Positions 1-64,000 of a stretch of DNA of 64,000 nt are shown here, piece by piece. This stretch comes from Bacilli bacterium (GTDB lineage: Bacteria; Bacillota_I; Bacilli_A; RF39; UBA660). Positions within the stretch are counted from its first letter, which is position 1. Every line of letters begins with the position of its first letter. A program made the position numbers and the translations under genes. The DNA is taken from contig JAQVKM010000002.1 in NCBI GenBank assembly GCA_028694645.1, positions 112,149-176,148 of the forward strand, given 5' to 3'. The notes under the pieces were generated by a model that saw only the letters and a program-made list of their open reading frames with translations, was not told where the DNA came from and did no database searches.

Positions 1-780
1 AAAATTATATTTATTACAAATTTTAACAGCTTCATTTTTGATATCTATGTCACTTATTTTCTCTAAGGATGTTGCAATATTTTTATTTTCTCTTAGATTA
101 TTTATAAAATCAATTATTGCTTTATTTCCATATAACATTTTTGATTCCGGATAATTAATTGGAATATTGTAAAATCCAAAAATTCTTTTAATATAATATT
201 CATATTCATCTGTTAAATTTAATATTTTAATATTGTTAATATCAATATTTTTATTTAATAAATTTATTATTTCATTAGCTACAAATTCAACTTCATTTTC
301 GATATAATCAAATTCATAAACTTCTTTTACTTTTATATTATTAACATCTAAATTTATAATTTCAACATTATTAATTTTATTAAAAATATTTTGTTCAAAT
401 TTATTTAGTTCAACATCATATATAATTATATTTTTTTGTTCAATATATTTTTTAAATAAATTATCTATCATTAATAAATTATTATCAATTAAATCTTTTT
501 TCATTTCATTTAAAAATTTAATTTTAAAATCACTAAAATCGCCATTTATAAAAATTAAATTATCTAAATACATCTTACTTATATAATAATTTGTATTATA
601 TTTTTTCATTACATAATATATTGTTTTTTCATCATAATCAAACAAATATTTTTTTATAAATTGCGTTTTGGTCATAAATTTAATATTATATAATTTATTA
701 ATATTACAAAGTATTTTTTTCTTATTCTCATTTGATGTAATTATTAAAGTATTATCTTTTATATTGTTTAAAATATCCAT
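1..780 (-). CDS. AddB/RexB-like helicase-nuclease subunit, N-terminal part (gene runs off the left edge)
   Basis: Own reverse-strand translation: ATG at 780 (MDILNNIKDNTLIITSNENKK...), frame open to position 1. It is absent from the ORF track because there is no in-window stop. The stretch ...EFDYIENEVEFVANEIINLL...LTDEYEYYIKRIFGFYNIPIN resembles the N-terminal region of AddB/RexB. Family assignment is by recall only. Confidence 0.35.
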   Translation of the reverse strand, partial: MDILNNIKDNTLIITSNENKKKILCNINKLYNIKFMTKTQFIKKYLFDYDEKTIYYVMKKYNTNYYISKMYLDNLIFINGDFSDFKIKFLNEMKKDLIDNNLLMIDNLFKKYIEQKNIIIYDVELNKFEQNIFNKINNVEIINLDVNNIKVKEVYEFDYIENEVEFVANEIINLLNKNIDINNIKILNLTDEYEYYIKRIFGFYNIPINYPESKMLYGNKAIIDFINNLRENKNIATSLEKISDIDIKNEAVKICNKYNF

Positions 781-811
781 ATAAACACCATCATTCTTTA
801 TTTATTAAAAT

Positions 812-832
812 AGAAAGCATATTATGCTTTCT
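812..832 (-). terminator. stem-loop overlapping the stop codon of the CPWC thioredoxin-like gene
   Basis: AGAAAGCAT-att-ATGCTTTCT, 9-bp arms, followed on the minus strand by ATTTTAAT. Confidence 0.5.
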
Positions 833-1553
833 AACAATCTTCATCGCATAGTATATCATAAACACCAGCTATACCATCTGTATATATTTCAATTAAATTA
901 TTTTTTTGTTCTTCTGTAAGTTCTATTGTTGGATCTTCTTGATCACTAACTGTTCCAATATGGACTTTTTTAATTTCCCCGTTTTTTACAAATACAACAG
1001 TTGGAAAATATAATCTTTTAATTGATTCATTATTTAATCCCTCATATATTCCTAAATAGTCTTTTAATAAATCAACTATTTGATAATATTCATCTGTTCC
1101 TTCTTTATCAGTAATAATATTTCCTTGTTCATCTAAATGTTTAATATCTCTAATATCATATGCATTATAATAATAGATTTTATCTACTCCAAATTCATAA
1201 GATGTATTTATGAGTGTTGAAATCATATTTCTACACCAAGGACATTCTGGAAATCCAAAATAAATAATTCCTGTTTTGTTTTTTAGTATATCAATAACTT
1301 CATATTGATCAATATATTCAATATTATTATCTTCAATAATATTTAAATTTAAATATTGATATCCTTTTTCACTATTTTTATTATTTAATGATTCGTATTC
1401 TTTTTTGAATTTAATTTCATCATCAGTATTTTTTTCTATAACTATTTTATTTCCTGTTGGCTTTAATGATTCATCACCTACAAAAGTATATATTAAATAA
1501 CTTGATAGTAAAAATACAATAAGTAATATTCCTAATTTAATCTTTGTTTTCAT
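831..1553 (-). CDS. membrane-anchored thioredoxin-fold protein (CPWC active site)
   Basis: N-terminal hydrophobic anchor, FGFPECPWCRN CxxC motif, terminal CDEDC. Start moved to ATG 1553, which follows GGAGGT by 5 nt. Clear paralog of 53661..54368. Confidence 0.7.
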   Translation of the reverse strand: MKTKIKLGILLIVFLLSSYLIYTFVGDESLKPTGNKIVIEKNTDDEIKFKKEYESLNNKNSEKGYQYLNLNIIEDNNIEYIDQYEVIDILKNKTGIIYFGFPECPWCRNMISTLINTSYEFGVDKIYYYNAYDIRDIKHLDEQGNIITDKEGTDEYYQIVDLLKDYLGIYEGLNNESIKRLYFPTVVFVKNGEIKKVHIGTVSDQEDPTIELTEEQKNNLIEIYTDGIAGVYDILCDEDC

Positions 1554-2376
1554 TTTTACCTCCATCATAATCATCTAAAAAATGATAAGTTTGTTCTTCT
1601 TTGTGATATCCAATGATTGTTGATAAATTAACATTACACATACTTCTAAAAATATTAATATCGACATTTGGATTAATTGTTTTTAAATTTTTAATTAATT
1701 CTTTTATTTCTTTTCTTTTTGAATTGTTTTCAAATTGACTTTTCTCTGTAAAAGAACAAGCACAATTTAAAAATGATAAATCGTTAGATATTGTCCATGT
1801 TATTATATCTTTTTCTTTAATTAAATAAAGAGGTCTTATAAGTTCCATATTTTTAAAATTGGTACTATGCAATTTTGGCATCATTGTTTTGAATTCAGCT
1901 CCATACAACATACTCATTAAGGTTGTTTCAATAACATCATCAAAATGATGTCCTAAAGCTATTTTATTACAATTTAATTCTTGAGCTTTATTGTATAAAA
2001 AGCCTCTTCTCATTCTGGCACATAAATAACATGGACTGTCATCAACATTATTAACAACATTAAATATATCACTTTCAAATATATGTATTGGTATATTCAA
2101 TATATTAGCATTATCAATTATCTTTTTTTTATTTGCTTCATTATATCCTGGATCCATAACAATGAATTCTAAATCAAAGTTGATTTTTCCGTGTAATTTT
2201 AATTCCTGCATTAACTTAGCTAATAACATAGAATCTTTTCCACCAGATATGCAAACTGCTATCTTATCATTTTCATTTATCATTTTATATTCTTTAACAG
2301 CTTTTACAAATTTACTCCATATCTCTTTACGATATTTTTTTATAATGCTGCGCTCTATTTCTTCATATCTTTTCAT
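1537..2376 (-). CDS. ttcA: TtcA-family PP-loop ATPase (tRNA 2-thiocytidine synthetase-like)
   Basis: SGGKDS PP-loop plus PCYLCARMRRG, the CxxCxRxRRG hallmark of TtcA. Overlaps the downstream gene by 17 nt. Confidence 0.8.
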   Translation of the reverse strand: MKRYEEIERSIIKKYRKEIWSKFVKAVKEYKMINENDKIAVCISGGKDSMLLAKLMQELKLHGKINFDLEFIVMDPGYNEANKKKIIDNANILNIPIHIFESDIFNVVNNVDDSPCYLCARMRRGFLYNKAQELNCNKIALGHHFDDVIETTLMSMLYGAEFKTMMPKLHSTNFKNMELIRPLYLIKEKDIITWTISNDLSFLNCACSFTEKSQFENNSKRKEIKELIKNLKTINPNVDINIFRSMCNVNLSTIIGYHKEEQTYHFLDDYDGGKNENKD

Positions 2377-2404
2377 AACATCACACGTTCATTATATCAT
2401 GAAA

Positions 2405-2426
2405 AAACTACTTTTAAAAGTAGTTT
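2405..2426 (-). terminator. intrinsic terminator after the giant pilin-like gene
   Basis: Palindrome AAACTACTTTTAAAAGTAGTTT followed on the minus strand by a TTTC tail, about 55 nt downstream of the stop at 2483. Confidence 0.55.
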
Positions 2427-2482
2427 ATCAATTTCTATAGTGAATAATAAAATTTAAGTCATCAGTATTTCAATAAATTATT

Positions 2483-5400
2483 TTAGACAGATAATTCATA
2501 TATTCTGACACTTGTAGATCCATATCCACTTCTAATTTCTAAATATATTCGTATATATGCAGTATTTTCTGGTATTGTGTAAGCTTTACTTTCTCTAATA
2601 TATGTCGAACTTATTAATGTGTTACTTGAATTATAAGCATTCATAATTATTTTAGTATAATCACTAGAATATGCTCTTTGAGAGTATACATTCAAATTAA
2701 CATTTTTATTATACATTGAAGAATCAACTGCAACATAATAATTTTTTGTGTAACAAATATTTGTATCTGATCCTGAGCCACAAGTAGTGCCTACATATGT
2801 TAAAGTATTATTATCAAATGCCTCCATAGTTAAGGAATTTGCTCTATCTGTTGCGCTATAAGTGGATATTCTAGTCATTACATTATTCTTATCATACCCT
2901 CTTGCCAATAAATTTTGACCTGAAGCAAGTTTAAATGTTTGATTTAAGTAATTATGCCATGTTGTTCCACCATCTAAACTATATTGTTTAACAACAGAAG
3001 TTTTATGATAACTTAAAGATACATTTGTATACGCTGAATTCACCCCTGAATTTGTAATAGCAGGAAAGTATTGTGTTGCATTAAATATTGGATCATTATA
3101 AACAGATAATTCATATATTCTAACACTTGTTAATCCATAACCACTTCTAATTTCTAGATGAATTTGTAGATATGCAGTATTATCTGGTATTGTGTAGGTC
3201 CCGCTTTCTCTAATATATGCTGAGTTTATTAATGTATTAGATGAATTATAAGCCGAAATAATTATTTTAGTATAATCATTAGAATATGCTCTTTGGGAGT
3301 ATACATTCATATAAATTTTTTCATTATACATCGAAGAATCAACCGCAACATAGTAATCTTTTGAATAACAAATATTTGTATCTGATCCTGAGCCACAAGT
3401 AGCACCTACATATGTTGAATTATCTCCGTCATATGCCTCAGGAGTTAAAGAATTAGCTCTATCTATTGCATTATAAGTAGCTAATTTAGTCATTATATTA
3501 TTTTTATCATAACCTTTTGCCAGTAACTTTTTCCCTGAAGCAAGTTTAAATGACTGATTCATGTAATTATACCATGTTATTCCTTCATCCAAACTATACT
3601 GCTTTATAATAGATGTTTTATTATAATTTAAAGATACATTTGTATACGCTGAATTCATTCCTAAATTTGTAATAGTAGGAAAATATTGTGTTGCATTAAA
3701 TGTTGGTTCATTATAAACAGATAATTCATATATTCTAACGCTTGTAGCTCCATAACCACTTCTAATTTCTAGATGAATTTTTAAATATGTGGTATTCTCT
3801 GGTATTGTATAATTTCCAGTTTCTCTAATATATGTTGTGTTTAGTAATGCATTAGCTGAATTATAGGCATAAACAACTACTTTAGTATAATCGTTATAAT
3901 ATGCTCTTTGAGAATAGATATTCATATTAATTTTTTGGTTATACATTGAAGAATCAACATTGATAAAGTAATCTTTTGAATAACAAATATTTGTATCTGA
4001 TCCTGAACCACAAGTAGCACCTACATATGTTGAAGTATCACCATCATAACTTGCAATTGGTAAAGCATTTGCTGGTTGACTATTTGCTTTAGTTGACGAT
4101 ACAAACAGACCAGAATCATTTTTTACGCTTTTTGCATATATTGTATTCGTTTTAGAAGCATCAAATGCGCCAGTATAAATATTCCAATTTACTCCATCTA
4201 AACTATAATAATTAGTTATATCATTTCTTTGGTCATATTCAATAGTTGTTTTTCCATCAACACCTATACCATATATTGAAATAACCGCATTTCCATAATT
4301 TGATGTAATAACCGGTGCCTCAATTTTTGTTACATCAAGATTCAATATTTTCTTGCACGTTTTTGTTACATTACCAACAGCATCAGTTCCTTGTCCACAT
4401 ACAGTTACTGTTCCATCACTGTTTTCAAGTTTGTTAGAAAGAACATAACTTGATGATAAAGCAAAATCACTTGTATAATTTGTCCAAGGAATAGTATTAG
4501 CTCCTATTTTATATTGTCTTATAGTAGCATCCCCAAAATCCATTGATACTGTTACATTTGTTGTTAATTCTAATGGAACTGCTGTTATTACTACCTCTGG
4601 AGCATTTGAATCTATATTATCCACGGTTAGTGTATAAGTTTTAGTATTTCCGGCATAATCACTAGCATAAAAAGTGTAGGTTCCATTTTGTGTCAATTTA
4701 ACAGTACTGTTATTAGGTATGGAATTGCCATTTGTTTCAAAATAACTAGCACCTTTAAGCCCAATGTCATACATAACATTACTTAATTTTACGTCATCTG
4801 TTGCTGTTACCAAAACTGAAACTGATTTAGTTATAGTTTCTAAATCAGCTGTTAATTTAATAACTGGGGATTTCTCATCAATATTTTTAATAATATATTT
4901 TGCATCTAATGACCAAACTTCAGATGCATTTTGGCTTCTTGCATATATAATTGCATTATTCTTATCAACTAAGAATGGATTTTCATATTTTAACCAATCT
5001 GTTTTTGTGCCATCTGAATATGCTATCATATATTGTTTTTTTCTTAATGTTCCGGGATAGTCTATTGATATTTTAACTTCTTTACTTGGTTCTGTTGTAT
5101 CAGCAACAATTGTAGGTGAAGCTGGTTTTTCAGCTGCAAATCTCATGTATATATCATTTGCTATTTCTGAAGTTGCACTTGTTAAAATATAATAATCACC
5201 ATTAAATTCAATTTCTTTGCCCGTTTCATCTTTTATTTTAATTATTGAATTATTTAATATTTCTGATCCCTGTTCTACAAGTAAAATTCCATCATCCTTA
5301 TATAATTTCCATGTTCCATCTTCTTTATACTTATACTCCCAGGTTCCTCTGCTTGCATTTTCAGGATAATTTAATTTAATTATATAGTATTTTCCCATAT

Positions 5401-7510
5401 TAAGTATATAAACTGGTGGTTTAGCACTAATATTATCTATTTTTTTAGAAACAGTTTCTGACTGCTCTAATATATTTATATTTTGTGCGTACACAACTGT
5501 ATTTTCTGTTACAGTAAATGGTCCTGTATAAGTTGACCAATTACCATCCCCAATTTTATATTGACTTAAAAACGAATTTTTATCAAAAGAAATGCTTACA
5601 TCTGCACTATAAGTATTACTATTAACAGTTATAATTGGCTCAGATATTCCAGTAGTTAAATAATCAATTTTTTTATATGCACTTCCTCTTGCTATATCAT
5701 TTTGAGCATATGCATATACTGTACTATTTTCTTCTAAAACAAATGGTTCTGTATATTTTATCCAATCTCCAAACTGACCTATTTTATAATATTTTTCAGT
5801 AGCTCTTGAATCATATGTTATTGATACAGTTGTAGAGTCTACTAAAGAAACATCATCTTCTGGAGTAGCTAATATTGATACTGCTAGACTATATGGTTTA
5901 AAAACTGATGGGCTAGGAAGTCCATTTTTTGCATCCCCTATATTAGTAATTGCTAAAGAATCTTCTCTTGTCCCAAATTCATTTTTAGCTCTTGCATATA
6001 CCGTTAAATTGTTTTTTATCAAAAAAGTGCCTGTATAATTTTTATAATTTATTCCATCTAAACTATATTCTACCGTATCTGCCGTACTTTCATACGAAAT
6101 ACCTATTCTAACACTGTCAGTTAAAAAACTATTTTTAGATGGATATGGGTTTGCATCAATTTTAATGTATGGTGCTTTACCAGAATCAGAACTTCCCCCA
6201 CTACAGTCTTTTATATTTCTTATTTTATAAGTTTCTACCATTGATTGAGTTCCATCGACATCATCTTTGATATAATATGTAGAAATAGCTACATTTGATG
6301 TTATCGTAAATGGTTGTGTATATTTTTTATAACTTCCTGTTCCTATTTTATAATATATTACTCTTGCAGCTTGTGATGTTGTTAAATTTACTTTTACAGA
6401 ATCACAAGTCAGATTATTATTATCTATTGTCAAATATGGACCTATTGTTTCTGCACGATAAGGAAGTAAATTTGTTATTCTCTCTGGAGTTGATGACTGA
6501 CTAACAGGTGGATAGCTCATTTCTGTAATTGATCCACTATCTACTTTACATGAGTCGTTATCTTCACAGCTAGTTAATATTTTTTCATCATATGGTCTTA
6601 TATAAACACTATCATATACTGTTTTTGTTCTTTGTGTTAATATATTTCCTGTAGAATCATATACATTTTCTCTTATTCTTAATTTTGCTGATATAACAGT
6701 TGATTCTTCAACTATAAATTCATTGATATAATCAGTCCATCCATTATTACCTATCATATACTGTATAGATTCTAAATTAGCTGTACTATAGTTTAATTTT
6801 ACAGTTATTTTATCTCCTGTTTTATAAGTATAACTACTTGGTTCAATATCTACGTATGCTCCATTTCCTGATATAACAGTTGTTCCATCAGGAAGTTTAT
6901 ATTTTATAAATACATCTTCAATTCTATCTAGTGGTATTGTGATTGATCCTTCATAATCTTGCCAACTTTCTTGGCCCTCCGTTCTTATATCCCCTCTTGC
7001 ATCTAAACGCCATTTTTTTTCTATTGCATTATCTGGGTAATACAAAGTTAATTTTATCCAACCATCCCATATATTTCCAGATTCAATATTCCCAATTCCT
7101 ATTGAACAATCATCTCTTTCATATGTAGATGGAAGTGCCATAATTTTAGATGTATTATAATTTTTAATTATACATCTACGCAATGATTCACTCCATAATG
7201 CAAGAGTTGAATTGCCCGTTTTCTTAAGTATTACAATTCCACCATCTGGTTTTTTTCCTTTAAATGATAATTGATTCTTATAATCATCAAAAGAAACTGT
7301 TACATTATCTGTAACTGTATTATACAATAACTGATTCACATAATAATTTTCTGCAGCATCTAATATTCCATATCCTGTTTGAATGAAAGCATTTAATCGT
7401 GCCTTATTAATTATGCCAATTATAAAAGGAACAACTACTAATGAAAAAATGGTTATAACTACAATAACAGCTAAAAGTTCTAGTAAAGTAAATCCTTTTT
7501 TTCTTTTCAT
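2483..7510 (-). CDS. giant modular surface protein with type IV prepilin N-terminal cleavage/methylation leader
   Basis: MKRKKG-FTLLELLAVIVVITIF is a class III signal peptide with Gly-1, Phe+1 and Glu+5. It is followed by at least 10 Ig-like modules with a Y-K-I-G-x-G-x-W-x-x-Y-T-x-P-F type signature. Three C-terminal repeats carry CGSGSDTNICY. Confidence 0.85.
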   Translation of the reverse strand: MKRKKGFTLLELLAVIVVITIFSLVVVPFIIGIINKARLNAFIQTGYGILDAAENYYVNQLLYNTVTDNVTVSFDDYKNQLSFKGKKPDGGIVILKKTGNSTLALWSESLRRCIIKNYNTSKIMALPSTYERDDCSIGIGNIESGNIWDGWIKLTLYYPDNAIEKKWRLDARGDIRTEGQESWQDYEGSITIPLDRIEDVFIKYKLPDGTTVISGNGAYVDIEPSSYTYKTGDKITVKLNYSTANLESIQYMIGNNGWTDYINEFIVEESTVISAKLRIRENVYDSTGNILTQRTKTVYDSVYIRPYDEKILTSCEDNDSCKVDSGSITEMSYPPVSQSSTPERITNLLPYRAETIGPYLTIDNNNLTCDSVKVNLTTSQAARVIYYKIGTGSYKKYTQPFTITSNVAISTYYIKDDVDGTQSMVETYKIRNIKDCSGGSSDSGKAPYIKIDANPYPSKNSFLTDSVRIGISYESTADTVEYSLDGINYKNYTGTFLIKNNLTVYARAKNEFGTREDSLAITNIGDAKNGLPSPSVFKPYSLAVSILATPEDDVSLVDSTTVSITYDSRATEKYYKIGQFGDWIKYTEPFVLEENSTVYAYAQNDIARGSAYKKIDYLTTGISEPIITVNSNTYSADVSISFDKNSFLSQYKIGDGNWSTYTGPFTVTENTVVYAQNINILEQSETVSKKIDNISAKPPVYILNMGKYYIIKLNYPENASRGTWEYKYKEDGTWKLYKDDGILLVEQGSEILNNSIIKIKDETGKEIEFNGDYYILTSATSEIANDIYMRFAAEKPASPTIVADTTEPSKEVKISIDYPGTLRKKQYMIAYSDGTKTDWLKYENPFLVDKNNAIIYARSQNASEVWSLDAKYIIKNIDEKSPVIKLTADLETITKSVSVLVTATDDVKLSNVMYDIGLKGASYFETNGNSIPNNSTVKLTQNGTYTFYASDYAGNTKTYTLTVDNIDSNAPEVVITAVPLELTTNVTVSMDFGDATIRQYKIGANTIPWTNYTSDFALSSSYVLSNKLENSDGTVTVCGQGTDAVGNVTKTCKKILNLDVTKIEAPVITSNYGNAVISIYGIGVDGKTTIEYDQRNDITNYYSLDGVNWNIYTGAFDASKTNTIYAKSVKNDSGLFVSSTKANSQPANALPIASYDGDTSTYVGATCGSGSDTNICYSKDYFINVDSSMYNQKINMNIYSQRAYYNDYTKVVVYAYNSANALLNTTYIRETGNYTIPENTTYLKIHLEIRSGYGATSVRIYELSVYNEPTFNATQYFPTITNLGMNSAYTNVSLNYNKTSIIKQYSLDEGITWYNYMNQSFKLASGKKLLAKGYDKNNIMTKLATYNAIDRANSLTPEAYDGDNSTYVGATCGSGSDTNICYSKDYYVAVDSSMYNEKIYMNVYSQRAYSNDYTKIIISAYNSSNTLINSAYIRESGTYTIPDNTAYLQIHLEIRSGYGLTSVRIYELSVYNDPIFNATQYFPAITNSGVNSAYTNVSLSYHKTSVVKQYSLDGGTTWHNYLNQTFKLASGQNLLARGYDKNNVMTRISTYSATDRANSLTMEAFDNNTLTYVGTTCGSGSDTNICYTKNYYVAVDSSMYNKNVNLNVYSQRAYSSDYTKIIMNAYNSSNTLISSTYIRESKAYTIPENTAYIRIYLEIRSGYGSTSVRIYELSV
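2486..4075 (-). repeat. in-frame tandem repeat, period 615 nt (205 aa), about 2.6 units, inside the giant gene
   Basis: The motif CAAATATTTGTATCTGATCCTGA recurs starting at 2754, 3369 and 3984, exactly 615 nt apart. The protein units align over their full length (AYDGD.STYVGATCGSGSDTNICYSKDYY...RIYELSVYN...). Confidence 0.9.
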
Positions 7511-7511
7511 A

Positions 7512-7904
7512 CTAATAATCCTTTTCTATATAAAATTCTACATTTTTAATGTTACTGTAATCCCCAACTATACCAATAGATAAAGTTTGATAGTTTTCAT
7601 TATCAAGATTTTCTATTACTTGTTTTAATTTTTTCACTTCTTTTCCATTATCATCCTTCAATATTATCGAGATTATAAAATTTTTATTTTCTTCATTATT
7701 ATTATTAATTTTTGCTGTTAAAGTTGTTATGCTTCCTTCATAAATAAGTTTTATATCTGTGACAACTAAATCTTCTACTACTACATCATTTTTTGCTTTA
7801 TTTTCTTCTATTATTGTCTTATTAGTTAATTTTTTTTCACAACCACATCCCGTAATAATAAACAACGCTAAAAAAATCAATACAAATTTAATCATTTTTT
7901 TCAT
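7512..7904 (-). CDS. small lipoprotein, unknown function, coupled to the giant pilin-like gene
   Basis: MKKMIKFVLIFLALFIITGC lipobox. AAGGAG RBS before ATG 7904. Its stop codon lies 1 nt from the downstream start at 7510. Confidence 0.7.
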   Translation of the reverse strand: MKKMIKFVLIFLALFIITGCGCEKKLTNKTIIEENKAKNDVVVEDLVVTDIKLIYEGSITTLTAKINNNNEENKNFIISIILKDDNGKEVKKLKQVIENLDNENYQTLSIGIVGDYSNIKNVEFYIEKDY

Positions 7905-8184
7905 ATAAACTCCTTTTAATAACATACTATCGTATTACACTATTATATTATTAATTATAATTTATTTGTTGTTTAATGTCAATTAATCAAATATGTAATT
8001 ACAATAATGTTAATTTTCTTTACCTTAAAAATAATAACTTTAATTCTATAATGAATAATTTTAATATTATCTATTTTACTATTTAAAAAGGTAATACTAC
8101 TATTTTCCTATATAATTATAACAAAAAAAATAGACACAATTTTTAGGTGTCTACTTTTATTATAAATACACAATTTTGTATTAA

Positions 8185-8874
8185 CTATTTTTGTTTTATA
8201 TAATTTATATAATAATTTATTTTATCTGCCCAAGTTGTACTCTCGGCATATTTTGAATTAATAGCTTCTGGGGTTGTTAATCCTACTTTATAATAATTAT
8301 TATAAAGATTTTCTAAGTAACTATTAATTCCTTCTTCCAATGTATTAAAAGCTTTATAAGATCCCCCATTACATCCTGGACTTCCTTTGATTCCACCAAC
8401 ATTATTACAAGCATTAACTAAATTACTGCATTCCCATGTACATCCAGTTTCATGTAATACAATAGATACAGCTAAATAAGGATCTAATCCTAATTCAAGT
8501 GATTTACTTGCAAATAAATATCCTGTATTTGACAATGTTGAATTAAGTGATCTGTTTAGTTTGTCAGTTAATTCATTTAATGTCATGTTATCATAAACGA
8601 TTGGTTCTACAATTACTTCCTCAACCACTACCTCTTTTGGTTCTTCAGTTTGATTATTAGTTTCCTCAACCACTTTATCTTCTACTAAAGCAGTTATTGA
8701 AGAGACTATACTTTCTTTTATAAGAATATCATTTGTATATGATACACTTTCTAATGTTTTTGTATGATTTGTAGCATTAGCTTCTTTATTTATCAATACC
8801 GAAATTAATACCACAACAATAATTCCAATTATAACCTTTGCCGTGAGCGGCACGTCTATTTTCACCTTTTTCAC
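8185..8874 (-). CDS. membrane-anchored glucosaminidase-domain peptidoglycan hydrolase (LytD/FlgJ-type)
   Basis: N-terminal TM segment. C-terminal ...LAVSIVLHETGCTWECSNLVNACNNVGGIKG...YKAFNTLEEGINSYL fits the mannosyl-glycoprotein endo-beta-N-acetylglucosaminidase pattern. The start may be the second GTG at 8865, which has better GAGGTG spacing. Confidence 0.6.
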   Translation of the reverse strand: MKKVKIDVPLTAKVIIGIIVVVLISVLINKEANATNHTKTLESVSYTNDILIKESIVSSITALVEDKVVEETNNQTEEPKEVVVEEVIVEPIVYDNMTLNELTDKLNRSLNSTLSNTGYLFASKSLELGLDPYLAVSIVLHETGCTWECSNLVNACNNVGGIKGSPGCNGGSYKAFNTLEEGINSYLENLYNNYYKVGLTTPEAINSKYAESTTWADKINYYINYIKQK

Positions 8875-8983
8875 CTCTTACTTTTTTTGGCGGAAAACAT
8901 ACAGAATTCTATCACATTTTTTTTTACAAGTCAAATTGACTTTATGGGTCATAATATTTATAATATATATCAGGGAGGGTAAA

Positions 8984-9373
8984 ATGGAAAAGAATATTAA
9001 CTATAACATCATTGCAATGTTTATTTCTCTAGCTAAAAAAAGATGTATTTATGAGTTATCAATTCATGAAATTCATGAAAATTTTAAAATTATGAAAGAA
9101 AATCCTAAATTTAAAGGTATTCTTGATAAATATAATTTTGAGCAATCACAATACTCTGAAGAAATTAATTATGAACTTGCTAATTTGCTTGCATTTAAGA
9201 AGCTAATATATACAGAAAATAAAAAATTTGTTTTTAATAATATAGATGACGAATTTGAAGATATATTATTTTTAAATGTTGATAAAAATGTAATAGCAAC
9301 AATACACGAAATGATTAATGAATTTGTAATTATTAACACATTTAAAAATCAAAAACAATTAATAAAAGCTTAA
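8984..9373 (+). CDS. hypothetical protein (129 aa)
   Basis: ATG 8984 is preceded by the GGGAGGG RBS. The upstream part of track ORF 8843.. has no RBS. Confidence 0.6.
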   Translation: MEKNINYNIIAMFISLAKKRCIYELSIHEIHENFKIMKENPKFKGILDKYNFEQSQYSEEINYELANLLAFKKLIYTENKKFVFNNIDDEFEDILFLNVDKNVIATIHEMINEFVIINTFKNQKQLIKA

Positions 9374-9432
9374 TAATGGTTAATCCATTATTTTTATTTT
9401 AACCAAAAATAAAAAATAATTACTAAAAGTAA

Positions 9433-9705
9433 TCATTTATTTGTATTATTGTAATAATTGTATTCTGATATTAAGTTAGATAGATACTCCAAATCATCTA
9501 ATTCATCATAAGAATCATTTAACACATCTTCTATTTTAAAAATAAGTTCATTTATATTAAAACAAATTTCATAATTAATCTCATATTTATTTAATATCTC
9601 AATATGTTCATCACTTAAAAATATATTATTTCCTCTATCTTTTAAAATAACTTTATCAACATCAATTATATTATCTATTAATATTTCTTTTTGATTTATT
9701 ATCAT
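9433..9705 (-). CDS. small acidic hypothetical protein
   Basis: ATGA overlap with the ynbB stop suggests translational coupling. No recognisable motif. Confidence 0.5.
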   Translation of the reverse strand: MIINQKEILIDNIIDVDKVILKDRGNNIFLSDEHIEILNKYEINYEICFNINELIFKIEDVLNDSYDELDDLEYLSNLISEYNYYNNTNK

Positions 9706-10937
9706 TTTTCACCTTTTAGATATTTTATTGCACTAATAAGTCCTAATTTACCATAATCATATGTTAATCCCCCTTGTTGATAAGCAATATAGGGTTTTCT
9801 AATAGGTCCATCGCAAGATAATTCTATTGATGAGCCTTGTGTAAATGCTCCCGCTGCCATTATAACTTTATCATCGTAACCTGGCATATCCCATGGTTCT
9901 GGAATTGCATTTGCATCAATAGGTGACCCAGCCTGAATTCCTTTACAGTAATTAATTAAATCTTGCTCATTATTAAATTCTATACTTTGAACTATGTCAC
10001 ATCTATTGTCATTATATTTTGGTTCTACTTTGTAACCTAAGTTTTCTAAAACTTTTGATGTTAAAATAGAAGTCTTAAGTGCGCTAGCTACAACACTTGG
10101 TGCTAAAAAGAATCCTTGTAAAAGGCTTTTATTTATTCCTAAACTAGGTCCAACTTCTTTTCCCTCACCAGGTAGTGTCAAACGCTCAGAAGCAAGATTA
10201 ACCAATTCTTTTTTTCCAACTATATATGCACCATTTGGAGCTATCCCCCCACCTAAGTTTTTAATTAATGATCCGACTATTAAATCTGCTTTAAATGGTA
10301 TTTCTAATGGTGTTTTGTTTTCTACAAATTCACAATAACAATTATCTATCATAATAATAACTTCATTATCGACTTCTCTTATTTTTTCTATAACATTGTT
10401 TAACTTTTCTAAATCAATACTTTTTCTATTTGAATATCCCTTAGATCTTTGTATTTGAATAACTTTGATTTTTTTCAATAGTAAGGTTTCAATTATTTTA
10501 TTTATATCAAATTCATTATCAATTAAATCTATTTGTTCATAATTAATGTTATATGATTTTAAAGAACTTGGATTTTCTTTTATTCCTATTACTTCGTGTA
10601 ACGTATCATAAGGAGTTCCTGTTATGCAAAGTAGTGTATCATTAGGTCTTAAAAGAGAAAACAAAGCTACTGTTAGAGCATGCGAACCTGATATAAATTG
10701 ACTTCTAACTAAAGCATCTTCTCCACCTAAAACTTGCGCAAAAATTTTTTCAATAGCGTCTCTTCCCATATCAGAATAGCCATATCCTGTAGTACTATTA
10801 AAATGTATTTCACTTATATTATTATTGTGAAATGCATTCAAAACCTTAGTACTATTTTCAAAACAAATTTCATCTATTTTTTCAAATTCGTTTCTAATTT
10901 CTTGCTCTGCTTGTTTTATTAATTTATTAATTTCCAT
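9702..10937 (-). CDS. ynbB: YnbB / aluminium-resistance family PLP-dependent enzyme (Met gamma-lyase-like)
   Basis: The N-terminal ...NAFHNNNISEIHFNSTTGYGYSDMGRDAIEKIFAQVLGGEDALVR and the overall length are typical of the family. Confidence 0.8.
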   Translation of the reverse strand: MEINKLIKQAEQEIRNEFEKIDEICFENSTKVLNAFHNNNISEIHFNSTTGYGYSDMGRDAIEKIFAQVLGGEDALVRSQFISGSHALTVALFSLLRPNDTLLCITGTPYDTLHEVIGIKENPSSLKSYNINYEQIDLIDNEFDINKIIETLLLKKIKVIQIQRSKGYSNRKSIDLEKLNNVIEKIREVDNEVIIMIDNCYCEFVENKTPLEIPFKADLIVGSLIKNLGGGIAPNGAYIVGKKELVNLASERLTLPGEGKEVGPSLGINKSLLQGFFLAPSVVASALKTSILTSKVLENLGYKVEPKYNDNRCDIVQSIEFNNEQDLINYCKGIQAGSPIDANAIPEPWDMPGYDDKVIMAAGAFTQGSSIELSCDGPIRKPYIAYQQGGLTYDYGKLGLISAIKYLKGEK

Positions 10938-10986
10938 AAGTCACCTCTTTATAAACTTTATATATTATAACATTTATAAATCAAAT

Positions 10987-11451
10987 TTAAATTATTTTTT
11001 TATTTGATTCATAAATTAATGCTTCATATAATAAATCAACTATGTAATTACTATTTCTTAATTGATATTTTTTAATTACATCTTCAATTATATTATCATG
11101 ATATTTCATATTTAGATATTCAAATATAGATGTTTTTTCATTATCTATATTTTTTAAATAATTAATTGTATAGATATTATCAATTATTAATAAAGGAATA
11201 TCCTCAATCCAATCAATAAAATCATTTATTATTTCTTTGGTTGTACTTTTATATACAAAATTTGATTTATCATAACTTATTAAATTAAGTAGTTCTGTTA
11301 ATGGAATTTTTTCATCTGTTATTCTATAATCAAATCTATCTATTAAATTTAAATCATCTTTTTTTATTTTTAAAGCCGATAACTGAATAATTTCTCCTTT
11401 ATTTGGATCTGCTGATGTTGGTATTATTTCTAATATAATATATTTATTCAT
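10987..11451 (-). CDS. hypothetical protein, possibly a degenerate DnaQ-like exonuclease fold
   Basis: ILEIIPTSADPNKGEIIQLSALKI resembles the Exo I segment but has Leu in place of the first Asp. YHDNIIED is Exo III-like. Weak. Confidence 0.3.
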   Translation of the reverse strand: MNKYIILEIIPTSADPNKGEIIQLSALKIKKDDLNLIDRFDYRITDEKIPLTELLNLISYDKSNFVYKSTTKEIINDFIDWIEDIPLLIIDNIYTINYLKNIDNEKTSIFEYLNMKYHDNIIEDVIKKYQLRNSNYIVDLLYEALIYESNKKII

Positions 11452-11510
11452 TTCACACCTCTTTTAACATTATATAACAAAAGATCAAAAATTTCTTTTG
11501 ATCCTTTAAA

Positions 11511-12599
11511 TTAACTATTTTTAGTACCTTGTTTTTTATTATAATCTTTTTTCTTTAAAACAAATAAATACACGATTTCATCTTTTATTACATAAAAGCT
11601 TGTTTCTTTTGTATCTTCAAATTCCATAATTGGTGAAGATAAATTAGCAGCTAAATTCAGTAATTCTTCAAAACTTATAATTGAAATAACTTTCAATTTT
11701 TTTGTATCAATCATACTATTTGTTAAAACTAAAATTTCACTATAATCACTTTTAATTTTATCTAATTTTTCCTCATAATTTATTAATTCTTTATATTCTT
11801 GTAATTTCTTAACAATTAATAAAGACATTACTAATGAGAATATAAAACCTACTACATAAATACCAATTATTGTAATTTTAATTTCTGACAATTTTTTATT
11901 TTCTAAAAGTAAATAACCATTATCTTCTATATTTTCACTTTGATTAACAAAGAAAACTTTGTCTTCTACATCTATTTTAGCTGATAAAACATATTTTTTT
12001 GATAAAGAATATGTTCCATCATCACCATATATAGTTATTGGCATTTCTATTTTAATATAAGAAATTGTTGGTATTTGAAAATATTCAACAAAATCCATAA
12101 TTTCAGTAATATATTTTCTAACATCAATTGAAAATGTTTCAGTTAATGATAATGTTGAATTATTAGAACTAACAATACCTGTATCTTCTTTAATAACATA
12201 TTCTTTATTCCATAAAACAGGATTATTTTCACTGGTAGGGTCTTCATTATAAAGTCCATATAAAGTGGCTTTTATTCCATATTGATAATTAATCGGCAAC
12301 GATATTTCTGATGTTAAATCATATTTAAAAGTAAAATCAATATTTTTAGTAATACTTGTTATATATGATCTATCAGAAGATAATAAAGTTTCTTTTATAA
12401 ATTTATTATCATCAACACCAACATTATAAGATATTGAACTAACACTTACATATTTTTTTTCATTATTTTGTTTATTTTCAATGAAAAAATTTAATAAACC
12501 ATAACAATTAAATATCAAAAACAATAAAACTATAACAAGTAAAATAATTAATCTGTTTTTATTTAACAAAGTTTTTTTTGTTACTTTTTTTGTTGCCAT
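11511..12599 (-). CDS. two-TM membrane protein, DUF5305-like accessory protein of SipW loci
   Basis: N-terminal TM, about 200-aa extracytoplasmic domain, second TM (IIGIYVVGFIFSLVMSLLIV), about 100-aa cytoplasmic tail. Its start abuts the sipW-like stop. The family name is from recall. Confidence 0.45.
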   Translation of the reverse strand: MATKKVTKKTLLNKNRLIILLVIVLLFLIFNCYGLLNFFIENKQNNEKKYVSVSSISYNVGVDDNKFIKETLLSSDRSYITSITKNIDFTFKYDLTSEISLPINYQYGIKATLYGLYNEDPTSENNPVLWNKEYVIKEDTGIVSSNNSTLSLTETFSIDVRKYITEIMDFVEYFQIPTISYIKIEMPITIYGDDGTYSLSKKYVLSAKIDVEDKVFFVNQSENIEDNGYLLLENKKLSEIKITIIGIYVVGFIFSLVMSLLIVKKLQEYKELINYEEKLDKIKSDYSEILVLTNSMIDTKKLKVISIISFEELLNLAANLSSPIMEFEDTKETSFYVIKDEIVYLFVLKKKDYNKKQGTKNS

Positions 12600-12600
12600 G

Positions 12601-13578
12601 TTAATTCCCCGTTTCTACTTCAACATTATCATCATCTGATAAAAATTCTTTAATTAATATAGTTGGATACCCCATCTTAGGAATAATTCCTATCAATTTA
12701 CCTAAAACTTGATTTTGCTTAACACTAAGATTATCTCTTGAACTATTATTATCACCTTTAGTTATTAATATTTTCTCATATTTGCTAGTTGTTTGTATAT
12801 CAATTACTCTATGTATTACTTTTATCTTATTTAAATTATATACTATTACATCTCCAATTTCAATATCATTATAATTTATTTTACTATATATAACAACATC
12901 ACCTCTATTAATTGCAGGAGCCATACTTCCTGTTAATATTACAACAGGTTTAACTGGATAGAAACCAGATGTAAAAAAGGTTATTAATGTAATAAATAAA
13001 ATAAATATTGTAAATTTTGTTTTTTCAAATCCAGAAAATCTTTCTTTTATATTAAATTTAATATAACTAAAATAATCTTTTTCTATTTTAAAATAAACAA
13101 ATAATGGTACTATTGAACTTATTATACATATAATAGCATAATTATTAGTTGGAAATACTGGAGTTAAAAGATATATAATAATAAATGGTAATTTATATAA
13201 TAAAGAAGAAATTATACCTTCTCTATAAATAAGATAACTTAAAAATAAATTCATTATCAGTGATGGAAAAAAATATTTTAACAAAAAAATGACCATCACC
13301 GAACTACTATTAAATGCTCCTGAAAAATTTTCAATACCGATATTTACAATCGTAAATAATATTGTTATTAATACTATATTAGTATATCTTTTGTTTTCTT
13401 GTGAAGATTTTATATAACTTGATCTTATAATTTCTTCTGTTATAGCTATAACTATAAGTGATAGTCCATTTAATAAAACACCAGCAAATGAGTGGTCTAA
13501 AGGACTATTTGAATAACCTATTATTAATCCTACTAAATAATACATAATAATGTATATTAAAGATCCAATTAATGCCAT
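12601..13578 (-). CDS. sipW: SipW-type (ER/archaeal-type) signal peptidase I fused to an N-terminal polytopic membrane domain
   Basis: The C-terminal 130 aa carry TGSMAPAINRGD (Ser), IHRV (His) and KGDNN boxes. The preceding 190 aa or so are multi-pass membrane. Confidence 0.75.
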   Translation of the reverse strand: MALIGSLIYIIMYYLVGLIIGYSNSPLDHSFAGVLLNGLSLIVIAITEEIIRSSYIKSSQENKRYTNIVLITILFTIVNIGIENFSGAFNSSSVMVIFLLKYFFPSLIMNLFLSYLIYREGIISSLLYKLPFIIIYLLTPVFPTNNYAIICIISSIVPLFVYFKIEKDYFSYIKFNIKERFSGFEKTKFTIFILFITLITFFTSGFYPVKPVVILTGSMAPAINRGDVVIYSKINYNDIEIGDVIVYNLNKIKVIHRVIDIQTTSKYEKILITKGDNNSSRDNLSVKQNQVLGKLIGIIPKMGYPTILIKEFLSDDDNVEVETGN

Positions 13579-13593
13579 TTGTCTTAATGCTTT

Positions 13594-13788
13594 TTAATCT
13601 GGGTTATTTATTTCATATTTTTTTCTTATAAATACAAAAGCGATAGCAGCTAAAGAAAAAAAGATAAGGGGTTTAAATAAATATTGATAAGGATTTTTCC
13701 CTACAGCTTCAATTAAAATTTTTGGAATAAACAAAAATATTATAAACAATGATATTATTGATATCCATTCAAATAATTTTCTACTCAT
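13594..13788 (-). CDS. small two-TM membrane protein
   Basis: Two hydrophobic helices. It overlaps the upstream stop by 1 nt and lies 15 nt upstream of the sipW-like gene. Confidence 0.5.
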   Translation of the reverse strand: MSRKLFEWISIISLFIIFLFIPKILIEAVGKNPYQYLFKPLIFFSLAAIAFVFIRKKYEINNPD

Positions 13789-14369
13789 TAATTCACTATA
13801 ATAATATAATAAAAGTATTGTGTAACTCCATTAGCTACATACTTTAGTCGAACTTGCATTTTAATAACAGTTGTCAAACTAGTTCTTAATCTAGCTGTTA
13901 CAGTCAATTTACCAGTTGAATAAGCAGCTATAGAAGTAGCACTTAAAGTTGAAGCTAAATTACTAACATTAGATCCACCAGTAACTGTTGTATTTGTTCT
14001 TGTTCCACTTGTTAAAGTATATGGATATGGATTTTTAAAATTAATAACAAAAGTACAATTAACATAACTGGTATATCTTCTTGTTCGTGTAAAAGTTAAT
14101 GTTAAATAATTGTCTTCTAATACCTCACTAGTTAGCGAAGCAAAAGTAGTAGGAAAAGTTCCACTTGTATAAGTAGCTCCTCCTGTACCACTAGCTGTTA
14201 AATTAAGATTTAAAGCATTACCACTAACTACATATTTAGCTACAGCTGTTCCATTAATACTTAAAGATTCACTAAAAATACTATAACCTACACTAGTAGT
14301 TATTATTATTAATAATAAAGATATTATCCAATAGCTTTTTTTATATTTCTTTCTTCTTATTTTTTTCAT
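13788..14369 (-). CDS. secreted TasA/camelysin-like protein with SipW-cognate-type signal peptide (divergent paralog C)
   Basis: Basic N-terminus, TM, then GYSIFSESLSINGTAVA. Thr/Ser/Asn-rich beta-type body. Confidence 0.5.
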   Translation of the reverse strand: MKKIRRKKYKKSYWIISLLLIIITTSVGYSIFSESLSINGTAVAKYVVSGNALNLNLTASGTGGATYTSGTFPTTFASLTSEVLEDNYLTLTFTRTRRYTSYVNCTFVINFKNPYPYTLTSGTRTNTTVTGGSNVSNLASTLSATSIAAYSTGKLTVTARLRTSLTTVIKMQVRLKYVANGVTQYFYYIIIVN

Positions 14370-14390
14370 AAATAACCCCTTAACTCAATT

Positions 14391-14415
14391 AAAGCCACAT
14401 TTAAAATGCGGCTTT
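14391..14415 (-). promoter_or_regulatory. intercistronic stem-loop between paralog B and paralog C
   Basis: AAAGCCACA-tttaaaa-TGCGGCTTT (9-bp arms with one mismatch). There is no strong T-tail. Confidence 0.4.
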
Positions 14416-14425
14416 AAATTAATTA

Positions 14426-14929
14426 CTAAACTGTTTGTTGATAATTCAATGTTGCTGTAAATGTTACATTTTTATTAGCCACTGTAGAACTTGTAGCCCA
14501 TGCTACTGTTATATCAAATGTATAAGTTTCATTTGGTGCTAAAACAACACCTGTTGGCCATGTTGGATATGTTACTGTTACATCTGAATCGTTGTTTCCA
14601 GTAACATTAACACTTAATAAATTAGCATCGATATTACCAGTATTTTTAACTGTTACACTAATAACAGCATTTGATCCTGGTTTAGCTAAATCAGGTACTG
14701 ATATAGTTAATCCATTTTTATCTGTTGATATTGTTGAAGTTGGTGTACATCCTGTTGCAGATGTAATTGATGTAGCTGAAAATTGTACATCAAATATACC
14801 TGTTGTTACAGCTGTACCATTAATATTTAATGCTTCACTAAATATTGCATAACCTATTGTCATTGTAAATAATATTGCACATAATGATATTATTACATAA
14901 ACTCTACTATTTTGTTTTTTCTTTTTCAT
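14426..14929 (-). CDS. secreted TasA/camelysin-like protein with SipW-cognate-type signal peptide (paralog B)
   Basis: ...TMTIGYAIFSEALNINGTAVTTG..., closely similar to paralog A along its whole length. Confidence 0.55.
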   Translation of the reverse strand: MKKKKQNSRVYVIISLCAILFTMTIGYAIFSEALNINGTAVTTGIFDVQFSATSITSATGCTPTSTISTDKNGLTISVPDLAKPGSNAVISVTVKNTGNIDANLLSVNVTGNNDSDVTVTYPTWPTGVVLAPNETYTFDITVAWATSSTVANKNVTFTATLNYQQTV

Positions 14930-14943
14930 TTAAACTCCTCTTT

Positions 14944-15453
14944 CTATATTGACTGTTCATAATTTAATTTTGCACTAAAAGTTATACTTTTATTACTACT
15001 TGTTGAATTTGTATTCCAAAACACAGAAATACTAAATGTATAAGTGTCTCCTGGTTGTAATAATATACCTGTTGGCCATTCAGGATATGTAATGTTAATA
15101 TCTGAATCATTATTTCCAGTAACAACTACATTTAATAAATTAGCTGTTACATTTCCAGTATTTTTAACAATTACACTTATTATTGCTCCAGATCCTGGTG
15201 TTTTTAAATCAGGTACCGATATAGTAATTCCATTCTTATCTGTTGATATTGTCGAAGTTGGTGTGCAACCATTTGATGAAACAATTGAACTAGCTAGAAA
15301 TTCAACATTGAAGTTCCCGCTTGTTACGGCTGTACCATTAATGTTCAATGATTCACTAAATATAGCATACCCAGCTGCTAATGAAAATATAGCAACAAAT
15401 AATATTATAATAAAATATACTTTATTATTTTGTTTTCTAATTTTTTGTTTCAT
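14944..15453 (-). CDS. secreted TasA/camelysin-like protein with SipW-cognate-type signal peptide (paralog A)
   Basis: ...LAAGYAIFSESLNINGTAVTSG..., first gene of the cluster, 14 nt upstream of paralog B. Confidence 0.55.
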   Translation of the reverse strand: MKQKIRKQNNKVYFIIILFVAIFSLAAGYAIFSESLNINGTAVTSGNFNVEFLASSIVSSNGCTPTSTISTDKNGITISVPDLKTPGSGAIISVIVKNTGNVTANLLNVVVTGNNDSDINITYPEWPTGILLQPGDTYTFSISVFWNTNSTSSNKSITFSAKLNYEQSI

Positions 15454-15598
15454 TAAAACCTCCTATATCTTGTATACATCATATCAAGAATAAAATAAAA
15501 TTACAATATTATTTACATTTCACTTTACACACGATATATTTCAATACAATTTACTTTAATATATTACTTATGATAAACTAATATTGATGAGGTGACCT

Positions 15599-16783
15599 AT
15601 GTATGATGTAGTTATAATTGGAGCAGGTCCTGCAGGTATGATGGCTGCCATCCAAGCTTCTAAAAAAAATAAAGTTTTATTAATTGAAAAAAATGATAAA
15701 ATAGGGGAAAAACTAGAATTAACTGGTGGAACTAGATGCAATTTAATTAATTTAAAAAATATTGCTGATTTTATTAAAGAAATTCCTGTTAATAACAAGG
15801 CCCTTTATTCTTCTTTAAATAAATTTAGTCCCCAAGATATATATGATTATTTTAATATGAATAAAGTTTTTCTTAAAGTAGAAGATAATGATAGAGTATT
15901 TCCTGTTAGTAATAAAGCTAAAACGATAATAGATTTTTTTAATAATGAAATAAAAAATAAAAATATTGACCTACATTTAAATGAGTATGTCAAAGATATA
16001 ATAATAACTGATGAGTATAAAATAGTTTCAACTAATAACAATGAATATACAACTAATAAAATTGTTTTAGCTACAGGAGGATGTTCATATCCACAAACCG
16101 GATCAACAGGAGACGGTTTTAGGATTTCTAAAAATATAAATCAACCGGTTACTAAACTATATCCAGCTGAGACCTTCTTAATAAGTAAAAATAAATTAGA
16201 TTTAGCTGGTTTGACTATAGAAAATGTCAAAATCAAATTAAATAATTATATAGAAAACGGATCTCTTTTATTTACACATCAAGGAATTAGTGGTCCTGCT
16301 TGTTTTAAAATAAGTGAAAAAGTTTATAAACAATTACAAGAAGAAAAAGAAATTACTTTACAAATTGATTTATTACCCGAATTAAGTAATGAACAAATAT
16401 TAAACAAAATAAATGAATATAATCAAAAAAAAGAAGTAATTAGCTTCTTAAAAGAAATTTTACCAAAAAGAATAGCTGAATATATAATTAAAAAGACAAA
16501 CATAAATACAAGAATTGCTGAACTATCTAAAACAAACAAAAATATCTTAATTGAAAATATAAAACAATTTGAAATTCAAATTATCAAAACAGGAAGTATA
16601 GAACAAAGTTTTGTTACTGGCGGTGGTATTGATATGAAATATATTAATTCTAAAACAATGGAATCGACGATTAATAAAGGAGTTTACTATGCAGGTGAAA
16701 TATTAGACATTCATGGTCATACAGGAGGATATAATATTACTATAGCATTAAGTACTGGTTACAATGTTGGTTCGCAAATATAA
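15599..16783 (+). CDS. HI0933/BaiN-family NAD(P)/FAD-dependent oxidoreductase
   Basis: MYDVVIIGAGPAGMMAAIQA dinucleotide fold, IGEKLELTGGTRCNLIN, C-terminal GGYNIT. Confidence 0.85.
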   Translation: MYDVVIIGAGPAGMMAAIQASKKNKVLLIEKNDKIGEKLELTGGTRCNLINLKNIADFIKEIPVNNKALYSSLNKFSPQDIYDYFNMNKVFLKVEDNDRVFPVSNKAKTIIDFFNNEIKNKNIDLHLNEYVKDIIITDEYKIVSTNNNEYTTNKIVLATGGCSYPQTGSTGDGFRISKNINQPVTKLYPAETFLISKNKLDLAGLTIENVKIKLNNYIENGSLLFTHQGISGPACFKISEKVYKQLQEEKEITLQIDLLPELSNEQILNKINEYNQKKEVISFLKEILPKRIAEYIIKKTNINTRIAELSKTNKNILIENIKQFEIQIIKTGSIEQSFVTGGGIDMKYINSKTMESTINKGVYYAGEILDIHGHTGGYNITIALSTGYNVGSQI

Positions 16784-16785
16784 AA

Positions 16786-16805
16786 AAGTTCTTTAAAAAG
16801 AACTT
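16786..16805. terminator. bidirectional terminator between convergent genes
   Basis: AAGTTCTT-taaa-AAGAACTT, flanked by an A-run upstream and a long T-run downstream. Confidence 0.6.
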
Positions 16806-18750
16806 ATTTTTTTATTTTTTTCTTAATTATATCAGCTAATATAATTGTAATAAATGTACCAATTAATATCCCAATAACAACAATTATATTATCATAAGTT
16901 ATACTTGACTCACTAGTTATTATTGCTTCTTTAAATAATCCAATTGAATATTTCATTGGCATAAAATTATATATGCTTCTAAAAAATGTTGGAACTGTTT
17001 CTATTGGAAAAGTACCTCCACTAGAAGCTAATTGTAATACTAAAAATAGTATTGCTATAAATTTACCAATATCATCAAAATTAATAATTAAAAATTCAAT
17101 TATCAATAAAAATGCATTAGCTACTAAAATTAAAGAACCATAATATATTAATAAATTTGTTATTTCAAAACCTAAACCAATTTTTAATAGTAATCCTAAA
17201 AGTAATCCTTGACTACTAGCTAAAACCATATAAGCTAATGTTCTTTGCACTTTATTTTTATTATTTCTACTAAATATTTTAAATCTATCTTTAACATCAT
17301 AATATAAAACTACAAATAACATTAATGCTCCAACCCATAATGATAATGACATAAAATATGGAGCAAAAGCTATACCATATTCTGTTACTTGATTAAAATC
17401 TTCTTCTTTAATAGTAACTGATTCTTTTACATAATCATCTAATCCTGTTAATTTATTAATATCTTCTTTTGATTCTGTTAAATTATTATCGATCTCAATT
17501 ACCGCATTATCTGTTTTTTCATATAAAGTATTTACTCCACTTTGTAATTTTATTGAACCTTCTGATAATTTTATAATACCTGACTTAACTTCATCTGAAG
17601 AAGTAGATAAAACATATAAACCAGACTCCAATGATTTCATACCAGATGTTATTAAACTAGAACCACTTTTTAATTTTGTAACATTTGTTTGAATGTTTTT
17701 AATTGTATCATTAATTGTCCCTAGGGAACTGCTATTTGTAGCTACAGCATTTAAACCATAATTAATTGTTTGATTATTTGTTTTTATTGAATTACCAGAT
17801 GCTGAAACATAATCTAAATTAAGTTGTATATCTTTAGCTGTTTGACAATTTACTGATTCGTCTCCTTCTTCAGCACAAATGGATGTTACTAAATTATCAT
17901 ATGTAGCTGTTACACTTGTTACACCATCAATATAACTATTTAATCCTGTTGTCAATTGATTATGACTATCTGATAATTTGCTAATGCTTTCTACTAAAGT
18001 AGATAACCCAATTGTAGCAGTATTAAAATCATTTAATCCGCTTTCCAAATTATTTAAACCTAATGTTAAATTTGTTAATGATGCAGTTAAAGTTGCACTT
18101 CCTTCATAACTAGATTTTATTCCATTATCAAATTCTTCATAATTATTATTCAAGATATTTAATCCTTCTGTTATCGTATTTGTTCCATTTTTTACTGAGT
18201 AAATACCTGATTCTATTTGTTTTAAACCATCTAACATTTTCTCTACTTGAGATGGAAATTCTGTTATTTTATCTGATAAATTTGTTACAACCTCAGAAGA
18301 AATATTAGCTCTTAATTGTTCTTCAACTTTAAGCATAACTTTAGATATAATTTGTGAAGCTAAATAGTTAGTTTTTTGATTTGGTGTATATGTAATAGTT
18401 GTTAATTGTTTATCTTCTTCTACATTTTCTAAATTTTCTGTAAAGTTTTCTGGAATTGTTATTATTGCATAATAAGTTTGATCCTGTAAACCATCTATAG
18501 CCGTTTTTTCATCTACTACATTAAAATCTAAAACATCTTTTTCTTCTAAATTTTTCAATAAATCTTCACCACGATTAACATCATTAATTGTTTTATCTAG
18601 GTTTACTATAGCAACTGGAATATTATCAATTTCTCCATATGGATTCCAAAATGCTTTTAAATAGAAAAAACTATACATAAATGGAATTAAAGCAACTGCT
18701 GCAATAACAACATATGTCATAACTTTTCTTTTGTTTTTATTTTTTTTCAT
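16804..18750 (-). CDS. YhgE/Pip domain membrane protein
   Basis: N-terminal ...FMYSFFYLKAFWNPYGEIDNIPVAIVNLD, long coiled or repetitive middle section, C-terminal multi-TM ABC-2-like domain. Confidence 0.8.
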   Translation of the reverse strand: MKKNKNKRKVMTYVVIAAVALIPFMYSFFYLKAFWNPYGEIDNIPVAIVNLDKTINDVNRGEDLLKNLEEKDVLDFNVVDEKTAIDGLQDQTYYAIITIPENFTENLENVEEDKQLTTITYTPNQKTNYLASQIISKVMLKVEEQLRANISSEVVTNLSDKITEFPSQVEKMLDGLKQIESGIYSVKNGTNTITEGLNILNNNYEEFDNGIKSSYEGSATLTASLTNLTLGLNNLESGLNDFNTATIGLSTLVESISKLSDSHNQLTTGLNSYIDGVTSVTATYDNLVTSICAEEGDESVNCQTAKDIQLNLDYVSASGNSIKTNNQTINYGLNAVATNSSSLGTINDTIKNIQTNVTKLKSGSSLITSGMKSLESGLYVLSTSSDEVKSGIIKLSEGSIKLQSGVNTLYEKTDNAVIEIDNNLTESKEDINKLTGLDDYVKESVTIKEEDFNQVTEYGIAFAPYFMSLSLWVGALMLFVVLYYDVKDRFKIFSRNNKNKVQRTLAYMVLASSQGLLLGLLLKIGLGFEITNLLIYYGSLILVANAFLLIIEFLIINFDDIGKFIAILFLVLQLASSGGTFPIETVPTFFRSIYNFMPMKYSIGLFKEAIITSESSITYDNIIVVIGILIGTFITIILADIIKKKIKK

Positions 18751-18764
18751 TTTGTTTTCCCCCC

Positions 18765-19334
18765 CTAATTAAAAATACCTGTTTTTAAAAGTCTTGAAAT
18801 ATTATCGATTATTTCTTTTTCATTTATTTCTTTATTTGCACTATTCCATTCAAATAAAATGGCAATATATAATTTACAAATAAGAAAAGAACAAATATCC
18901 ACATCACATTCTTTTACATATCCATTTTTAATAGCTAATTCTAACTTTTGTTTTATGTAATCTTGAATACTATCATTAATTACTTTTAAATATGTAATAA
19001 CTGGAGATGTTTTTATTTCTATAGCTTCTTTGCTAATTGTATTTAAAAATTCACTTTGTTTTTTATATTTAAGTAATTGATATAAAGTCTCATGAATTTT
19101 ATCAAAAAAAGATAACTCTTTTTTTTCAATGCTTTCCACTATTTTCCTTAGATTTTCTAATTCTTCATTAATAAAATACTTAAATAATTCATCTTTATCT
19201 TTATAATATGTATATATAGTCCTTTTAGTTACTGAAGATTTGCTAGCTATTTCATCCATACTTACTTTTTTATAACCTTTTTGTGCAAACAATAATTTAG
19301 CTGTTTGATTTACTTTTTCTTTTTTATTTTCCAT
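18765..19334 (-). CDS. TetR/AcrR family transcriptional regulator
   Basis: The N-terminal HTH AKLLFAQKGYKKVSMDEIASKSSVTKRTIYTYYKDK is the classic TetR signature. Confidence 0.9.
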   Translation of the reverse strand: MENKKEKVNQTAKLLFAQKGYKKVSMDEIASKSSVTKRTIYTYYKDKDELFKYFINEELENLRKIVESIEKKELSFFDKIHETLYQLLKYKKQSEFLNTISKEAIEIKTSPVITYLKVINDSIQDYIKQKLELAIKNGYVKECDVDICSFLICKLYIAILFEWNSANKEINEKEIIDNISRLLKTGIFN

Positions 19335-19421
19335 ATATTCACCTCTTGTATACCGTTTCCCAAAAACAGTATACCAAAGATTATATTACTTCATAAAAAA
19401 AATGTCAACTTTTTTTGACAT

Positions 19422-20516
19422 TTAATCTAAATAAATTAATTTTTTTTCTTTTTTTAATATACAAAAAAGAAATATTATAATTGGTAAAATAACTTGAATA
19501 GGTATTGCATAAATACCAAATATTGGTGCAAAATCAAATAAATCTACAACATTATCAAATAAAAAAGGGCATATCCCAAGCATTAATAAAGATACTGGAA
19601 AAATAGTTTTTGTATAATCTTTATTTTTGGTTAAATAAGCTACTCCTTTAGATAAAGATATAATAAATATAGTTATTTTAACGATTCCTGCTAATACAAA
19701 ATTAATTGTAATTAAACCCTCTACTCTTGTTAAAAACTCCCCTAATTGTAATATTCTTGTTGCTTGATAAGAGGCAAAAAAAGAATCTTTTAATAAAGGT
19801 ATTCCTATAACAGTAATATTTCTAATTAATATTAAATCTAATATAATACCTGTGAAAATAATTCCTTTTAAATATGTTTTTGATGGATTTTTAAAATCAA
19901 ATAAATCAGCAATTCCAAGCATTACTATTAATTCTGAAAAAGGTAACATGAAGACTTTAAAAGAAGACTTAAAAATTGAATTGATGGAATGGTTTAAAAT
20001 TGGTTTAATATTATCAAATTTAAATATAGAAAATGATAATATCAACGTTATTGAAATTGTTACCAATAATATTGCTAAAACAATATTGCCAAATATTCCA
20101 AGAGTTTTAATTTTACTTTTAGATAAATAAACTGATATTAGGATTAAACTCATCATTATAGGTAATAATGGTGTTTCAGATAATGTTGTTATCTCCACAT
20201 ATTCAGAAAAATTTCTCAAAACAATTGATCCCAAATATAAAATATGAATTAAAAACAAAGATATCAATATTTTAGCAGTCAATTTACCAAACAATATATC
20301 AATAATTTGATATATATTTTTTTGTGGGAATTTATTAATAATATATCCAAATATTAAAACTAGTGGAATATTAAAAACAAAGGATAGAATTAAGGATATC
20401 CATGCATCTTGGCCAATTTCAGAATTAATATCTATTCCTATTACAACACTACTTCCAAATAAAAAAAGGATTATTAAAACAATAATTTGTTTTTCTGTTA
20501 ATAACTGTTTATTCAT
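19422..20516 (-). CDS. spore germinant receptor B subunit (GerAB/GerKB family permease)
   Basis: About 10-TM APC-like protein with the family-typical N-terminus. It is the last gene of a gerA-type operon. Confidence 0.8.
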   Translation of the reverse strand: MNKQLLTEKQIIVLIILFLFGSSVVIGIDINSEIGQDAWISLILSFVFNIPLVLIFGYIINKFPQKNIYQIIDILFGKLTAKILISLFLIHILYLGSIVLRNFSEYVEITTLSETPLLPIMMSLILISVYLSKSKIKTLGIFGNIVLAILLVTISITLILSFSIFKFDNIKPILNHSINSIFKSSFKVFMLPFSELIVMLGIADLFDFKNPSKTYLKGIIFTGIILDLILIRNITVIGIPLLKDSFFASYQATRILQLGEFLTRVEGLITINFVLAGIVKITIFIISLSKGVAYLTKNKDYTKTIFPVSLLMLGICPFLFDNVVDLFDFAPIFGIYAIPIQVILPIIIFLFCILKKEKKLIYLD

Positions 20517-20528
20517 GATTATTCCTTT

Positions 20529-20729
20529 CTATTTATTAATTATTTTTCTTAATACATGAGATATTATAGGTATCTTGAAATTAAATACATAAGATATTAA
20601 TAATAAAAAAGAAGATAATGTTAATAAAATATATATTATATTTTGTTTTTTACTTTGTTTTATTTTGATTTTGTTGTAATCAAAAATAATAATTAAAGCA
20701 AACATCACCAAAACAACTAAAAATAACAT
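20529..20729 (-). CDS. small two-TM membrane protein inside the ger operon (possible receptor D-type subunit)
   Basis: 66 aa with two hydrophobic helices, located between the C and B subunit genes. Confidence 0.4.
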   Translation of the reverse strand: MLFLVVLVMFALIIIFDYNKIKIKQSKKQNIIYILLTLSSFLLLISYVFNFKIPIISHVLRKIINK

Positions 20730-20741
20730 ATAATACCTCCT

Positions 20742-21884
20742 TTATCTAGTAAAACCTGTATTGAATATTTCAACCTTTGAATCAACTTCAACATCTATAT
20801 TTTTATACAATTTATCAAATTTATTATTTAATTTTTTATATTGTTTTGGATTATTTTTATATAATACTTCTTTTAATCCTAATATATCCGTATTAAAATC
20901 ATATTGAATTTTTTTAATTACCTTTTCAATTTGTTTTTTTATATATTGAGATGCTTCTTTTTCCAATTTAGTTAAATCCTTATCATTAATTTTGTTATTC
21001 TGGTCTTTATATTCACCCAATGTAACTTCTGTATTTGTTATTAACTTAATTTTCAAATTCTTTTGATCAAAAGAAACATATTTTATTTTAGATGAATTAC
21101 TTTTAATTTCTAAAGATATATTAAAAGAATTTTTATCCGCAGTTTTTATTTTAGTATTAATAGTAATTATCCCACCTTTTAATTTGTTTTTAGCTAATAA
21201 ATAATATTTAGATTCTTCAGAAGATAAATAACCAATTAATTTATCATTTTTAAAAACGGCTATCCCATTAGTTTCGCATACATATTGATCATTGTTTTTC
21301 ACTAAATGAATGAGAGGTAAAGTTAATGACATATTTTTATTTGATAATATATTATAAATTTGATAAATAGGAACTGCTTCTGTAGAACTAGTTACTTTTT
21401 CATCTTTTTCAACGATTGTCTTAATATCATTTGATACAATGGTACTCGTTAAACCATTTACTTTTAGAAGTTCAAGAGCGCTATTTTCTTTTGAAATAAC
21501 TATTTGTAGTGTTTCTCTAACTTCAGGATCTCTTGTAAACCAATTTATTATTGAATTTATTCCATCTTCTTTAGCTATTTGATTAGAAACAATAATAATT
21601 CTTGCATCTGAAAAATACATTTTATTTGATACTCTTTTTTTAGCATTTCTAACAGCATCAAATATAGTTTTTCCTTTTGACTGAACTATTTGAGAGACTA
21701 TTGGATATCCTTGTGGTGTTGATTGTAAATCATAAATCTCATAACTAAGTAAATATTCATTATTCACTTTGTCTATAGCAACACCAGCGACTACAGTCAT
21801 TTCATTTAATCCAATATAATTCCAACAACCAGTTGATAAGAAACAAATAATGAATGTAATAATTAGTAATGTTTTTTTACGCAT
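20742..21884 (-). CDS. spore germinant receptor C subunit lipoprotein (Ger(x)C family)
   Basis: Lipobox FLSTGC followed by WNYIGLNEMTVVAGVAIDK. Start set at ATG 21884 after GGTGA. Overlaps the A subunit stop. Confidence 0.8.
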   Translation of the reverse strand: MRKKTLLIITFIICFLSTGCWNYIGLNEMTVVAGVAIDKVNNEYLLSYEIYDLQSTPQGYPIVSQIVQSKGKTIFDAVRNAKKRVSNKMYFSDARIIIVSNQIAKEDGINSIINWFTRDPEVRETLQIVISKENSALELLKVNGLTSTIVSNDIKTIVEKDEKVTSSTEAVPIYQIYNILSNKNMSLTLPLIHLVKNNDQYVCETNGIAVFKNDKLIGYLSSEESKYYLLAKNKLKGGIITINTKIKTADKNSFNISLEIKSNSSKIKYVSFDQKNLKIKLITNTEVTLGEYKDQNNKINDKDLTKLEKEASQYIKKQIEKVIKKIQYDFNTDILGLKEVLYKNNPKQYKKLNNKFDKLYKNIDVEVDSKVEIFNTGFTR

Positions 21885-23436
21885 TTTCATCACCAACATT
21901 ACTATTATTTCTTATCAAATTTTTTTGATTAGCTATATCATAATCTCTCTTTCTTAATTTTGGCCATGGCATTCTTATAATATTATCATTAAATTTAGTT
22001 TTCCATCCCTTCTCTAAAAAATCAACCTGATTTACATTAAATGATTTTAAATTAATAATATGAATAAGCCAATAACAACTAGATATTAAGAAGCCGAATA
22101 ACCCAAATATCGAAGATAATAATAAATTAGTAAATCTAACTATTATATTAGCGGCATTCATTTTAGGAATCAGTAAACTTGTAATTCCTGTTATTCCAAC
22201 AATAATTATCATAGGAGCAGCAACTAATTTAGCTTCGACAGCAGCTTGACCTATTACCAATGCTCCCACTATACTCAAAGCTTGTCCAACTCCAGTTGGC
22301 ATTCTAACCCCAGTTTCTCTTAGTATTTCAAAAACTAGTAACATTACAAAAGCTTCTAAAGAAGCAGGAAGAGGAACACTTTGTCTTTCCATAGTAATAT
22401 TTAAAAAAAGTGATGTTGGTATCATTTCATGATGAAAAGCTACAATAGCTATATAAAGAGCAGGAATAGTACAAGTTATGATAAATCCTAAGGCTCTAAT
22501 AATTCTTGAGAATGACGTATAATAAAATCCTAAATAGTAGTCCTCACTACTTTGAAAATTTTCTACAAATAAATATGGCAATGTTAAAGCTACCGGTGTC
22601 CCATCAATTAATAAAGCAATTCTTCCTTCTAACATTTTTCCAACTACTACGTCAGGTCTTTCTGTTGTACCTATAGTTCTAAATGGCGATAATTTATTAT
22701 CTTTAATTAATTCAATAATATAGTTACTATCTAAAATACCATCTATATTTATCTTATCTAATCTCTCATTTAAATCTTGTAATATTTCTTTTTTAACAAT
22801 ACTTTTCATATAGCATATAGCTATTTTAGTATTAGATCTTTTTCCTAATGTTTTATATATTATCTTTAAGTCATTTGTTCTTAATTTGCGATGCAGCATT
22901 GATATATTAAATAATATTGATTCTGTGAAGCCTTCTCTTGGCCCCAATAATATTTTTTCATTTTCTGGTTCACTTACACTTCTTAAATTAAATTTTGGAG
23001 TATTTAAAAGTAAAGCTTCATTATATCCATCAATGATTAATAAAGTATCCCCATATGTTATTTTCTCTATAATTTCTTTAACAGAATTTGTTTTTTTCAT
23101 ACTACCAATTTGAATAATTTCATTTTGAACAGTATCCAAAAAATATTTTTTTGTTCGCTTATTTCTAGATAAAACAAGTGGTTTAATAATACTTTCATTA
23201 ATAACTTCATTGTTTACTAGACCTTCACAATAAATAAGCACATATTTTAATTTTGAATCATTTTCATTAATTATTTTTCTAGTAGTATATGTATCAACAT
23301 TTTCAAATAATTTTGATATTAAATCAACATTATAATCTAATTCTTCAGTCAAAATATATTCAGCTAAATTATTATTTAAATTATTCAGTTTATTTTCAAA
23401 CAATAATTCTTCATTTTTCTTTTTTGAAAATAGCAT
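21877..23436 (-). CDS. spore germinant receptor A subunit (GerA family)
   Basis: Soluble N-terminal domain plus C-terminal TM block (...PASLEAFVMLLVFEILRETGVRMP...) typical of GerAA/GerKA. Confidence 0.85.
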   Translation of the reverse strand: MLFSKKKNEELLFENKLNNLNNNLAEYILTEELDYNVDLISKLFENVDTYTTRKIINENDSKLKYVLIYCEGLVNNEVINESIIKPLVLSRNKRTKKYFLDTVQNEIIQIGSMKKTNSVKEIIEKITYGDTLLIIDGYNEALLLNTPKFNLRSVSEPENEKILLGPREGFTESILFNISMLHRKLRTNDLKIIYKTLGKRSNTKIAICYMKSIVKKEILQDLNERLDKINIDGILDSNYIIELIKDNKLSPFRTIGTTERPDVVVGKMLEGRIALLIDGTPVALTLPYLFVENFQSSEDYYLGFYYTSFSRIIRALGFIITCTIPALYIAIVAFHHEMIPTSLFLNITMERQSVPLPASLEAFVMLLVFEILRETGVRMPTGVGQALSIVGALVIGQAAVEAKLVAAPMIIIVGITGITSLLIPKMNAANIIVRFTNLLLSSIFGLFGFLISSCYWLIHIINLKSFNVNQVDFLEKGWKTKFNDNIIRMPWPKLRKRDYDIANQKNLIRNNSNVGDENA

Positions 23437-23555
23437 ATTTTTTCTCCTTTATGTACCATTTATTTTTAAATATTATTTACAAATATTGATTTTTTATACA
23501 TCATGATACATAGTATTAAATTATAATTTATGGAAATCTTATAATTGGTGATAAT

Positions 23556-24890
23556 GTGATAGAAAAATATAAAATCAAAAAAATAAATGATGAAGATATT
23601 TTGTTTATATATCTTGATTACAATTATGAATTTAGTAAAATAGGAAATGATAATAAATCTCAAAAAATACTAGATCAAATTAAAAATACTTTACACAATA
23701 TTAAATTTAACGGTCAAAAAATTGTTGTAATGGTCGGTGCTATAGCTATTGCAGTATTATTATTTAATGGAAATGATTTTAAAGGAAGTATTGTTGAAGA
23801 AAAAAATACTACACATTTAACATCAGGAATATTAACATCAATTGATTATAGTGATAACTTAATTATTGATACAAGTAAAGAAAACTACATAATTGAGACG
23901 CAAAATATAAATATACCTGTTGATAATTTAAATCAAATAGAGATTAAAGAAAAAAATGATAATTATTCTGTGGATAATTCTGTTTCAACTAATTATAGTA
24001 ATATTAATGAAGTAAAAAATGAAAATAATTCTGTGGATAACTCTATTAAAACATCTGAATCTTCAAACATAGAAAATATACCTGTTGAAACAAGCAAAGA
24101 GACTTATGTAACAATTTACAGGAGCAATGGAACAATATTGCAAATTGCTTTAGAAGAATACTTAATTGGTGTTGTTGCTGCTGAAATGCCAGCTTCTTTC
24201 AATATGGAAGCCTTAAAAGCTCAAGCTGTTGTGGCCAGAACTTATGCATTAAAAAGAGTAAATGAAAATTTAGTTTTAACTGATACTGTTTCAACACAAG
24301 AATATAAGGATATAAGTCAAATGCAAACAATGTGGCAAAATGATTTTCAAAAATATTTTGATAAAATTAAAACAGCAGTTGAACTTACAAAAGGAAAATA
24401 TATAACATATAATAATAGTTATATTGATGCCGTTTATCATTCAACAAGCAATGGTTACACTGAAGATCCTATGTATGTCTGGGGATATCAAATTCCATAT
24501 TTAAAATCTGTAGATAGTCACTGGGATACAACAGCTTCATCATACTTAAGAACTGAAACAAAAGAATATAATTTAATTTTAAGTATTTTAGGAATAAACA
24601 TAGATATTAATACTGAAATTGAAATATTAAATAAAAATGAAACAAATAGAATAACATCTATAAAAATAGGAGATAAAACTTATAATGGTGTTGAATTTAG
24701 AAATCTACTTGGACTTAGATCAACAGATTTCGATGTTAGTATTGAAAATCAAAATCTTGTTTTCACAACAAGAGGATATGGTCATGGTGTTGGTATGAGT
24801 CAATATGGTGCTAATGGAATGGCCAAAGAAGGGTACAACTATGAACAAATATTAAATCATTATTATCAAAATATTACAATTAATGGCTAG
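23556..24890 (+). CDS. spoIID: SpoIID/LytB-domain stage II sporulation protein D-like lytic transglycosylase
   Basis: ...ALKAQAVVARTYAL..., ...GYGHGVGMSQYGANGMA... GTG start after GGTGA. Confidence 0.85.
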   Translation: MIEKYKIKKINDEDILFIYLDYNYEFSKIGNDNKSQKILDQIKNTLHNIKFNGQKIVVMVGAIAIAVLLFNGNDFKGSIVEEKNTTHLTSGILTSIDYSDNLIIDTSKENYIIETQNINIPVDNLNQIEIKEKNDNYSVDNSVSTNYSNINEVKNENNSVDNSIKTSESSNIENIPVETSKETYVTIYRSNGTILQIALEEYLIGVVAAEMPASFNMEALKAQAVVARTYALKRVNENLVLTDTVSTQEYKDISQMQTMWQNDFQKYFDKIKTAVELTKGKYITYNNSYIDAVYHSTSNGYTEDPMYVWGYQIPYLKSVDSHWDTTASSYLRTETKEYNLILSILGINIDINTEIEILNKNETNRITSIKIGDKTYNGVEFRNLLGLRSTDFDVSIENQNLVFTTRGYGHGVGMSQYGANGMAKEGYNYEQILNHYYQNITING

Positions 24891-24942
24891 TCAAATATCT
24901 GGTTTAATGTTATAATATAAAACGATTATTTATGGAGGAAGT

Positions 24943-25539
24943 ATGGCAAAAATTATTCAGATTTTAGGTCCCAGTAGTTCTGGTAAAGATACCTTAAAAA
25001 ATTATATATTAATTAAAAACGAATTTTTTCGTTTCAATATAAAAGATATTGTTTTATATACAACAAGACCTCCAAGAACAGGTGAAATAGAAGGTCAAAC
25101 ATATTATTTTGTGGATGATAAGAAAATGTTGCAATTAATAGAAGAAAAAAAAGTAATTGAAAAAAGAAGTTATAATACTGAACATGGTATCTGGCATTAT
25201 TTTACATGTTCAGATAAAATTAATTTGGATAAATACAATTATATAACAGCCAACACCCTTGAGGCATATGACCAATATGTACATTACTATAATCAAAATG
25301 ATATAATACCAATCATGATAAACATAGAAGATGGAATTAGATTACAAAGAGCTTTAAATAGAGAAAAATGCCAAGAAAATCCTAAATATGCAGAAATGTG
25401 TAGAAGATTTTTAGCTGATAGTATTGATTTTTCTTTAGAAAATATAAAAAAAAGGAATATACAATATTTTTGTAATAATAATAATGATCTTGAACAAAGT
25501 TTATCTGAAATACATAAGATATTAATTAAAAATTTATAA
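24943..25539 (+). CDS. guanylate kinase-like protein (atypical P-loop)
   Basis: GPSSSGKDT and YTTRPPRTGEIEGQTYYFV match the Gmk pattern, but Walker A ends in GKD instead of GK[ST]. Confidence 0.65.
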   Translation: MAKIIQILGPSSSGKDTLKNYILIKNEFFRFNIKDIVLYTTRPPRTGEIEGQTYYFVDDKKMLQLIEEKKVIEKRSYNTEHGIWHYFTCSDKINLDKYNYITANTLEAYDQYVHYYNQNDIIPIMINIEDGIRLQRALNREKCQENPKYAEMCRRFLADSIDFSLENIKKRNIQYFCNNNNDLEQSLSEIHKILIKNL

Positions 25540-25541
25540 AA

Positions 25542-25561
25542 AAAACATCTATTGATGTTTT
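25542..25561. terminator. bidirectional terminator
   Basis: AAAACATC-tatt-GATGTTTT with flanking A- and T-runs. Overlaps the 3' end of the HD-GYP gene. Confidence 0.55.
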
Positions 25562-26565
25562 ATTTTTTGCTTATCTTCTTTAAAGATATCATTTATTCTA
25601 TTATAATAATTAATAAATTCATGGGTATTCATTAACTCTATAAAACATTTAACAATATAAGGGTTAAATTGTTTACCTGAAAATTTTATAATTTCTTCTT
25701 TAGCTTCGTTTAATGTTTTTACTTTATTATATCCTCTTGGTGTTGTCATAGCATCAAATGAATCAGCTATACTTATAATATAAGCTCCTATTTCAATTTG
25801 ATCTTTAGATAAATGTAATGGATATCCTGAACCATCATAATTTTCATGGTGTTGATTAATCAATTTTCTAATCTCTTTATATTTTTCATTCATCAAAAAA
25901 TTATCACTATAAATACTATGCCTTTTAATTCTTTCATATTCTTCTTCATCTAATCTTTTATTACTTGATAAAATATACTTTGGTACTGCTATTTTACCAA
26001 TATCATGAATAAGAGCAGCATTACTAATGTTTCTTTTAGAAATATCATCTAAATCAATTAAATTAATCAACATATTAACATATTGTTGGGTCCTTTCACA
26101 ATGACCTTTTGTATAACTATCCCAAAAATTAATCATTTGTAAATAAAATTTAATATTTTCTATTTCTAAAATGTCTTGCCTTAAAGATATTTTTATTTTA
26201 TTTTTTCTAATATCAGTAATAATTTTTTCTAAATCATTTATCTCTAAATCATTTTGAGTACATTCCTCACTACATTTTTTGGCCATATCAATATCTAAAA
26301 AGATATGCCCTGATTTAAGCGAATTGTCTATACAAAAAATAGACATAACTATTCCCTCTCTTTTAATCTTAATGTTCTTTACTAGTTGCTTAGATTCATT
26401 ATTATTTTGTAAAATCAATACATCTGGTAATTCTATTAATGAGGAATTATTAATGTCTTCATAATTACTAATTATTTTAAATTCAATATTAGAAGAAAAT
26501 TCGTTCAATATTTTCTTAACTATTTCTTCATCAATTTTAAATACTCCAACAATCAAATTATTCAT
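25549..26565 (-). CDS. HD-GYP domain protein with degenerate receiver-like N-terminal domain
   Basis: HDIGKIAVP and HHENYDGSGYP motifs. Start set at ATG 26565 after AGGGAG. Confidence 0.8.
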   Translation of the reverse strand: MNNLIVGVFKIDEEIVKKILNEFSSNIEFKIISNYEDINNSSLIELPDVLILQNNNESKQLVKNIKIKREGIVMSIFCIDNSLKSGHIFLDIDMAKKCSEECTQNDLEINDLEKIITDIRKNKIKISLRQDILEIENIKFYLQMINFWDSYTKGHCERTQQYVNMLINLIDLDDISKRNISNAALIHDIGKIAVPKYILSSNKRLDEEEYERIKRHSIYSDNFLMNEKYKEIRKLINQHHENYDGSGYPLHLSKDQIEIGAYIISIADSFDAMTTPRGYNKVKTLNEAKEEIIKFSGKQFNPYIVKCFIELMNTHEFINYYNRINDIFKEDKQKIKHQ

Positions 26566-26635
26566 TATATACAACTCCCTTTTTGCACAATAATATACTA
26601 TCATAAATATATAATATTGTATATAATTTTATTTT

Positions 26636-27445
26636 TTATGTGTAAAGTTCATTATAATCATCTGTTGCTTCTTTTGCTTGTGATTCTCCTCTTTTACATT
26701 GTGGATTAGATAGAGGGCATCTCCTACCACAACCAGTACAAAATAATTTACTTAAATATTCACTCAAGGTTAGTGTGTCATCGTTTTCTTCTTCTACGGA
26801 TGTACTATCTCCTTCATCATTATTTTCAGTTACTGACTCCTCTTTATTATCTTCTCCAGTTTCTTCAATTACTTGATCATTATAATCATCGCTTATATAT
26901 TCTGTTTCATCTATTTTATTTATAAATATACTTTTAATTTTATCTAATAAAATGTTAAAGCATAATATAAATATACTTAAAATAATAAATATCATAGTTA
27001 TAGTTTTTGAATATTGTTGATTTTTAATTTTATTATTGAATTGAGTATAGAAAAATTTAAAATGCATTATTAAATGAACTGAAATCAATAATAAAGATAT
27101 ATTTGATGCATAATTATGGATATTTGACCATAATAAAAGGTCTTTATCATTAAATGATGTAAATAAAAATTGTGATATTTTAATCCCACTAATAGTTAGC
27201 ATTATAAAAGTAATAAATAACAACACATCAATTATATATATTTTCTTTACACCTTTTTTAACATTACTAATATTTTTAGTTATACTAATTATCCATTTAT
27301 AATTTAAAAACAAATGAATAATGAAAAGTAACCATATTAATATCCCTAATATCTCATGAATTAAAATACCTGAAAAAGATAAATTATATAATATTATAAG
27401 TATAAATAGCATGAATATATCAATAATAAGTTTTATTTTCTTCAT
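26636..27445 (-). CDS. DUF4405-like membrane protein with C-terminal Cys-rich tail
   Basis: His-containing TM helices, acidic linker, CTGCGRRCPLSNPQCKRG. Start set at ATG 27445 after AAGGAGG. Confidence 0.55.
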   Translation of the reverse strand: MKKIKLIIDIFMLFILIILYNLSFSGILIHEILGILIWLLFIIHLFLNYKWIISITKNISNVKKGVKKIYIIDVLLFITFIMLTISGIKISQFLFTSFNDKDLLLWSNIHNYASNISLLLISVHLIMHFKFFYTQFNNKIKNQQYSKTITMIFIILSIFILCFNILLDKIKSIFINKIDETEYISDDYNDQVIEETGEDNKEESVTENNDEGDSTSVEEENDDTLTLSEYLSKLFCTGCGRRCPLSNPQCKRGESQAKEATDDYNELYT

Positions 27446-27610
27446 ATTATTACCTCCTTTGAAGTACATTTTAACATATAAATTAATATTTTTTTTAAAT
27501 TTCACAAAGGTTTCACCCTTAATTTTATTGATTTTTTTTATTTTTTTACATATAATTTGACAAATATAAAATATTATGTATAATATAGGACATAAAAAGG
27601 GAGGGTTTTT

Positions 27611-28033
27611 ATGATTAATAATTTAAAAAAAGGTGTTAGTAATATTAATAATTTATTTTCGAAAGGGTTTATCAACTTTTACAAAGTGATGTTTTTAAGT
27701 ACTTTAGCATTAGGTGCTGTAAAATTAATGGGTATACCAGCAATTAGTTGGCCTATCGTTGTTTTCCCAGTTGTAGCTCCAGCTGCTTTAATTTCAGTAG
27801 GTGTTGGAACATGTATTATTGGAATTAAAACAATAGCATTATTTAACACAATTGGGCAAAAAATTGAAAAAAAAGAATATGAAAATGATAAATTAAATAA
27901 TTTTAATAATGGAAAATATAATAACAACGATTTCATAGTAGTTCCAAAAAAAGAAAAAACTATTGTAAACAATGCTGCAATACAATTTCCAACTAACACA
28001 GAAGAAAAAGAAAAAACATACGTAAAAAGATAA
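27611..28033 (+). CDS. hypothetical membrane protein
   Basis: GGGAGGG RBS, two or three TM helices, Asn/Lys-rich tail. Confidence 0.55.
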   Translation: MINNLKKGVSNINNLFSKGFINFYKVMFLSTLALGAVKLMGIPAISWPIVVFPVVAPAALISVGVGTCIIGIKTIALFNTIGQKIEKKEYENDKLNNFNNGKYNNNDFIVVPKKEKTIVNNAAIQFPTNTEEKEKTYVKR

Positions 28034-28055
28034 GAAGCATAAATATATGCTTCTT
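28032..28055. terminator. bidirectional terminator
   Basis: AAGAAGCATA-aata-TATGCTTCTT, perfect 10-bp arms, followed by ATCTTTTTATT. Confidence 0.65.
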
Positions 28056-28983
28056 ATCTTTTTATTAAAATCTTATTTGTTTTAAAATTAACATTTTTAA
28101 TTTTGTCACTTAACCATCCATTATTATCATCAAATGGTCTTGCATAATATAAAACATTATCATATTCATCAACTAATTGTGAATATCTATTATTAATTTC
28201 ATACGTAGGAATATAACTAGATGTTACTCTAACCCTCTGATTTTTATCAATAAATTCCAAACCATAAAAAGAATCATGGCTTTCTGAAAAAACAACAGTT
28301 TTACTTTTATAATTGATATTATCTGTAAGTACATCTAAATATTTAGAATAATTAATTAATAATTCATTACTACAACAAATAACTTCTCCAAAACAATAAA
28401 TGTCTTCTCTCTTTAATCCTGATAATACTCGAATAAAAAAATCACAATTTTCTTCTGGTAAAGGAATATTTTTAGCCGAATCAAATCTGAATCCTTTTAT
28501 TCCACAATCAATTAAATCATTCAAAAATTTTACTATTATATCCTGCAAATCATAATTATATAGATTTAAAGAAGGTAATCCAATACAGTGATTAATAACT
28601 TCATATCTATTATTCCAATCTTTTATATTTATTTTTTGTTTCCAAAAATAAGGATTTTCAATAAGTTTTGAATCAACTTTATAATGTGGATTTAATGTTC
28701 CATCAACAGCTCCAGCTACATGAGTACATATAACATCAGAAAATATTTTGATTCCTAATTTGTTTGCACTATTACACAAATTAATTAAATCTTCTTTGCT
28801 ACCATATTGATTTCCAATCGCAAAACCACAAGGTTGATAAGATAACCACCATAAAGATAAATTATTTTCTTTTAATGGTTGTATAGGGTTAATTAAAACA
28901 GCATCAAATCCTTGTTCTTTCACTTTTATTAATTCTTTATTTATGTCCTTTAATTGCCAATTAAATAAATGTAATATTTTCAT
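28054..28983 (-). CDS. GH13 alpha-amylase-family catalytic domain protein (short, cytoplasmic)
   Basis: Conserved regions DVICTHV, GFRFDSAKNI, FGEVI and FSESHD. No signal peptide and no C-terminal domain. Confidence 0.75.
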   Translation of the reverse strand: MKILHLFNWQLKDINKELIKVKEQGFDAVLINPIQPLKENNLSLWWLSYQPCGFAIGNQYGSKEDLINLCNSANKLGIKIFSDVICTHVAGAVDGTLNPHYKVDSKLIENPYFWKQKINIKDWNNRYEVINHCIGLPSLNLYNYDLQDIIVKFLNDLIDCGIKGFRFDSAKNIPLPEENCDFFIRVLSGLKREDIYCFGEVICCSNELLINYSKYLDVLTDNINYKSKTVVFSESHDSFYGLEFIDKNQRVRVTSSYIPTYEINNRYSQLVDEYDNVLYYARPFDDNNGWLSDKIKNVNFKTNKILIKR

Positions 28984-29061
28984 ATTAATTCTCCCAGCAT
29001 ACTACTTTACTATCTTATATTATTATTATATCACTTATATATTTAATTAGTATACTAAAAA

Positions 29062-29082
29062 AAACTAATTTTACATTAGTTT
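29062..29082 (-). terminator. terminator after the DUF4256 gene
   Basis: AAACTAAT-tttac-ATTAGTTT followed on the minus strand by a T-run. Confidence 0.5.
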
Positions 29083-29090
29083 ATCACTTT

Positions 29091-29636
29091 TCATATTTTA
29101 AGATAACCTCTAAAACCTCTTGATGAATAATACGATTCTGCACCATTATGATAAATAAAAGCTTGATTATATCTTCTATCACCAAATAAAGCTCCATCTA
29201 ACTTTCTTATTTCTTCAGGAGTTTCTATCCAACTTGATGTTTTCAAATCAAATTCTCCTAAATTTTGTAAAAACATATACTCTTCTTGATTTAAAATTTT
29301 AATACCCATTTTTAAAGCTAAATTAACTGCACTATCTATTGGTTTAAATGTTTTTCTTGAATTTAAAGCTTTTTCATCATAACATAAACTTCTTCTTCCA
29401 ATTGGACTTTCTTTAGCACAGTCATAAAATACATATTGATTATTATCTATCATAACTAAATCTGGTTCTCCACCAGTTTTTTCCATTTCATTTAAAGAAA
29501 AAATTGCATTCTCATTATTGAGTATTCTTTTTTCAACATCATCCCAATTAATATCTTTATGTCTTTCAATATTATCATGAAAGCGTAATTTTAAAATATT
29601 AATTAAATTATTAATTTCTTCTTTAGTTATTTTCAT
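29091..29636 (-). CDS. DUF4256 family protein
   Basis: ...RFHDNIERHKDINWDDVEKRI...SLNEMEKTGGEPDLV... matches my memory of DUF4256. Confidence 0.65.
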   Translation of the reverse strand: MKITKEEINNLINILKLRFHDNIERHKDINWDDVEKRILNNENAIFSLNEMEKTGGEPDLVMIDNNQYVFYDCAKESPIGRRSLCYDEKALNSRKTFKPIDSAVNLALKMGIKILNQEEYMFLQNLGEFDLKTSSWIETPEEIRKLDGALFGDRRYNQAFIYHNGAESYYSSRGFRGYLKI

Positions 29637-29743
29637 AACAACACTTCTTTCTAAAATAATTATATCATAAATAATTCAATAATATAAATTGACTTAAAAC
29701 AAAATAAGTAATATATTTAATATATAAATAAAAGGAGAAATAC

Positions 29744-30628
29744 ATGAATGCTATTGAAATAATTAATTTAACAAAATACTATGGGAAAAATAGAGGCATA
29801 ATAGATGTTTCACTTCAAGTAAAAGAAAAATCAATTTTTGGATTTATTGGACCTAACGGAAGTGGAAAGAGTACAACTATTAGGACCATTTTAAACTTAA
29901 TTCACCCATCTAGCGGTGAAGCATATATATTTGGCAAAAATTGTGAAAAAGAATATAATGAAATATTAAAAGATGTTGGATATTTGCCATCAGAAGTTTT
30001 TTATTATAGCAACATGAAAGTAATTGATTTGTTAAAATATTCTGCATCCTTTTACAAAAAAAATTGTGATGATCGTATAAATTATTTATCTAAAATAATG
30101 AATCTTGATTTAACTAAAAAAATAGAAGATTTATCTTTTGGAAACAAGAAAAAAGTTGGAATAGTACAAGCTTTATTACATTCACCAAAGCTATTAATAT
30201 TAGATGAACCAACTAGTGGATTAGATCCATTAATTCAACAAAATTTTTTTAATTTATTAAAAGAAGAGAATAAAAAAGGAATGACTATTTTCTTTTCTTC
30301 TCATGTATTAAGTGAAGTGCAAAAAATATGTGATGAAGTAGCTATTATAAAAGAAGGTAGAATTATAAAAATAGAAAAAATAAACAATATTAACAATAAT
30401 AACTATAAAAGAATTAAGATTGAAGTTAATTATAAAATTGATGATACTTTTTTTAACAATATTGAAGTAACTAACCTAATTAAAGAAAAAAATATTTATA
30501 CTTTCATGTATAAAGGAGAAATAAATTCATTAATTACTAAACTATCAAAAATAGATATCATAAATATTTGGATAGATGAGCCATCACTAGAAGAAATTTT
30601 TATGCATTATTATGATGAGAAAATGTAA
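29744..30628 (+). CDS. ABC transporter ATP-binding protein
   Basis: Walker A GPNGSGKST, signature LSFGNKKK, Walker B LLILDEP. Confidence 0.9.
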   Translation: MNAIEIINLTKYYGKNRGIIDVSLQVKEKSIFGFIGPNGSGKSTTIRTILNLIHPSSGEAYIFGKNCEKEYNEILKDVGYLPSEVFYYSNMKVIDLLKYSASFYKKNCDDRINYLSKIMNLDLTKKIEDLSFGNKKKVGIVQALLHSPKLLILDEPTSGLDPLIQQNFFNLLKEENKKGMTIFFSSHVLSEVQKICDEVAIIKEGRIIKIEKINNINNNNYKRIKIEVNYKIDDTFFNNIEVTNLIKEKNIYTFMYKGEINSLITKLSKIDIINIWIDEPSLEEIFMHYYDEKM

Positions 30629-30629
30629 T

Positions 30630-31415
30630 ATGAATATATATATATTTGAAATTAAAAAGTATTTAAAATCAACAATTATATGGATATTAATAATATTTCT
30701 TCTAGGGTTATTAATGATATCATTTTATCCAATCATTAAAACAGATTTAATTGAATTTAGTTCCTTAATTAATAATTATCCAAAACCAATTAAAAATGCA
30801 TTTGGTATTAATATAGATATGATGTCAACTGCACTTGGATATTTTTCTTCTTTTCCTTTAACTTTTATAATTATATGTAGTACATTACAATCTATAATAT
30901 TAGGAATTTCAATATTTAACAATGAATTTAAAGAAAAAGTAAGTGATTTTTTACTTACTAAGCCAGTTGAAAGAAAGACAATTGTAACGGCTAAATTTTT
31001 AGCTTATTTTACTCTTATAATCATTACGAATCTTATTTTATTTTTTTCAATGTATATTTTAATTATTATTTTTAATAAAGGATCAATCAATATAAATATT
31101 TATTTTATGATCCTATTTAGCGTTTTACTACTACAATTAATTTTTTTAGCAGTAGGCTGCTTAATTCCCACATTTTTAAAAAAATTAAAATCCAGTTTAA
31201 GTTTATCAATTGGTATAATAATGGGATTATATACATTAAGTACTTTTGTTGATGATGAAAAATTATTATATTTTATTCCTTTTAAATATTTTAATTATAA
31301 ATATATTTTAAGAGAACAAAAATATGAAACAAAATATATAATATTATCATTATTAGTTATAATTGTATCTGTTATTTTCACATATAAAATATACAATAAG
31401 AAAGATATTTATTAA
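30630..31415 (+). CDS. ABC-2 type permease
   Basis: Six-TM protein with FLLTKPVERKTIV. ATG 30630 lies 1 nt after the ATPase stop. Confidence 0.75.
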   Translation: MNIYIFEIKKYLKSTIIWILIIFLLGLLMISFYPIIKTDLIEFSSLINNYPKPIKNAFGINIDMMSTALGYFSSFPLTFIIICSTLQSIILGISIFNNEFKEKVSDFLLTKPVERKTIVTAKFLAYFTLIIITNLILFFSMYILIIIFNKGSININIYFMILFSVLLLQLIFLAVGCLIPTFLKKLKSSLSLSIGIIMGLYTLSTFVDDEKLLYFIPFKYFNYKYILREQKYETKYIILSLLVIIVSVIFTYKIYNKKDIY

Positions 31416-31426
31416 GAGGTTATATT

Positions 31427-32233
31427 ATGAATATATATAAATTAGAAATGAAATTAAATAGAAAAAGTCTTATAATTTGGTCAATATCTATTTTTTTACT
31501 AATAGCTATGGGAATACAAAAATATGATGCAATGATATATAATAGCAGTGATAATGGTGCAGAATTTCTGAAAGTAATTTCAACAATGCCTAAAAGTTTA
31601 CAAGCTTTATGGGGCATATCAAATATAGATATTACTGATCCAATTGGTTATTTTTCTTTACTATTTTTTTATCTATCATTAATGGGGGTCATTTATGCTG
31701 CCACTTTATCAATTAATATAATAATTAGAGAAGAAAAAGAAAAAACAGCTGATTTTCTACTTAGTAAGCCAGTTAAAAGAGGTAAAATTCTAAAATCCAA
31801 GTTGCTTGCTGCAGCAAGCAATATTATTATAATAAATGCATTTATGACACTGTCTTCAATAATTATATTAAAAAATTATTCCAAGACATATTTTCCAAAA
31901 GAAGTATTTATTTGTATGTTTGGACTATTAATTATTCAATTAATATATATGTCAATTGGAATATTATTAGGAATATTATTTAAAAATTACGATAAAGCAT
32001 CAAAACTAAATATTGCTATTATTTTATTTACTTTCTTTTTATCTATAATAATTGATTTAATAGATAAAGCTAAGTTTATATCATTTTTAACTCCATTTAA
32101 ATATTTTGATGCTAAAAATATAGTAATTACGAATAGTCTCAATATTAAATATATAATTTTATCTCTTACTATTATTTTAATCATGATATTTATATCTTTT
32201 AAAAAATATGACAAAAAAGATTCTAATAATTAA
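31427..32233 (+). CDS. ABC-2 type permease (paralog of the preceding gene)
   Basis: FLLSKPVKRGKIL and the same topology. AAGAGG RBS. Confidence 0.75.
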   Translation: MNIYKLEMKLNRKSLIIWSISIFLLIAMGIQKYDAMIYNSSDNGAEFLKVISTMPKSLQALWGISNIDITDPIGYFSLLFFYLSLMGVIYAATLSINIIIREEKEKTADFLLSKPVKRGKILKSKLLAAASNIIIINAFMTLSSIIILKNYSKTYFPKEVFICMFGLLIIQLIYMSIGILLGILFKNYDKASKLNIAIILFTFFLSIIIDLIDKAKFISFLTPFKYFDAKNIVITNSLNIKYIILSLTIILIMIFISFKKYDKKDSNN

Positions 32234-32254
32234 AAGAACCATTATGGTTCTTTT
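32232..32254. terminator. bidirectional terminator
   Basis: AAAAGAACCA-tta-TGGTTCTTTT, perfect 10-bp arms. Confidence 0.65.
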
Positions 32255-32768
32255 ATTCTGTTATATCTGCGTTTTTAATTACTATTTTAATTAACTTGCC
32301 AGTTAAAGAATTTTCATAATAAAAATAATATTCATCTGATTTTTTTACATCGAATGCTAATTGACCAGACAACTTATTTTTTTTCATAATGGTACCATTT
32401 AAACTTACCATAATTGAATTAAGATCTGATCTTTTTTCAGCTACTTTATTATCTTTTGTTGTTAAGCCAAAACTATCTGTGGCTGAAACGTTAATATCTT
32501 TTTTGCTATCATTTTCAATTGTTAAATCAATTATTAGAAAGAAATCATTTTTAGGATTTGTATAACTTTGACAAACATTATCTAAATTCCAAAAACATTC
32601 ACTTACTATTTTTTTTACAGAATTGATTTTTATTTTTATATCATTAGCTAGTGCAGTTTCATTCATATTATATTCACTCATTGTAATATCAGCATTATCA
32701 TTTTTATTGCAACCAGATAATAAAAATAAACTACAAATAACAAATATAAACATTAATATTTTTTTCAT
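32253..32768 (-). CDS. lipoprotein, DUF4352-like Ig-fold
   Basis: Lipobox LLSGC. ...FFLIIDLTIENDSKKDINV...SGQLAFDV... pattern. Confidence 0.55.
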   Translation of the reverse strand: MKKILMFIFVICSLFLLSGCNKNDNADITMSEYNMNETALANDIKIKINSVKKIVSECFWNLDNVCQSYTNPKNDFFLIIDLTIENDSKKDINVSATDSFGLTTKDNKVAEKRSDLNSIMVSLNGTIMKKNKLSGQLAFDVKKSDEYYFYYENSLTGKLIKIVIKNADITE

Positions 32769-32798
32769 AAATTCCTCCCATCAATTGAAATATTATTA

Positions 32799-33884
32799 TT
32801 ATTTTTTTAATACATAATAAGCAAAATATTCATCAAAACTTAAATCCTCATCATGAATTATTTGAGCTACATCTTTTCCCACATATCGATAATGCCATGA
32901 TTCAAAATTATATCCTGTTTGTTCCGTTTTATCCTCTGGATATCTTAAAATAAAACCATATTTGTAAGAGTTATTCAATAACCACTCATATTCATTTGTA
33001 TTTTCAAAATCTCCAAGAGAAGTTACATTTTTTGATAAAACATCTAAAGCTAATCCTGTTTGATGTTCCGAGTACCCAGCTCTAGCTGACCATGTGTCTG
33101 CCCAAGTGATACCATTAGTTTGTTTATATTTGTTATATAAATTATTTTGTGTTTCATAACTTCTATATGCTGATTGAGCTAAAATACTTAATCCTTCTTT
33201 TTTTGCTGCATCACTTAACTCTTTAAAAGCTTCATAGGCAGCTAAACTTAATTTAGCATTACTTACTTTTGTATAATTATTTTCAATAACAACCAAATCA
33301 TCAGGTTCAAAATTATTATCTAAAGAATAATGCTTATTAGCTATCATAAGTTCATTATAACTTATATCTGTTTTTACAGCATCTACATAATATTCTAAAT
33401 CACGATTACAATTAACAAGTGTGACAACTTCATTATATGTATAATCATTATTTTTATCCAAATAGTTCATATATCTTTGTAATCTCGTTATTATAAAGTA
33501 TTTTTCTTTGATTATACCAACTAAATCCTTACTATATTCGTAATTTATATCATTGTTAACAATATATACAGCATCTATAACGGAACACTCATTATCTTTT
33601 AAATATTTAATATAATTTTCAAATTTTGTTTGATCAAAATCCTTTGATTTTATCAATTTAATTAAATCTTCATTGTATTCATTAATAGATGCATATTTAA
33701 GTATCTCTTCATTTTCATTTAATAATGATATTTCTTCATTTGTATATCCTTTATTTTTTAAATTTGATACATTAACATTAGATATAAATAAATAATTTAT
33801 TAGATAATAAAAAAATATTATTGATATAAACAAAATAAGCAAAATAAATATTTTATTTTTAAATTTCCTTTTTTTTCTTTTCAT
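32799..33884 (-). CDS. VanY-type D-alanyl-D-alanine carboxypeptidase (peptidase M15B), membrane-anchored
   Basis: SAYRSYETQ, SEHQTGLALDV and ESWHYRYVG motifs. Confidence 0.85.
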   Translation of the reverse strand: MKRKKRKFKNKIFILLILFISIIFFYYLINYLFISNVNVSNLKNKGYTNEEISLLNENEEILKYASINEYNEDLIKLIKSKDFDQTKFENYIKYLKDNECSVIDAVYIVNNDINYEYSKDLVGIIKEKYFIITRLQRYMNYLDKNNDYTYNEVVTLVNCNRDLEYYVDAVKTDISYNELMIANKHYSLDNNFEPDDLVVIENNYTKVSNAKLSLAAYEAFKELSDAAKKEGLSILAQSAYRSYETQNNLYNKYKQTNGITWADTWSARAGYSEHQTGLALDVLSKNVTSLGDFENTNEYEWLLNNSYKYGFILRYPEDKTEQTGYNFESWHYRYVGKDVAQIIHDEDLSFDEYFAYYVLKK

Positions 33885-33911
33885 TATCTATCACCTATTT
33901 TATTATATCAA

Positions 33912-33935
33912 AAAACTAGTTTAATAACTAGTTTT
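33912..33935 (-). terminator. terminator after the kinase-like gene
   Basis: AAAACTAGTT-taat-AACTAGTTTT followed on the minus strand by a T-run. Confidence 0.55.
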
Positions 33936-33941
33936 ATATTT

Positions 33942-34832
33942 TTATCTTTTTACCAATTTTTTAAAATAAATATCTTTATTATAGATTTTTTGATTGATTT
34001 CTAATTTGTAATCACTTTGCAATTTTTGTAAAGTTTCTCCTAAGAATTCATTTTGCAAATTATTATCAAAAATTCTTTTAACTTTATCATATAATTCATA
34101 ATCAGTAGCTCCTATATTATATAGCGCTTCTTCTAATGTTATTATATCACCTGTACTTGGTAAGACTTTTCCAACCAAACTTAAATTTAGATTAAAAACC
34201 GTTAAGAAGAATAAAATAATTGAACTTCTTTTATCTAATTCTTTTGTACATAAATTCCCACATCTATATTTTGGATTATCAAGAATATCTTGACTACCCA
34301 AAGAAGTTGATAAATTTAAAGAAGCAAAATCTTCTATTTGCATACCATCATAATCAATCAAATAAAGATCTAAGTTTCTATTTAAATATATATTATTACA
34401 AGAACAGATATCTGGGAAAACAATATTTTCATTTTTTTCCATAATCTCCTCTATTTTAGAATGAACTAAGATGTATTTATTCAAATCTGTTATATCTCTA
34501 TATTTTAAATTTTCATGATATTCATTGTAATTTGGTCCACTTACCTTTTTCATTGTATATCCAACAAACTCATTTTCATCATTATAAACTAACTTATCTG
34601 GAAGAATTATATTATCATTAAATACAATTTTATCTTGAGATAAAACCTTTTTTTCTATATCTGCATCATATGCTTTAGCTATAGAAAGCAATTTTTTATC
34701 AAAAATTTTAACAATTGTATTGTCTTTTAATTCATACACATAAGAAGTTGGTAAACTATTTATTTTATTAGAATTTGATGTATTAATTTGCTTTTTTTTA
34801 ATTGCCATAATAGTATTAATATTTACTTTTTC
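33942..34832 (-). CDS. protein-kinase-like fold protein, function unknown
   Basis: IVKIF (beta3 Lys), GYTMKKV hinge, FPDICSCNNIYL (catalytic-loop D..N), LIDYDG (DFG-like). Start probably ATG 34832. Confidence 0.4.
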   Translation of the reverse strand, partial: EKVNINTIMAIKKKQINTSNSNKINSLPTSYVYELKDNTIVKIFDKKLLSIAKAYDADIEKKVLSQDKIVFNDNIILPDKLVYNDENEFVGYTMKKVSGPNYNEYHENLKYRDITDLNKYILVHSKIEEIMEKNENIVFPDICSCNNIYLNRNLDLYLIDYDGMQIEDFASLNLSTSLGSQDILDNPKYRCGNLCTKELDKRSSIILFFLTVFNLNLSLVGKVLPSTGDIITLEEALYNIGATDYELYDKVKRIFDNNLQNEFLGETLQKLQSDYKLEINQKIYNKDIYFKKLVKR

Positions 34833-34886
34833 CATAATGCCTCCATAAAATAGTAATATATTAACACTCAACTAAATCTTTGTCAA

Positions 34887-36032
34887 TTAATTTTTAATTC
34901 TTTTTTTATTATAAATAACAGCCATCATAAAAAATGAAAATGCAAAAATTATAATTATGAACATATTAATTATTAATGGGATTATTGTATTATAATTAAA
35001 AACTTCAATGGTTTTGATTAAATTATTATTTTGTATAAACCAATATGATGGTAAAACTTTTGATATTGCGACAACTGTATTTGGTAAATATTCAACCGGA
35101 ATAAAACTACCACAAATAAAGCTTGTTCCAAGAGCTATTATATTAACTGCAGCTGCTATGGCACTTTCATTATTGAAAAATATTCCAATCAAAAATCCCA
35201 CGGATAAAGCACAAATCATAAAAACTAAAGAGTTTACAATTAATAACATCCCATTAATTGTAAACATTATATCTTTATTAATAAAAATACTTAATGCAAC
35301 AACAAATAACCAAACAAATAATACAAAAACTAAATTACCTAAGTATAATTCTTTAGTAATAGAAGATGATTTTTTACTACTTATATTATTTCTATTTTTA
35401 ATTTTTTTATTATTAAACCTAATAAGAATTATTGCTGTTGAATAAATACATATAGCTAATATAGAATAATTGGCATAATTGAAAAAATAGCTAGCTTTAC
35501 TTATTGTATCAACATCTAATGTGTTTTTAATTTCAACTTCTGTTGTGTTTTTCAATGAATTATTAATTATTGATATAATGTCATCAGTAGAATTAACATC
35601 ATCATTAACTATATCAGCTATTTTAAAGTATCTTTTTAAAATCATATCAACATAACTAGAATATACTGTATTTCCATATTTAACATTTAAATTATTTTCT
35701 TTATTTGATAAATAATCATTTGTATATCCATCATATATATAAATAATTGCATCTATTTCTTGATAAAATAAAGCATCATTTAATTTTGAATCATTATTTT
35801 CAATATCAATAATATCTGTGTTTTCTTCTAAATACCTATATAAATTATTAACTATTTCTGTTTTGGAATCATTATTTATAACTGCAACATTAGGTTTTGA
35901 AGCTACAAAGCTTTGAGTATTATTATTTGATTGAGTACTGAATAAAGTAAATAGCAATAATATCCCAACATAAAGTAATATTACTCCTTTATGCTTATTT
36001 AAAATTTTAAAATAATTTTTAAATACTATCAT
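34887..36032 (-). CDS. ABC-2 type permease
   Basis: N-terminal TM, large extracytoplasmic loop, C-terminal 5-TM block. Overlaps the upstream permease by 14 nt. Confidence 0.7.
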   Translation of the reverse strand: MIVFKNYFKILNKHKGVILLYVGILLLFTLFSTQSNNNTQSFVASKPNVAVINNDSKTEIVNNLYRYLEENTDIIDIENNDSKLNDALFYQEIDAIIYIYDGYTNDYLSNKENNLNVKYGNTVYSSYVDMILKRYFKIADIVNDDVNSTDDIISIINNSLKNTTEVEIKNTLDVDTISKASYFFNYANYSILAICIYSTAIILIRFNNKKIKNRNNISSKKSSSITKELYLGNLVFVLFVWLFVVALSIFINKDIMFTINGMLLIVNSLVFMICALSVGFLIGIFFNNESAIAAAVNIIALGTSFICGSFIPVEYLPNTVVAISKVLPSYWFIQNNNLIKTIEVFNYNTIIPLIINMFIIIIFAFSFFMMAVIYNKKRIKN

Positions 36033-37197
36033 ATTTTTTCCTCCTCAAATAATAAACAGAAATAATTATAAATATAATTGTTAAAAATAATAAACTTAAT
36101 AAATTAAAATAATATCTTGATAAATTATCATAATAATATAAAGAATAAAATCCATCTGTTATCATATTAGAAGGATTTAGCTTATTAATTAAAGGAAGAT
36201 TAGTATCAATTACATATTTCATTTTAACACCCATCATTCCTGCAAAAAAGCAACCTAACATTACTATAACATTCATAATTCCATTTCTTGTTGAGTCACT
36301 TTTAAAAGGGGCTGATCCTACTAAAAAACCAAGAGATATTCCTGCTATTGAACCAACTAATGATAATAAAATAACGAAATGAATTTGATTTCCATAATCT
36401 ACTTTTAACATGAATATTGTATACAATAGCAAAGAGGTTATAGTTGCTAATTGAATTATAAAAGTTGCTAAAAAACCACTCATTATTAGTGTAGTTCTTT
36501 TTATTGGAGCTAAATTAACTCTTGATCCTTTTCGACTAGCATTACCTAAATAGTTTTTAATAGCTTCACTAGAAAGAAGAGCACCATATAAACATGCCAT
36601 AGCTAATAAAGTATAATACTCTATCATCATATAATCCATATTTTTTTCACTCAAATTATTAAAATAATTTTTTTCTTGATTTATTTTTATGACTATATTA
36701 TTAATTATTTGATCGTAATTTGGAATCTCATTATTTAACAATACATCTTTTACTTTATATGAAACCAAATCGCTAATTAAATTTTGGTATTCTTCTATTT
36801 CATCAACAACATACTTTATGATTGTTTGATTAATGTTACTTTCTTTAACAATGATTTTAATCTCATTTATATCTACATATATATATCCATCTATTTTTTT
36901 TGAATTTAACATTTCATTTAATTTTTCTTGATCTTCATATGTAGTTTTAAATAATTGATTTTCATTTTCACTATTACTTAAATTATCAATTGCTGTTTTT
37001 AAATATTCATTTTTATTATAATATTCATTGTCAACAATACCTAAATTAATAATATCCAATTTTTCAGAACTTGCCATATTAGAAAATGCCATGTAAAATA
37101 AAGTACCTAATATCAAAGGCCACAAAATAGCCCAAAAAACTAATACCTTATTTTTCAATAATACTTTTAATGTATATTTAAAATTATGAAAGAACAT
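36019..37197 (-). CDS. ABC-2 type permease
   Basis: Same architecture as 34887..36032. Overlaps the ATPase stop by 1 nt. Confidence 0.7.
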   Translation of the reverse strand: MFFHNFKYTLKVLLKNKVLVFWAILWPLILGTLFYMAFSNMASSEKLDIINLGIVDNEYYNKNEYLKTAIDNLSNSENENQLFKTTYEDQEKLNEMLNSKKIDGYIYVDINEIKIIVKESNINQTIIKYVVDEIEEYQNLISDLVSYKVKDVLLNNEIPNYDQIINNIVIKINQEKNYFNNLSEKNMDYMMIEYYTLLAMACLYGALLSSEAIKNYLGNASRKGSRVNLAPIKRTTLIMSGFLATFIIQLATITSLLLYTIFMLKVDYGNQIHFVILLSLVGSIAGISLGFLVGSAPFKSDSTRNGIMNVIVMLGCFFAGMMGVKMKYVIDTNLPLINKLNPSNMITDGFYSLYYYDNLSRYYFNLLSLLFLTIIFIIISVYYLRRKKYDSI

Positions 37198-38138
37198 TAA
37201 TCTCTTAACTCCTTACCAGTTAATTCTAAGAAAACATCATTTAAAGTAGGCAATTCTGAATAAATACGGCTATATTTTATTTTAGAGTTATTCATAAATT
37301 CTATCAAATCACTCAAATTTTTTCTTCCTGATGAATATGTTAAAACAATACTTTTTTCTGCTTCAACAAATTCAACAACATGATTCAATTTAATTATTTT
37401 TTCTTTTTGAACATTACTCAATTTTTCTAACAATTCAATTGTTATTTTTTCTTCAATATTTACTAATTTTTTTAATTCCTCTTTATTTCCTTTAGCGATT
37501 ATTTTACCTTTATCAATAATTATTATACGATCACATATTATTTCTACTTCTTCCATATAATGTGTTGTATATATAATTGTTGCTCCATTTTCTCTTAATT
37601 TTTTTATACCTTCTAATATACTATTTCGACTTTGTGGATCAACTGCAACTGTTGGTTCATCTAAAAATATTACTTTTGGTTTATGAGCTATTCCACACGC
37701 AATATTAAGTCTTCTTAGTAATCCTCCAGATAATTGTTTTGGATAAAATTTAATAAATTCGTTTAATCCAACTAAATCAATTGCATCTTTCACATATTCT
37801 TTTCTAATTTTTTTATCATTAATATACAATCCACAAAAATAATCTATGTTTTCAATAACTGTTAATTCTTCAAAAACAGCTACATCTTGAAAAACAACAC
37901 CAATTTTAGATTTTATATCATATGCTTCTGGAGACATCTCTTTATTAAATATTTTAATACTTCCTGAATCATAATTAAGTAATGATAAAATTGAGTTAAT
38001 TGTGGTTGATTTTCCACTTCCATTAGGGCCTAGCAAACCTAAAATTTCATTCTCATATACATCAAACGAAAGATTATCAATTGCTGTTAATTGTTTATAT
38101 TTTTTTGTTAAATTTTTAATTTCAATTATCTTTTTCAT
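37197..38138 (-). CDS. ABC transporter ATP-binding protein
   Basis: GPNGSGKST, LSGGLLRRL, IFLDEPT. Confidence 0.9.
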   Translation of the reverse strand: MKKIIEIKNLTKKYKQLTAIDNLSFDVYENEILGLLGPNGSGKSTTINSILSLLNYDSGSIKIFNKEMSPEAYDIKSKIGVVFQDVAVFEELTVIENIDYFCGLYINDKKIRKEYVKDAIDLVGLNEFIKFYPKQLSGGLLRRLNIACGIAHKPKVIFLDEPTVAVDPQSRNSILEGIKKLRENGATIIYTTHYMEEVEIICDRIIIIDKGKIIAKGNKEELKKLVNIEEKITIELLEKLSNVQKEKIIKLNHVVEFVEAEKSIVLTYSSGRKNLSDLIEFMNNSKIKYSRIYSELPTLNDVFLELTGKELRD

Positions 38139-38222
38139 ATTATTCCTCTTTCTTCAAATAAAATATAAATTAATATATATCTATATTAATTATACTATAA
38201 TTAGCATAATTTTTAATATTAA

Positions 38223-38939
38223 TTATCCCTTTTTATAATAATTAATATTAAAATTTTTAGCATTTTTACATAATTCACTTGTTTTTAAATAATACATTTT
38301 ATTATCTTTTATGAAATGTGTTCCACATTGTCTAAATTCAAAATTAACATTTTTATTTATACATTGGTTTCTAATATTTAACACCCAGTCATAATCTAAA
38401 GGTCTTGCGTTATAATCAGATTCCCCACCAACTATAACTAATTCTATATCATCTAAATATTTTTCAATATCAATATTTTCTAACAATGGTTGAACTGTAA
38501 TACATTTATGTTTTATTGGTAAATTATCAAATATAGATAATTTATAATCAGCATTTTTTTGATTTTCTATAGTGCAACATACAATAACATTATCATAACC
38601 ATCCTCCCAATCAGATGGTATACATTGTGCAAATCTTTCTATTCTTTTTGTTAAAAACAAAAATTTCAAATCAGATCTTTTCTTTATCATTTGCCAACAT
38701 TCATTGCGCCATTGATCTGCTTCTTCAATTAAAAAATCAGTTGAAAAGCCTAAATAAATTAATCCTGATTTTATTTTATATTCTCCATTTTTTAATTTTT
38801 GAATAGGTTTATAAAAATCAGTAGTTTGAACTATTTGATTTGTATCAATATTTTTTTTAATATCTCCTTTATGTATATAGCAATACTTACATCCATCACT
38901 ACATTTTTTACATCCTCGCCAAGGATTCCATAATGCCAT
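38223..38939 (-). CDS. DUF5131 (phage Gp37/Gp68-like) family protein
   Basis: The N-terminal MALWNPWRGCKKCSDGCKYCY is the family hallmark. Confidence 0.7.
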   Translation of the reverse strand: MALWNPWRGCKKCSDGCKYCYIHKGDIKKNIDTNQIVQTTDFYKPIQKLKNGEYKIKSGLIYLGFSTDFLIEEADQWRNECWQMIKKRSDLKFLFLTKRIERFAQCIPSDWEDGYDNVIVCCTIENQKNADYKLSIFDNLPIKHKCITVQPLLENIDIEKYLDDIELVIVGGESDYNARPLDYDWVLNIRNQCINKNVNFEFRQCGTHFIKDNKMYYLKTSELCKNAKNFNINYYKKG

Positions 38940-39195
38940 AAAATATCCTCCTTTATTTATAATAATTTTTTTATTATTACATCTTATTGTATATCTATCA
39001 TTTTTAATAGAATTATATCAAAAATAAACAAAAAAAGTAAGTCTTATAATCTATAAATAATAAATAGTTTTTACAAATCGAATGCTTAATATAAACATAC
39101 AATTATAAAACAAAAAAATATTTTATTTAATTAAAATATTTTCTCTTTCATTATATAAAATGTTTTTTTACCAATCTAATTTTATCTATTATTAA

Positions 39196-39801
39196 TTATT
39201 TTTTATTATTTGGAATAAGTTTTTTTGTATGTGTTCTTCTCATAATTATTTCATCACTTTTAAGAGGATAATCTTTTAATGTTTCAGGACAAAAAACTTC
39301 TCTTAGATCTTCAAATAATTTATATAATCTATCTTTTGTATCAAAATTACCATCATCTATTTTGCTTCTATAATCAGTTAATATATTTTTTACAAAGATA
39401 TTAAATTTTTCCATTTCATTCTTACCTAGTTGATTATCAAAACTAATTATAATTACATCTTTTGCTTGCAAAAATTGAAGTGTTTTTTTATTTATTTCTC
39501 TTGTATCATCATCATCTATAATAATTAATTCTTCATTACCTAAAAATTTTTTTAATGGAGTATAAAATAAATTATTTTTATCAATCTTAAAATCAACCTT
39601 ATTGATTATATTCATATCGCAATTAAGACAAAATGCGTTAAAACCATAATCATCCCATTGATTAAAGCTTACAGTTCTTTCAAGTTCTTTATCTTTAAAT
39701 TCTGCCATTTCATAAGAGCTAAAATATCCACAATATGATTTTTTAATTATAATTCTTATTTTTATATTTTCATTAATTTCAATTATTTTATCTATTTCCA
39801 T
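39196..39801 (-). CDS. hypothetical protein (201 aa)
   Basis: ATG 39801 after AAGAGGAA. The upstream part of the track ORF is occupied by a terminator hairpin. Confidence 0.55.
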   Translation of the reverse strand: MEIDKIIEINENIKIRIIIKKSYCGYFSSYEMAEFKDKELERTVSFNQWDDYGFNAFCLNCDMNIINKVDFKIDKNNLFYTPLKKFLGNEELIIIDDDDTREINKKTLQFLQAKDVIIISFDNQLGKNEMEKFNIFVKNILTDYRSKIDDGNFDTKDRLYKLFEDLREVFCPETLKDYPLKSDEIIMRRTHTKKLIPNNKK

Positions 39802-39847
39802 AAGTATTCCTCTTTCTTTCGAAATATAATAACATAATATAATAAAA

Positions 39848-39870
39848 ATAACTAGCATAATACTAGTTAT
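39848..39870 (-). terminator. terminator after the 484-aa gene
   Basis: ATAACTAG-cataata-CTAGTTAT followed on the minus strand by TTTT. Confidence 0.45.
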
Positions 39871-39891
39871 TTTAATATTTTTATCAATAAA

Positions 39892-41346
39892 CTACTTAAC
39901 AAAAGTTTTTCTCTTTTGGTTATCAGCAAAATCTATATTTTTATTTATCATCTCATTAATTAAAGAAACATCTTCACTAGTTGGGATCAAAGTATTTACT
40001 TCACTTAAATGAATATATATTGATTTATCTTTTTTTGTTTCATGATCATACAATTCACCTATTTTAGTTTTAAAAGTTTTATCTTTTTTATGAATAAAAT
40101 ATTTATCTTTTGAAACGCTTGTTGTTACATCATCACTAATACTATAGCCCAACATTTTTTCCTCTATCTCATCAATAATTCTAAATTTTTGTCTATCCTG
40201 AATGAGTTTTTTTATTCTTTTAACATCTTCAATTGTAACATCACAAGATTCTTCTAAATCAATAGCGCTGATTGCATCTATCAACGAATAATAATAATCC
40301 TTAGATACTATTCTAGTAGTGTAATTTGCTGTTTCATATGCCTTAGCTAGTAATTCTATTTTAGTTATAAAAAAGGATAATTCATCATAATCATGAAGAA
40401 TAAATCTATTTTCTTTGTTCATCTTTGAAAGTATAATAAAATCATTAAATCTTTTATTTGAAATATCATAAAAATTATTAATATTTTTTTCTTTCATTTC
40501 AAAATCACCAGTTTTCTCTTCTGCTTGTTTTTTTATATATTTTTCAAATGGATTTTTACCAAATTCAAAAGTCATAGGACTTTCACTAACACCATATCGA
40601 AGTAAACTTTTTGGCACATAATAATCTTTTTCTTTAGTTAATTTTAAAACACAAACAGGATAGTCTTCTTGAATTTCACTATCGTTAATTGTTCTTACCA
40701 AATAATAAGTATATTCTTTTCCATTTTTTTTTGAATATGTTGAAGCAGTATAAGTAAACCCATCATCTATATTTTCATAATGAATATATGTTGATAGTTT
40801 TGTATATAATTTTCCATAATTAAAAGCTGCAACTTTACAATTCGAATAAAACTTATTTTCATTTTTAATAAGTTTGGTTTTATTTTGAATAAAATTTTTC
40901 ATAAGATCTTTAACTTTTGGTTTTTCAATATTAAGCATTTTAAAGTCTTCAAACAATAATTTCTTCTTAGAGTCTCCAGCTTTACTTGTAGAAAAAATTT
41001 TTTCGTCATCAAACCCAAATATATGAGGCATTTTTTCACTACTTAATACAACTTTCAAATCATTTTTAGCTACTTTTAAATTAAAAGTAAATGCAAATGT
41101 TTTATTTTCATGTTTTTCCATGAAAATATTATATGCATGTTCCAATAAATTTAATATATTTTTTCTATATTCTAATTCCACTTTAGGGTCATTATTATAT
41201 GAACTAAATACAGTTCCATATTTATCAATACTATATTCTATATCATCATTACAGTTATACTTTTTATTTTCATTTTTAGATCTATCTCTTTCTTCTGTTG
41301 TCAATTTATGTATTATAAAACTATTTTCTTGGTTGTTATTTTCCAT
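39892..41346 (-). CDS. hypothetical protein (484 aa), no recognisable domain
   Basis: GAGGTG RBS. Own TTGACA-N17-TAATAT promoter-like sequence upstream. No signal peptide or TM segment. Confidence 0.6.
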   Translation of the reverse strand: MENNNQENSFIIHKLTTEERDRSKNENKKYNCNDDIEYSIDKYGTVFSSYNNDPKVELEYRKNILNLLEHAYNIFMEKHENKTFAFTFNLKVAKNDLKVVLSSEKMPHIFGFDDEKIFSTSKAGDSKKKLLFEDFKMLNIEKPKVKDLMKNFIQNKTKLIKNENKFYSNCKVAAFNYGKLYTKLSTYIHYENIDDGFTYTASTYSKKNGKEYTYYLVRTINDSEIQEDYPVCVLKLTKEKDYYVPKSLLRYGVSESPMTFEFGKNPFEKYIKKQAEEKTGDFEMKEKNINNFYDISNKRFNDFIILSKMNKENRFILHDYDELSFFITKIELLAKAYETANYTTRIVSKDYYYSLIDAISAIDLEESCDVTIEDVKRIKKLIQDRQKFRIIDEIEEKMLGYSISDDVTTSVSKDKYFIHKKDKTFKTKIGELYDHETKKDKSIYIHLSEVNTLIPTSEDVSLINEMINKNIDFADNQKRKTFVK

Positions 41347-41418
41347 CCTGCACCTCGCTAAGTCATATATATTATCACATTATAAAAATTTGTCAAATTG
41401 TTTTTTAATAAAAATTAG

Positions 41419-42237
41419 TTATTTTTTTTCTAAATCAATATAAGCTTGAAAGGCAGCATCATTTTTTAAATTTGAACTGATATAAAACATATTATTAATA
41501 TCTTTTTTTACCATTTGTAACATGAATTCTTTATTATTATAAAGATCTTTTCCTATATACGCTATCATTTTAGGTTCTAAAGATATTGCTTCCTTAGCTA
41601 AGCCAATATTACTTTTAGCTAAAGGAGAATAATCTATATATTTATAAACATCTTTTTTTAATTCATCTAATAATTGAATATATAATAAATTTTGAATATC
41701 TTCTACATCTTTATAACATATTGAATATTCATACAAAAAATTATCAAAGCCATATTCGCCTGCAAAAACGGAACCAATAAACTTATCTTGTTGCATATTT
41801 TTGATTATGAAATCCTTATTAATAATATTATATTCTAAAAGAAAAATAACTTTAGGATTAAGTAAGATTAATTCATCTATTTTATTAATATCATTTTTAT
41901 CTTCACTATTTAAATATAAAAAAAGTTTATAATTATTTTTAATATTGGTTTTAACAGTAAGATAATCAATAAAAATTTTGCAATTTTCATTAATATAATT
42001 TTCTATTAATATTCTTATTTCATTATTCTGATACTTTTGAGTAAAGTATTTTTTATCCATAAATATATTTTTTTCATTTAAATTTGAAATAATTTTTAAA
42101 TTATCAATAATTTGTTCTTTTGTAAAAGAAGAGTCTAATTCATCACTGAAATCATCAAAAATTTCTTCTAAATTTTCCATATATTGATCATATCTTTCTA
42201 AAGTTATATCAATTAAATTTATTAGATTTATTATCAT
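41419..42237 (-). CDS. hypothetical protein with C-terminal DUF4116-like repeats
   Basis: ...GKDLYNNKEFMLQMVKKDINNMFYISSNLKNDAAF... resembles the DUF4116 repeat. There is no good RBS at ATG 42237. Confidence 0.45.
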   Translation of the reverse strand: MIINLINLIDITLERYDQYMENLEEIFDDFSDELDSSFTKEQIIDNLKIISNLNEKNIFMDKKYFTQKYQNNEIRILIENYINENCKIFIDYLTVKTNIKNNYKLFLYLNSEDKNDINKIDELILLNPKVIFLLEYNIINKDFIIKNMQQDKFIGSVFAGEYGFDNFLYEYSICYKDVEDIQNLLYIQLLDELKKDVYKYIDYSPLAKSNIGLAKEAISLEPKMIAYIGKDLYNNKEFMLQMVKKDINNMFYISSNLKNDAAFQAYIDLEKK

Positions 42238-42292
42238 GTTTTTATTTGAAGTATTTAAATTATTTGTTTTACTCCTAAATCACCTACTACAT

Positions 42293-42751
42293 TTATTCAT
42301 TTGAATTTTTCACTAACTTTTTTACTAATAACAATGTTTTTTGTACATCGTTATTTGAATTAAGAATTTCATGATAGCTGCCTGATATATCATAGTATGA
42401 CATTTCTTTATTTACATTTATAATATCATTAAATTCCCTTGAATGACCTGTTTTTTCTTTTCCACATCTAATACATCTACATAATAGGCTTTGCCTTTGT
42501 TCATATGAATCTGTTTGGTCAGATATAAAAACCCATAGTGGATGACTACATTCTTCTTGGTATAAAGCACAATATTCTGCTCTTAATATATTATATTTTC
42601 CCCCTAAATCATGTAATTTATTTTTCATTTTTTCATATTTAATAATTTCTGGATTTTGACGTATTATCTTCATTTCATTTAAAAGATTTTGATATTGTGC
42701 TTCTGCTTCTTCCATCAATTTTTTTGTTTGTAAAATATTTGATTCTTCCAT
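42293..42751 (-). CDS. hypothetical coiled-coil plus Cys/His-cluster protein (152 aa)
   Basis: AAGGAGG RBS. CALYQEECSH...CRCIRCG suggests a zinc ribbon. Confidence 0.55.
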   Translation of the reverse strand: MEESNILQTKKLMEEAEAQYQNLLNEMKIIRQNPEIIKYEKMKNKLHDLGGKYNILRAEYCALYQEECSHPLWVFISDQTDSYEQRQSLLCRCIRCGKEKTGHSREFNDIINVNKEMSYYDISGSYHEILNSNNDVQKTLLLVKKLVKNSNE

Positions 42752-42942
42752 AAATCCTCCTTTTATTATAATTATACATTAACATATTAATTATATCACA
42801 TTTTATTAGTCAACAAAAAAAATTAATTTGCCCATTTTGATAGCTATATAAAGATTTATATAGTTATTTATTTAATTTTAATTATTTGATATAATATAAT
42901 TAATATACATTAATATCTTTAAAATAAATTTAAGGAGGATTT

Positions 42943-44286
42943 ATGGGTGAATATAAATTAAGCATGATTTTTTTAGATGTATGCGCTAATATTTATGATA
43001 CAAATAGCAAAATTTGTTTTAGAAAATTAAGCATTGAAGATTATGAAATTTTAGAAGAAACTTTACAAAATTATGTTAACTCTTTTTTAGGATATAAAAT
43101 TGATAATGATTATAATCAATATTATAGAGAAATTCGCAAAAGTTTTGAAAATATATTAATAAATAATAAATGTAAGAATTTTGAAAATATCATTCCTTTC
43201 ATTAATGAATATAAAAATAGTTTTTTCGAAAAAATAGAAAAATATTATTACAGTTCAATATTCATAGATACAATGAAAAAAAATTATTCCAATGACAAAT
43301 TAGGTGCATCAATTGGTAATGAAAGTGACAGCTATACAATTAGTAGATTACCAAGAAAAAACGAAGAAGATATGCCTGTTACAATTATTAAAAATATTAA
43401 TTCTTTTGAAAAAATTTTGCAAAATTTTGTTAAATCAGTTATTGAAAGTGATTCTTATTTTAATGCTTTTTTCAATTACATGGATAAAGAAGATGCTATA
43501 TCATATCTTTTTGAATGGGTCATTAAAAATGCTACTAGTCTAGATTTAGAAGATGTTGAAAAATATTTTTCTAAATATACAAACTATATAGAAGATAATA
43601 GTTTAGATAAATTTAAAAAGCCTGTTAAATTTGGTGACTTACTTGGTGATGAGATTTATATTATGAGAAAACGAGCAAATGTTAATTATGAAACTCCATA
43701 TTATTTAAGTTTCATTGTTAAAGGCGAAAATGATTTTGTTGAATTACCAAATATAAGATTAGGTATAGAAAACGATTGTGGTATTAAAACAGCTCATATT
43801 TTAGCTACACAAACATCTCAAGATAATAAATTTCCAGATAAATATAGAGAAATAGAAAATTTTGTAAAAAAAATGTTAAGCAAATCTAAATTTTTTAGAG
43901 AATACAATCCAGCACATATTTTATCTATTATCTTGTCAATGGGTCTATTAAAGGGATTAGGTATTGATAAGATAATAGTAGAAGATTATTTTCCACTTAG
44001 ATTACAGAGATTAATTTTAGAAAATGAAAAGAATGATGATGAACTATATGAATTACAATATCGTTTAACAAATAAAAATATTAATAATTTTTTGAGAATT
44101 TGTGAATTTTTAAACGGCATAACTATATCAGAATATCCAGATAGTGGAAATGGTTTAAATTTGAATATTGGTGATAATGTAACTAGCGAAAATCCTTTTT
44201 TGCAAAAATTATATAATATGGGATATAACTTAGGAATTAAAAATAAAATAGATGAAATAGAATATGAAAAAAGTATTAATAAATAA
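42943..44286 (+). CDS. hypothetical protein (447 aa), no recognisable domain
   Basis: AAGGAGG RBS. Divergent from 42293..42751. Confidence 0.6.
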   Translation: MGEYKLSMIFLDVCANIYDTNSKICFRKLSIEDYEILEETLQNYVNSFLGYKIDNDYNQYYREIRKSFENILINNKCKNFENIIPFINEYKNSFFEKIEKYYYSSIFIDTMKKNYSNDKLGASIGNESDSYTISRLPRKNEEDMPVTIIKNINSFEKILQNFVKSVIESDSYFNAFFNYMDKEDAISYLFEWVIKNATSLDLEDVEKYFSKYTNYIEDNSLDKFKKPVKFGDLLGDEIYIMRKRANVNYETPYYLSFIVKGENDFVELPNIRLGIENDCGIKTAHILATQTSQDNKFPDKYREIENFVKKMLSKSKFFREYNPAHILSIILSMGLLKGLGIDKIIVEDYFPLRLQRLILENEKNDDELYELQYRLTNKNINNFLRICEFLNGITISEYPDSGNGLNLNIGDNVTSENPFLQKLYNMGYNLGIKNKIDEIEYEKSINK

Positions 44287-44306
44287 TACTTTTTTTATTT
44301 AAATTA

Positions 44307-44696
44307 TTAATAATCTCTCATCTCACAAATATGAGAATAATCAAAAGTTAAATTATTATCTTCTTTTTTTACAATCACATTACCTACACATTCATCTAAA
44401 CTTGATGTCATTGGTATAGAAAAATAAACATTACCTAGCGCCTGTTGTATTTCCTCTAAATTTAATTCATATTTTCCTTCTTCATCAAAGAAAAATAACT
44501 CTGGCTTATTTTTATAAACTATATTAATATAATAATCAAAACGAGTATAATCATATGTTGCTTTATTATTTTCATCAATACTATATTTTAAGGAAATTAA
44601 TGTTGTTGTAAATATTACAAATATTATTATAGCTAATAAATCATAAAAAATATATTTATGTAGATGATATTTAATCTTTTTATTCAAGATTGCCAC
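44307..44696 (-). CDS. membrane-anchored hypothetical protein
   Basis: Single N-terminal TM segment. Overlaps the upstream gene. The real start may be TTG 44687, 7 nt after GGAGGT. Confidence 0.5.
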   Translation of the reverse strand: MAILNKKIKYHLHKYIFYDLLAIIIFVIFTTTLISLKYSIDENNKATYDYTRFDYYINIVYKNKPELFFFDEEGKYELNLEEIQQALGNVYFSIPMTSSLDECVGNVIVKKEDNNLTFDYSHICEMRDY

Positions 44697-45246
44697 CTCC
44701 TACAATAACATTAAAACTAATATGTGTTTTCACATTTCTAGTAATAGTAAGTTTTCTATTCACATAAATATGAATGTAATATCTTCCTGGTTCATTTATA
44801 TATTGATTTAAATTAGTAATATATTTACCACTATAAATTGTTTTATCCATTCTTTTTATTTCTAATGTAATTATATTATTAACTTCCTTATAAGTTAATT
44901 CATTATTTTTATACCATCCAGTTCCAGCACTAATTAATTTTCCACCTTTAGAATAAACTTCATATTCATTAATATCTAAATTCATATTATCTTCTAAATC
45001 AATTGCATTATTAGTATTAATAATATCATTATTACCAGATGATCCTGCCACTGTAATTCCTGCCATCTTAAAATCTTCTTGATAGTAACATTTCATTGAA
45101 ATACCATTAAATTTAATTGTAAATAAATCTTTTTTATAATTACTAGCTAAATTCATAGATAATAAAAATACAAATAACACTTCAATAATACATATTATAA
45201 ATAATAATTTAAATGGTCTAAATACATTCCCTAATTCTCCATCCAT
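44680..45246 (-). CDS. membrane-anchored hypothetical protein, beta-rich ectodomain
   Basis: AAGGAG RBS, N-terminal TM (LLFIICIIEVLFVFLL). Confidence 0.55.
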   Translation of the reverse strand: MDGELGNVFRPFKLLFIICIIEVLFVFLLSMNLASNYKKDLFTIKFNGISMKCYYQEDFKMAGITVAGSSGNNDIINTNNAIDLEDNMNLDINEYEVYSKGGKLISAGTGWYKNNELTYKEVNNIITLEIKRMDKTIYSGKYITNLNQYINEPGRYYIHIYVNRKLTITRNVKTHISFNVIVGGGNLE

Positions 45247-45398
45247 ATTAATCTCCTTTATAATTGATACTACTATTTTACTGGATTTAGTATATCTTAA
45301 TATATAATAAATTACAATATTTTAAAAATAATTTCATTCAATTAAAAACAAAATAAATAGTTTGACAGTAAATTCATAAACACATTAACAATAATAAA

Positions 45399-46463
45399 TT
45401 ATCTTTTCATATTTTCTAATTTTTTAACCAATGATGAAGAAACATTATTTCTTTCATTAATAATAGATATATATAAATCTATATTCTCATTTTGTTTTGC
45501 TGTTGTCAATCCAATTTTATCAATTTGATAACTTATTCCTTCATCAGACAACAAATAATTTCTTAAATCCTTTACTAATTTAATTATTTCATTTTGATAA
45601 TCTCCAAAAAATATAGTTTTAATAAACCTATTATCTTCAATTTGTTTTACACCATCATTAAATTTAGTATCAAGAATACTACAGTGATTTAATCTTATTA
45701 AATCATTTATAAGATTAAAACTATATAATTTTTCATCTAATGAATAGTCACTTTTATTTAAAGATTTTTCTAAATAAATATTTATATATGACATTCCATT
45801 TGAAAGCAAATGATAATTTGTTCTTTTATCAAGTATTACTTTTTTATTAAGTTTAGTAATATTTTTTATTCCACAATTAATACTAGGAAGACTACACCAA
45901 AATTTTTCATTTGATGTTCCACAACCACCGATATTTGGATTATAAAGAATACTTGATATTATTTCATCATATATTTCAATCAAGCTATAATCACCTAGAT
46001 CTATTATATTTAATAAATCTTTATAAATTGTATCAGAAAAACCAGTATAGTTTGATTGAAAATATTCTTTTTGTTTTTTTAAAATTTCCAACATATATAA
46101 AATTTTAGGTTCGTTAATGTAAATACTTAAAAGATCATAACTATTGTTTAAATTTAATTCATATAAATATGTGTTAGTCGATAATATTTCAATTATAATT
46201 TCATAATTTAATAGTAAATATTTATTCATTTCATCAATACAATGTATATCAAATAATGAATGTAACTTGTTCATAGTTTCTTCTTTAATTCTAAATAATC
46301 TTTCATTATCGCTTTGCCTACTTTTTATTGCCACAAATAAATCATCTTTTTTCATATTCTCTATCATTTTTAAATTTAAATTATATCTATATTCAACATT
46401 AACAAGTGTTCTTTTCATAGTTAAAATAACTTGCCATTTTAAAAATTTCAAAATATCATCCAT
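45399..46463 (-). CDS. hypothetical protein (about 354 aa)
   Basis: Long ORF. ATG 46463 is preferred over the TTG at 46469. No domain recognised. Confidence 0.55.
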   Translation of the reverse strand: MDDILKFLKWQVILTMKRTLVNVEYRYNLNLKMIENMKKDDLFVAIKSRQSDNERLFRIKEETMNKLHSLFDIHCIDEMNKYLLLNYEIIIEILSTNTYLYELNLNNSYDLLSIYINEPKILYMLEILKKQKEYFQSNYTGFSDTIYKDLLNIIDLGDYSLIEIYDEIISSILYNPNIGGCGTSNEKFWCSLPSINCGIKNITKLNKKVILDKRTNYHLLSNGMSYINIYLEKSLNKSDYSLDEKLYSFNLINDLIRLNHCSILDTKFNDGVKQIEDNRFIKTIFFGDYQNEIIKLVKDLRNYLLSDEGISYQIDKIGLTTAKQNENIDLYISIINERNNVSSSLVKKLENMKR

Positions 46464-46519
46464 ACCCAAATCAACTCCATATTTATTAGCTATTATAATA
46501 TCATATAAAAATCAAAAAA

Positions 46520-46536
46520 ACTAGTACTCAACTAGT
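46520..46536 (-). terminator. weak terminator (ACTAGT-actca-ACTAGT plus T-run)
   Basis: 6-bp stem followed by TTTTTTT on the minus strand, downstream of 46578..47198. Confidence 0.35.
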
Positions 46537-46577
46537 AATCATTTTTTAAACATATATAAAGTATATAATTGAAATTA

Positions 46578-47198
46578 TTAAGAAGATATCACATCATTAT
46601 ATTGATTTACAAAATTAATCAAACTATCACATATTTTTTTCATATTTTCTAAATTATTATAATCCCTAAATTTTGAATTTATTTCTATTTGGACAATATC
46701 AATATCGGTATTTGAATATATATATTTTGTTATACCTCCACCTAAAAATGGATCATTTATTTTAATATTATTAATTCCATTAAAATTAAAAGCTTCTTTT
46801 AATTCATACAAAGCAGAGTAATCAATTGATAAATTTTTTAAAGTACCAAATTCTACATCAAAATCTCTATCAATCTTTGCACCATGAATATCAATTAATA
46901 ACTTAATTTCATTATCTTTAATATATTTTAAAAGATTATCTTTAAATTCATCAAATTCTACAGAGTTTGAATCAACTCTTGTTTCTTTTAACTTTATATA
47001 ATAAAAGCAGTCAGTTTCTTCAGACACATATTTTGTTATTCCTTTAGTAAAAGGTTCGCTTTTTTTAATACCTCCTTCTTTATGCTGAATCATACTATGA
47101 ACAGAGGTTAAAATCACTTTCTTTTTTCCTTGCTTATATATATAATCTTGATTCAAAAAAATATTTTCACATTCTAATATTTTTTTTTCAAATTCCAT
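46578..47198 (-). CDS. N-formylglutamate amidohydrolase-like (FGase fold) protein
   Basis: The order SVHSM...EPFT...DIHGA...QIEIN resembles FGase metal and catalytic motifs. Start set at ATG 47198, as defined by the shared promoter-RBS module. Confidence 0.35.
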   Translation of the reverse strand: MEFEKKILECENIFLNQDYIYKQGKKKVILTSVHSMIQHKEGGIKKSEPFTKGITKYVSEETDCFYYIKLKETRVDSNSVEFDEFKDNLLKYIKDNEIKLLIDIHGAKIDRDFDVEFGTLKNLSIDYSALYELKEAFNFNGINNIKINDPFLGGGITKYIYSNTDIDIVQIEINSKFRDYNNLENMKKICDSLINFVNQYNDVISS

Positions 47199-47252
47199 TA
47201 TCATCACCTTATTAAATTATACACTAAAGAAGACACCAAATAAATAGTTACT
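47199..47252 (-). repeat. terminator-promoter-RBS module, copy D (hairpin degenerate)
   Basis: The minus strand reads ...TTTAGTGTATAATTTAATAAGGTGATGATAATG. Confidence 0.7.
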
Positions 47253-47326
47253 ATATTATTAATTAATATGTTATATTCAAATTTTAATTTATAATTTGCA
47301 ATGATTAGTTAAAATTTAAAAAAAGG

Positions 47327-47809
47327 TTATCTTATTAACCTTTTTCCTTTTATATGTTTTTCTAATTTGTTAAATTCTTCGCTATTTATAAATTCGTTAT
47401 ATTTTTCACTTTGAAGTAAATAAAAATTTCTATCATCATAAGAAAATAAAAATTTTCCTATTTTTGAAACACAATAATTTGCTAGAATATTATTATCCAT
47501 GGTTTCACAAATTAAATATTCTTTAAATATATTGCTATCTGCTAAAATTTGTAAAGCTTTACTACCATATCCTTTTCCACGATATTTTTCTATTATTCCT
47601 TGATCTATAAATAATAAATTTTTTAATCCTTGATCAACAACATTTAAAAAACCAATATCATTATCATTATCACAAATTAATATAGCTGCCTTACTACAAG
47701 TTAGTCTATCTCTTTTATAATAAAATACTTCCTTTATACCATCCTCATGACCCATCATGTAATCGATTTTATGAGCAACCACGTCATATGGGTCTGTAAT
47801 TAATTCCAT
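47327..47809 (-). CDS. GNAT family N-acetyltransferase
   Basis: IEKYRGKGYGSKALQIL is acetyl-CoA motif A. GGGGGAG RBS before ATG 47809. TTGACT-N16-TATAAT upstream. Confidence 0.75.
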   Translation of the reverse strand: MELITDPYDVVAHKIDYMMGHEDGIKEVFYYKRDRLTCSKAAILICDNDNDIGFLNVVDQGLKNLLFIDQGIIEKYRGKGYGSKALQILADSNIFKEYLICETMDNNILANYCVSKIGKFLFSYDDRNFYLLQSEKYNEFINSEEFNKLEKHIKGKRLIR

Positions 47810-48027
47810 TCCTAACTCCCCCTTGATTAATATATTATAAACATAAAAAAACAAAAGTCAAATATATTAATTCTTTTGATGTAATAAATTATATGCTAAA
47901 AATAAATTGACTGTTTTTTTCTTGCTGCTTTAATCGTCTATTTTCTCAATAAAATTTAACAAATTCCTGATATTTATTTTAGAAATTAGTAGTTTGAATA
48001 ATATATTTGTAATTATTTATATAATTA

Positions 48028-48795
48028 CTATTTACTTTTATTACAAAGGTGCTCTTTAAGCAAAATTATATTTTCTAATTTTTCACTTAAGATATTACCA
48101 AAAGAATATTTATCAATTAAATCATAAGAAAGCATTGAACCATAATCATTTTGAATGTTTCCATTAGAACTTATATATAAAAATGGTATTAATATATATT
48201 TTTTATTATCATTAACAACCAATTCTGATTTAAGACCTCTATTTATTACTTCATCAATATTAAAATCATAACTTGATAAATTATTTTTTAAAGCTCTTCC
48301 TACAGGCAAAATATCTTCTTTTCTCATCTCATTTTTTTGATTTTTATAAGGAACAAAAAAAGGTAAATTTTGATATTTTAATAGTACATCCAAAGGTGGT
48401 TCTTTATGAAATTGATCATTAGAAATCCAAAATACGCCACCAAATTTATATTTCTTATCTTTTAAACTAAGACAATAATTATTTAATTTAATTAAAGATT
48501 CTACAAATTCATCTGAATAAATTAATCCATTTATTGAAAATTCAAATAGATTTATTTTGATATTTTTATTTATAATTTTGTCAACTAAATATTTAAATGA
48601 AGAAGGTGCCAATGTTGGTTCTCCTCCGCTTAATAATAGTCTGTCTATATATTCTATTTTGTTATTATCAAAAAAAGAATCAATAACTTGCTCACTTAAA
48701 TCAACATTTTGAGATTCTCCACGACAGCAATGTATACAACAATCATTACATTTCCTAGTAAGTTCGAATTGAATAGTTTTTAAGTATATTCCCAT
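48028..48795 (-). CDS. radical SAM protein (no SPASM or other extension)
   Basis: FELTRKCNDCCIHCC contains CxxxCxxC. LLLSGGEPTL is the SAM-binding GGE motif. Confidence 0.7.
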   Translation of the reverse strand: MGIYLKTIQFELTRKCNDCCIHCCRGESQNVDLSEQVIDSFFDNNKIEYIDRLLLSGGEPTLAPSSFKYLVDKIINKNIKINLFEFSINGLIYSDEFVESLIKLNNYCLSLKDKKYKFGGVFWISNDQFHKEPPLDVLLKYQNLPFFVPYKNQKNEMRKEDILPVGRALKNNLSSYDFNIDEVINRGLKSELVVNDNKKYILIPFLYISSNGNIQNDYGSMLSYDLIDKYSFGNILSEKLENIILLKEHLCNKSK

Positions 48796-48918
48796 AATAT
48801 GCTCCTTTCAAAAATAAAGTCTGCACTGCCTTTTAATTTTTATTTGTTATATCATAATATTATCTTTTTATTATCATATTAAATTTTAATATACATGTAT
48901 TTTATTGTCCTTTCAAAA

Positions 48919-49539
48919 CTAACTTACCCTATAATGTCCTATAATATCTCTTCTATTTATCAATATATCCTCTTCATAATATAATTGATACTTACTAATA
49001 TGATGGATTACAAATGGAATACCATTTTTATTTCTTTTGTCTGAAATAATTCCAATGTGGTTTTTAAATACTACAATATCTCCACCTTGCCAACTATCAA
49101 TACTATTTATATCAATTGTTAAATTAATTAAATTATTACTAAAGTAAATATTTAAATTTTTAACTCTTCTAAAATCAATATTTTTATCAATTACTTCTAT
49201 ATTATATATCTTCTTATTTTTTTTAATATCATCATTTACAAGTTGCTGTAAATCATATCCAGAATTCAATAAAGCAAAAGCTACAACATCAGTACATACT
49301 CCATATATATCATCTGGATAACCTGTATCATAATATTTACTTTTATATTTTGGTTTAGTTTTAACATAATCTCTTGCACTTTTTAAAATATCTGTTTGAT
49401 CATTAATTCCATCATTATCTAAATCAATATCACTAATATATGTTTGTATACCAAAATAATTGTTAGAATATTTTTTATGTGGGATATAATTAAATTTATA
49501 TAATATGTATAACATAAAGAAAAATAACACTAACAACAA
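48919..49539 (-). CDS. DUF1287 family protein; 5' end apparently frameshifted (see findings)
   Basis: ...YGVCTDVVAFALLNSGYDLQQLV... is typical of DUF1287. The track ORF starts on TTG. The module-defined ATG at 49568 is out of frame by one A. Confidence 0.6.
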   Translation of the reverse strand: MLLVLFFFMLYILYKFNYIPHKKYSNNYFGIQTYISDIDLDNDGINDQTDILKSARDYVKTKPKYKSKYYDTGYPDDIYGVCTDVVAFALLNSGYDLQQLVNDDIKKNKKIYNIEVIDKNIDFRRVKNLNIYFSNNLINLTIDINSIDSWQGGDIVVFKNHIGIISDKRNKNGIPFVIHHISKYQLYYEEDILINRRDIIGHYRVS

Positions 49540-49568
49540 TATTAAAAATTTCTGAAGTGTTTTTTCAT

Positions 49569-49620
49569 TTCAATCACCAAAATAAATTATACACTAAAAA
49601 AAGAACTAAATAAATAGTTC
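49569..49620 (-). repeat. terminator-promoter-RBS module, copy C
   Basis: Minus strand: GAACTA-tttatt-TAGTTC, then TTTTTTT, then AGTGTATAATTTATTTTGGTGATTGAAATG. Confidence 0.75.
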
Positions 49621-49656
49621 ATCAATTTCATCTTGTGACACAAATGTTATCTTTTA

Positions 49657-51054
49657 TTAATATCTATCCATATAATTAATATTAGTATCATTTTTTTTCC
49701 ATAGACAATCTCTATCAATTAATACAAGAGGCTTTTTTCTAAAACTATCACTAATATTGTCATCATTTTCAGAAAAAACATTTTCATTTAAAATACCAAA
49801 ATTAGAATTACATTTTCCTCTTGGATCAATATATATATATCCATCATTATTAATATCACAATAAAAATCTTCAATATCCTTTGTTTCAATATTTGTTTGA
49901 GAAAGAAATTTTTGAATTTCAATATATAAAATTGGTTTATTATTTTCATCATAAATAATTTCATATAACTCTGGTTTAATTACTCTGTAATGGTCATCAC
50001 AACTAGGATTGTTTCTTATCCACCCTATTTTTAGAACTTTACTTCCGATTTTAAAAACTAAATTTGACCAAGAATTTTCACCAATACAAGAATAATCACT
50101 TACTTCTTCTTGCTTCAATAGATTTTCAATTATTAATTTTAAATATTCATTTTTTTTACTCTTTATAATTGCACCAATTACTAAATGGTTATTTTTATCA
50201 AATGTTATTTTTTCTCTCAACTGGATTAATATATCGTTACTTTTTTCCAAATTTAAATTTAAATTTTGATCTAAGTTATGTATTATTTTAATAATATCGG
50301 ATGCATTAGAATATTTTACTACACTATCTATTTTTTCTTTTATTAAGATAGCTAATTCTTCATAATTTGAAATGATAAACAACAATTCAAATATATTTCC
50401 ACCACCTGCATTTTGTAATAGAATTTCAAAATTATTTTTAATATATTTAATTGCATATTTTTGATCTAAATTCAACATTTCCTTAACTAATTTATTTATT
50501 GAGATTCCTCTTGAAATCATAATAAAATTTTCAAAGTTAGTTTTCATAAAAGATGAAAAATATGGTTTTTCTTTAAATAAAAAAATTACATATGATACTA
50601 ATGTTGGACAAATTTTATCAAATATATTATTTAGTTTTGATAGAATTAATAAATCTGCCCCTGGAACTTTTATTATCCCTGAAATAAAATTTATTACATT
50701 ATTTGTTAAAATATCATTATCATTTAATGCCCTATTAAAAAGTTCATCAAAGTCACGAATTAATAAATCATGAAAATTTAAATTAGTAGCCATTTTTTGA
50801 ACTAGATATGCCACATGAACATCTTTAATATTACTAATTATATAATCATATAAATTTAATATGATTTCTTCACCATCTGAAAAACAAAGTAAGACTTCAA
50901 TTAGATCCAAAAATCTCGGCTTAAAACCAGATTCTTTAAAAAATTCATCAATCTTATTATCTTCAATAGCTTTCTTTAAATCATTAACATAATCATTATT
51001 TGCATTGATTACTTTTTGTCTATGTTCTTCAGTGTAAAAATTACTAATATTCAT
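49657..51054 (-). CDS. hypothetical protein (465 aa); C-terminal third weakly kinase-like
   Basis: Long ORF behind module copy A. ...NLVFKIGSKVLKIG...YIEIQKF...DINNDGYIYID... is only suggestive. Confidence 0.55.
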   Translation of the reverse strand: MNISNFYTEEHRQKVINANNDYVNDLKKAIEDNKIDEFFKESGFKPRFLDLIEVLLCFSDGEEIILNLYDYIISNIKDVHVAYLVQKMATNLNFHDLLIRDFDELFNRALNDNDILTNNVINFISGIIKVPGADLLILSKLNNIFDKICPTLVSYVIFLFKEKPYFSSFMKTNFENFIMISRGISINKLVKEMLNLDQKYAIKYIKNNFEILLQNAGGGNIFELLFIISNYEELAILIKEKIDSVVKYSNASDIIKIIHNLDQNLNLNLEKSNDILIQLREKITFDKNNHLVIGAIIKSKKNEYLKLIIENLLKQEEVSDYSCIGENSWSNLVFKIGSKVLKIGWIRNNPSCDDHYRVIKPELYEIIYDENNKPILYIEIQKFLSQTNIETKDIEDFYCDINNDGYIYIDPRGKCNSNFGILNENVFSENDDNISDSFRKKPLVLIDRDCLWKKNDTNINYMDRY

Positions 51055-51137
51055 ATAATCACCTACTAAAATTATACACTAAAAAACGAACTAAATAAAT
51101 CTCTCGTTTGTTTTCTCTTGGGGCGCTAATTGGCCCC
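51055..51137 (-). repeat. terminator-promoter-RBS module, copy A, with adjacent GC-rich hairpin
   Basis: Minus strand: ...CGCCCCAAGAGAAAACAAACGAGAGATTTATTTAGTTCGTTTTTTAGTGTATAATTTTAGTAGGTGATTATATG. GGGGC/GCCCC stem at 51120..51137. Confidence 0.75.
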
Positions 51138-51270
51138 GTATAAGAAAAATTAGGCTAAAAAAAGAAATTTGAGATAAAACTCAATTTAACTGATTTAATT
51201 ATATATCAAGTATTTTATAAAAATCAAGTCATGTGATATAATTATTTAGAAAGAATTTTGGAGGTAAACT

Positions 51271-52431
51271 ATGATAGATATTAAATATAAAGAAATGTAT
51301 GATGCATTTATTAATCACTATAAAAATAAACACGTTAATCCTTGGCATGAAATTAGTGAAGAAGATTTAAATCAAATATATAATAGTATTATTTATAATT
51401 ATAATATTGATAATGATTATTCTTTTAATTATTTGATGAATGTTGTTATAAAACAACTAAGTGGTATATTAGATGCTCACACTCAATATGAAGATGTCCA
51501 AAGAATTTCAATAAATTTTAGAATAATTGATAATGAGGTTCTAGTAAATTATCCTAATCAATTAAGAGGATCAATTTTATTATCTATTAATGGAGTCAAT
51601 ATTAGTGAAGTGGTTAAAGAATTAGATAGTGTAATTACCTATGGAACAGAAGGCAAGAAAAAATATGAAACTGAAAAAGCATTGTTCAATAAAAAAATAT
51701 TATTTGGAATACCATTGTTTAGAAATTCGAATTCTTTGATAATGAAATTTAAAACAATTGATGGAAATATAATTATTAAAGAATTTAAGAAAAATGAAAA
51801 ATATTCAAGTGATGAAATGTTTGATGATATAGAATATAGATATGGTAACCCAGGAACTTATAAAATTGAAAATGGCAAATTAATAATAAACCATTCTTCT
51901 GTCCAAAATAGATACAAAGAAAATATTGAAAATATGATAAACGAATTGAATCAACTGGATTTATCAGAAATAGACACAATAATTGTTGATATAAGAGGTA
52001 ATACAGGTGGAAATTCAGCACATAATAAACCATTAATGGAATTCATTAAGAATTCTAATAAAAAAATACTGTGTTTAACTGATTATAGAGTGTTTTCAGG
52101 AGGAAGATATGCTTTATTAGATTTAGTAAGATTAGGTGCAACTACTATAGGTAGTGAAATATCTACACCATTAAATTGTTATGGGAATTCAGATTGGTTA
52201 GAATATAATAATCATTGGTTTTCTTCATCTTCTTGGTTTTTAGCTCCAAACATTGGATGGGGTGCTTCATCAAAAGAAGAATATATTTCTGAAGTAAATG
52301 AAGAAATTGTAACACCAGTATTTTTTAAACCTGATTTTTATATAGAACAAAATAAAGAAGATTATATAAATGAAATTGATACGATATTAAATTGTGTATT
52401 AACATATGATAGAATTCTTAGTAAAAAATGA
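51271..52431 (+). CDS. peptidase S41-like protein (cytoplasmic)
   Basis: IVDIRGNTGGNS matches the S41 DxRxNxGG box. A PDZ-like segment (ILLSINGVNISEV) and VFSGGRYA follow. GGAGG RBS. Confidence 0.45.
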   Translation: MIDIKYKEMYDAFINHYKNKHVNPWHEISEEDLNQIYNSIIYNYNIDNDYSFNYLMNVVIKQLSGILDAHTQYEDVQRISINFRIIDNEVLVNYPNQLRGSILLSINGVNISEVVKELDSVITYGTEGKKKYETEKALFNKKILFGIPLFRNSNSLIMKFKTIDGNIIIKEFKKNEKYSSDEMFDDIEYRYGNPGTYKIENGKLIINHSSVQNRYKENIENMINELNQLDLSEIDTIIVDIRGNTGGNSAHNKPLMEFIKNSNKKILCLTDYRVFSGGRYALLDLVRLGATTIGSEISTPLNCYGNSDWLEYNNHWFSSSSWFLAPNIGWGASSKEEYISEVNEEIVTPVFFKPDFYIEQNKEDYINEIDTILNCVLTYDRILSKK

Positions 52432-52647
52432 TGTTTTAAAGCCATCATTTTTACATGTACCAAAAAATATTTTTTTTCATAGAAAAAGCCGAACTATTAC
52501 TAGTTCGACGATTTATCAACATGGGGCATAAATGAAGTATCGTGCTAACTTCTAATCTATTTAGATTATAGCATAATATCATCCAATATTCAAATAATAT
52601 CTCCATTTTCATTATTAGCATATGATCAAAATAAATATTTTTTATAT

Positions 52648-53271
52648 CTAATTATTACGTCTTTTAATCATAGATTTGTTTTTATTAGTTATTTCTTCAC
52701 CTGTATCTAAATATACAAGAGGAATATCAAGTCTATATTTTTTCATAATCTCCACTATATAAGAATATTGATTTTCGTGTATTCCTTCATAATATTCATC
52801 ATAATTTAAACTTCCTAATTTTCTAATCCTAATTGCTATTGCTTTTACATATTCAAGAGGTATACTATCTTTTATTAATAATTCATCAGGCATAACTCCA
52901 CAATAATTATTTATAGGATTTGATATTTTTACACCTATTTTTTCTAATATTATTGGATCAATAACAAAAGTTGGACTATAAAAATAATTTTGCCAAGCAT
53001 ATTCATAGTGAGCAGCATGTAATTCTTTTTTATATCTTTCGTAAAATTCATTATTATTTTTATGAAATGCAACAGAAACTGTATCAAATTCATTATTACT
53101 CTTGCTTTTTGGAAATCTAATAAGATTTCTTTCTAATAGACCATTTATATTTAATATTATTTTTTCTTTTAATATACTACTAAAAATATCTATTTTACTA
53201 TTGGTAAATTCAACATAATGTCCACTTGTACCATGATATAAATATTTTTCTATATTTTCCAAATAATTCAC
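52648..53271 (-). CDS. hypothetical protein (about 205 aa)
   Basis: Long ORF. The start is GTG 53271 or, with better spacing from GAGGTG, TTG 53262. Confidence 0.5.
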   Translation of the reverse strand: MNYLENIEKYLYHGTSGHYVEFTNSKIDIFSSILKEKIILNINGLLERNLIRFPKSKSNNEFDTVSVAFHKNNNEFYERYKKELHAAHYEYAWQNYFYSPTFVIDPIILEKIGVKISNPINNYCGVMPDELLIKDSIPLEYVKAIAIRIRKLGSLNYDEYYEGIHENQYSYIVEIMKKYRLDIPLVYLDTGEEITNKNKSMIKRRNN

Positions 53272-53375
53272 CTCATTTGATCAAATTATATTAACATAAA
53301 TTAAATGTAAAAACAAGTTTTTTGATTTCTTAAAAATATTTAATTTTTTTATTAATAAACTATTCTATATTAGAT

Positions 53376-53429
53376 TTATGCACTAAAAAACGAACTAAAT
53401 AAATAGTCCGTTGATTTTCTCTTGGGGCG
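53376..53429 (-). repeat. terminator-promoter module, copy B (-10 box degenerate: GCATAA)
   Basis: Minus strand: CGCCCCAAGAGAAAATCAACGGACTATTTATTTAGTTCGTTTTTTAGTGCATAA. 9-bp stem AACGGACTA/TAGTTCGTT plus a T-run. Confidence 0.7.
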
Positions 53430-53660
53430 TAAAATCTACCGATTTCGAGAACAAGAGCAAAAAAAATATAGATAGCAATTTGCTACCCATATTATAATAT
53501 ATATTATTTATAAAAGTCAATTTTAATTTTTAGAATTATTATACTAGTTTTGCTATATTCCAAGAACTCAATAAAATCTTTCAGCGCTTCTTTTGTCTTT
53601 TTATTTTCTTTCATGATTGCATATACTGGAATTCCATTAGATTTATATCAAAATACTATA

Positions 53661-54368
53661 TTAACAAGGAACATCTAATGAACAAGAGTTATTTAATACT
53701 TTCTCCATATTTTCTCTGTATATTTGTTGTAACTCTTCACGTTGTTCATCGTTCAATAATATACTAGGATCTGTTTGTGATTCAACTGTTCCTATATGCA
53801 CTCCAACAATATTACCCTCTTTTACAAATACAACTGTTGGAACATATAATCTTTTTATTGTTTCATCATTTAATCCTTTATATGATCCTAAATAATCTGA
53901 CAACCTAGTCAATAAATTATAATATTCGTCTGTTCCTTCTTTATCAACAATAACGTTACCATTATCATCCAAACTTTTTTGATCTCTAATAGACATATCA
54001 TTAAAATAATAAATAGTTTCTAAACCCGTTTCTTTTGCAACTTTGACCAATTCAGGGGCAGCATTTCTACACCACGGGCATTCTGGATAACCAAAATAAA
54101 TAACACCTGTACCACTATCCAAAACACTAACAATCTCATTATAGTTAGAATATTTAATCACATTTTCTTCAATAATATTAATTTCAGTATGTTTATTAAT
54201 TCCATCAGCTTTAAGTTTATTATTTAAATTTTCATACTCTATCATAAACTTTATTGCATCTGTTGTTGATTCTTTATAATTTTTGTTTTTATAATTATTA
54301 TAAATACTAAAACCAGCTATTGATAATAATGCCATAAGTAGTATTATTATTATCACCTTTTTTTTCAT
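53661..54368 (-). CDS. membrane-anchored thioredoxin-fold protein (CPWC), paralog of 831..1553
   Basis: YFGYPECPWCRN, ...GTDEYYNLLTRLSDYLGSYKGLNDETIKRLYVPTVVFVKEG..., terminal CSLDVPC. AAGGAG RBS. Confidence 0.7.
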   Translation of the reverse strand: MKKKVIIIILLMALLSIAGFSIYNNYKNKNYKESTTDAIKFMIEYENLNNKLKADGINKHTEINIIEENVIKYSNYNEIVSVLDSGTGVIYFGYPECPWCRNAAPELVKVAKETGLETIYYFNDMSIRDQKSLDDNGNVIVDKEGTDEYYNLLTRLSDYLGSYKGLNDETIKRLYVPTVVFVKEGNIVGVHIGTVESQTDPSILLNDEQREELQQIYRENMEKVLNNSCSLDVPC

Positions 54369-54403
54369 ATTTTCTCCTTTATGATAGCTTACTTTATTTG
54401 ATA

Positions 54404-54970
54404 TTAAAATCCATTTTTTTCTAAGAATGAATTAAGAACTTCTGATTCTACATAACCAGTTTGAGCATCAATAAGTTTTCCATCTTTCACAATAAGAAGC
54501 ATTGGTGTTGAACCAAAGTTTTCTTCCATATAATTTTCAAATCCACTTACTGTTTTCATTTCTGTAAGAATGTCATAACTATCTTGATCTTTAGTACCAC
54601 CAGCATTAAAATCAATAATTTTAGCTATGTCAATATAAAGCGTATTTAATTTATATTTATTAGTTGCCTCAGTCAATAATGGTACAAATTGAACACACCA
54701 ACTACAGCTAGATCTACCAATATAAACTACTGTATTTTCTCCTTTAGTTTTACTAGTTAATTCACTCGCATCAATCTCTTCGAATGCACTAACATCATAA
54801 TCACTATTTGACTCACTCGTATCCTTTTCTTCAACATCAGAACTATTTTTAGTTCCAAGCGATGAACCATTATTAATAAGAAGTACTGTATTCAATGTTA
54901 AAATTACTATAATCACTATTGAACAAGTAAATATCTTATTTAGTATCTTTTGAATATCATTATTTTTCAT
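54404..54970 (-). CDS. membrane-anchored thioredoxin-family protein (CSWC), bacteriocin-transport-accessory-like
   Basis: N-terminal TM segment, VVYIGRSSCSWCVQFVP, GGAGGTG RBS. Confidence 0.65.
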   Translation of the reverse strand: MKNNDIQKILNKIFTCSIVIIVILTLNTVLLINNGSSLGTKNSSDVEEKDTSESNSDYDVSAFEEIDASELTSKTKGENTVVYIGRSSCSWCVQFVPLLTEATNKYKLNTLYIDIAKIIDFNAGGTKDQDSYDILTEMKTVSGFENYMEENFGSTPMLLIVKDGKLIDAQTGYVESEVLNSFLEKNGF

Positions 54971-55063
54971 ACTTTCACCTCCATTGTTATTATTTTATCT
55001 TGGTAATATGGAGATTGTATGGAGATTAAAAAAATGAAATATTTTACTATTTCATTTAAATTG

Positions 55064-56458
55064 TTATTTTTTATTTGGCAATATTACTGTAAATTTCGTT
55101 CCAGAATTTAATTTACTTGATACTTCTACTTTTCCATTATGAGATTCAACAATGCTTTTTACAACATAAAGTCCAATACCTGAACCACCTGTGTTTCTAT
55201 CTCTTGATTTATCAGCACGATATAAGTATTCAAAAATATATGGCAAGTCTTCTTCTGATATTCCAACACCATTATCTTTAATAGAGAATGTAGTATTCCT
55301 TTTTGATTGATTTACCTCAATATAAATTGTTCCATGATCATCACTATATTTTATAGCATTTGATAGAAGATTGATAATAACTTGGCTTATCTTATCTTTA
55401 CTAGCATATATAAAAATTGGTTTGTCAATAGAATTGATTTTTAGTTTCTTAGCATATATTTCAGTTTCAAAAGTTTTTATAATACATTCAATTGTTTCTG
55501 ATAAATCAAATTTAGTCTTTTCCAACTTTATCTTTTCATTACTAACAGAAACAAGTTTATCAATTTCAAAAACCATACGTGATAGTCTTTCGGATTGCAA
55601 TTTTAATCCTGCGAGTCGATCATTTGTAGGTTCAAATATACCATCAATGATAGCATCAATGCTACTTTGAATTGCTGTTAAAGGGGTTAAAAATTCATGA
55701 GTAAAATCACTAGCCATTTGTTTTTTTAATATTAATTGATTATTAAGGTTACTTGTTAAAACATTAACACTATTAGCAAGTTCATCTATTTCTTTTGTAT
55801 TAGTATTTAATTCTATCTTTCCAGAATAATCACCATCTGATATATCTTTAGTTTTTTTTATTACTTTCTTTATTGGGTTTGCAATTTTGTTAGCACTAAC
55901 CACTCCTAAAACTATTGAAATAACAAATGATAATACAGCTATAAATATAAACACATTGTTAAATGCTTGTACAAAACGATTATCACTTTCATTAAAGAAA
56001 AATGGTCCATAATAGCCAATAGAAATATATCCTAAATATCTATCATTTTTTTCAATAGCAAGTCTTTTATCAACATATTCACCTTTAAAATTTGGATATA
56101 TATCACTCATCATTTCTTCTGCACTTTTAAGAGCATGATTACATTTCTCTGCCTTTATGCAAGATATACAAAATATTTCAACATCATTTTTATCGTAAAC
56201 ACTTAATATTAAATTTTGCTCTAATAGGTTATCACCAAATTCTTTCAAGAACTCTAAACTTGGTGGTGTTCCATCTTGTGAATAAGCATTTACAATTACC
56301 TGTTTTATTTCTTCATTTTTAATATCTTGCTGTTCCAAAATGTATGTTTGGAATTGTTTTTGGAAGAAATAATTACTTACTATATACAACAACAAAACTA
56401 AAAACATTGATATAAGTATATACGATATTGTTAGTCTAAATTTTAAATTAAATTTCAT
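55064..56458 (-). CDS. sensor histidine kinase (two TM, HAMP, HisKA, HATPase_c)
   Basis: H-box FTHEFLTPLTAI, N-box LLSNAIKYS, G-boxes DNGVGI and GGSGIGL. Confidence 0.9.
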   Translation of the reverse strand: MKFNLKFRLTISYILISMFLVLLLYIVSNYFFQKQFQTYILEQQDIKNEEIKQVIVNAYSQDGTPPSLEFLKEFGDNLLEQNLILSVYDKNDVEIFCISCIKAEKCNHALKSAEEMMSDIYPNFKGEYVDKRLAIEKNDRYLGYISIGYYGPFFFNESDNRFVQAFNNVFIFIAVLSFVISIVLGVVSANKIANPIKKVIKKTKDISDGDYSGKIELNTNTKEIDELANSVNVLTSNLNNQLILKKQMASDFTHEFLTPLTAIQSSIDAIIDGIFEPTNDRLAGLKLQSERLSRMVFEIDKLVSVSNEKIKLEKTKFDLSETIECIIKTFETEIYAKKLKINSIDKPIFIYASKDKISQVIINLLSNAIKYSDDHGTIYIEVNQSKRNTTFSIKDNGVGISEEDLPYIFEYLYRADKSRDRNTGGSGIGLYVVKSIVESHNGKVEVSSKLNSGTKFTVILPNKK

Positions 56459-56476
56459 AATTTCTCACATTCCTTA

Positions 56477-57154
56477 CTAATCATTAAACTTATATCCAAA
56501 TCCTCTTACAGTAATTATATATTTGTATTTAGCATCTTCAATTTTACTACGAATATTTTTTATATGTGAATCAATTGTTCTTTCAAATAATTCATAAGAG
56601 TCACAAGATAATATTGTCAGCAAATCATCACGAGTATATGTTCTTTTAGGATTTTTTGCTAATGTTGAAAGAATTTTGAATTCGCTTGGTGTAAGATTAA
56701 TAATTTGGTTATTTTTTTCTACTGTAACACTATCAAAATTTATTCTTAAATCGGCATTATTAAAGGATAATACATCTAAAACTTGATTATCTATTCTTTT
56801 AAATAATGAGTGTATTCTAGCAACTAATTCTTTTGGACTGAAAGGTTTGGTCATATAATCATCAGTTCCAAGAGAAAAACCATTTAATTTACTATCTTCA
56901 TTAATCTTAGCAGATAACATTATTATGGGAACACTAGATTTTTTGCGAATAGTTTGGCAAACATCTTCACCACTAATTTCTGGCAACATTAAATCTAACA
57001 CAATTAAGTCTAATTCATTACTTTCAAATATTTGTAAAGCTTCTCTACCAGTGGATGCAGTAAATACTTTGAACTCTTCTTTCTCTAAATATGCTTCTAT
57101 AGTTTCGATTATTGATTTTTCATCATCAACAATTAGTATTTTCTTTTTTATCAT
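56477..57154 (-). CDS. OmpR/PhoB-family response regulator
   Basis: ILIVDDE, LDLIVLDLMLP, KPFSPKEL, winged-helix C-terminus ...VRGFGYKF. Confidence 0.9.
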   Translation of the reverse strand: MIKKKILIVDDEKSIIETIEAYLEKEEFKVFTASTGREALQIFESNELDLIVLDLMLPEISGEDVCQTIRKKSSVPIIMLSAKINEDSKLNGFSLGTDDYMTKPFSPKELVARIHSLFKRIDNQVLDVLSFNNADLRINFDSVTVEKNNQIINLTPSEFKILSTLAKNPKRTYTRDDLLTILSCDSYELFERTIDSHIKNIRSKIEDAKYKYIITVRGFGYKFND

Positions 57155-57184
57155 ACATATCTCCTCGCATTTATTATTTAGTTT

Positions 57185-57928
57185 TTAAAGTAACATACTT
57201 ATAATCATTAAAATTATTCCTAAGGTAATTCCTATAATTACGATTTTTTTATTTTTTATTTCCTTAATTTGATTTAATAACTCAAAAATAGTTATATAAA
57301 TAATCATTCCTAGAGTAACTGCAAGTAATATACCCTCTAATAATTCGTTCATTACATATATATAAGCAATTATTCCTCCTACAAATGTAGAAAGTGATAT
57401 TAATAAAGTGATTAGGAAAGTTTTTAACTTACTTTTATTCTTTTTATAGAAAGTTGAAGCAATAACCATACCTAAAGGAATATTATGAATACCTATTCCA
57501 ATACACATCATAACTCCTGACTTAAATGATATTATAAGGGTATTATATAAAGCAATACCTTCAATTACATTATGAACTACTAACATTAAAGATGAAACAA
57601 TTCCAATATGATATAAATTTAATTTATGTTCATGATCGTGAGTATGATTATGTTCATGGTCAGAAATAAATTTATCTAATACTTTAAGAAGTGCCATTCC
57701 AATTAATAAACTAATTGCTAGTACAAAAATATTGAGAGGAATATTTATATGTTCAGTAATGATTTTATAAGTTTCTGGGAGTATTTCTAAAATACCCAAA
57801 GAAATCATTACTCCAAATGCCACACAAATTGAAAAATTAATAAATTTGTTGTTGTTGTTTGTAAAGAATACTAAAACAGTTCCTAATATGATAAAGAATC
57901 CTACTAATAGTGTTAATAATAATACCAT
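57185..57928 (-). CDS. ZIP family metal (zinc) transporter
   Basis: Eight-TM protein with His-rich loop HEHNHTHDHEH and HNVIEG/HNIPLG motifs. Confidence 0.8.
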   Translation of the reverse strand: MVLLLTLLVGFFIILGTVLVFFTNNNNKFINFSICVAFGVMISLGILEILPETYKIITEHINIPLNIFVLAISLLIGMALLKVLDKFISDHEHNHTHDHEHKLNLYHIGIVSSLMLVVHNVIEGIALYNTLIISFKSGVMMCIGIGIHNIPLGMVIASTFYKKNKSKLKTFLITLLISLSTFVGGIIAYIYVMNELLEGILLAVTLGMIIYITIFELLNQIKEIKNKKIVIIGITLGIILMIISMLL

Positions 57929-57946
57929 ATTTTCACTCTTTCAATT

Positions 57947-59797
57947 TTATAAATTTTTAACTTTCAAAGCTCTAAAAGCATTTAATACTGCAATAACAGT
58001 TACTCCGACATCAGCAAATACTGCTCCCCACATTGTCGTCAATCCCAAAGCACTTAATATTAAAACTATTATTTTTATAGATATAGCAAAGAAAATATTT
58101 TGATTTGCTATTTTCAGTGTCTTTTTAGATATTTTTATAGCAGTTACAATTTTAGATGGCTCATCTGTCATAATAACTACATCAGCTGCTTCAATTGCTG
58201 CATCCGAGCCTAACCCACCCATTGCCATTCCTATATCTGCTCTAGTTAAAACAGGAGCATCATTGATACCATCTCCAACAAAGACTAATTTACCTTTATC
58301 AGATTTTTGTTTTAACAATTCTTCTACTATTATAACTTTATCAACAGGCAATAATTCGGCATAAACTTCATCTAATTTTAGCTCATTACCAATCTTTTCA
58401 CCAATACTTTTTACATCACCTGTAAGCATAACAATTTGCTTAATATTAGATCTTCTCAATTCTTGTATTGCTTGTTTTGAATCTTCTTTCAATTCATCAT
58501 CAATATCAATAAATCCCACATACTTATTATCTATTGCAACATGGACAACAGTTCCAACAGTTTCATATTTTTCTTCAATATAGTTAATATTAAATTTTTT
58601 CATCAGTTTAACACTACCTGCTAAAACCTCTTTGCCATCAACAATAGTTTTTACACCATGACCTGCAATTTCTTCAACTTCACCTAATCTACAATTATCA
58701 ATTTCTTTTCCATAAGCTTGTTTTAGTGATAATGATATAGGGTGATTTGAATAACTTTCTGCATGAGCGGAAATATCAAGTAACTCATTTTCAGAAATAC
58801 CTATCGAATGTATTCCTTGAACTTTAAAAACTCCTTTTGTTAATGTTCCTGTTTTGTCAAGTACAACTATTTCAGTTTTAGCAAGCGCTTCTAAATAATT
58901 ACTTCCTTTTACTAAAATACCGCTTCTTGAACTACCACCAATACCACCAAAAAAACTTAATGGAATTGAAATAACTAATGCACAAGGGCAAGATACAACT
59001 AAAAAACTTAAAGCTCTATATATCCAATCTGAAAAAATAGCATCCTTAAATATTAATGGAGGAATAATAGCAATTATTAATGCTATGATAACAACAACAG
59101 GTGTATATATTCCTGCAAATTTAGTAATAAAGTTTTCGGTTGATGCCTTTTTACTACTCGCATTTTCAACTAAATCAAGAATCTTGCTTACAGTTGATTC
59201 TCCAAATTCTTTTGCTACTTTTACAGTAAGAAGTCCATTCACATTTATACATCCACTTAATACATTATCACCAATAGAGACATTCCTAGGAATAGACTCT
59301 CCAGTTAAAGCAGAAGTATCAATTGCTGAAGTTCCCTCAATAACCTCACCATCAAGTGGTACTTTCTCTCCTGGTTTAATAACAATAATATCATCTACTT
59401 TTACTTCATTAGGATCAATCTTTACAAGTTCTTCACCTTTTTTTAAATTAGCATAATCAGGTCTTATATCCATTAAACTAGCAATTGATTTTCTTGATTT
59501 ATCAACTGCATAGCTTTGAAAAAGCTCGCCAACTTGATAAAACAACATAACTGCCACTGCTTCAGGGAACTCTCCTATACAAAAAGCACCAATTGTAGCA
59601 ATACTCATTAAAAAGTTTTCACTAAAAACTTTTCCATTTTTTATATTTTTTAATGCTTTTAACACAACATCTCCGCCTATAACAACATAACTAGCGGTAA
59701 ATAATAAAGGGCTTATCCATTCTGTATCAACCTTAATTAATATGGCAAGTGCAAATAATACACCACCAATTAAGATACGAATTAATCTTTTATTCAT
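57947..59797 (-). CDS. cadA: P1B-type heavy-metal (Cd/Zn/Co-type) translocating ATPase lacking an N-terminal HMA domain
   Basis: CPC in SCPCALVISIP, DKTGTLT, TGD, GDGINDAP. 616 aa, starting directly with TM helices. Confidence 0.85.
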   Translation of the reverse strand: MNKRLIRILIGGVLFALAILIKVDTEWISPLLFTASYVVIGGDVVLKALKNIKNGKVFSENFLMSIATIGAFCIGEFPEAVAVMLFYQVGELFQSYAVDKSRKSIASLMDIRPDYANLKKGEELVKIDPNEVKVDDIIVIKPGEKVPLDGEVIEGTSAIDTSALTGESIPRNVSIGDNVLSGCINVNGLLTVKVAKEFGESTVSKILDLVENASSKKASTENFITKFAGIYTPVVVIIALIIAIIPPLIFKDAIFSDWIYRALSFLVVSCPCALVISIPLSFFGGIGGSSRSGILVKGSNYLEALAKTEIVVLDKTGTLTKGVFKVQGIHSIGISENELLDISAHAESYSNHPISLSLKQAYGKEIDNCRLGEVEEIAGHGVKTIVDGKEVLAGSVKLMKKFNINYIEEKYETVGTVVHVAIDNKYVGFIDIDDELKEDSKQAIQELRRSNIKQIVMLTGDVKSIGEKIGNELKLDEVYAELLPVDKVIIVEELLKQKSDKGKLVFVGDGINDAPVLTRADIGMAMGGLGSDAAIEAADVVIMTDEPSKIVTAIKISKKTLKIANQNIFFAISIKIIVLILSALGLTTMWGAVFADVGVTVIAVLNAFRALKVKNL

Positions 59798-59811
59798 TAT
59801 ATATTCCCCCT

Positions 59812-60033
59812 TTAAACTCTTTTCATTTTTACATCAGATTCGATTTTTTTAACAATCTTTTCAGAAGCTAATATTATCTCTTCCATTTTTTCTTCATCAG
59901 CTTCTATTGTTAATTTTGTACTCATAAAATTAACTGTTGCTTCTTTCACACCATCTAATTTACTAATTTCCTTCTCCATTTTTGCTGCACAGTTTGCGCA
60001 TTCTAAACCTTCTAATCTAAATATTTTTTTCAT
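59812..60033 (-). CDS. copZ: heavy-metal-associated (HMA) domain metallochaperone
   Basis: LECANCAAKMEKEI CxxC motif, 73 aa. Confidence 0.8.
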   Translation of the reverse strand: MKKIFRLEGLECANCAAKMEKEISKLDGVKEATVNFMSTKLTIEADEEKMEEIILASEKIVKKIESDVKMKRV

Positions 60034-60071
60034 TTTTATTTCTCCTTCTTATAAATTTTTTTAATAACAAG

Positions 60072-60123
60072 TGAATACATATTCAAGTGTTACGGTAAAA
60101 AGATACATGAATTTAAATTCATG
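60072..60123 (-). promoter_or_regulatory. candidate ArsR/CadC operators upstream of copZ-cadA
   Basis: TGAATA-CA-TATTCA at 60072..60085 and the perfect 18-bp palindrome CATGAATTTAAATTCATG at 60106..60123. Confidence 0.5.
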
Positions 60124-60144
60124 ACTAATAGATTTTAAAAATAT

Positions 60145-60507
60145 TTAATTTTCTTCAATATGCCTTAATCCTTCATTAAATATACTCTTTACATGACTAT
60201 CATCTAATGAATAATAAACTATTTTTCCATCTTTTCTATACTTCACCAATTTAGCCTGTTTTAATAATCTTAATTGATGAGAAATTGCTGATTGTGTTGT
60301 TCCTATTAATGCTGAAATATCACATACACACATTTCATTTTTAAATAAAGAATATAGGATTTTAATTCTTGTTGAATCACCAAAGATTTTAAATATTTCA
60401 GCTAAATCATATAAAGTTTCATCTTTTGGCATTTCCTTTCTGGTTTTCTCTACTATATCATTATGAATTATAGTGCATTCGCATTTAACTACTTTTTCTT
60501 TAATCAT
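60145..60507 (-). CDS. cadC: ArsR/SmtB-family metalloregulator, CadC-type
   Basis: N-terminal CEC pair plus the MCVCD alpha3 motif. HTH TTQSAISHQLRLLKQAKLV. Confidence 0.85.
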   Translation of the reverse strand: MIKEKVVKCECTIIHNDIVEKTRKEMPKDETLYDLAEIFKIFGDSTRIKILYSLFKNEMCVCDISALIGTTQSAISHQLRLLKQAKLVKYRKDGKIVYYSLDDSHVKSIFNEGLRHIEEN

Positions 60508-60529
60508 TAAATCTTCTCCTTTTGTTATA

Positions 60530-60581
60530 TGAATAGTTGTTCACATGTTTATATTATATATGATGTTATTTCTTTTGTCAA
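60530..60581 (-). promoter_or_regulatory. sigma-A-type promoter of cadC with overlapping imperfect inverted repeat
   Basis: Minus strand: TTGACA (60576..60581), 17 nt, TATAAT (60553..60558), then ATGTGAACAACTATTCATAT (TGAA..TTCA arms), then the AAGGAG RBS. Confidence 0.65.
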
Positions 60582-60684
60582 TAATAATAGTGAAGCTTGG
60601 TATATATTATTCTTAACTTTACTTTTTTTGCAAATAATATTGATATTTATTAATATCTATTGATAATTAAATTGAAATTACATT

Positions 60685-62508
60685 TTAATCAACTTTATTA
60701 TTATCTCTAGATTTAGTTAGTTTAACTTTCTTTCTATCAATATCTTCAAAAGGTCCTAATTTGTCTATTGCTTTTTGTTCTAGTCTTAAGCTGTCTAAAT
60801 CAAATAATTCTATTTTTCTGTTGCTAATATTTGGATAAACAGTTGTTTCTTGTTTAAAAAATATAGGATAATCATTAATTATCGGAAGAATACTTTCTAT
60901 TGGATTCATTCGAGTTTTCATAAATAAACCTTCTCCAAAATTGAATTTCATTAATTCATCACTTGCTAATAAATCTCTTCCCATTAAACTTATATCATTA
61001 GAAATATTAAAGTCTGTTGAACTAATTTTATTTGATGTTGATACTCTCGGGGCTTCTATTGTATATTTACCTAATCTTTTAGAAATTTCTGAAGCTGTAT
61101 TATTATCGGCAGTTAATAAGTATAACCAATTGTTACAATTAGATTTTATAGTACCCGCTTGATCTTTATACTTTTCTTTTAATTGATCAAAATCCTGTAT
61201 GATTAAATAAAACCTAATATTTCTACCTCTTGAAACAGTTATTTTATTACTAAAATTTTTAATTGGTGGCATATTAGCAAATTCATCTAAAACAAAATTA
61301 ACTCTAATTGGTAATTTATTATCTTTTTGTTCTTGCGCTATTGTTACTAAAGACTGATAACATTGATCAACAAACAAAGAAGCTAAAACATGTCTAGCCT
61401 CTTTTTCATCGGGTATTATTAAAAATACTGCTGTTTTCTCTTTTCCTATATCTTCTAATTCAAAATCTGTTTTGCTTGTCATACTTGCTATTCCTGAATC
61501 TGAAAATATTCTAAGTTTTGATGACAGCACTGAAAATATAGTTGCTCTTGTTTCGCCCTTAGCAAATCCACCTGTTGCATAAAAGTTTTTTGCTAAATTA
61601 CCAAAAGGTTTATTATCAAAATAATCATCTAAAGAATTCTTTTTACTTCCTTCTGCAGTTTTAGTCCCATGATAAACTAGCATATTATATATACTGTTAA
61701 AATGTACTTCATCTTCTGCTTTTGAATCTTCTATAATTCCTAGAGCTAGTCCTGATAAAACAGCTGAAGAAGATTCACTCCAATAGGGATCTCTTGCCGA
61801 TACTTCTTGACATATAGAATATGAAAAATCATTTACTATTTCCACTTCTTTTTCTATATTGCCTTGTTTAAAATATTTATACGGCAGATGTAATGGATTC
61901 CAACCATCACTTTTATATGGATCCCTTAAATTAATGATTTTAATATTGTAATCTTTGTCTTTTAAATATCCATAAGTCTCTCTTAATATCTCTCCTTTAC
62001 TATCATTTATAATCATAGATTCAGAAGCATCTGCTAAGTTATAAATCAAAGGCATTATTGCCGAAACTGTTTTACCTGATCCAGTAGATCCGATTATTAG
62101 TGAATGATTAGTAGAATCATCATAATAATATTTATTATTTATTTTAGTTACAACCATTCCACCAGCTTTTATCTTTTTATTAAAGTTCCAAACAGAAAAC
62201 TCTTTTTCTATTTCTTTTGTTGTTGCAAATCTACTACTTCCAAATTCATTGTTTCCTGCTTTTTTTAAATCTCCTGTTTTAAGTTTGTTTCTGACATTCA
62301 TAGTGTATCTGATTATTGAAAGAATACAAATTAATGAAAGAATTAAACATCCTATCAAAGTCGTTTTACTTAATACAAAATAAGATAAAACATTTGAATT
62401 TAGTTTACTAGTTTCTATTAAACTAATTATGTTTACTGTAATTAGAATTGAACCGGCTATTGTACCTATAATTATCAATACCCAATTAATTATTTTTTTC
62501 TTTGACAT
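60685..62508 (-). CDS. VirD4/TraG-family type IV coupling protein
   Basis: Two N-terminal TM segments, Walker A GSTGSGKT, Walker B FVLDEF, IIQDFDQL. Confidence 0.85.
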   Translation of the reverse strand: MSKKKIINWVLIIIGTIAGSILITVNIISLIETSKLNSNVLSYFVLSKTTLIGCLILSLICILSIIRYTMNVRNKLKTGDLKKAGNNEFGSSRFATTKEIEKEFSVWNFNKKIKAGGMVVTKINNKYYYDDSTNHSLIIGSTGSGKTVSAIMPLIYNLADASESMIINDSKGEILRETYGYLKDKDYNIKIINLRDPYKSDGWNPLHLPYKYFKQGNIEKEVEIVNDFSYSICQEVSARDPYWSESSSAVLSGLALGIIEDSKAEDEVHFNSIYNMLVYHGTKTAEGSKKNSLDDYFDNKPFGNLAKNFYATGGFAKGETRATIFSVLSSKLRIFSDSGIASMTSKTDFELEDIGKEKTAVFLIIPDEKEARHVLASLFVDQCYQSLVTIAQEQKDNKLPIRVNFVLDEFANMPPIKNFSNKITVSRGRNIRFYLIIQDFDQLKEKYKDQAGTIKSNCNNWLYLLTADNNTASEISKRLGKYTIEAPRVSTSNKISSTDFNISNDISLMGRDLLASDELMKFNFGEGLFMKTRMNPIESILPIINDYPIFFKQETTVYPNISNRKIELFDLDSLRLEQKAIDKLGPFEDIDRKKVKLTKSRDNNKVD

Positions 62509-63895
62509 CTAATTCCCTTTCTTTCATATCTAATATTTCTTCATCTATTTTTTCGTTTTCCTGAATCAAATTATTTAGTGCATTATAATAAAATTTTCTA
62601 AATTTAATTTCTTTATAAAAATTTGAATTCTTTATATTTAAATATTTTTTACTGTCATAACCTAAACTTCTTAATGCTTTAATATATTCCTCTTTTTTAA
62701 AATCACTGTATTCAACTTTTTTTAATTCTTCAATTGTTTGTAGCACATTAAAGTCATGTTTTGATCTAGTTTTCCAATTATTAAATAGCACTATTACTTG
62801 ATCATCATTCAATTCTGCCATCATGCATAATCTATATAAATCTGTAGACTTTTTTATAAACGTTCTATTTGTTTCTAAACTTCTACTTTTTAACTTTAAT
62901 GTCATTATATTATTTTTTAAGAATTCCCTCTCTGTTTCAATAAATGATTTTGAATTATATATTTTATATCCTTTTAAAATATCATTTCCTATTCTTTCAT
63001 ATAAATTATTTAATTGATTTTCTACATAATTTTTTTGACTCTTGCCATACATTTTTTCATTTAGTTTATTAAAATCATGAAGTTTAAAATAATATCTTTC
63101 ATACTTGTACCTAAGGCTATAATGACTTAAAATGTATTCTACTATCTGATCTATTTCTTCTTTATGTTTTTTCATACCTATTGAATTATATTGTAATCTT
63201 CCAGTATCGCTTAATTTACTATATAAGGATAATAATTTTTGATTAAGTTGTTTTCTATAACTACCAGAAAACAATATTTTTTTGTCTGCTGTATTTAATT
63301 TGTTCTTAGTTATTGTTTCTCTAATTTCTTTAATATCGGTTGCTTTGTTTTTATAAAATTCATTATTATTTACTAGATATGAATTAATATATTTCTTTAA
63401 ATTAGAAAAATGTTTTTGTGGTATAATGCCCATCTTTGTCACTTCTTTTATTTCATAAAAAAGAATGTGGATATGTAGATTATCTGTATTTAAGTGTAAT
63501 GTTGAATACCATTTAACATTAGATAGATTAAAGTTAGCTGATAACAAAAACTTAGGAATAACATTCTTTGTTAGTTTATAGTAATCAGCCTTGTTTAATA
63601 GATTTACTTCTTTTACAAACTCAGGATCAAACGAAATAAACATGTCCCATAGTTTTCCACTTCTATTTAAAGTTTGTTCTTTTTTTAATTCTTCTAATAT
63701 ATTAACATCACCATTATTGTCCCATGCATATGTAGCTTTTTCTTCTTGATAATTTATACTGTGCAATAAATCTTCATCACTTATTTGAGATGGATCTGCT
63801 GCTTCTTCTCTTGTTGCATAGTTGCTCCACTTTGCTACTCCTCTTTTAATATTAGCAACGTCTTTAAACTCTCCTTTAACAACAATACTAGGCAT
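62486..63895 (-). CDS. MOB-family relaxase (mobilisation nuclease)
   Basis: N-terminal ...WSNYATREEA... and the histidine triad HLNTDNLHIHILF. Overlaps the T4CP start by 23 nt. Confidence 0.7.
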   Translation of the reverse strand: MPSIVVKGEFKDVANIKRGVAKWSNYATREEAADPSQISDEDLLHSINYQEEKATYAWDNNGDVNILEELKKEQTLNRSGKLWDMFISFDPEFVKEVNLLNKADYYKLTKNVIPKFLLSANFNLSNVKWYSTLHLNTDNLHIHILFYEIKEVTKMGIIPQKHFSNLKKYINSYLVNNNEFYKNKATDIKEIRETITKNKLNTADKKILFSGSYRKQLNQKLLSLYSKLSDTGRLQYNSIGMKKHKEEIDQIVEYILSHYSLRYKYERYYFKLHDFNKLNEKMYGKSQKNYVENQLNNLYERIGNDILKGYKIYNSKSFIETEREFLKNNIMTLKLKSRSLETNRTFIKKSTDLYRLCMMAELNDDQVIVLFNNWKTRSKHDFNVLQTIEELKKVEYSDFKKEEYIKALRSLGYDSKKYLNIKNSNFYKEIKFRKFYYNALNNLIQENEKIDEEILDMKERELDVKEKNN

Positions 63896-63986
63896 CTTGA
63901 TTTACCTTATTAGATAACTTATTTCTTAAATTTTGCAAAACTTTTTCTTTAGCTAAATCTGTTATAGGATGATTATAAAGTGGCAT
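63888..63986 (-). CDS. possible 32-aa ORF coupled to the relaxase gene
   Basis: AAGGAG RBS 8 nt before ATG 63986 (MPLYNHPITDLAKEKVLQNLRNKLSNKVNQDA). Its stop overlaps the relaxase ATG. Found by my own translation; too short for the ORF track. Confidence 0.3.
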   Translation of the reverse strand: MPLYNHPITDLAKEKVLQNLRNKLSNKVNQDA

Positions 63987-64000
63987 TTTTATTTCTCCTT

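Follow-up and report, generated by a model that had tools for sequence, protein, structure and literature searches.

The window is a 64,000-nt stretch of DNA from a Bacilli bacterium. The host is a low-GC spore-forming Firmicute and a monoderm. On the minus strand lies an intact open reading frame at 2483..7510, which starts with an ATG at 7510, ends with a stop codon at 2483-2485 and encodes a protein of 1675 aa. The original prediction had these coordinates and this length right, and left the strand unstated. The stop codon of an upstream gene for a small lipoprotein lies 1 nt ahead of the ATG, and together the giant gene and this partner gene form a two-gene operon. The locus contains the following features:

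2483..7510, minus strand: giant modular pilin, complete open reading frame (1675 aa plus stop); 64 homologs, with E-values down to 0
7493..7510, minus strand: leader peptide MKRKKG (aa 1-6), with predicted prepilin-peptidase cleavage after Gly6; PF07963 and TIGR02532 above their cut-offs, Phe7 at mature pilin residue 1 in PDB profile matches
7073..7492, minus strand: pilin module (aa 7-146) with hydrophobic alpha1-N, Glu5, Pro22, long alpha1, beta-sheet head and Cys113/Cys135; AF2 model, profile matches and invariant columns
4073..7072, minus strand: stalk (aa 147-1146) of ten Ig-like modules of the Y-K-I-G..W..Y type plus one Big-like module; HMM envelopes and OmpL47-type domain
4571..4888, minus strand: differing beta module within the stalk (aa 875-980, 'TATDDVKLS...TYTFYASDYAGN'); weak Big_7 and Big_9 matches only
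3707..4072, minus strand: jelly-roll module A1 (aa 1147-1268); HMM i-E 1e-27
3458..3706, minus strand: Ig-like module (aa 1269-1351) between A1 and A2; HMM i-E 3e-31
3092..3457, minus strand: jelly-roll module A2 (aa 1352-1473); eight strands in an AF2 model of pLDDT 92.7, and Foldseek matches
2843..3091, minus strand: Ig-like module (aa 1474-1556) between A2 and A3; HMM i-E 7e-33, within the same pLDDT 92.7 model
2486..2842, minus strand: jelly-roll module A3 (aa 1557-1675), at the protein's distal end; HMM i-E 3e-24, one copy of a 615-nt repeat
7512..7904, minus strand: partner gene for a 130-aa lipoprotein (lipobox IITG/C) with a small beta-rich domain; homologs adjoin related giants, RBS present
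7954..7982, minus strand: promoter-like TTGACA-17-TATAAT upstream of the partner gene, 12/12 consensus matches; consensus match only

The N-terminus reads MKRKKG/FTLLELLAVIVVITIFSLVVVPFIIG, the slash marking the predicted cleavage site, and thus begins MKRKKG/FTLLE. This is the sequence that had been quoted earlier as a type IV prepilin leader, and profile searches agreed: the protein scored 26.4 bits against Pfam PF07963 (N_methyl; cut-off 21.2) and 23.6 bits against TIGR02532 (cut-off 16.3). The basic leader, Gly, Phe1 and Glu5 that characterise class III signal peptides (PF07963/TIGR02532/IPR012902) are all in place, and both Glu5 and Pro22 (mature numbering) are present. We conclude from these matches that the giant protein has a predicted class III signal peptide of canonical form. 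Its sole hydrophobic segment spans aa ~4-43. Neither an LPXTG motif nor a C-terminal hydrophobic segment was found in the 1675-aa protein, and a sortase-anchored adhesin was rejected on these grounds.

The region following the leader was examined by structure prediction and by profile searches. The AF2 model of the head shows a helix at 9-61, a 53-residue alpha1, followed by a beta-sheet of five strands, at a pLDDT of 63; Foldseek with this low-confidence model returned no match with E below 1. The helix and the hydrophobic stretch at aa 4-43 correspond to the extended alpha1 helix of pilins (~50 residues, of which ~21 hydrophobic ones form alpha1-N, with Pro22 as helix breaker). Pro28 of the giant protein is mature Pro22, and its column is invariant in the alignment of close homologs. 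These homologs, 38-61% identical in the pilin module, also share invariant Gly-1, Phe1, Thr2, Leu3, Glu5 and two Cys. The only PDB sequence matches of meaning were solved type IV pilins (PilE1, MshA, geopilin and GspG), and in these alignments Phe7 falls on the first residue of the mature pilins. With the head as sole query, a word-indexed search gave a single match, P0065, and an exhaustive HMM search with the head profile retrieved 6,085 cluster representatives at E<=1e-10. The best 146 of these 6,085 matches covered positions 1 to ~138 and lay at the N-terminus of their proteins; 23 of the 146 were under 200 aa, and 137 had the G-xxxx-E pattern. The profile aligned over its full length with stand-alone pilins of 124-180 aa. 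A pilin-like head of ~130 aa had been proposed before; the head is there, its length being ~146 aa, and its identity as a pilin head is supported by homology, as the whole of it aligns with stand-alone pilins. We take residues 1-146, on these alignments, to be a true pilin module, more than a leader, and to belong to a large predicted family also found as stand-alone pilins. With this pilin module at aa 1-146 and non-pilus modules behind it, the protein fits the definition of a modular pilin given by Raynaud et al. (2021).

Behind the head, the HMM envelopes of the stalk modules covered aa 140-197, 212-293, 353-432, 450-522, 556-610, 622-692, 704-768, 793-873, 981-1042 and 1066-1142. The pattern Y-x-[IL]-x(2-10)-[WY]-x-x-Y occurs in 10 copies in the giant protein and an HMM built from the Ig-like module found 12, consistent with the at least ten modules of ~85 aa counted originally. 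Their proposed chitobiase/Fn3-associated identity held in part. Scores stayed below the Pfam gathering cut-offs for CHB_HEX_C_1 (18.0 vs 22), CHB_HEX_C (15.2 vs 23.6) and Fn3_assoc (13.8 vs 23), but the NCBIfam OmpL47-type domain, which is related to the chitobiase/Fn3 group, passed at 50.6 bits vs 40, and homologs of the giant protein bear PF03174, PF13287 and PF13290. Given these sub-threshold Pfam scores, the OmpL47-type match and the Pfam families in homologs, the Ig-like modules appear to be a divergent sub-type related to the chitobiase/Fn3 group. The differing beta module at aa 875-980 is strongly conserved across homologs.

At the C-terminus, the three jelly-roll-like modules recognised earlier were placed at aa 1147-1268, 1352-1473 and 1557-1675, with two Ig-like modules interspersed. 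The DNA of this region repeats three times with a 615-nt period at 81-86% identity. An AlphaFold model of aa 1352-1556 (A2 and the Ig-like module after it) had a mean pLDDT of 92.7. Foldseek matched the A2 model to the accessory sugar-binding beta-sandwiches of GH85 and GH2, to the Epf adhesin, to Asp3 and to CBMs, with E-values from 2e-6 to 1e-3; the TM-scores were low, 0.25-0.35, because the query contained two domains. By sequence, the A modules matched no curated Pfam family. Likeness in fold to phage tail proteins was also found, and identity as a phage tail protein was rejected, since the similarity is that of generic beta-sandwiches only. In the models, the A modules resemble the beta-sandwich jelly-roll fold of the carbohydrate-binding/adhesin type, and their role in ligand binding is putative. 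In one gut lineage, the body of the protein was 98.3-100% identical, yet the first jelly-roll was only 23-38% identical. Replacement of a jelly-roll on a body at least 98% identical would be expected if these modules were receptor-binding ends, which they may be.

The partner lipoprotein is unevenly distributed among relatives of the giant protein. Its homologs adjoin 10 of the 12 giants with canonical leaders, 5 of the 23 with degenerate leaders and none of the 21 with TM anchors. Its only family match was a sub-threshold one to DUF1425 (Pfam), and a search of the PDB gave no meaningful match. At the one locus examined for a stand-alone pilin of the same pilin family (P0212), the gene upstream encodes another pilin, to which the partner lipoprotein is not homologous. 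The TTGACA-17-TATAAT site is the probable promoter of the operon, judged by its consensus match; promoter-like matches of this kind are no more numerous in the region than in shuffled sequence.

We looked for the pilus machinery both in the window and in relatives. A motif scan and tblastn with a relative's PilB, PilC and PilD found none of the three within the 64 kb, in agreement with the original prediction. Two relatives have genes for PilC, PilD, PilB and two pilins on the contig that also bears the orthologous giant gene. Across the relatives, linkage of giant genes to pil loci is at most loose (9 kb and 132 kb away), and giant genes lie amid housekeeping genes. The relatives' machinery scores as GspE/PilB and GspF/PilC, not as ComGA/ComGB, and assignment of the giant protein as a Com-pilus subunit was rejected. 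No major pilin gene was identified.

The 64 homologs of the giant protein come from uncultured gut and environmental Bacillota, and some environmental MAGs contain many paralogs. They have a common body behind an N-terminus that varies: a canonical prepilin N-terminus, a pilin-like one lacking Glu5, or a PASTA or plain TM anchor. Members with a canonical leader are as long as 2090 aa (P0056), and the degenerate paralogs have a 'KGISLI' leader and no Glu5. Retention of the G-F-x-x-x-E leader, which had been suggested as a check, was thus found in close homologs and not in distant ones. Since PASTA+TM or plain TM anchors stand in front of this body in some homologs, the adhesin body appears able to work with no pilin module at all. 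Modules of the Ig-like, Big-like and jelly-roll kinds occur not only in such non-pilin paralogs, but also in glycosidases and phage tail proteins.

We believe that the giant protein is, on balance, probably an extreme tip-displayed modular type IV pilin that acts as an adhesin. Beyond the sequence anatomy we infer all of the following, cleavage, piliation and expression included. The precursor would be inserted N-in/C-out through Sec, and a prepilin peptidase, its gene lying in another part of the genome, would cut after Gly6 and methylate Phe1. A PilB/PilC-type machine, as in the relatives, would then pull the pilin module out of the membrane and place it in a type IV filament, at the tip or close to it. 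A stalk tens of nanometres long would then be displayed by the filament, with the distal jelly-roll modules binding a glycan ligand. Monoderm cells have no outer-membrane secretin, and this may be what permits so bulky a subunit; exchange of distal modules between strains would alter ligand specificity.

The main rival explanation, which we regard as possible and clearly less probable, is that the class III peptide and the pilin module, whether or not cleavage occurs, serve only to anchor the protein N-in/C-out. Like its TM-anchored paralogs, it would remain tied to the cytoplasmic membrane as a long wall-spanning adhesin and never enter a filament. The composition of the family favours this rival, as 21 of the 66 genes surveyed have the same body behind PASTA+TM or charged+TM N-termini and 23 have it behind a pilin-like N-terminus without Glu5 and Pro22. 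The lack of pilus genes within the window and the position of the relatives' giant genes among housekeeping genes point the same way. Class III signal peptides are, moreover, found in archaea on surface proteins that are not classical pilins, the sugar-binding proteins of the Sulfolobus bindosome being an example (PMC3047682). A plain anchor, however, would have no need of the conserved Gly-1, Glu5, Pro22, globular head and Cys pair, and the head is a full pilin module common to stand-alone pilins. Both relatives that were checked have PilB, PilC and PilD, and the partner lipoprotein tracks the pilin-type N-terminus, never lying beside TM-anchored paralogs. The original prediction had allowed for either a tip-adhesin pilin or an adhesin borrowing the leader. 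The evidence stays within these two readings and leans to the former through the whole-head homology, the invariant residues for processing and assembly and the relatives' PilB/C/D.

It seems to us unlikely that the protein is instead a structural component of the envelope or wall (S-layer-like, a spacer or a matrix), in which the beta modules are mere scaffold and there is no ligand-specific adhesin. Modules without a curated family, fold matches to generic beta-sandwiches at TM-scores of 0.25-0.35 and the abundance of paralogs in some environmental MAGs would suit such a role, but strain-level replacement is confined to the distal jelly-rolls while the body stays at least 98% identical, and among the fold matches, accessory domains that bind sugars rank best together with adhesins and phage tail proteins. 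We give almost no credence to a chance motif or annotation artefact, in which a long open reading frame merely resembles a prepilin leader at its N-terminus. The N_methyl motif is short and only ~5 bits over the cut-off; against this, the open reading frame is unbroken and has more than 60 homologs that conserve it, the leader is invariant among close homologs, thousands of pilins match the head over all its 146 aa, and an RBS is present together with translational coupling to a conserved upstream gene. The homologs, the invariant leader and the head-profile matches effectively refute this explanation. Extending the tip-displayed pilin reading, we consider as a rather doubtful proposal that the pilin-mounted versions represent a distinct monoderm use of type IV machinery, with PilB, PilC and PilD as a minimal set. 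Using a short filament, this set would launch one giant adhesin through the wall or extend it there, aided by the dedicated small lipoprotein whose gene lies directly upstream. Such a device would differ from a conventional pilus with a tip adhesin, and exchange of the distal cassette would retarget it.

Modular pilins have been documented before, and PilB (with a vWA module) and PilC (with a lectin module) of Streptococcus sanguinis have been studied (Raynaud et al. 2021, PMC8179133; PMC9934059). The giant protein shares with these a class III signal peptide, a small N-terminal pilin module, C-terminally grafted non-pilus modules and a monoderm host; a place at the tip is predicted, along with a part in adhesion that would include the binding of carbohydrates. 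Unlike them, it is several-fold larger (1675 aa), with 12 Ig-like and 3 jelly-roll modules vs one grafted module, its gene lies outside a pil locus, it retains Glu5, and it has paralogs in which TM anchors replace the pilin module. The size comparison made at the outset was right: the published InterPro survey cites, as its extreme case among modular pilins, an 860-residue protein of Candidatus Falkowbacteria with 12 IPR013211 motifs (PMC8179133). In that pilin, too, an N_methyl motif is followed by many tandem repeat modules, whereas the giant protein is about twice as long, has another repeat type and comes from another host phylum.

The large minor pilin CofB (type IVb pili) and GspK (type II secretion) likewise combine a pilin module with extra beta domains at a filament tip (PMC8179133), the position we would assign to the giant protein. 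They differ from it in being diderm proteins, much smaller and encoded inside the machinery operon, while the giant protein keeps Glu5. Tip-capping subunits without Glu5 are known (PMC10191384), and in this respect it is the degenerate 'KGISLI' paralogs that resemble them. The Sulfolobus bindosome proteins share with the giant protein a prepilin-type signal on a large surface protein, of unrelated function; they differ in being archaeal, in having a dedicated Bas assembly system and in having no homologous pilin head (PMC3047682). Literature searches on giant pilins gave no description of similar proteins.

In Gram-positive bacteria, giant repeat adhesins such as Ebh and SasG, anchored by LPXTG or TM segments, use a long Ig-like rod to project a binding end. 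The giant protein resembles these in its long rod of Ig-like repeats with the putative binding end held off the cell, but it has no LPXTG or C-terminal anchor and is anchored solely by the pilin module at its N-terminus. PDB and Pfam searches detected no sequence similarity to this type of adhesin.

Modular pilins have been proposed as a general route by which type IV filaments acquire functions, and the documented cases are small and bimodular. As a class they are already described; what is new here is complexity and size, the length being about twice that of the largest noted so far. The load on a pilin module may reach ~1,700 aa in this protein and, in relatives that share its leader, 2,090 aa, which raises mechanical questions about how the assembly machine handles the subunit, how it passes through the Gram-positive wall and where it sits in the filament. 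The family amounts to a natural swap experiment, in which a ~1,500-aa body is mounted on a TM anchor, a Glu5-less pilin-like anchor or a full pilin anchor. The TM-anchored and Glu5-less paralogs serve as built-in controls, and the putative ligand-binding end is swapped between strains. The carriers are poorly known uncultured Bacillota of the gut and the environment, in which attachment is likely to depend in large part on proteins of this kind.

The giant pilin is encoded by a single ORF, its ATG preceded by the ribosome-binding site AAGGA, directly downstream of the gene for its lipoprotein partner.

2483..7510, minus strand: giant pilin ORF, ATG start, 1675 aa
7512..7904, minus strand: partner gene, 130-aa lipoprotein

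The N-terminus of the giant pilin, MKRKKGFTLLELLAVIVVITIFSLVVVPFIIG, scored above the cut-offs of Pfam N_methyl (26.4 bits, gathering cut-off 21.2) and TIGR02532 (23.6, cut-off 16.3), and matched GspG, PpdD and ComG pilins more weakly. With Phe1, Thr2, Leu3, Glu5 and Pro22 all present (mature numbering), this bears out the prepilin leader of the original prediction. The N-terminal stretch is the sole hydrophobic segment, and the protein sequence contains neither an LPXTG motif nor a C-terminal anchor.

A profile of aa 1–146 built from five close homologs matched, among solved structures, type IV pilins only (S. sanguinis PilE1, MshA, geopilin, Thermus PilA5, GspG and gonococcal pilin), with Phe7 falling on mature residue 1 of these pilins. 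Searched exhaustively as an HMM against 1.84 billion cluster representatives, the profile yielded 42,791 matches at E ≤ 1e-3, 6,085 at E ≤ 1e-10 and 100 at E ≤ 1e-30. The best 146 matches covered profile positions 1 to ~138, always at the N-terminus, in proteins of 124 to 1690 aa (median 369). G-xxxx-E was present in 137 of these 146, and 23 were shorter than 200 aa and therefore stand-alone pilins. Close homologs with identities of only 38–61% across the module all retain Gly6, Phe7, Thr8, Leu9, Glu11, Pro28 and Cys113/Cys135. An AlphaFold model from a shallow alignment (pLDDT 63) placed a helix at 9–61 followed by five strands, the element order of pilins; it was too uncertain for fold searching, which returned no match at E <1. 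Sequence homology is the stronger evidence for the pilin module. Our analysis shows that aa 1–146 are a bona fide pilin module fused to a multi-Ig rod with jelly-roll ends. At another locus (L076, 2372–2803), a 143-aa ORF (P0065) preceded by a partner lipoprotein gene is 61% identical to this module and stops 34 nt before its 2.8-kb contig (coverage ~2.9x) ends; this could be a genuine stand-alone pilin, or a giant gene that a sequencing error has cut short.

The conserved body begins at a WDGWI motif at aa 147. An HMM of the Y-x-I-G..W..Y module found ten copies in the stalk (aa 147–1146) and two near the C-terminus, so that the at least ten modules first counted became twelve. Their chitobiase/Fn3-associated label stood in part: the corresponding Pfam models fell below threshold on the stalk, whereas homologs of the giant pilin carry PF03174, PF13287 and PF13290. 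An NCBIfam OmpL47-type domain passed its cut-off on the giant pilin (50.6 bits, cut-off 40), and aa 875–980 form a distinct, weakly Big-like module.

The distal end (aa 1147–1675) has the order A-B-A-B-A, where A is a jelly-roll module of ~120 aa and B an Ig-like module; in the DNA this appears as three repeats with a period of 615 nt, 81–86% identical. The model of A2-B2 (28 diverse units; pLDDT 92.7, pTM 0.78) consisted of two beta-sandwiches, in keeping with the three C-terminal jelly-roll-like modules originally described. Foldseek matched it to accessory beta-sandwich pairs of GH85 Endo-D, Endo-A and GH2 enzymes, and to Epf adhesin, Asp3, CBMs, meprin (7uab, 7uae, 4gwm) and ColG collagen-binding domains (E from 2e-6 to ~6e-3), as well as to many phage tail proteins. 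TM-scores were low (0.25–0.35) because the query has two domains, and the modelled likeness is one of fold rather than of family.

Six variants from one gut lineage (P0004, P0005, P0006, P0009, P0012 and P0018, at loci L001 and L004) are 98.3–100% identical over a 1,145-aa pilin-plus-stalk region and carry four types of first jelly-roll with 23–38% identity between types; the cassettes also vary in number. From these alignments we infer that strains exchange cassettes at the distal end.

The partner's stop codon lies 1 nt before the giant pilin ATG; the two genes are translationally coupled and form one operon. A perfect TTGACA-17-TATAAT match precedes the partner gene. The partner family search found DUF1425 only, below threshold, and a PDB search with the lipoprotein gave no meaningful match. 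The partner–giant cassette is tandemly repeated at some loci (L012, L025).

Window GC is 19–30%, and the presence of gerA/B/C-like and SpoIID-like genes at such low GC indicates a very AT-rich, spore-forming Firmicute host. By eye, translations at 19422–24890 read as gerB, gerC and gerA-like germination genes adjoining the SpoIID-like gene; the host genome, at ~22% GC, is unusually low for a spore-former. GC rises to 27–30% at 2001–8000 against 19–24% in flanking genes, which could reflect a composition rich in Thr, Ser, Gly and Tyr or a foreign origin. Upstream of the operon, 8185–8874 (minus strand) encodes a membrane-anchored glucosaminidase-domain protein (PF01832, 34.6 bits, cut-off 30.2), likely a peptidoglycan hydrolase by its domain; the gene is not conserved beside the giant genes of relatives. 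Paralogous membrane-anchored thioredoxin-like proteins sharing 'YFG(F/Y)PECPWCRN' lie at 831–1574 and 53661–54368; one of them is two genes downstream of the giant gene, and the modules of the giant pilin have paired cysteines. A third Cys-x-x-Cys protein lies at 54404–54970. At 11511–15453 (minus strand), three small secreted proteins resemble one another at the N-terminus ('...GYAIFSE(A/S)LNINGTAV'), and one exceeds the CARDB cut-off. They adjoin a DUF5305 protein and a 325-aa membrane protein with a C-terminal signal-peptidase S26 domain, a layout reminiscent of TasA/SipW-type fibre or matrix operons. At the window end (60685–63895) are a coupling protein of the VirD4/TraG type and a MobL relaxase; together with a long run of ORFs without obvious identity at 39196–53271 (no Pfam match for 39892–41346 or 49657–51054), they probably belong to an integrated element, either conjugative or mobilisable.

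As originally noted, the 64-kb window holds no PilB, PilC, PilD, PilT or ComG homolog by motif scan, reading of all ORFs or tblastn with a relative's machinery; the motif scan found no second prepilin motif there. Both relatives checked have machinery genes. GCA_050259235.1 carries an orthologous 1,891-aa gene with the same leader and upstream partner, PilC (679 aa), PilD and PilB (505 aa) 9 kb away, and two further prepilin-type genes in the pil region, one of which encodes a modular pilin of 511 aa that has a glycine-rich domain. On ENA contig k141_86435, giant P0023 and the same PilC-PilD-PilB-pilin-pilin cluster are 132 kb apart. The cluster occupies a conserved site between dnaG-sigA-trmK-yqfQ and mutS, and scores as GspE/PilB and GspF/PilC, not ComGA/ComGB; such prepilin peptidases are abundant in 'Bacilli bacterium' MAGs. 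Besides the giants, relatives encode other modular pilins. At L077 (12916–14451), adjoining PilB, is a prepilin-type protein of 511 aa whose glycine-rich domain is ALK/LTK-like; at L002 (6011–8326), 2 kb from the giant gene, is an N_methyl protein of 771 aa. The same glycine-rich domain (PF12810) also occurs in TM-anchored giant paralogs.

Homologs of the giant protein form at least 64 clusters (931–2845 aa), with 73 loci from species-representative genomes, nearly all of uncultured gut or environmental Bacillota; some MAGs hold several paralogs, and database entries are unnamed or 'hypothetical'. The largest member seen is a 4,210-aa TM-anchored homolog with the same body from a rumen Clostridiales MAG (L066, 8933–21562). 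N-termini of 66 giant genes, from the fetched loci and the window, fell into four groups.

N-termini of giant genes
Canonical prepilin, KKGFTL[ILV]E: 12/66
Pilin-like, 'KG(I/V)(S/T)L...' without Glu5 or Pro22: 23/66
PASTA+TM or charged+TM: 21/66
Unreadable: 10/66

Conservation of the G-F-x-x-x-E leader thus holds among close homologs, where Gly-1, Phe1 and Glu5 are invariant, but not across the Glu5-less and TM-anchored groups. Partner homologs adjoin 10/12 canonical, 5/23 degenerate and 0/21 TM-anchored giants.

Modular pilins, for which PilB and PilC of S. sanguinis served as the defining cases, comprise >1,200 InterPro proteins in 264 architectures, the most extreme cited having 860 residues (PMC8179133). 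The window protein fits this definition and is of a kind already known. It differs in size (1,675 aa; P0056, with the same leader, reaches 2,090 aa), in its multi-module rod, in a gene outside any pil locus, in its dedicated partner gene, and in belonging to a family where pilin and TM anchors replace one another. Our literature search found no description of such giant pilin proteins.

We lean towards a pilin displayed at the filament tip. The precursor would be inserted N-in/C-out by Sec and cut after Gly6 by PilD; a PilB/PilC machine would then extract the pilin module and polymerise it at or near the tip, where the distal modules would bind a glycan or other surface ligand. Tip-capping subunits lack Glu5 (PMC10191384), and a capping position fits the paralogs that lack Glu5; the Glu5-retaining window protein would sit beneath another subunit or simply be less derived. 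The main rival is that the pilin module is an anchor and nothing more, since the same body functions on plain TM anchors too. We consider this less likely: the globular head is conserved, as are the residues needed for cleavage and assembly; the partner gene follows pilin-type N-termini; and relatives have the machinery. A non-adhesive, structural role seems improbable, and the exchange of distal modules on a near-identical body, as read from the variants, supports distal binding; that the protein is an artefact is very improbable indeed. A monoderm lacks a secretin channel that would limit the size of a subunit, which may explain the occurrence of such proteins in Bacillota.

Follow-up and report, generated by a model that had tools for sequence, protein, structure and literature searches.

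Organization of the locus

The window (the whole 64-kb stretch of DNA analyzed here) contains six minus-strand ORFs at the coordinates given in a preliminary description of this sequence, and the 169-, 167-, and 193-aa ORFs have the sizes reported there (Table 1). The 64-aa and 325-aa ORFs share one frame with a single TAA (codon 65) between them, and together they are one interrupted gene, not two. The 64-aa "membrane protein", previously listed as a gene of its own, is the N-terminal piece of the signal peptidase, cut off by this one stop codon. The order of subunits, peptidase, and DUF5305 gene is kept in at least five other genomes (L001, L004, L007 [twice], L014, and L015; peptidase identity 28–69%), and relatives retain an orthologous S1/S2 pair. 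Co-occurrence of the gene set across genomes, proposed earlier as a check, is therefore found.

Table 1 Features of the putative fiber locus, with positions in the window.
Feature	Coordinates	Strand	Remarks
Promoter-like site: TTGTAA, 17-nt spacer, TG-TATGAT	15478..15506	-	25 nt upstream of S1 start; low confidence
S1, AbpX-like fiber subunit precursor, 169 aa	14944..15453	-	First gene of cluster
S2, second AbpX-like subunit, 167 aa	14426..14929	-	
Stable RNA hairpin	14389..14417	-	Between S2 stop codon and S3 ribosome-binding site
S3, divergent AbpX-like paralogue, 193 aa	13788..14369	-	
Signal peptidase I gene, ~395 codons, interrupted	12601..13788	-	ORFs as called: 13788-13594 (64 aa) and 13578-12601 (325 aa)
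In-frame TAA stop	13594..13596	-	Lys there in closest homologue (L004)
DUF5305 protein, 362 aa	11511..12599	-	Putative signal peptidase accessory subunit, TafG-like

S1 has a strong GGAGG ribosome-binding site. Confidence in the promoter-like site upstream of it is low because such sites do not exceed their frequency in shuffled sequence. The hairpin between S2 and S3 (13-bp stem, -17.4 kcal/mol, z -4.7) is found in the relative L004 too, where a G.U pair is replaced by U.G. It is a candidate attenuator or mRNA-stabilizing element, through which the proportion of major and minor subunits would be set.

Three paralogous subunits related to AbpX

S1, S2, and S3 each start with a Lys/Arg-rich stretch followed by a hydrophobic segment of ~18 residues, after which the sequences continue as GYAIFSESLNINGTAV (S1), GYAIFSEALNINGTAV (S2), and GYSIFSESLSINGTAV (S3). 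The shared motif reported previously behind the basic stretch and TM segment (G-Y-[AS]-I-F-S-E-x-L-x-I-N-G-T-A-V) is present in all three proteins. In a six-frame translation of the window, a relaxed regular expression of this motif had only three matches, all in the S1–S3 ORFs, with the stop-to-stop frame beginning 25–32 residues before the match. Ser, Thr, and Asn make up 37–40% of the predicted mature parts. The three proteins are paralogous, as had been proposed: S1 and S2 are 65–66% identical, and S3 matches the profile of the subunit family (E 6e-12; hhalign probability 97.6%). Cleavage of S1 is predicted at AGYA/IFSE and would leave a mature protein of 139 aa with a pI of 4.4; with S2 (pI 4.1), this pair resembles the family (median 4.35). 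S3 shares the signal and the donor-strand motif with S1/S2; its linker is longer and its mature part is basic (pI 9.75), and it may be a minor subunit acting as cap, nucleator, or anchor.

The family profile was built from 74 members; the family is large and otherwise without a name (3,934 50%-identity clusters at E<=1e-3; 646 at <=1e-10), and it is matched by no Pfam or NCBIfam model of its own. The best solved relative of the profile is AbpX of Pyrodictium abyssi (9sj2_C, E 1.3e-5; 9rhp_A, E 2.5e-5), a donor-strand fibril protein solved by cryoEM (bioRxiv 10.64898/2026.01.04.697558; PDB 9SJ2, 9RHP). AbpX-like proteins make up the compact clade within the TasA superfamily, whose members are bundling-pilus and biomatrix proteins. 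The HMMER match is remote and spans ~90 of 168 profile positions; hhalign gives 95.8% probability for an AbpX fragment over an alignment of 30 columns only, centered on the YPGA...N.GtIPA core motif. TasA reaches 46% in hhalign, with a weak common core motif (L.PGd....f.f.N.Gsl). Among the 74 members, three weakly match Peptidase_M73, one matches the TasA model, and one has a weak TafF match, and S1–S3 themselves match neither Peptidase_M73, a search suggested previously, nor the TasA equivalog. The SipW-cognate signal peptide first attributed to the subunits was not recovered: S1–S3 do not match TIGR04088 even at E<=10, whereas a TasA control matches at 1.2e-9. Another relevant family is BsaA of Clostridium perfringens, comprising Firmicute SipW-dependent matrix and pilus proteins whose gene adjoins its own peptidase. 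Unlike these proteins, the window subunits have no match to TIGR04090 ('BsaA family SipW-dependent biofilm matrix protein') at E<=1, nor do their N-termini at E<=10.

Signal peptidase and DUF5305 protein

The 325-aa ORF encodes an ER/archaeal-type signal peptidase I (TIGR02228 E 6e-26, 91 bits vs a cut-off of 52) that resembles SEC11A/C at 3e-26 and scores 51 bits on the SipW equivalog, which has a 190-bit cut-off. In the whole interrupted gene, about nine N-terminal TM segments precede a Ser-His catalytic domain (GSMAP ... HRV ... GDNN), in which the catalytic Ser, His, and Asp are invariant. The earlier assignment to the SipW type thus holds in the sense of a SipW-class, SEC11-like Ser/His enzyme. 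The last gene encodes the two-TM protein with a large ectodomain described before, and the suggested DUF5305 search identified it (E 3e-12, 46.9 bits vs a cut-off of 29). Its hydrophobic segments (residues 9–41 and 237–267) give a layout of TM, ~195-aa ectodomain, TM, and ~95-aa cytoplasmic tail. It is a putative TafG-like accessory subunit of the signal peptidase (bioRxiv 10.64898/2026.01.04.697558; PMC12337348).

Relationship to known fiber systems

Taken together, these features most probably represent a five-gene operon for an AbpX-like extracellular fiber (probability roughly 75%); homology and gene context back this reading, in which fiber assembly itself is inferred. The profile match to AbpX, the SipW-class peptidase, DUF5305, and the conserved synteny agree with the original proposal of a TasA-kind fiber locus with a dedicated signal peptidase. 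They likewise agree with its probable separation from tapA-sipW-tasA, and sequence comparison supports AbpX, rather than TasA/SipW, as the closest known system. The accessory genes do differ from those of tapA-sipW-tasA, with DUF5305 instead of TapA, as had been stated; the system is nevertheless of a known kind, because abpX and tafi loci are already known to contain these accessory genes (bioRxiv 10.64898/2026.01.04.697558; PMC12337348).

The abpX loci carry a multi-TM ER/archaeal-type signal peptidase I and DUF5305 as accessory genes, and in Clostridium amylolyticum AbpX is accompanied by two minor subunits (bioRxiv 10.64898/2026.01.04.697558). The window locus is alike in its adjoining dedicated TIGR02228-type peptidase and DUF5305 genes, additional AbpX-like minor subunit candidates, the core motif YPGx...N.G..pA, a mature subunit of ~140–165 aa, and the acidic pI of S1/S2. 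It differs in the remote sequence similarity, the basic S3, the premature stop in the peptidase gene, and its host, a bacterium of ~23% GC whose relatives are MAGs of uncultured Bacilli / 'Mollicutes'. Within the window, no LPXTG/SLH anchor, sortase, histidine kinase, or c-di-GMP gene adjoins the operon, unlike in abpX loci; in the close relative L004, a GGDEF gene lies ~2.5 kb downstream. Asp and Glu account for 6.5% of S1/S2, while the family median is 12.4% and AbpX has 14.6%, and the acceptor-side calcium ligands of AbpX are not evidently retained (in the HMMER alignment, S1 has N, T, S, and N at the positions of D18, D46, D48, and E52). Calcium-triggered assembly may therefore not apply to S1/S2.

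Like the TasA fiber system of Bacillus subtilis (Bohning et al. 2022, cited in PMC12337348), the locus has its own ER-type Ser-His signal peptidase and a predicted beta-sandwich subunit whose freed N-terminal strand would complement the next subunit. Compared with TasA, its subunits are roughly half as large; its peptidase carries about nine additional TM segments, and a DUF5305 protein takes the place of TapA. Haloarchaeal Tat-fimbriae (tafi), which are TasA-superfamily donor-strand bundling pili, comprise the pilins TafA/C/E, the peptidase TafD, and the DUF5305 protein TafG, which is proposed to assist TafD (PMC11821415, PMC12337348). They likewise combine several pilin paralogues with a signal peptidase paired with a DUF5305 protein; however, most tafi pilins have Tat signals, whereas the window subunits have Lys-rich Sec-type anchors lacking a twin-arginine consensus, and the hosts belong to different domains.

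In the mechanism proposed here, S1–S3 are made as precursors with the basic n-region and ~18-residue hydrophobic anchor seen in their sequences. The multi-TM Ser-His peptidase, aided by the DUF5305 protein, would cut after G-Y-A/S, where small residues occupy -3/-1, at a site placed by alignment with the mature AbpX N-terminus. Cleavage would release an amphipathic strand (I1-F2-S3-E4-S5-L6-N7-I8-N9-G10-T11-A12), which, as in the AbpX cryoEM structure, would enter the open beta-sandwich groove of the next subunit and build a non-covalent fiber by donor-strand complementation. The acidic S1/S2, encoded ahead of the intercistronic hairpin, may be the bulk subunits, and the basic, divergent S3 with the same donor strand may sit at one end of the fiber as cap, nucleator, or surface anchor.

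A premature stop in the peptidase gene

Whether this copy works may depend on the TAA at codon 65, which reflects a nonsense mutation or else a mistake in the assembly. If the codon is real, the locus could be decaying or inactive in this strain, with processing blocked, precursors tethered to the membrane, and no fiber formed, an outcome that we consider a serious possibility, if somewhat the less probable one. In its favor, the closest homologue has Lys at this position, and all 51 other peptidase homologues found are single ORFs of 218–404 aa (393–396 aa in the five closest) lacking the in-frame TAA; the sole form of 325 aa is the window's own. Against it, the TAA is the sole lesion: the five genes are otherwise full length, the catalytic residues are intact, and a lone A-to-T difference might have arisen in sequencing or assembly (a second contig over the site was looked for and not found). 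An in-frame ATG five codons past the stop makes coupled re-initiation conceivable, leaving seven TM segments and the catalytic domain, but no obvious Shine-Dalgarno sequence precedes it. The fiber system may thus be crippled in this strain, barring an error in the assembly or re-initiation that yields an active 325-aa remainder. This question bears on activity in one genome, not on the kind of system.

Conservation of the predicted donor strand

The predicted mature N-terminus (I-F-S-E-S-L-N-I-N-G-T-A) lines up in register with the donor strand of AbpX. HMMER places AbpX chain residue 3 (S-E-T-L) on the family S-E-x-L, so that F2, E4, L6, I8, G10, and A12 pair with W2, E4, L6, L8, A10, and I12, the named donor-strand residues of AbpX (bioRxiv 10.64898/2026.01.04.697558); an aromatic residue at 2, an acid at 4, and hydrophobic residues at 6, 8, and 12 are common to both. 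The block of cleavage site and donor strand is among the most conserved stretches of the family, and its alternating pattern recurs across the 74 members (F 57/74, L 53/74, I 55/74, G 67/74, A 59/74). AF2 monomer models show a signal helix, a low-confidence N-terminal extension, and a beta-sandwich; such an extension is consistent with a donor strand that is unstructured, as it is reported to be in the monomer of AbpX (bioRxiv 10.64898/2026.01.04.697558). These observations count in favor of strand-exchange polymerization of S1–S3, which we infer by homology with the AbpX structure.

Alternatively, S1–S3 could be surface or secreted Ig-like (CARDB-like) proteins that do not polymerize, their N-terminal block serving only as the recognition site of a private peptidase. 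Pfam indeed gives only weak CARDB, DUF7507, and HYDIN-Ig matches, and Foldseek with the monomer models finds generic Ig-like sandwiches, with TasA and AbpX both absent from the best 50 matches. We consider this unlikely, since ~20 residues past the predicted cleavage are conserved with strict hydrophobic alternation, far exceeding what a peptidase needs. The N-terminal segment is also unpacked in the models, the best solved relative is a fibril protein, and filament systems typically have more than one paralogous subunit at a locus. Still more improbable is an archaeal or Gram-positive type IV pilin-like filament with the hydrophobic helix retained as its core: the AF2 models do have a long N-terminal helix before the sandwich, and there are weak UpsA pilin matches (E 0.0025) and low-ranked Foldseek matches to Sulfolobus AAP and Pyrobaculum type IV pili, but TM-scores to pilins are 0.26–0.29 (rmsd >12 A), the subunits lack a class III signal motif or N_methyl match, the conserved small -3/-1 residues come after the hydrophobic segment rather than before it, and the locus has signal peptidase I and no prepilin peptidase, assembly ATPase, or platform protein.

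The giant pilin-like adhesin 4 kb away, whose nearness was remarked on earlier, is a true type IV prepilin and carries the N_methyl motif. Because it depends on prepilin peptidase, a different export route, and is separated from the AbpX-like operon by housekeeping genes, its proximity is uninformative about the fiber locus.

A compact operon related to AbpX fibril loci

Profile comparisons support placing the minus-strand gene row (see table) with the AbpX-like systems of the TasA superfamily, which were described in a January 2026 preprint. The genes are tightly arranged, the stop codon of S3 overlaps the start of the following gene, strong Shine-Dalgarno sequences precede both S1 and S2, and the flanks encode unrelated housekeeping functions (a divergently transcribed HI0933-like flavoprotein, a Met_gamma_lyase-family protein, and an unassigned 154-aa ORF); the row is therefore a compact operon. 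The preliminary description had reported a fibre locus with three paralogous subunit candidates at 11511-15453, and this observation was confirmed; the same motif is common to all three small proteins (S1, S2, and S3). Each N-terminus comprises a Lys/Arg-rich stretch, a hydrophobic segment of ~18 residues, and then G-Y-[AS]-I-F-S-E-[SA]-L-[NS]-I-N-G-T-A-V. A relaxed regular expression for this block gave three matches in the six frames of the 64-kb window, all within the S1, S2, and S3 ORFs.

Coordinates of features in the window
Feature	Position	Strand	Length	Description
S1	15453-14944	minus	169 aa	
S2	14929-14426	minus	167 aa	
Hairpin	14389-14417	minus		13-bp stem, between S2 stop codon and S3 ribosome-binding site
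S3	14369-13788	minus	193 aa	
64-aa ORF	13788-13594	minus	64 aa	N-terminal piece of peptidase
In-frame TAA	13596-13594	minus		Codon 65 of peptidase frame
325-aa ORF	13578-12601	minus	325 aa	Remainder of peptidase
362-aa ORF	12599-11511	minus	362 aa	DUF5305
Giant neighbour	2483-7510	minus	1,675 aa	Type IV prepilin N-terminus
Glucosaminidase gene	8185-8874			
Spore_permease-family gene	19422-20516			

S1 and S2 are 65–66% identical. Their paralogue S3 is more remote (family profile, E = 6e-12; hhalign probability 97.6%); it shares the donor-strand motif and has a longer linker. Ser, Thr, and Asn together make up 37–40% of the predicted mature parts, and the pI values are 4.4 (S1), 4.1 (S2), and 9.75 (S3), compared to a family median of 4.35. 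The hairpin that follows S2 (−17.4 kcal/mol, z = −4.7) has an equivalent, with a G.U to U.G swap, at about 2240-2268 in the closest related locus (L004), and is absent from a second one (L007). Scans for promoter and terminator consensus sequences told us little in DNA so rich in AT, with 45 sites resembling promoters vs 49 expected.

The subunit family and its nearest known relatives

The subunit family has no Pfam or NCBIfam model, and its genes are therefore annotated as hypothetical in genomes. Only 13 close relatives came up in a word-indexed search, and an exhaustive profile search returned 3,934 clusters (50% identity) at E ≤ 1e-3, with 646 at ≤ 1e-10. The related loci described below were retrieved with the closer 13-member alignment, not with the more diverse 74-member one, the consensus of which is [VI]GYAxFS[DEQ]xLxIxGTA...GxFD...LxYPGAG......IKNxGxIPAKL...W...S...F...L.Y.Q. 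When the 74-member profile was compared to 177,635 PDB sequences, the best matches were to AbpX, the cryoEM-solved fibril protein of Pyrodictium abyssi (9sj2_C, E = 1.3e-5; 9rhp_A, E = 2.5e-5), and hhalign gave the family 95.8% against an AbpX fragment vs 46% against TasA. With phmmer, S1 and S3 had no significant match among PDB sequences, AbpX being reached only by the 74-member profile, and the S3-family profile had no match in the same sequence set. Individual subunits produced weak matches only, to CARDB, DUF7507, and UpsA-type Ig. Judging from these searches, the sequence link of the subunits to AbpX is remote.

Within the TasA superfamily, the AbpX-like proteins constitute a compact clade with members in Thermoproteota, Bacillota, and Chloroflexota, and their loci encode a structurally distinct ten-TM signal peptidase I, DUF5305, AbpX-like minor subunits, and tip/anchor proteins; for example, a Clostridium amylolyticum locus contains AbpX, two minor subunits, the peptidase, and DUF5305 (bioRxiv 10.64898/2026.01.04.697558). 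The window shares with these loci the subunit homology, the register of the donor strand, an adjacent multi-TM peptidase of the TIGR02228 type, and DUF5305. The AbpX class is described as acidic (pI about 4, about 15% Asp+Glu, and an interface calcium pocket; bioRxiv 10.64898/2026.01.04.697558); S1 and S2 have acidic pI values but are low in Asp+Glu, and S3 is basic. The low-acid subunits, the basic third paralogue without a cell-wall anchor gene, and a peptidase split by an in-frame TAA stand out as peculiarities of the locus.

The locus had initially been viewed as a TasA/SipW-like fibre system, possibly a distinct one. The fibre reading is supported, but the nearest system is AbpX rather than TasA/SipW, and its class has already been described. 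Full-length S1, S2, and S3 had no match to Peptidase_M73, TasA, BsaA, or TIGR04088 at E ≤ 1. The proposed SipW-cognate signal was likewise not found, given that the N-terminal 60 residues of S1 and S3 did not match TIGR04088 (a 34-position signal model) at E ≤ 10, although the TasA positive control did (38 bits, E = 1.2e-9). The subunits thus differ from TasA and camelysin in missing both Peptidase_M73 and the TasA model NF046066, and weak matches among the 74 members were limited to three for PF12389 (Peptidase_M73) and one for NF046066. Most haloarchaeal tafi pilins are Tat-signalled, whereas the Lys-rich n-regions of the window subunits (MKQKIRKQNNK, MKKKKQNSR, and MKKIRRKKYKK) lack, as judged by eye, the twin-arginine consensus S/T-R-R-x-F-L-K.

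A SEC11-like signal peptidase interrupted by a stop codon

The peptidase matches TIGR02228 (6e-26), and its best relatives in the PDB are human SEC11C and SEC11A (3e-26). Based on its score for the SipW equivalog NF046067 (51 bits, below the 190-bit cut-off), it is not a SipW orthologue; the TIGR02228 match puts it in the broader ER/archaeal-type class of signal peptidase I. Catalytic-type Ser, His, and Asp residues (in GSMxP, HRV, and GDN, respectively) are invariant in 28 aligned homologues, as are a Glu and an Arg in TM4. Hydropathy of the reconstituted protein shows about nine hydrophobic segments ahead of the catalytic domain, and the searches gave this nine-TM domain neither a Pfam family nor a relative of solved structure at the sequence level. 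Its fourth TM segment contains E-E-x-x-R, and there are conserved prolines in the homologue alignment. An assignment to the CPBP type (EExxxR) or the exosortase type was dropped due to the EExxR spacing and the lack of an invariant His or Cys.

What had been listed as a separate 64-aa membrane protein is the start of the peptidase, with its TM segments one and two. The 64-aa and 325-aa ORFs are in the same frame with a single TAA between them, and an in-frame ATG occurs five codons after it. In L004, the peptidase gene has 395 uninterrupted codons, with 69% identity and a Lys at the position of the TAA. Among the 52 peptidases returned by the search, the 51 other homologues are single polypeptides of 218–404 aa (393–396 aa in the five closest), and the 325-aa form is the window's own only. 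The TAA is either a true nonsense codon or an artefact of the assembly. Reassignment of the genetic code was rejected as a cause because, among 47 long ORFs of the window, TAA is the commonest stop codon (35, followed by TAG with 10 and TGA with two). Only one second contig of the same strain was found, which is 1 kb long and ends short of the peptidase. Through this TAA, the locus could be inactive in this strain, an explanation that concerns its activity and not its identity, and to which we assign somewhat less than an even chance.

Conservation of the locus and of the DUF5305 protein

The search for DUF5305 proposed in the preliminary description was positive for the 362-aa ORF (PF17231, E = 3e-12; 46.9 bits vs a 29-bit gathering cut-off). 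This protein consists of a TM segment (9–41), an ectodomain of ~195 aa, a second TM segment (237–267), and a cytoplasmic tail. In haloarchaeal tafi loci, DUF5305 (TafG) has been proposed to be a helper of the peptidase TafD (PMC12337348). In five related loci, the DUF5305 gene immediately follows that of the peptidase: two metagenomic contigs (L001 and L004), two MAGs with the label Bacilli bacterium (L007 and L014), and one MAG labelled uncultured Mycoplasma sp. (L015). The order subunit(s)-peptidase-DUF5305 recurs in all five, with peptidase identities of 28–69%.

Two peptidase/DUF5305 pairs (1058-3178 and 8207-10367) are present within 14.5 kb of the L007 contig, one of them preceded by a triplet resembling S1/S2/S3. 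In L004, a GGDEF-domain protein is encoded at 7711-9756, ~2.5 kb past the downstream end of the locus, recalling the c-di-GMP genes that have been described in the vicinity of bacterial abpX loci; the ORFs scanned beside the window locus included no GGDEF-type gene. Proteins of 446–662 aa with the same signal followed by GYAIFSESLNI[SG]G[ST] were found in Bacilli/'Mollicutes' MAGs (L008 7001-8989, L009 5651-6991, and L011 6998-8890), where the surrounding 7 kb contain neither a peptidase gene nor one for DUF5305. They may be multi-domain substrates, or tip adhesins that are processed in trans. The MAG CASDZZ01 contains at least five such long motif-bearing genes.

Predicted donor strand and structural models

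[quoted passage not shown] In the window subunits, we predict a cleavage site after G-Y-A/S (A|I-F), which would leave small residues at −3 and −1 and a mature start of I1-F2-S3-E4-S5-L6-N7-I8-N9-G10-T11-A12. In the HMMER alignment, F2, E4, L6, I8, G10, and A12 are in register with W2, E4, L6, L8, A10, and I12 of AbpX. Among the 68 motif-bearing members (of 74), 57 have F at position 2 and 34 have D or E at position 4. The block spanning the cleavage site and donor strand is among the most conserved parts of the family, with conserved and variable positions alternating as in an amphipathic strand. Of the calcium ligands, E4 is kept, and those on the acceptor side align to N, T, S, and N in a region of the HMMER alignment that is uncertain near an indel. 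Asp+Glu accounts for 6.5% of S1 and S2, whereas the family median is 12.4% and the value for AbpX 14.6%; calcium dependence of the S1/S2 system appears doubtful.

The AF2 monomer models comprise a signal helix, a low-confidence extension (S1 37–43, S3 28–63), and a beta-sandwich (mean pLDDT: S1 76.6, S3 70.3), an arrangement that would fit donor-strand complementation without being diagnostic. Foldseek searches of the S1 and S3 models against the PDB retrieved generic Ig-like sandwiches (adaptin ears, CEP192, and subtilase Fn3-like domains) and neither TasA nor AbpX. These searches were probably hampered by the length of the signal helix and by the moderate pLDDT values, and the AbpX entries may be later than the structural library. 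A reading of the subunits as non-polymerising Ig-like surface proteins is disfavoured, because the N-terminal conservation is long and periodic and because of the relationship to AbpX. A type IV pilin-like identity was rejected, because the subunits have no class III signal and no N_methyl match, their cleavage-site residues come after the hydrophobic segment, prepilin-peptidase/ATPase machinery is missing from the locus, and structural scores were poor.

A proposed model for fibre assembly

The sequences show that the S1, S2, and S3 precursors are signal-anchored, that the locus has its own SEC11-like peptidase and a DUF5305 partner, and that a conserved amphipathic strand lies past the predicted cleavage site. 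By homology, cleavage at A|I-F would free this N-terminal strand, which would then enter the sandwich of a neighbouring subunit, leading to a fibre and a bundle. S1 and S2 may be the bulk subunits, since they come first in the operon, are acidic, and are followed by a stable hairpin. S3 is a candidate minor terminal subunit, based on its basic pI, its longer linker, and the conservation of S3-like proteins at 191–195 aa in relatives.

A more far-reaching form of this model, to which we give roughly one chance in five, is a self-contained, anchor-less, and calcium-independent AbpX variant of very low-GC uncultured Bacilli. Low-acid, Ser/Thr/Asn-rich S1 and S2 would co-polymerise as the two major subunits, S3 would stand in for the TapA or LPXTG/SLH anchors of other systems, either as the nucleator of the fibre or as its electrostatic tether to the cell surface, and the nine-TM domain, with its invariant TM4 Glu and Arg, would be the assembly platform.

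Donor-strand fibres of the TasA superfamily (TasA, AbpA, threads, tafi, and AbpX) are an emerging cross-domain route to biofilm matrices. The compact AbpX-type module (small subunits, a multi-TM SEC11-like peptidase, and DUF5305) extends, as this locus shows, to very AT-rich, uncultured lineages labelled Bacilli/'Mollicutes', and a model of the ~3,900-cluster family would label thousands of matrix or pilus genes in metagenomes at once. With its minimal set of three subunits and no cell-wall anchor, the locus may be useful for studying fibre nucleation and attachment.

Neighbouring genes and host

The giant neighbour has a type IV prepilin N-terminus (MKRKKG|FTLLE; N_methyl, 4.5e-6), takes a different export route, and is unrelated to the signal-peptidase-I locus. 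The C-terminal third of this protein contains three repeats of ~190 aa (YDGD.STYVGATCGSGSDTNICY ... VRIYELSVYN). GC content in the window is 19–31% per 2-kb bin. The Spore_permease-family and glucosaminidase genes suggest that the host is a walled Firmicute, possibly spore-forming, and not a true mollicute.
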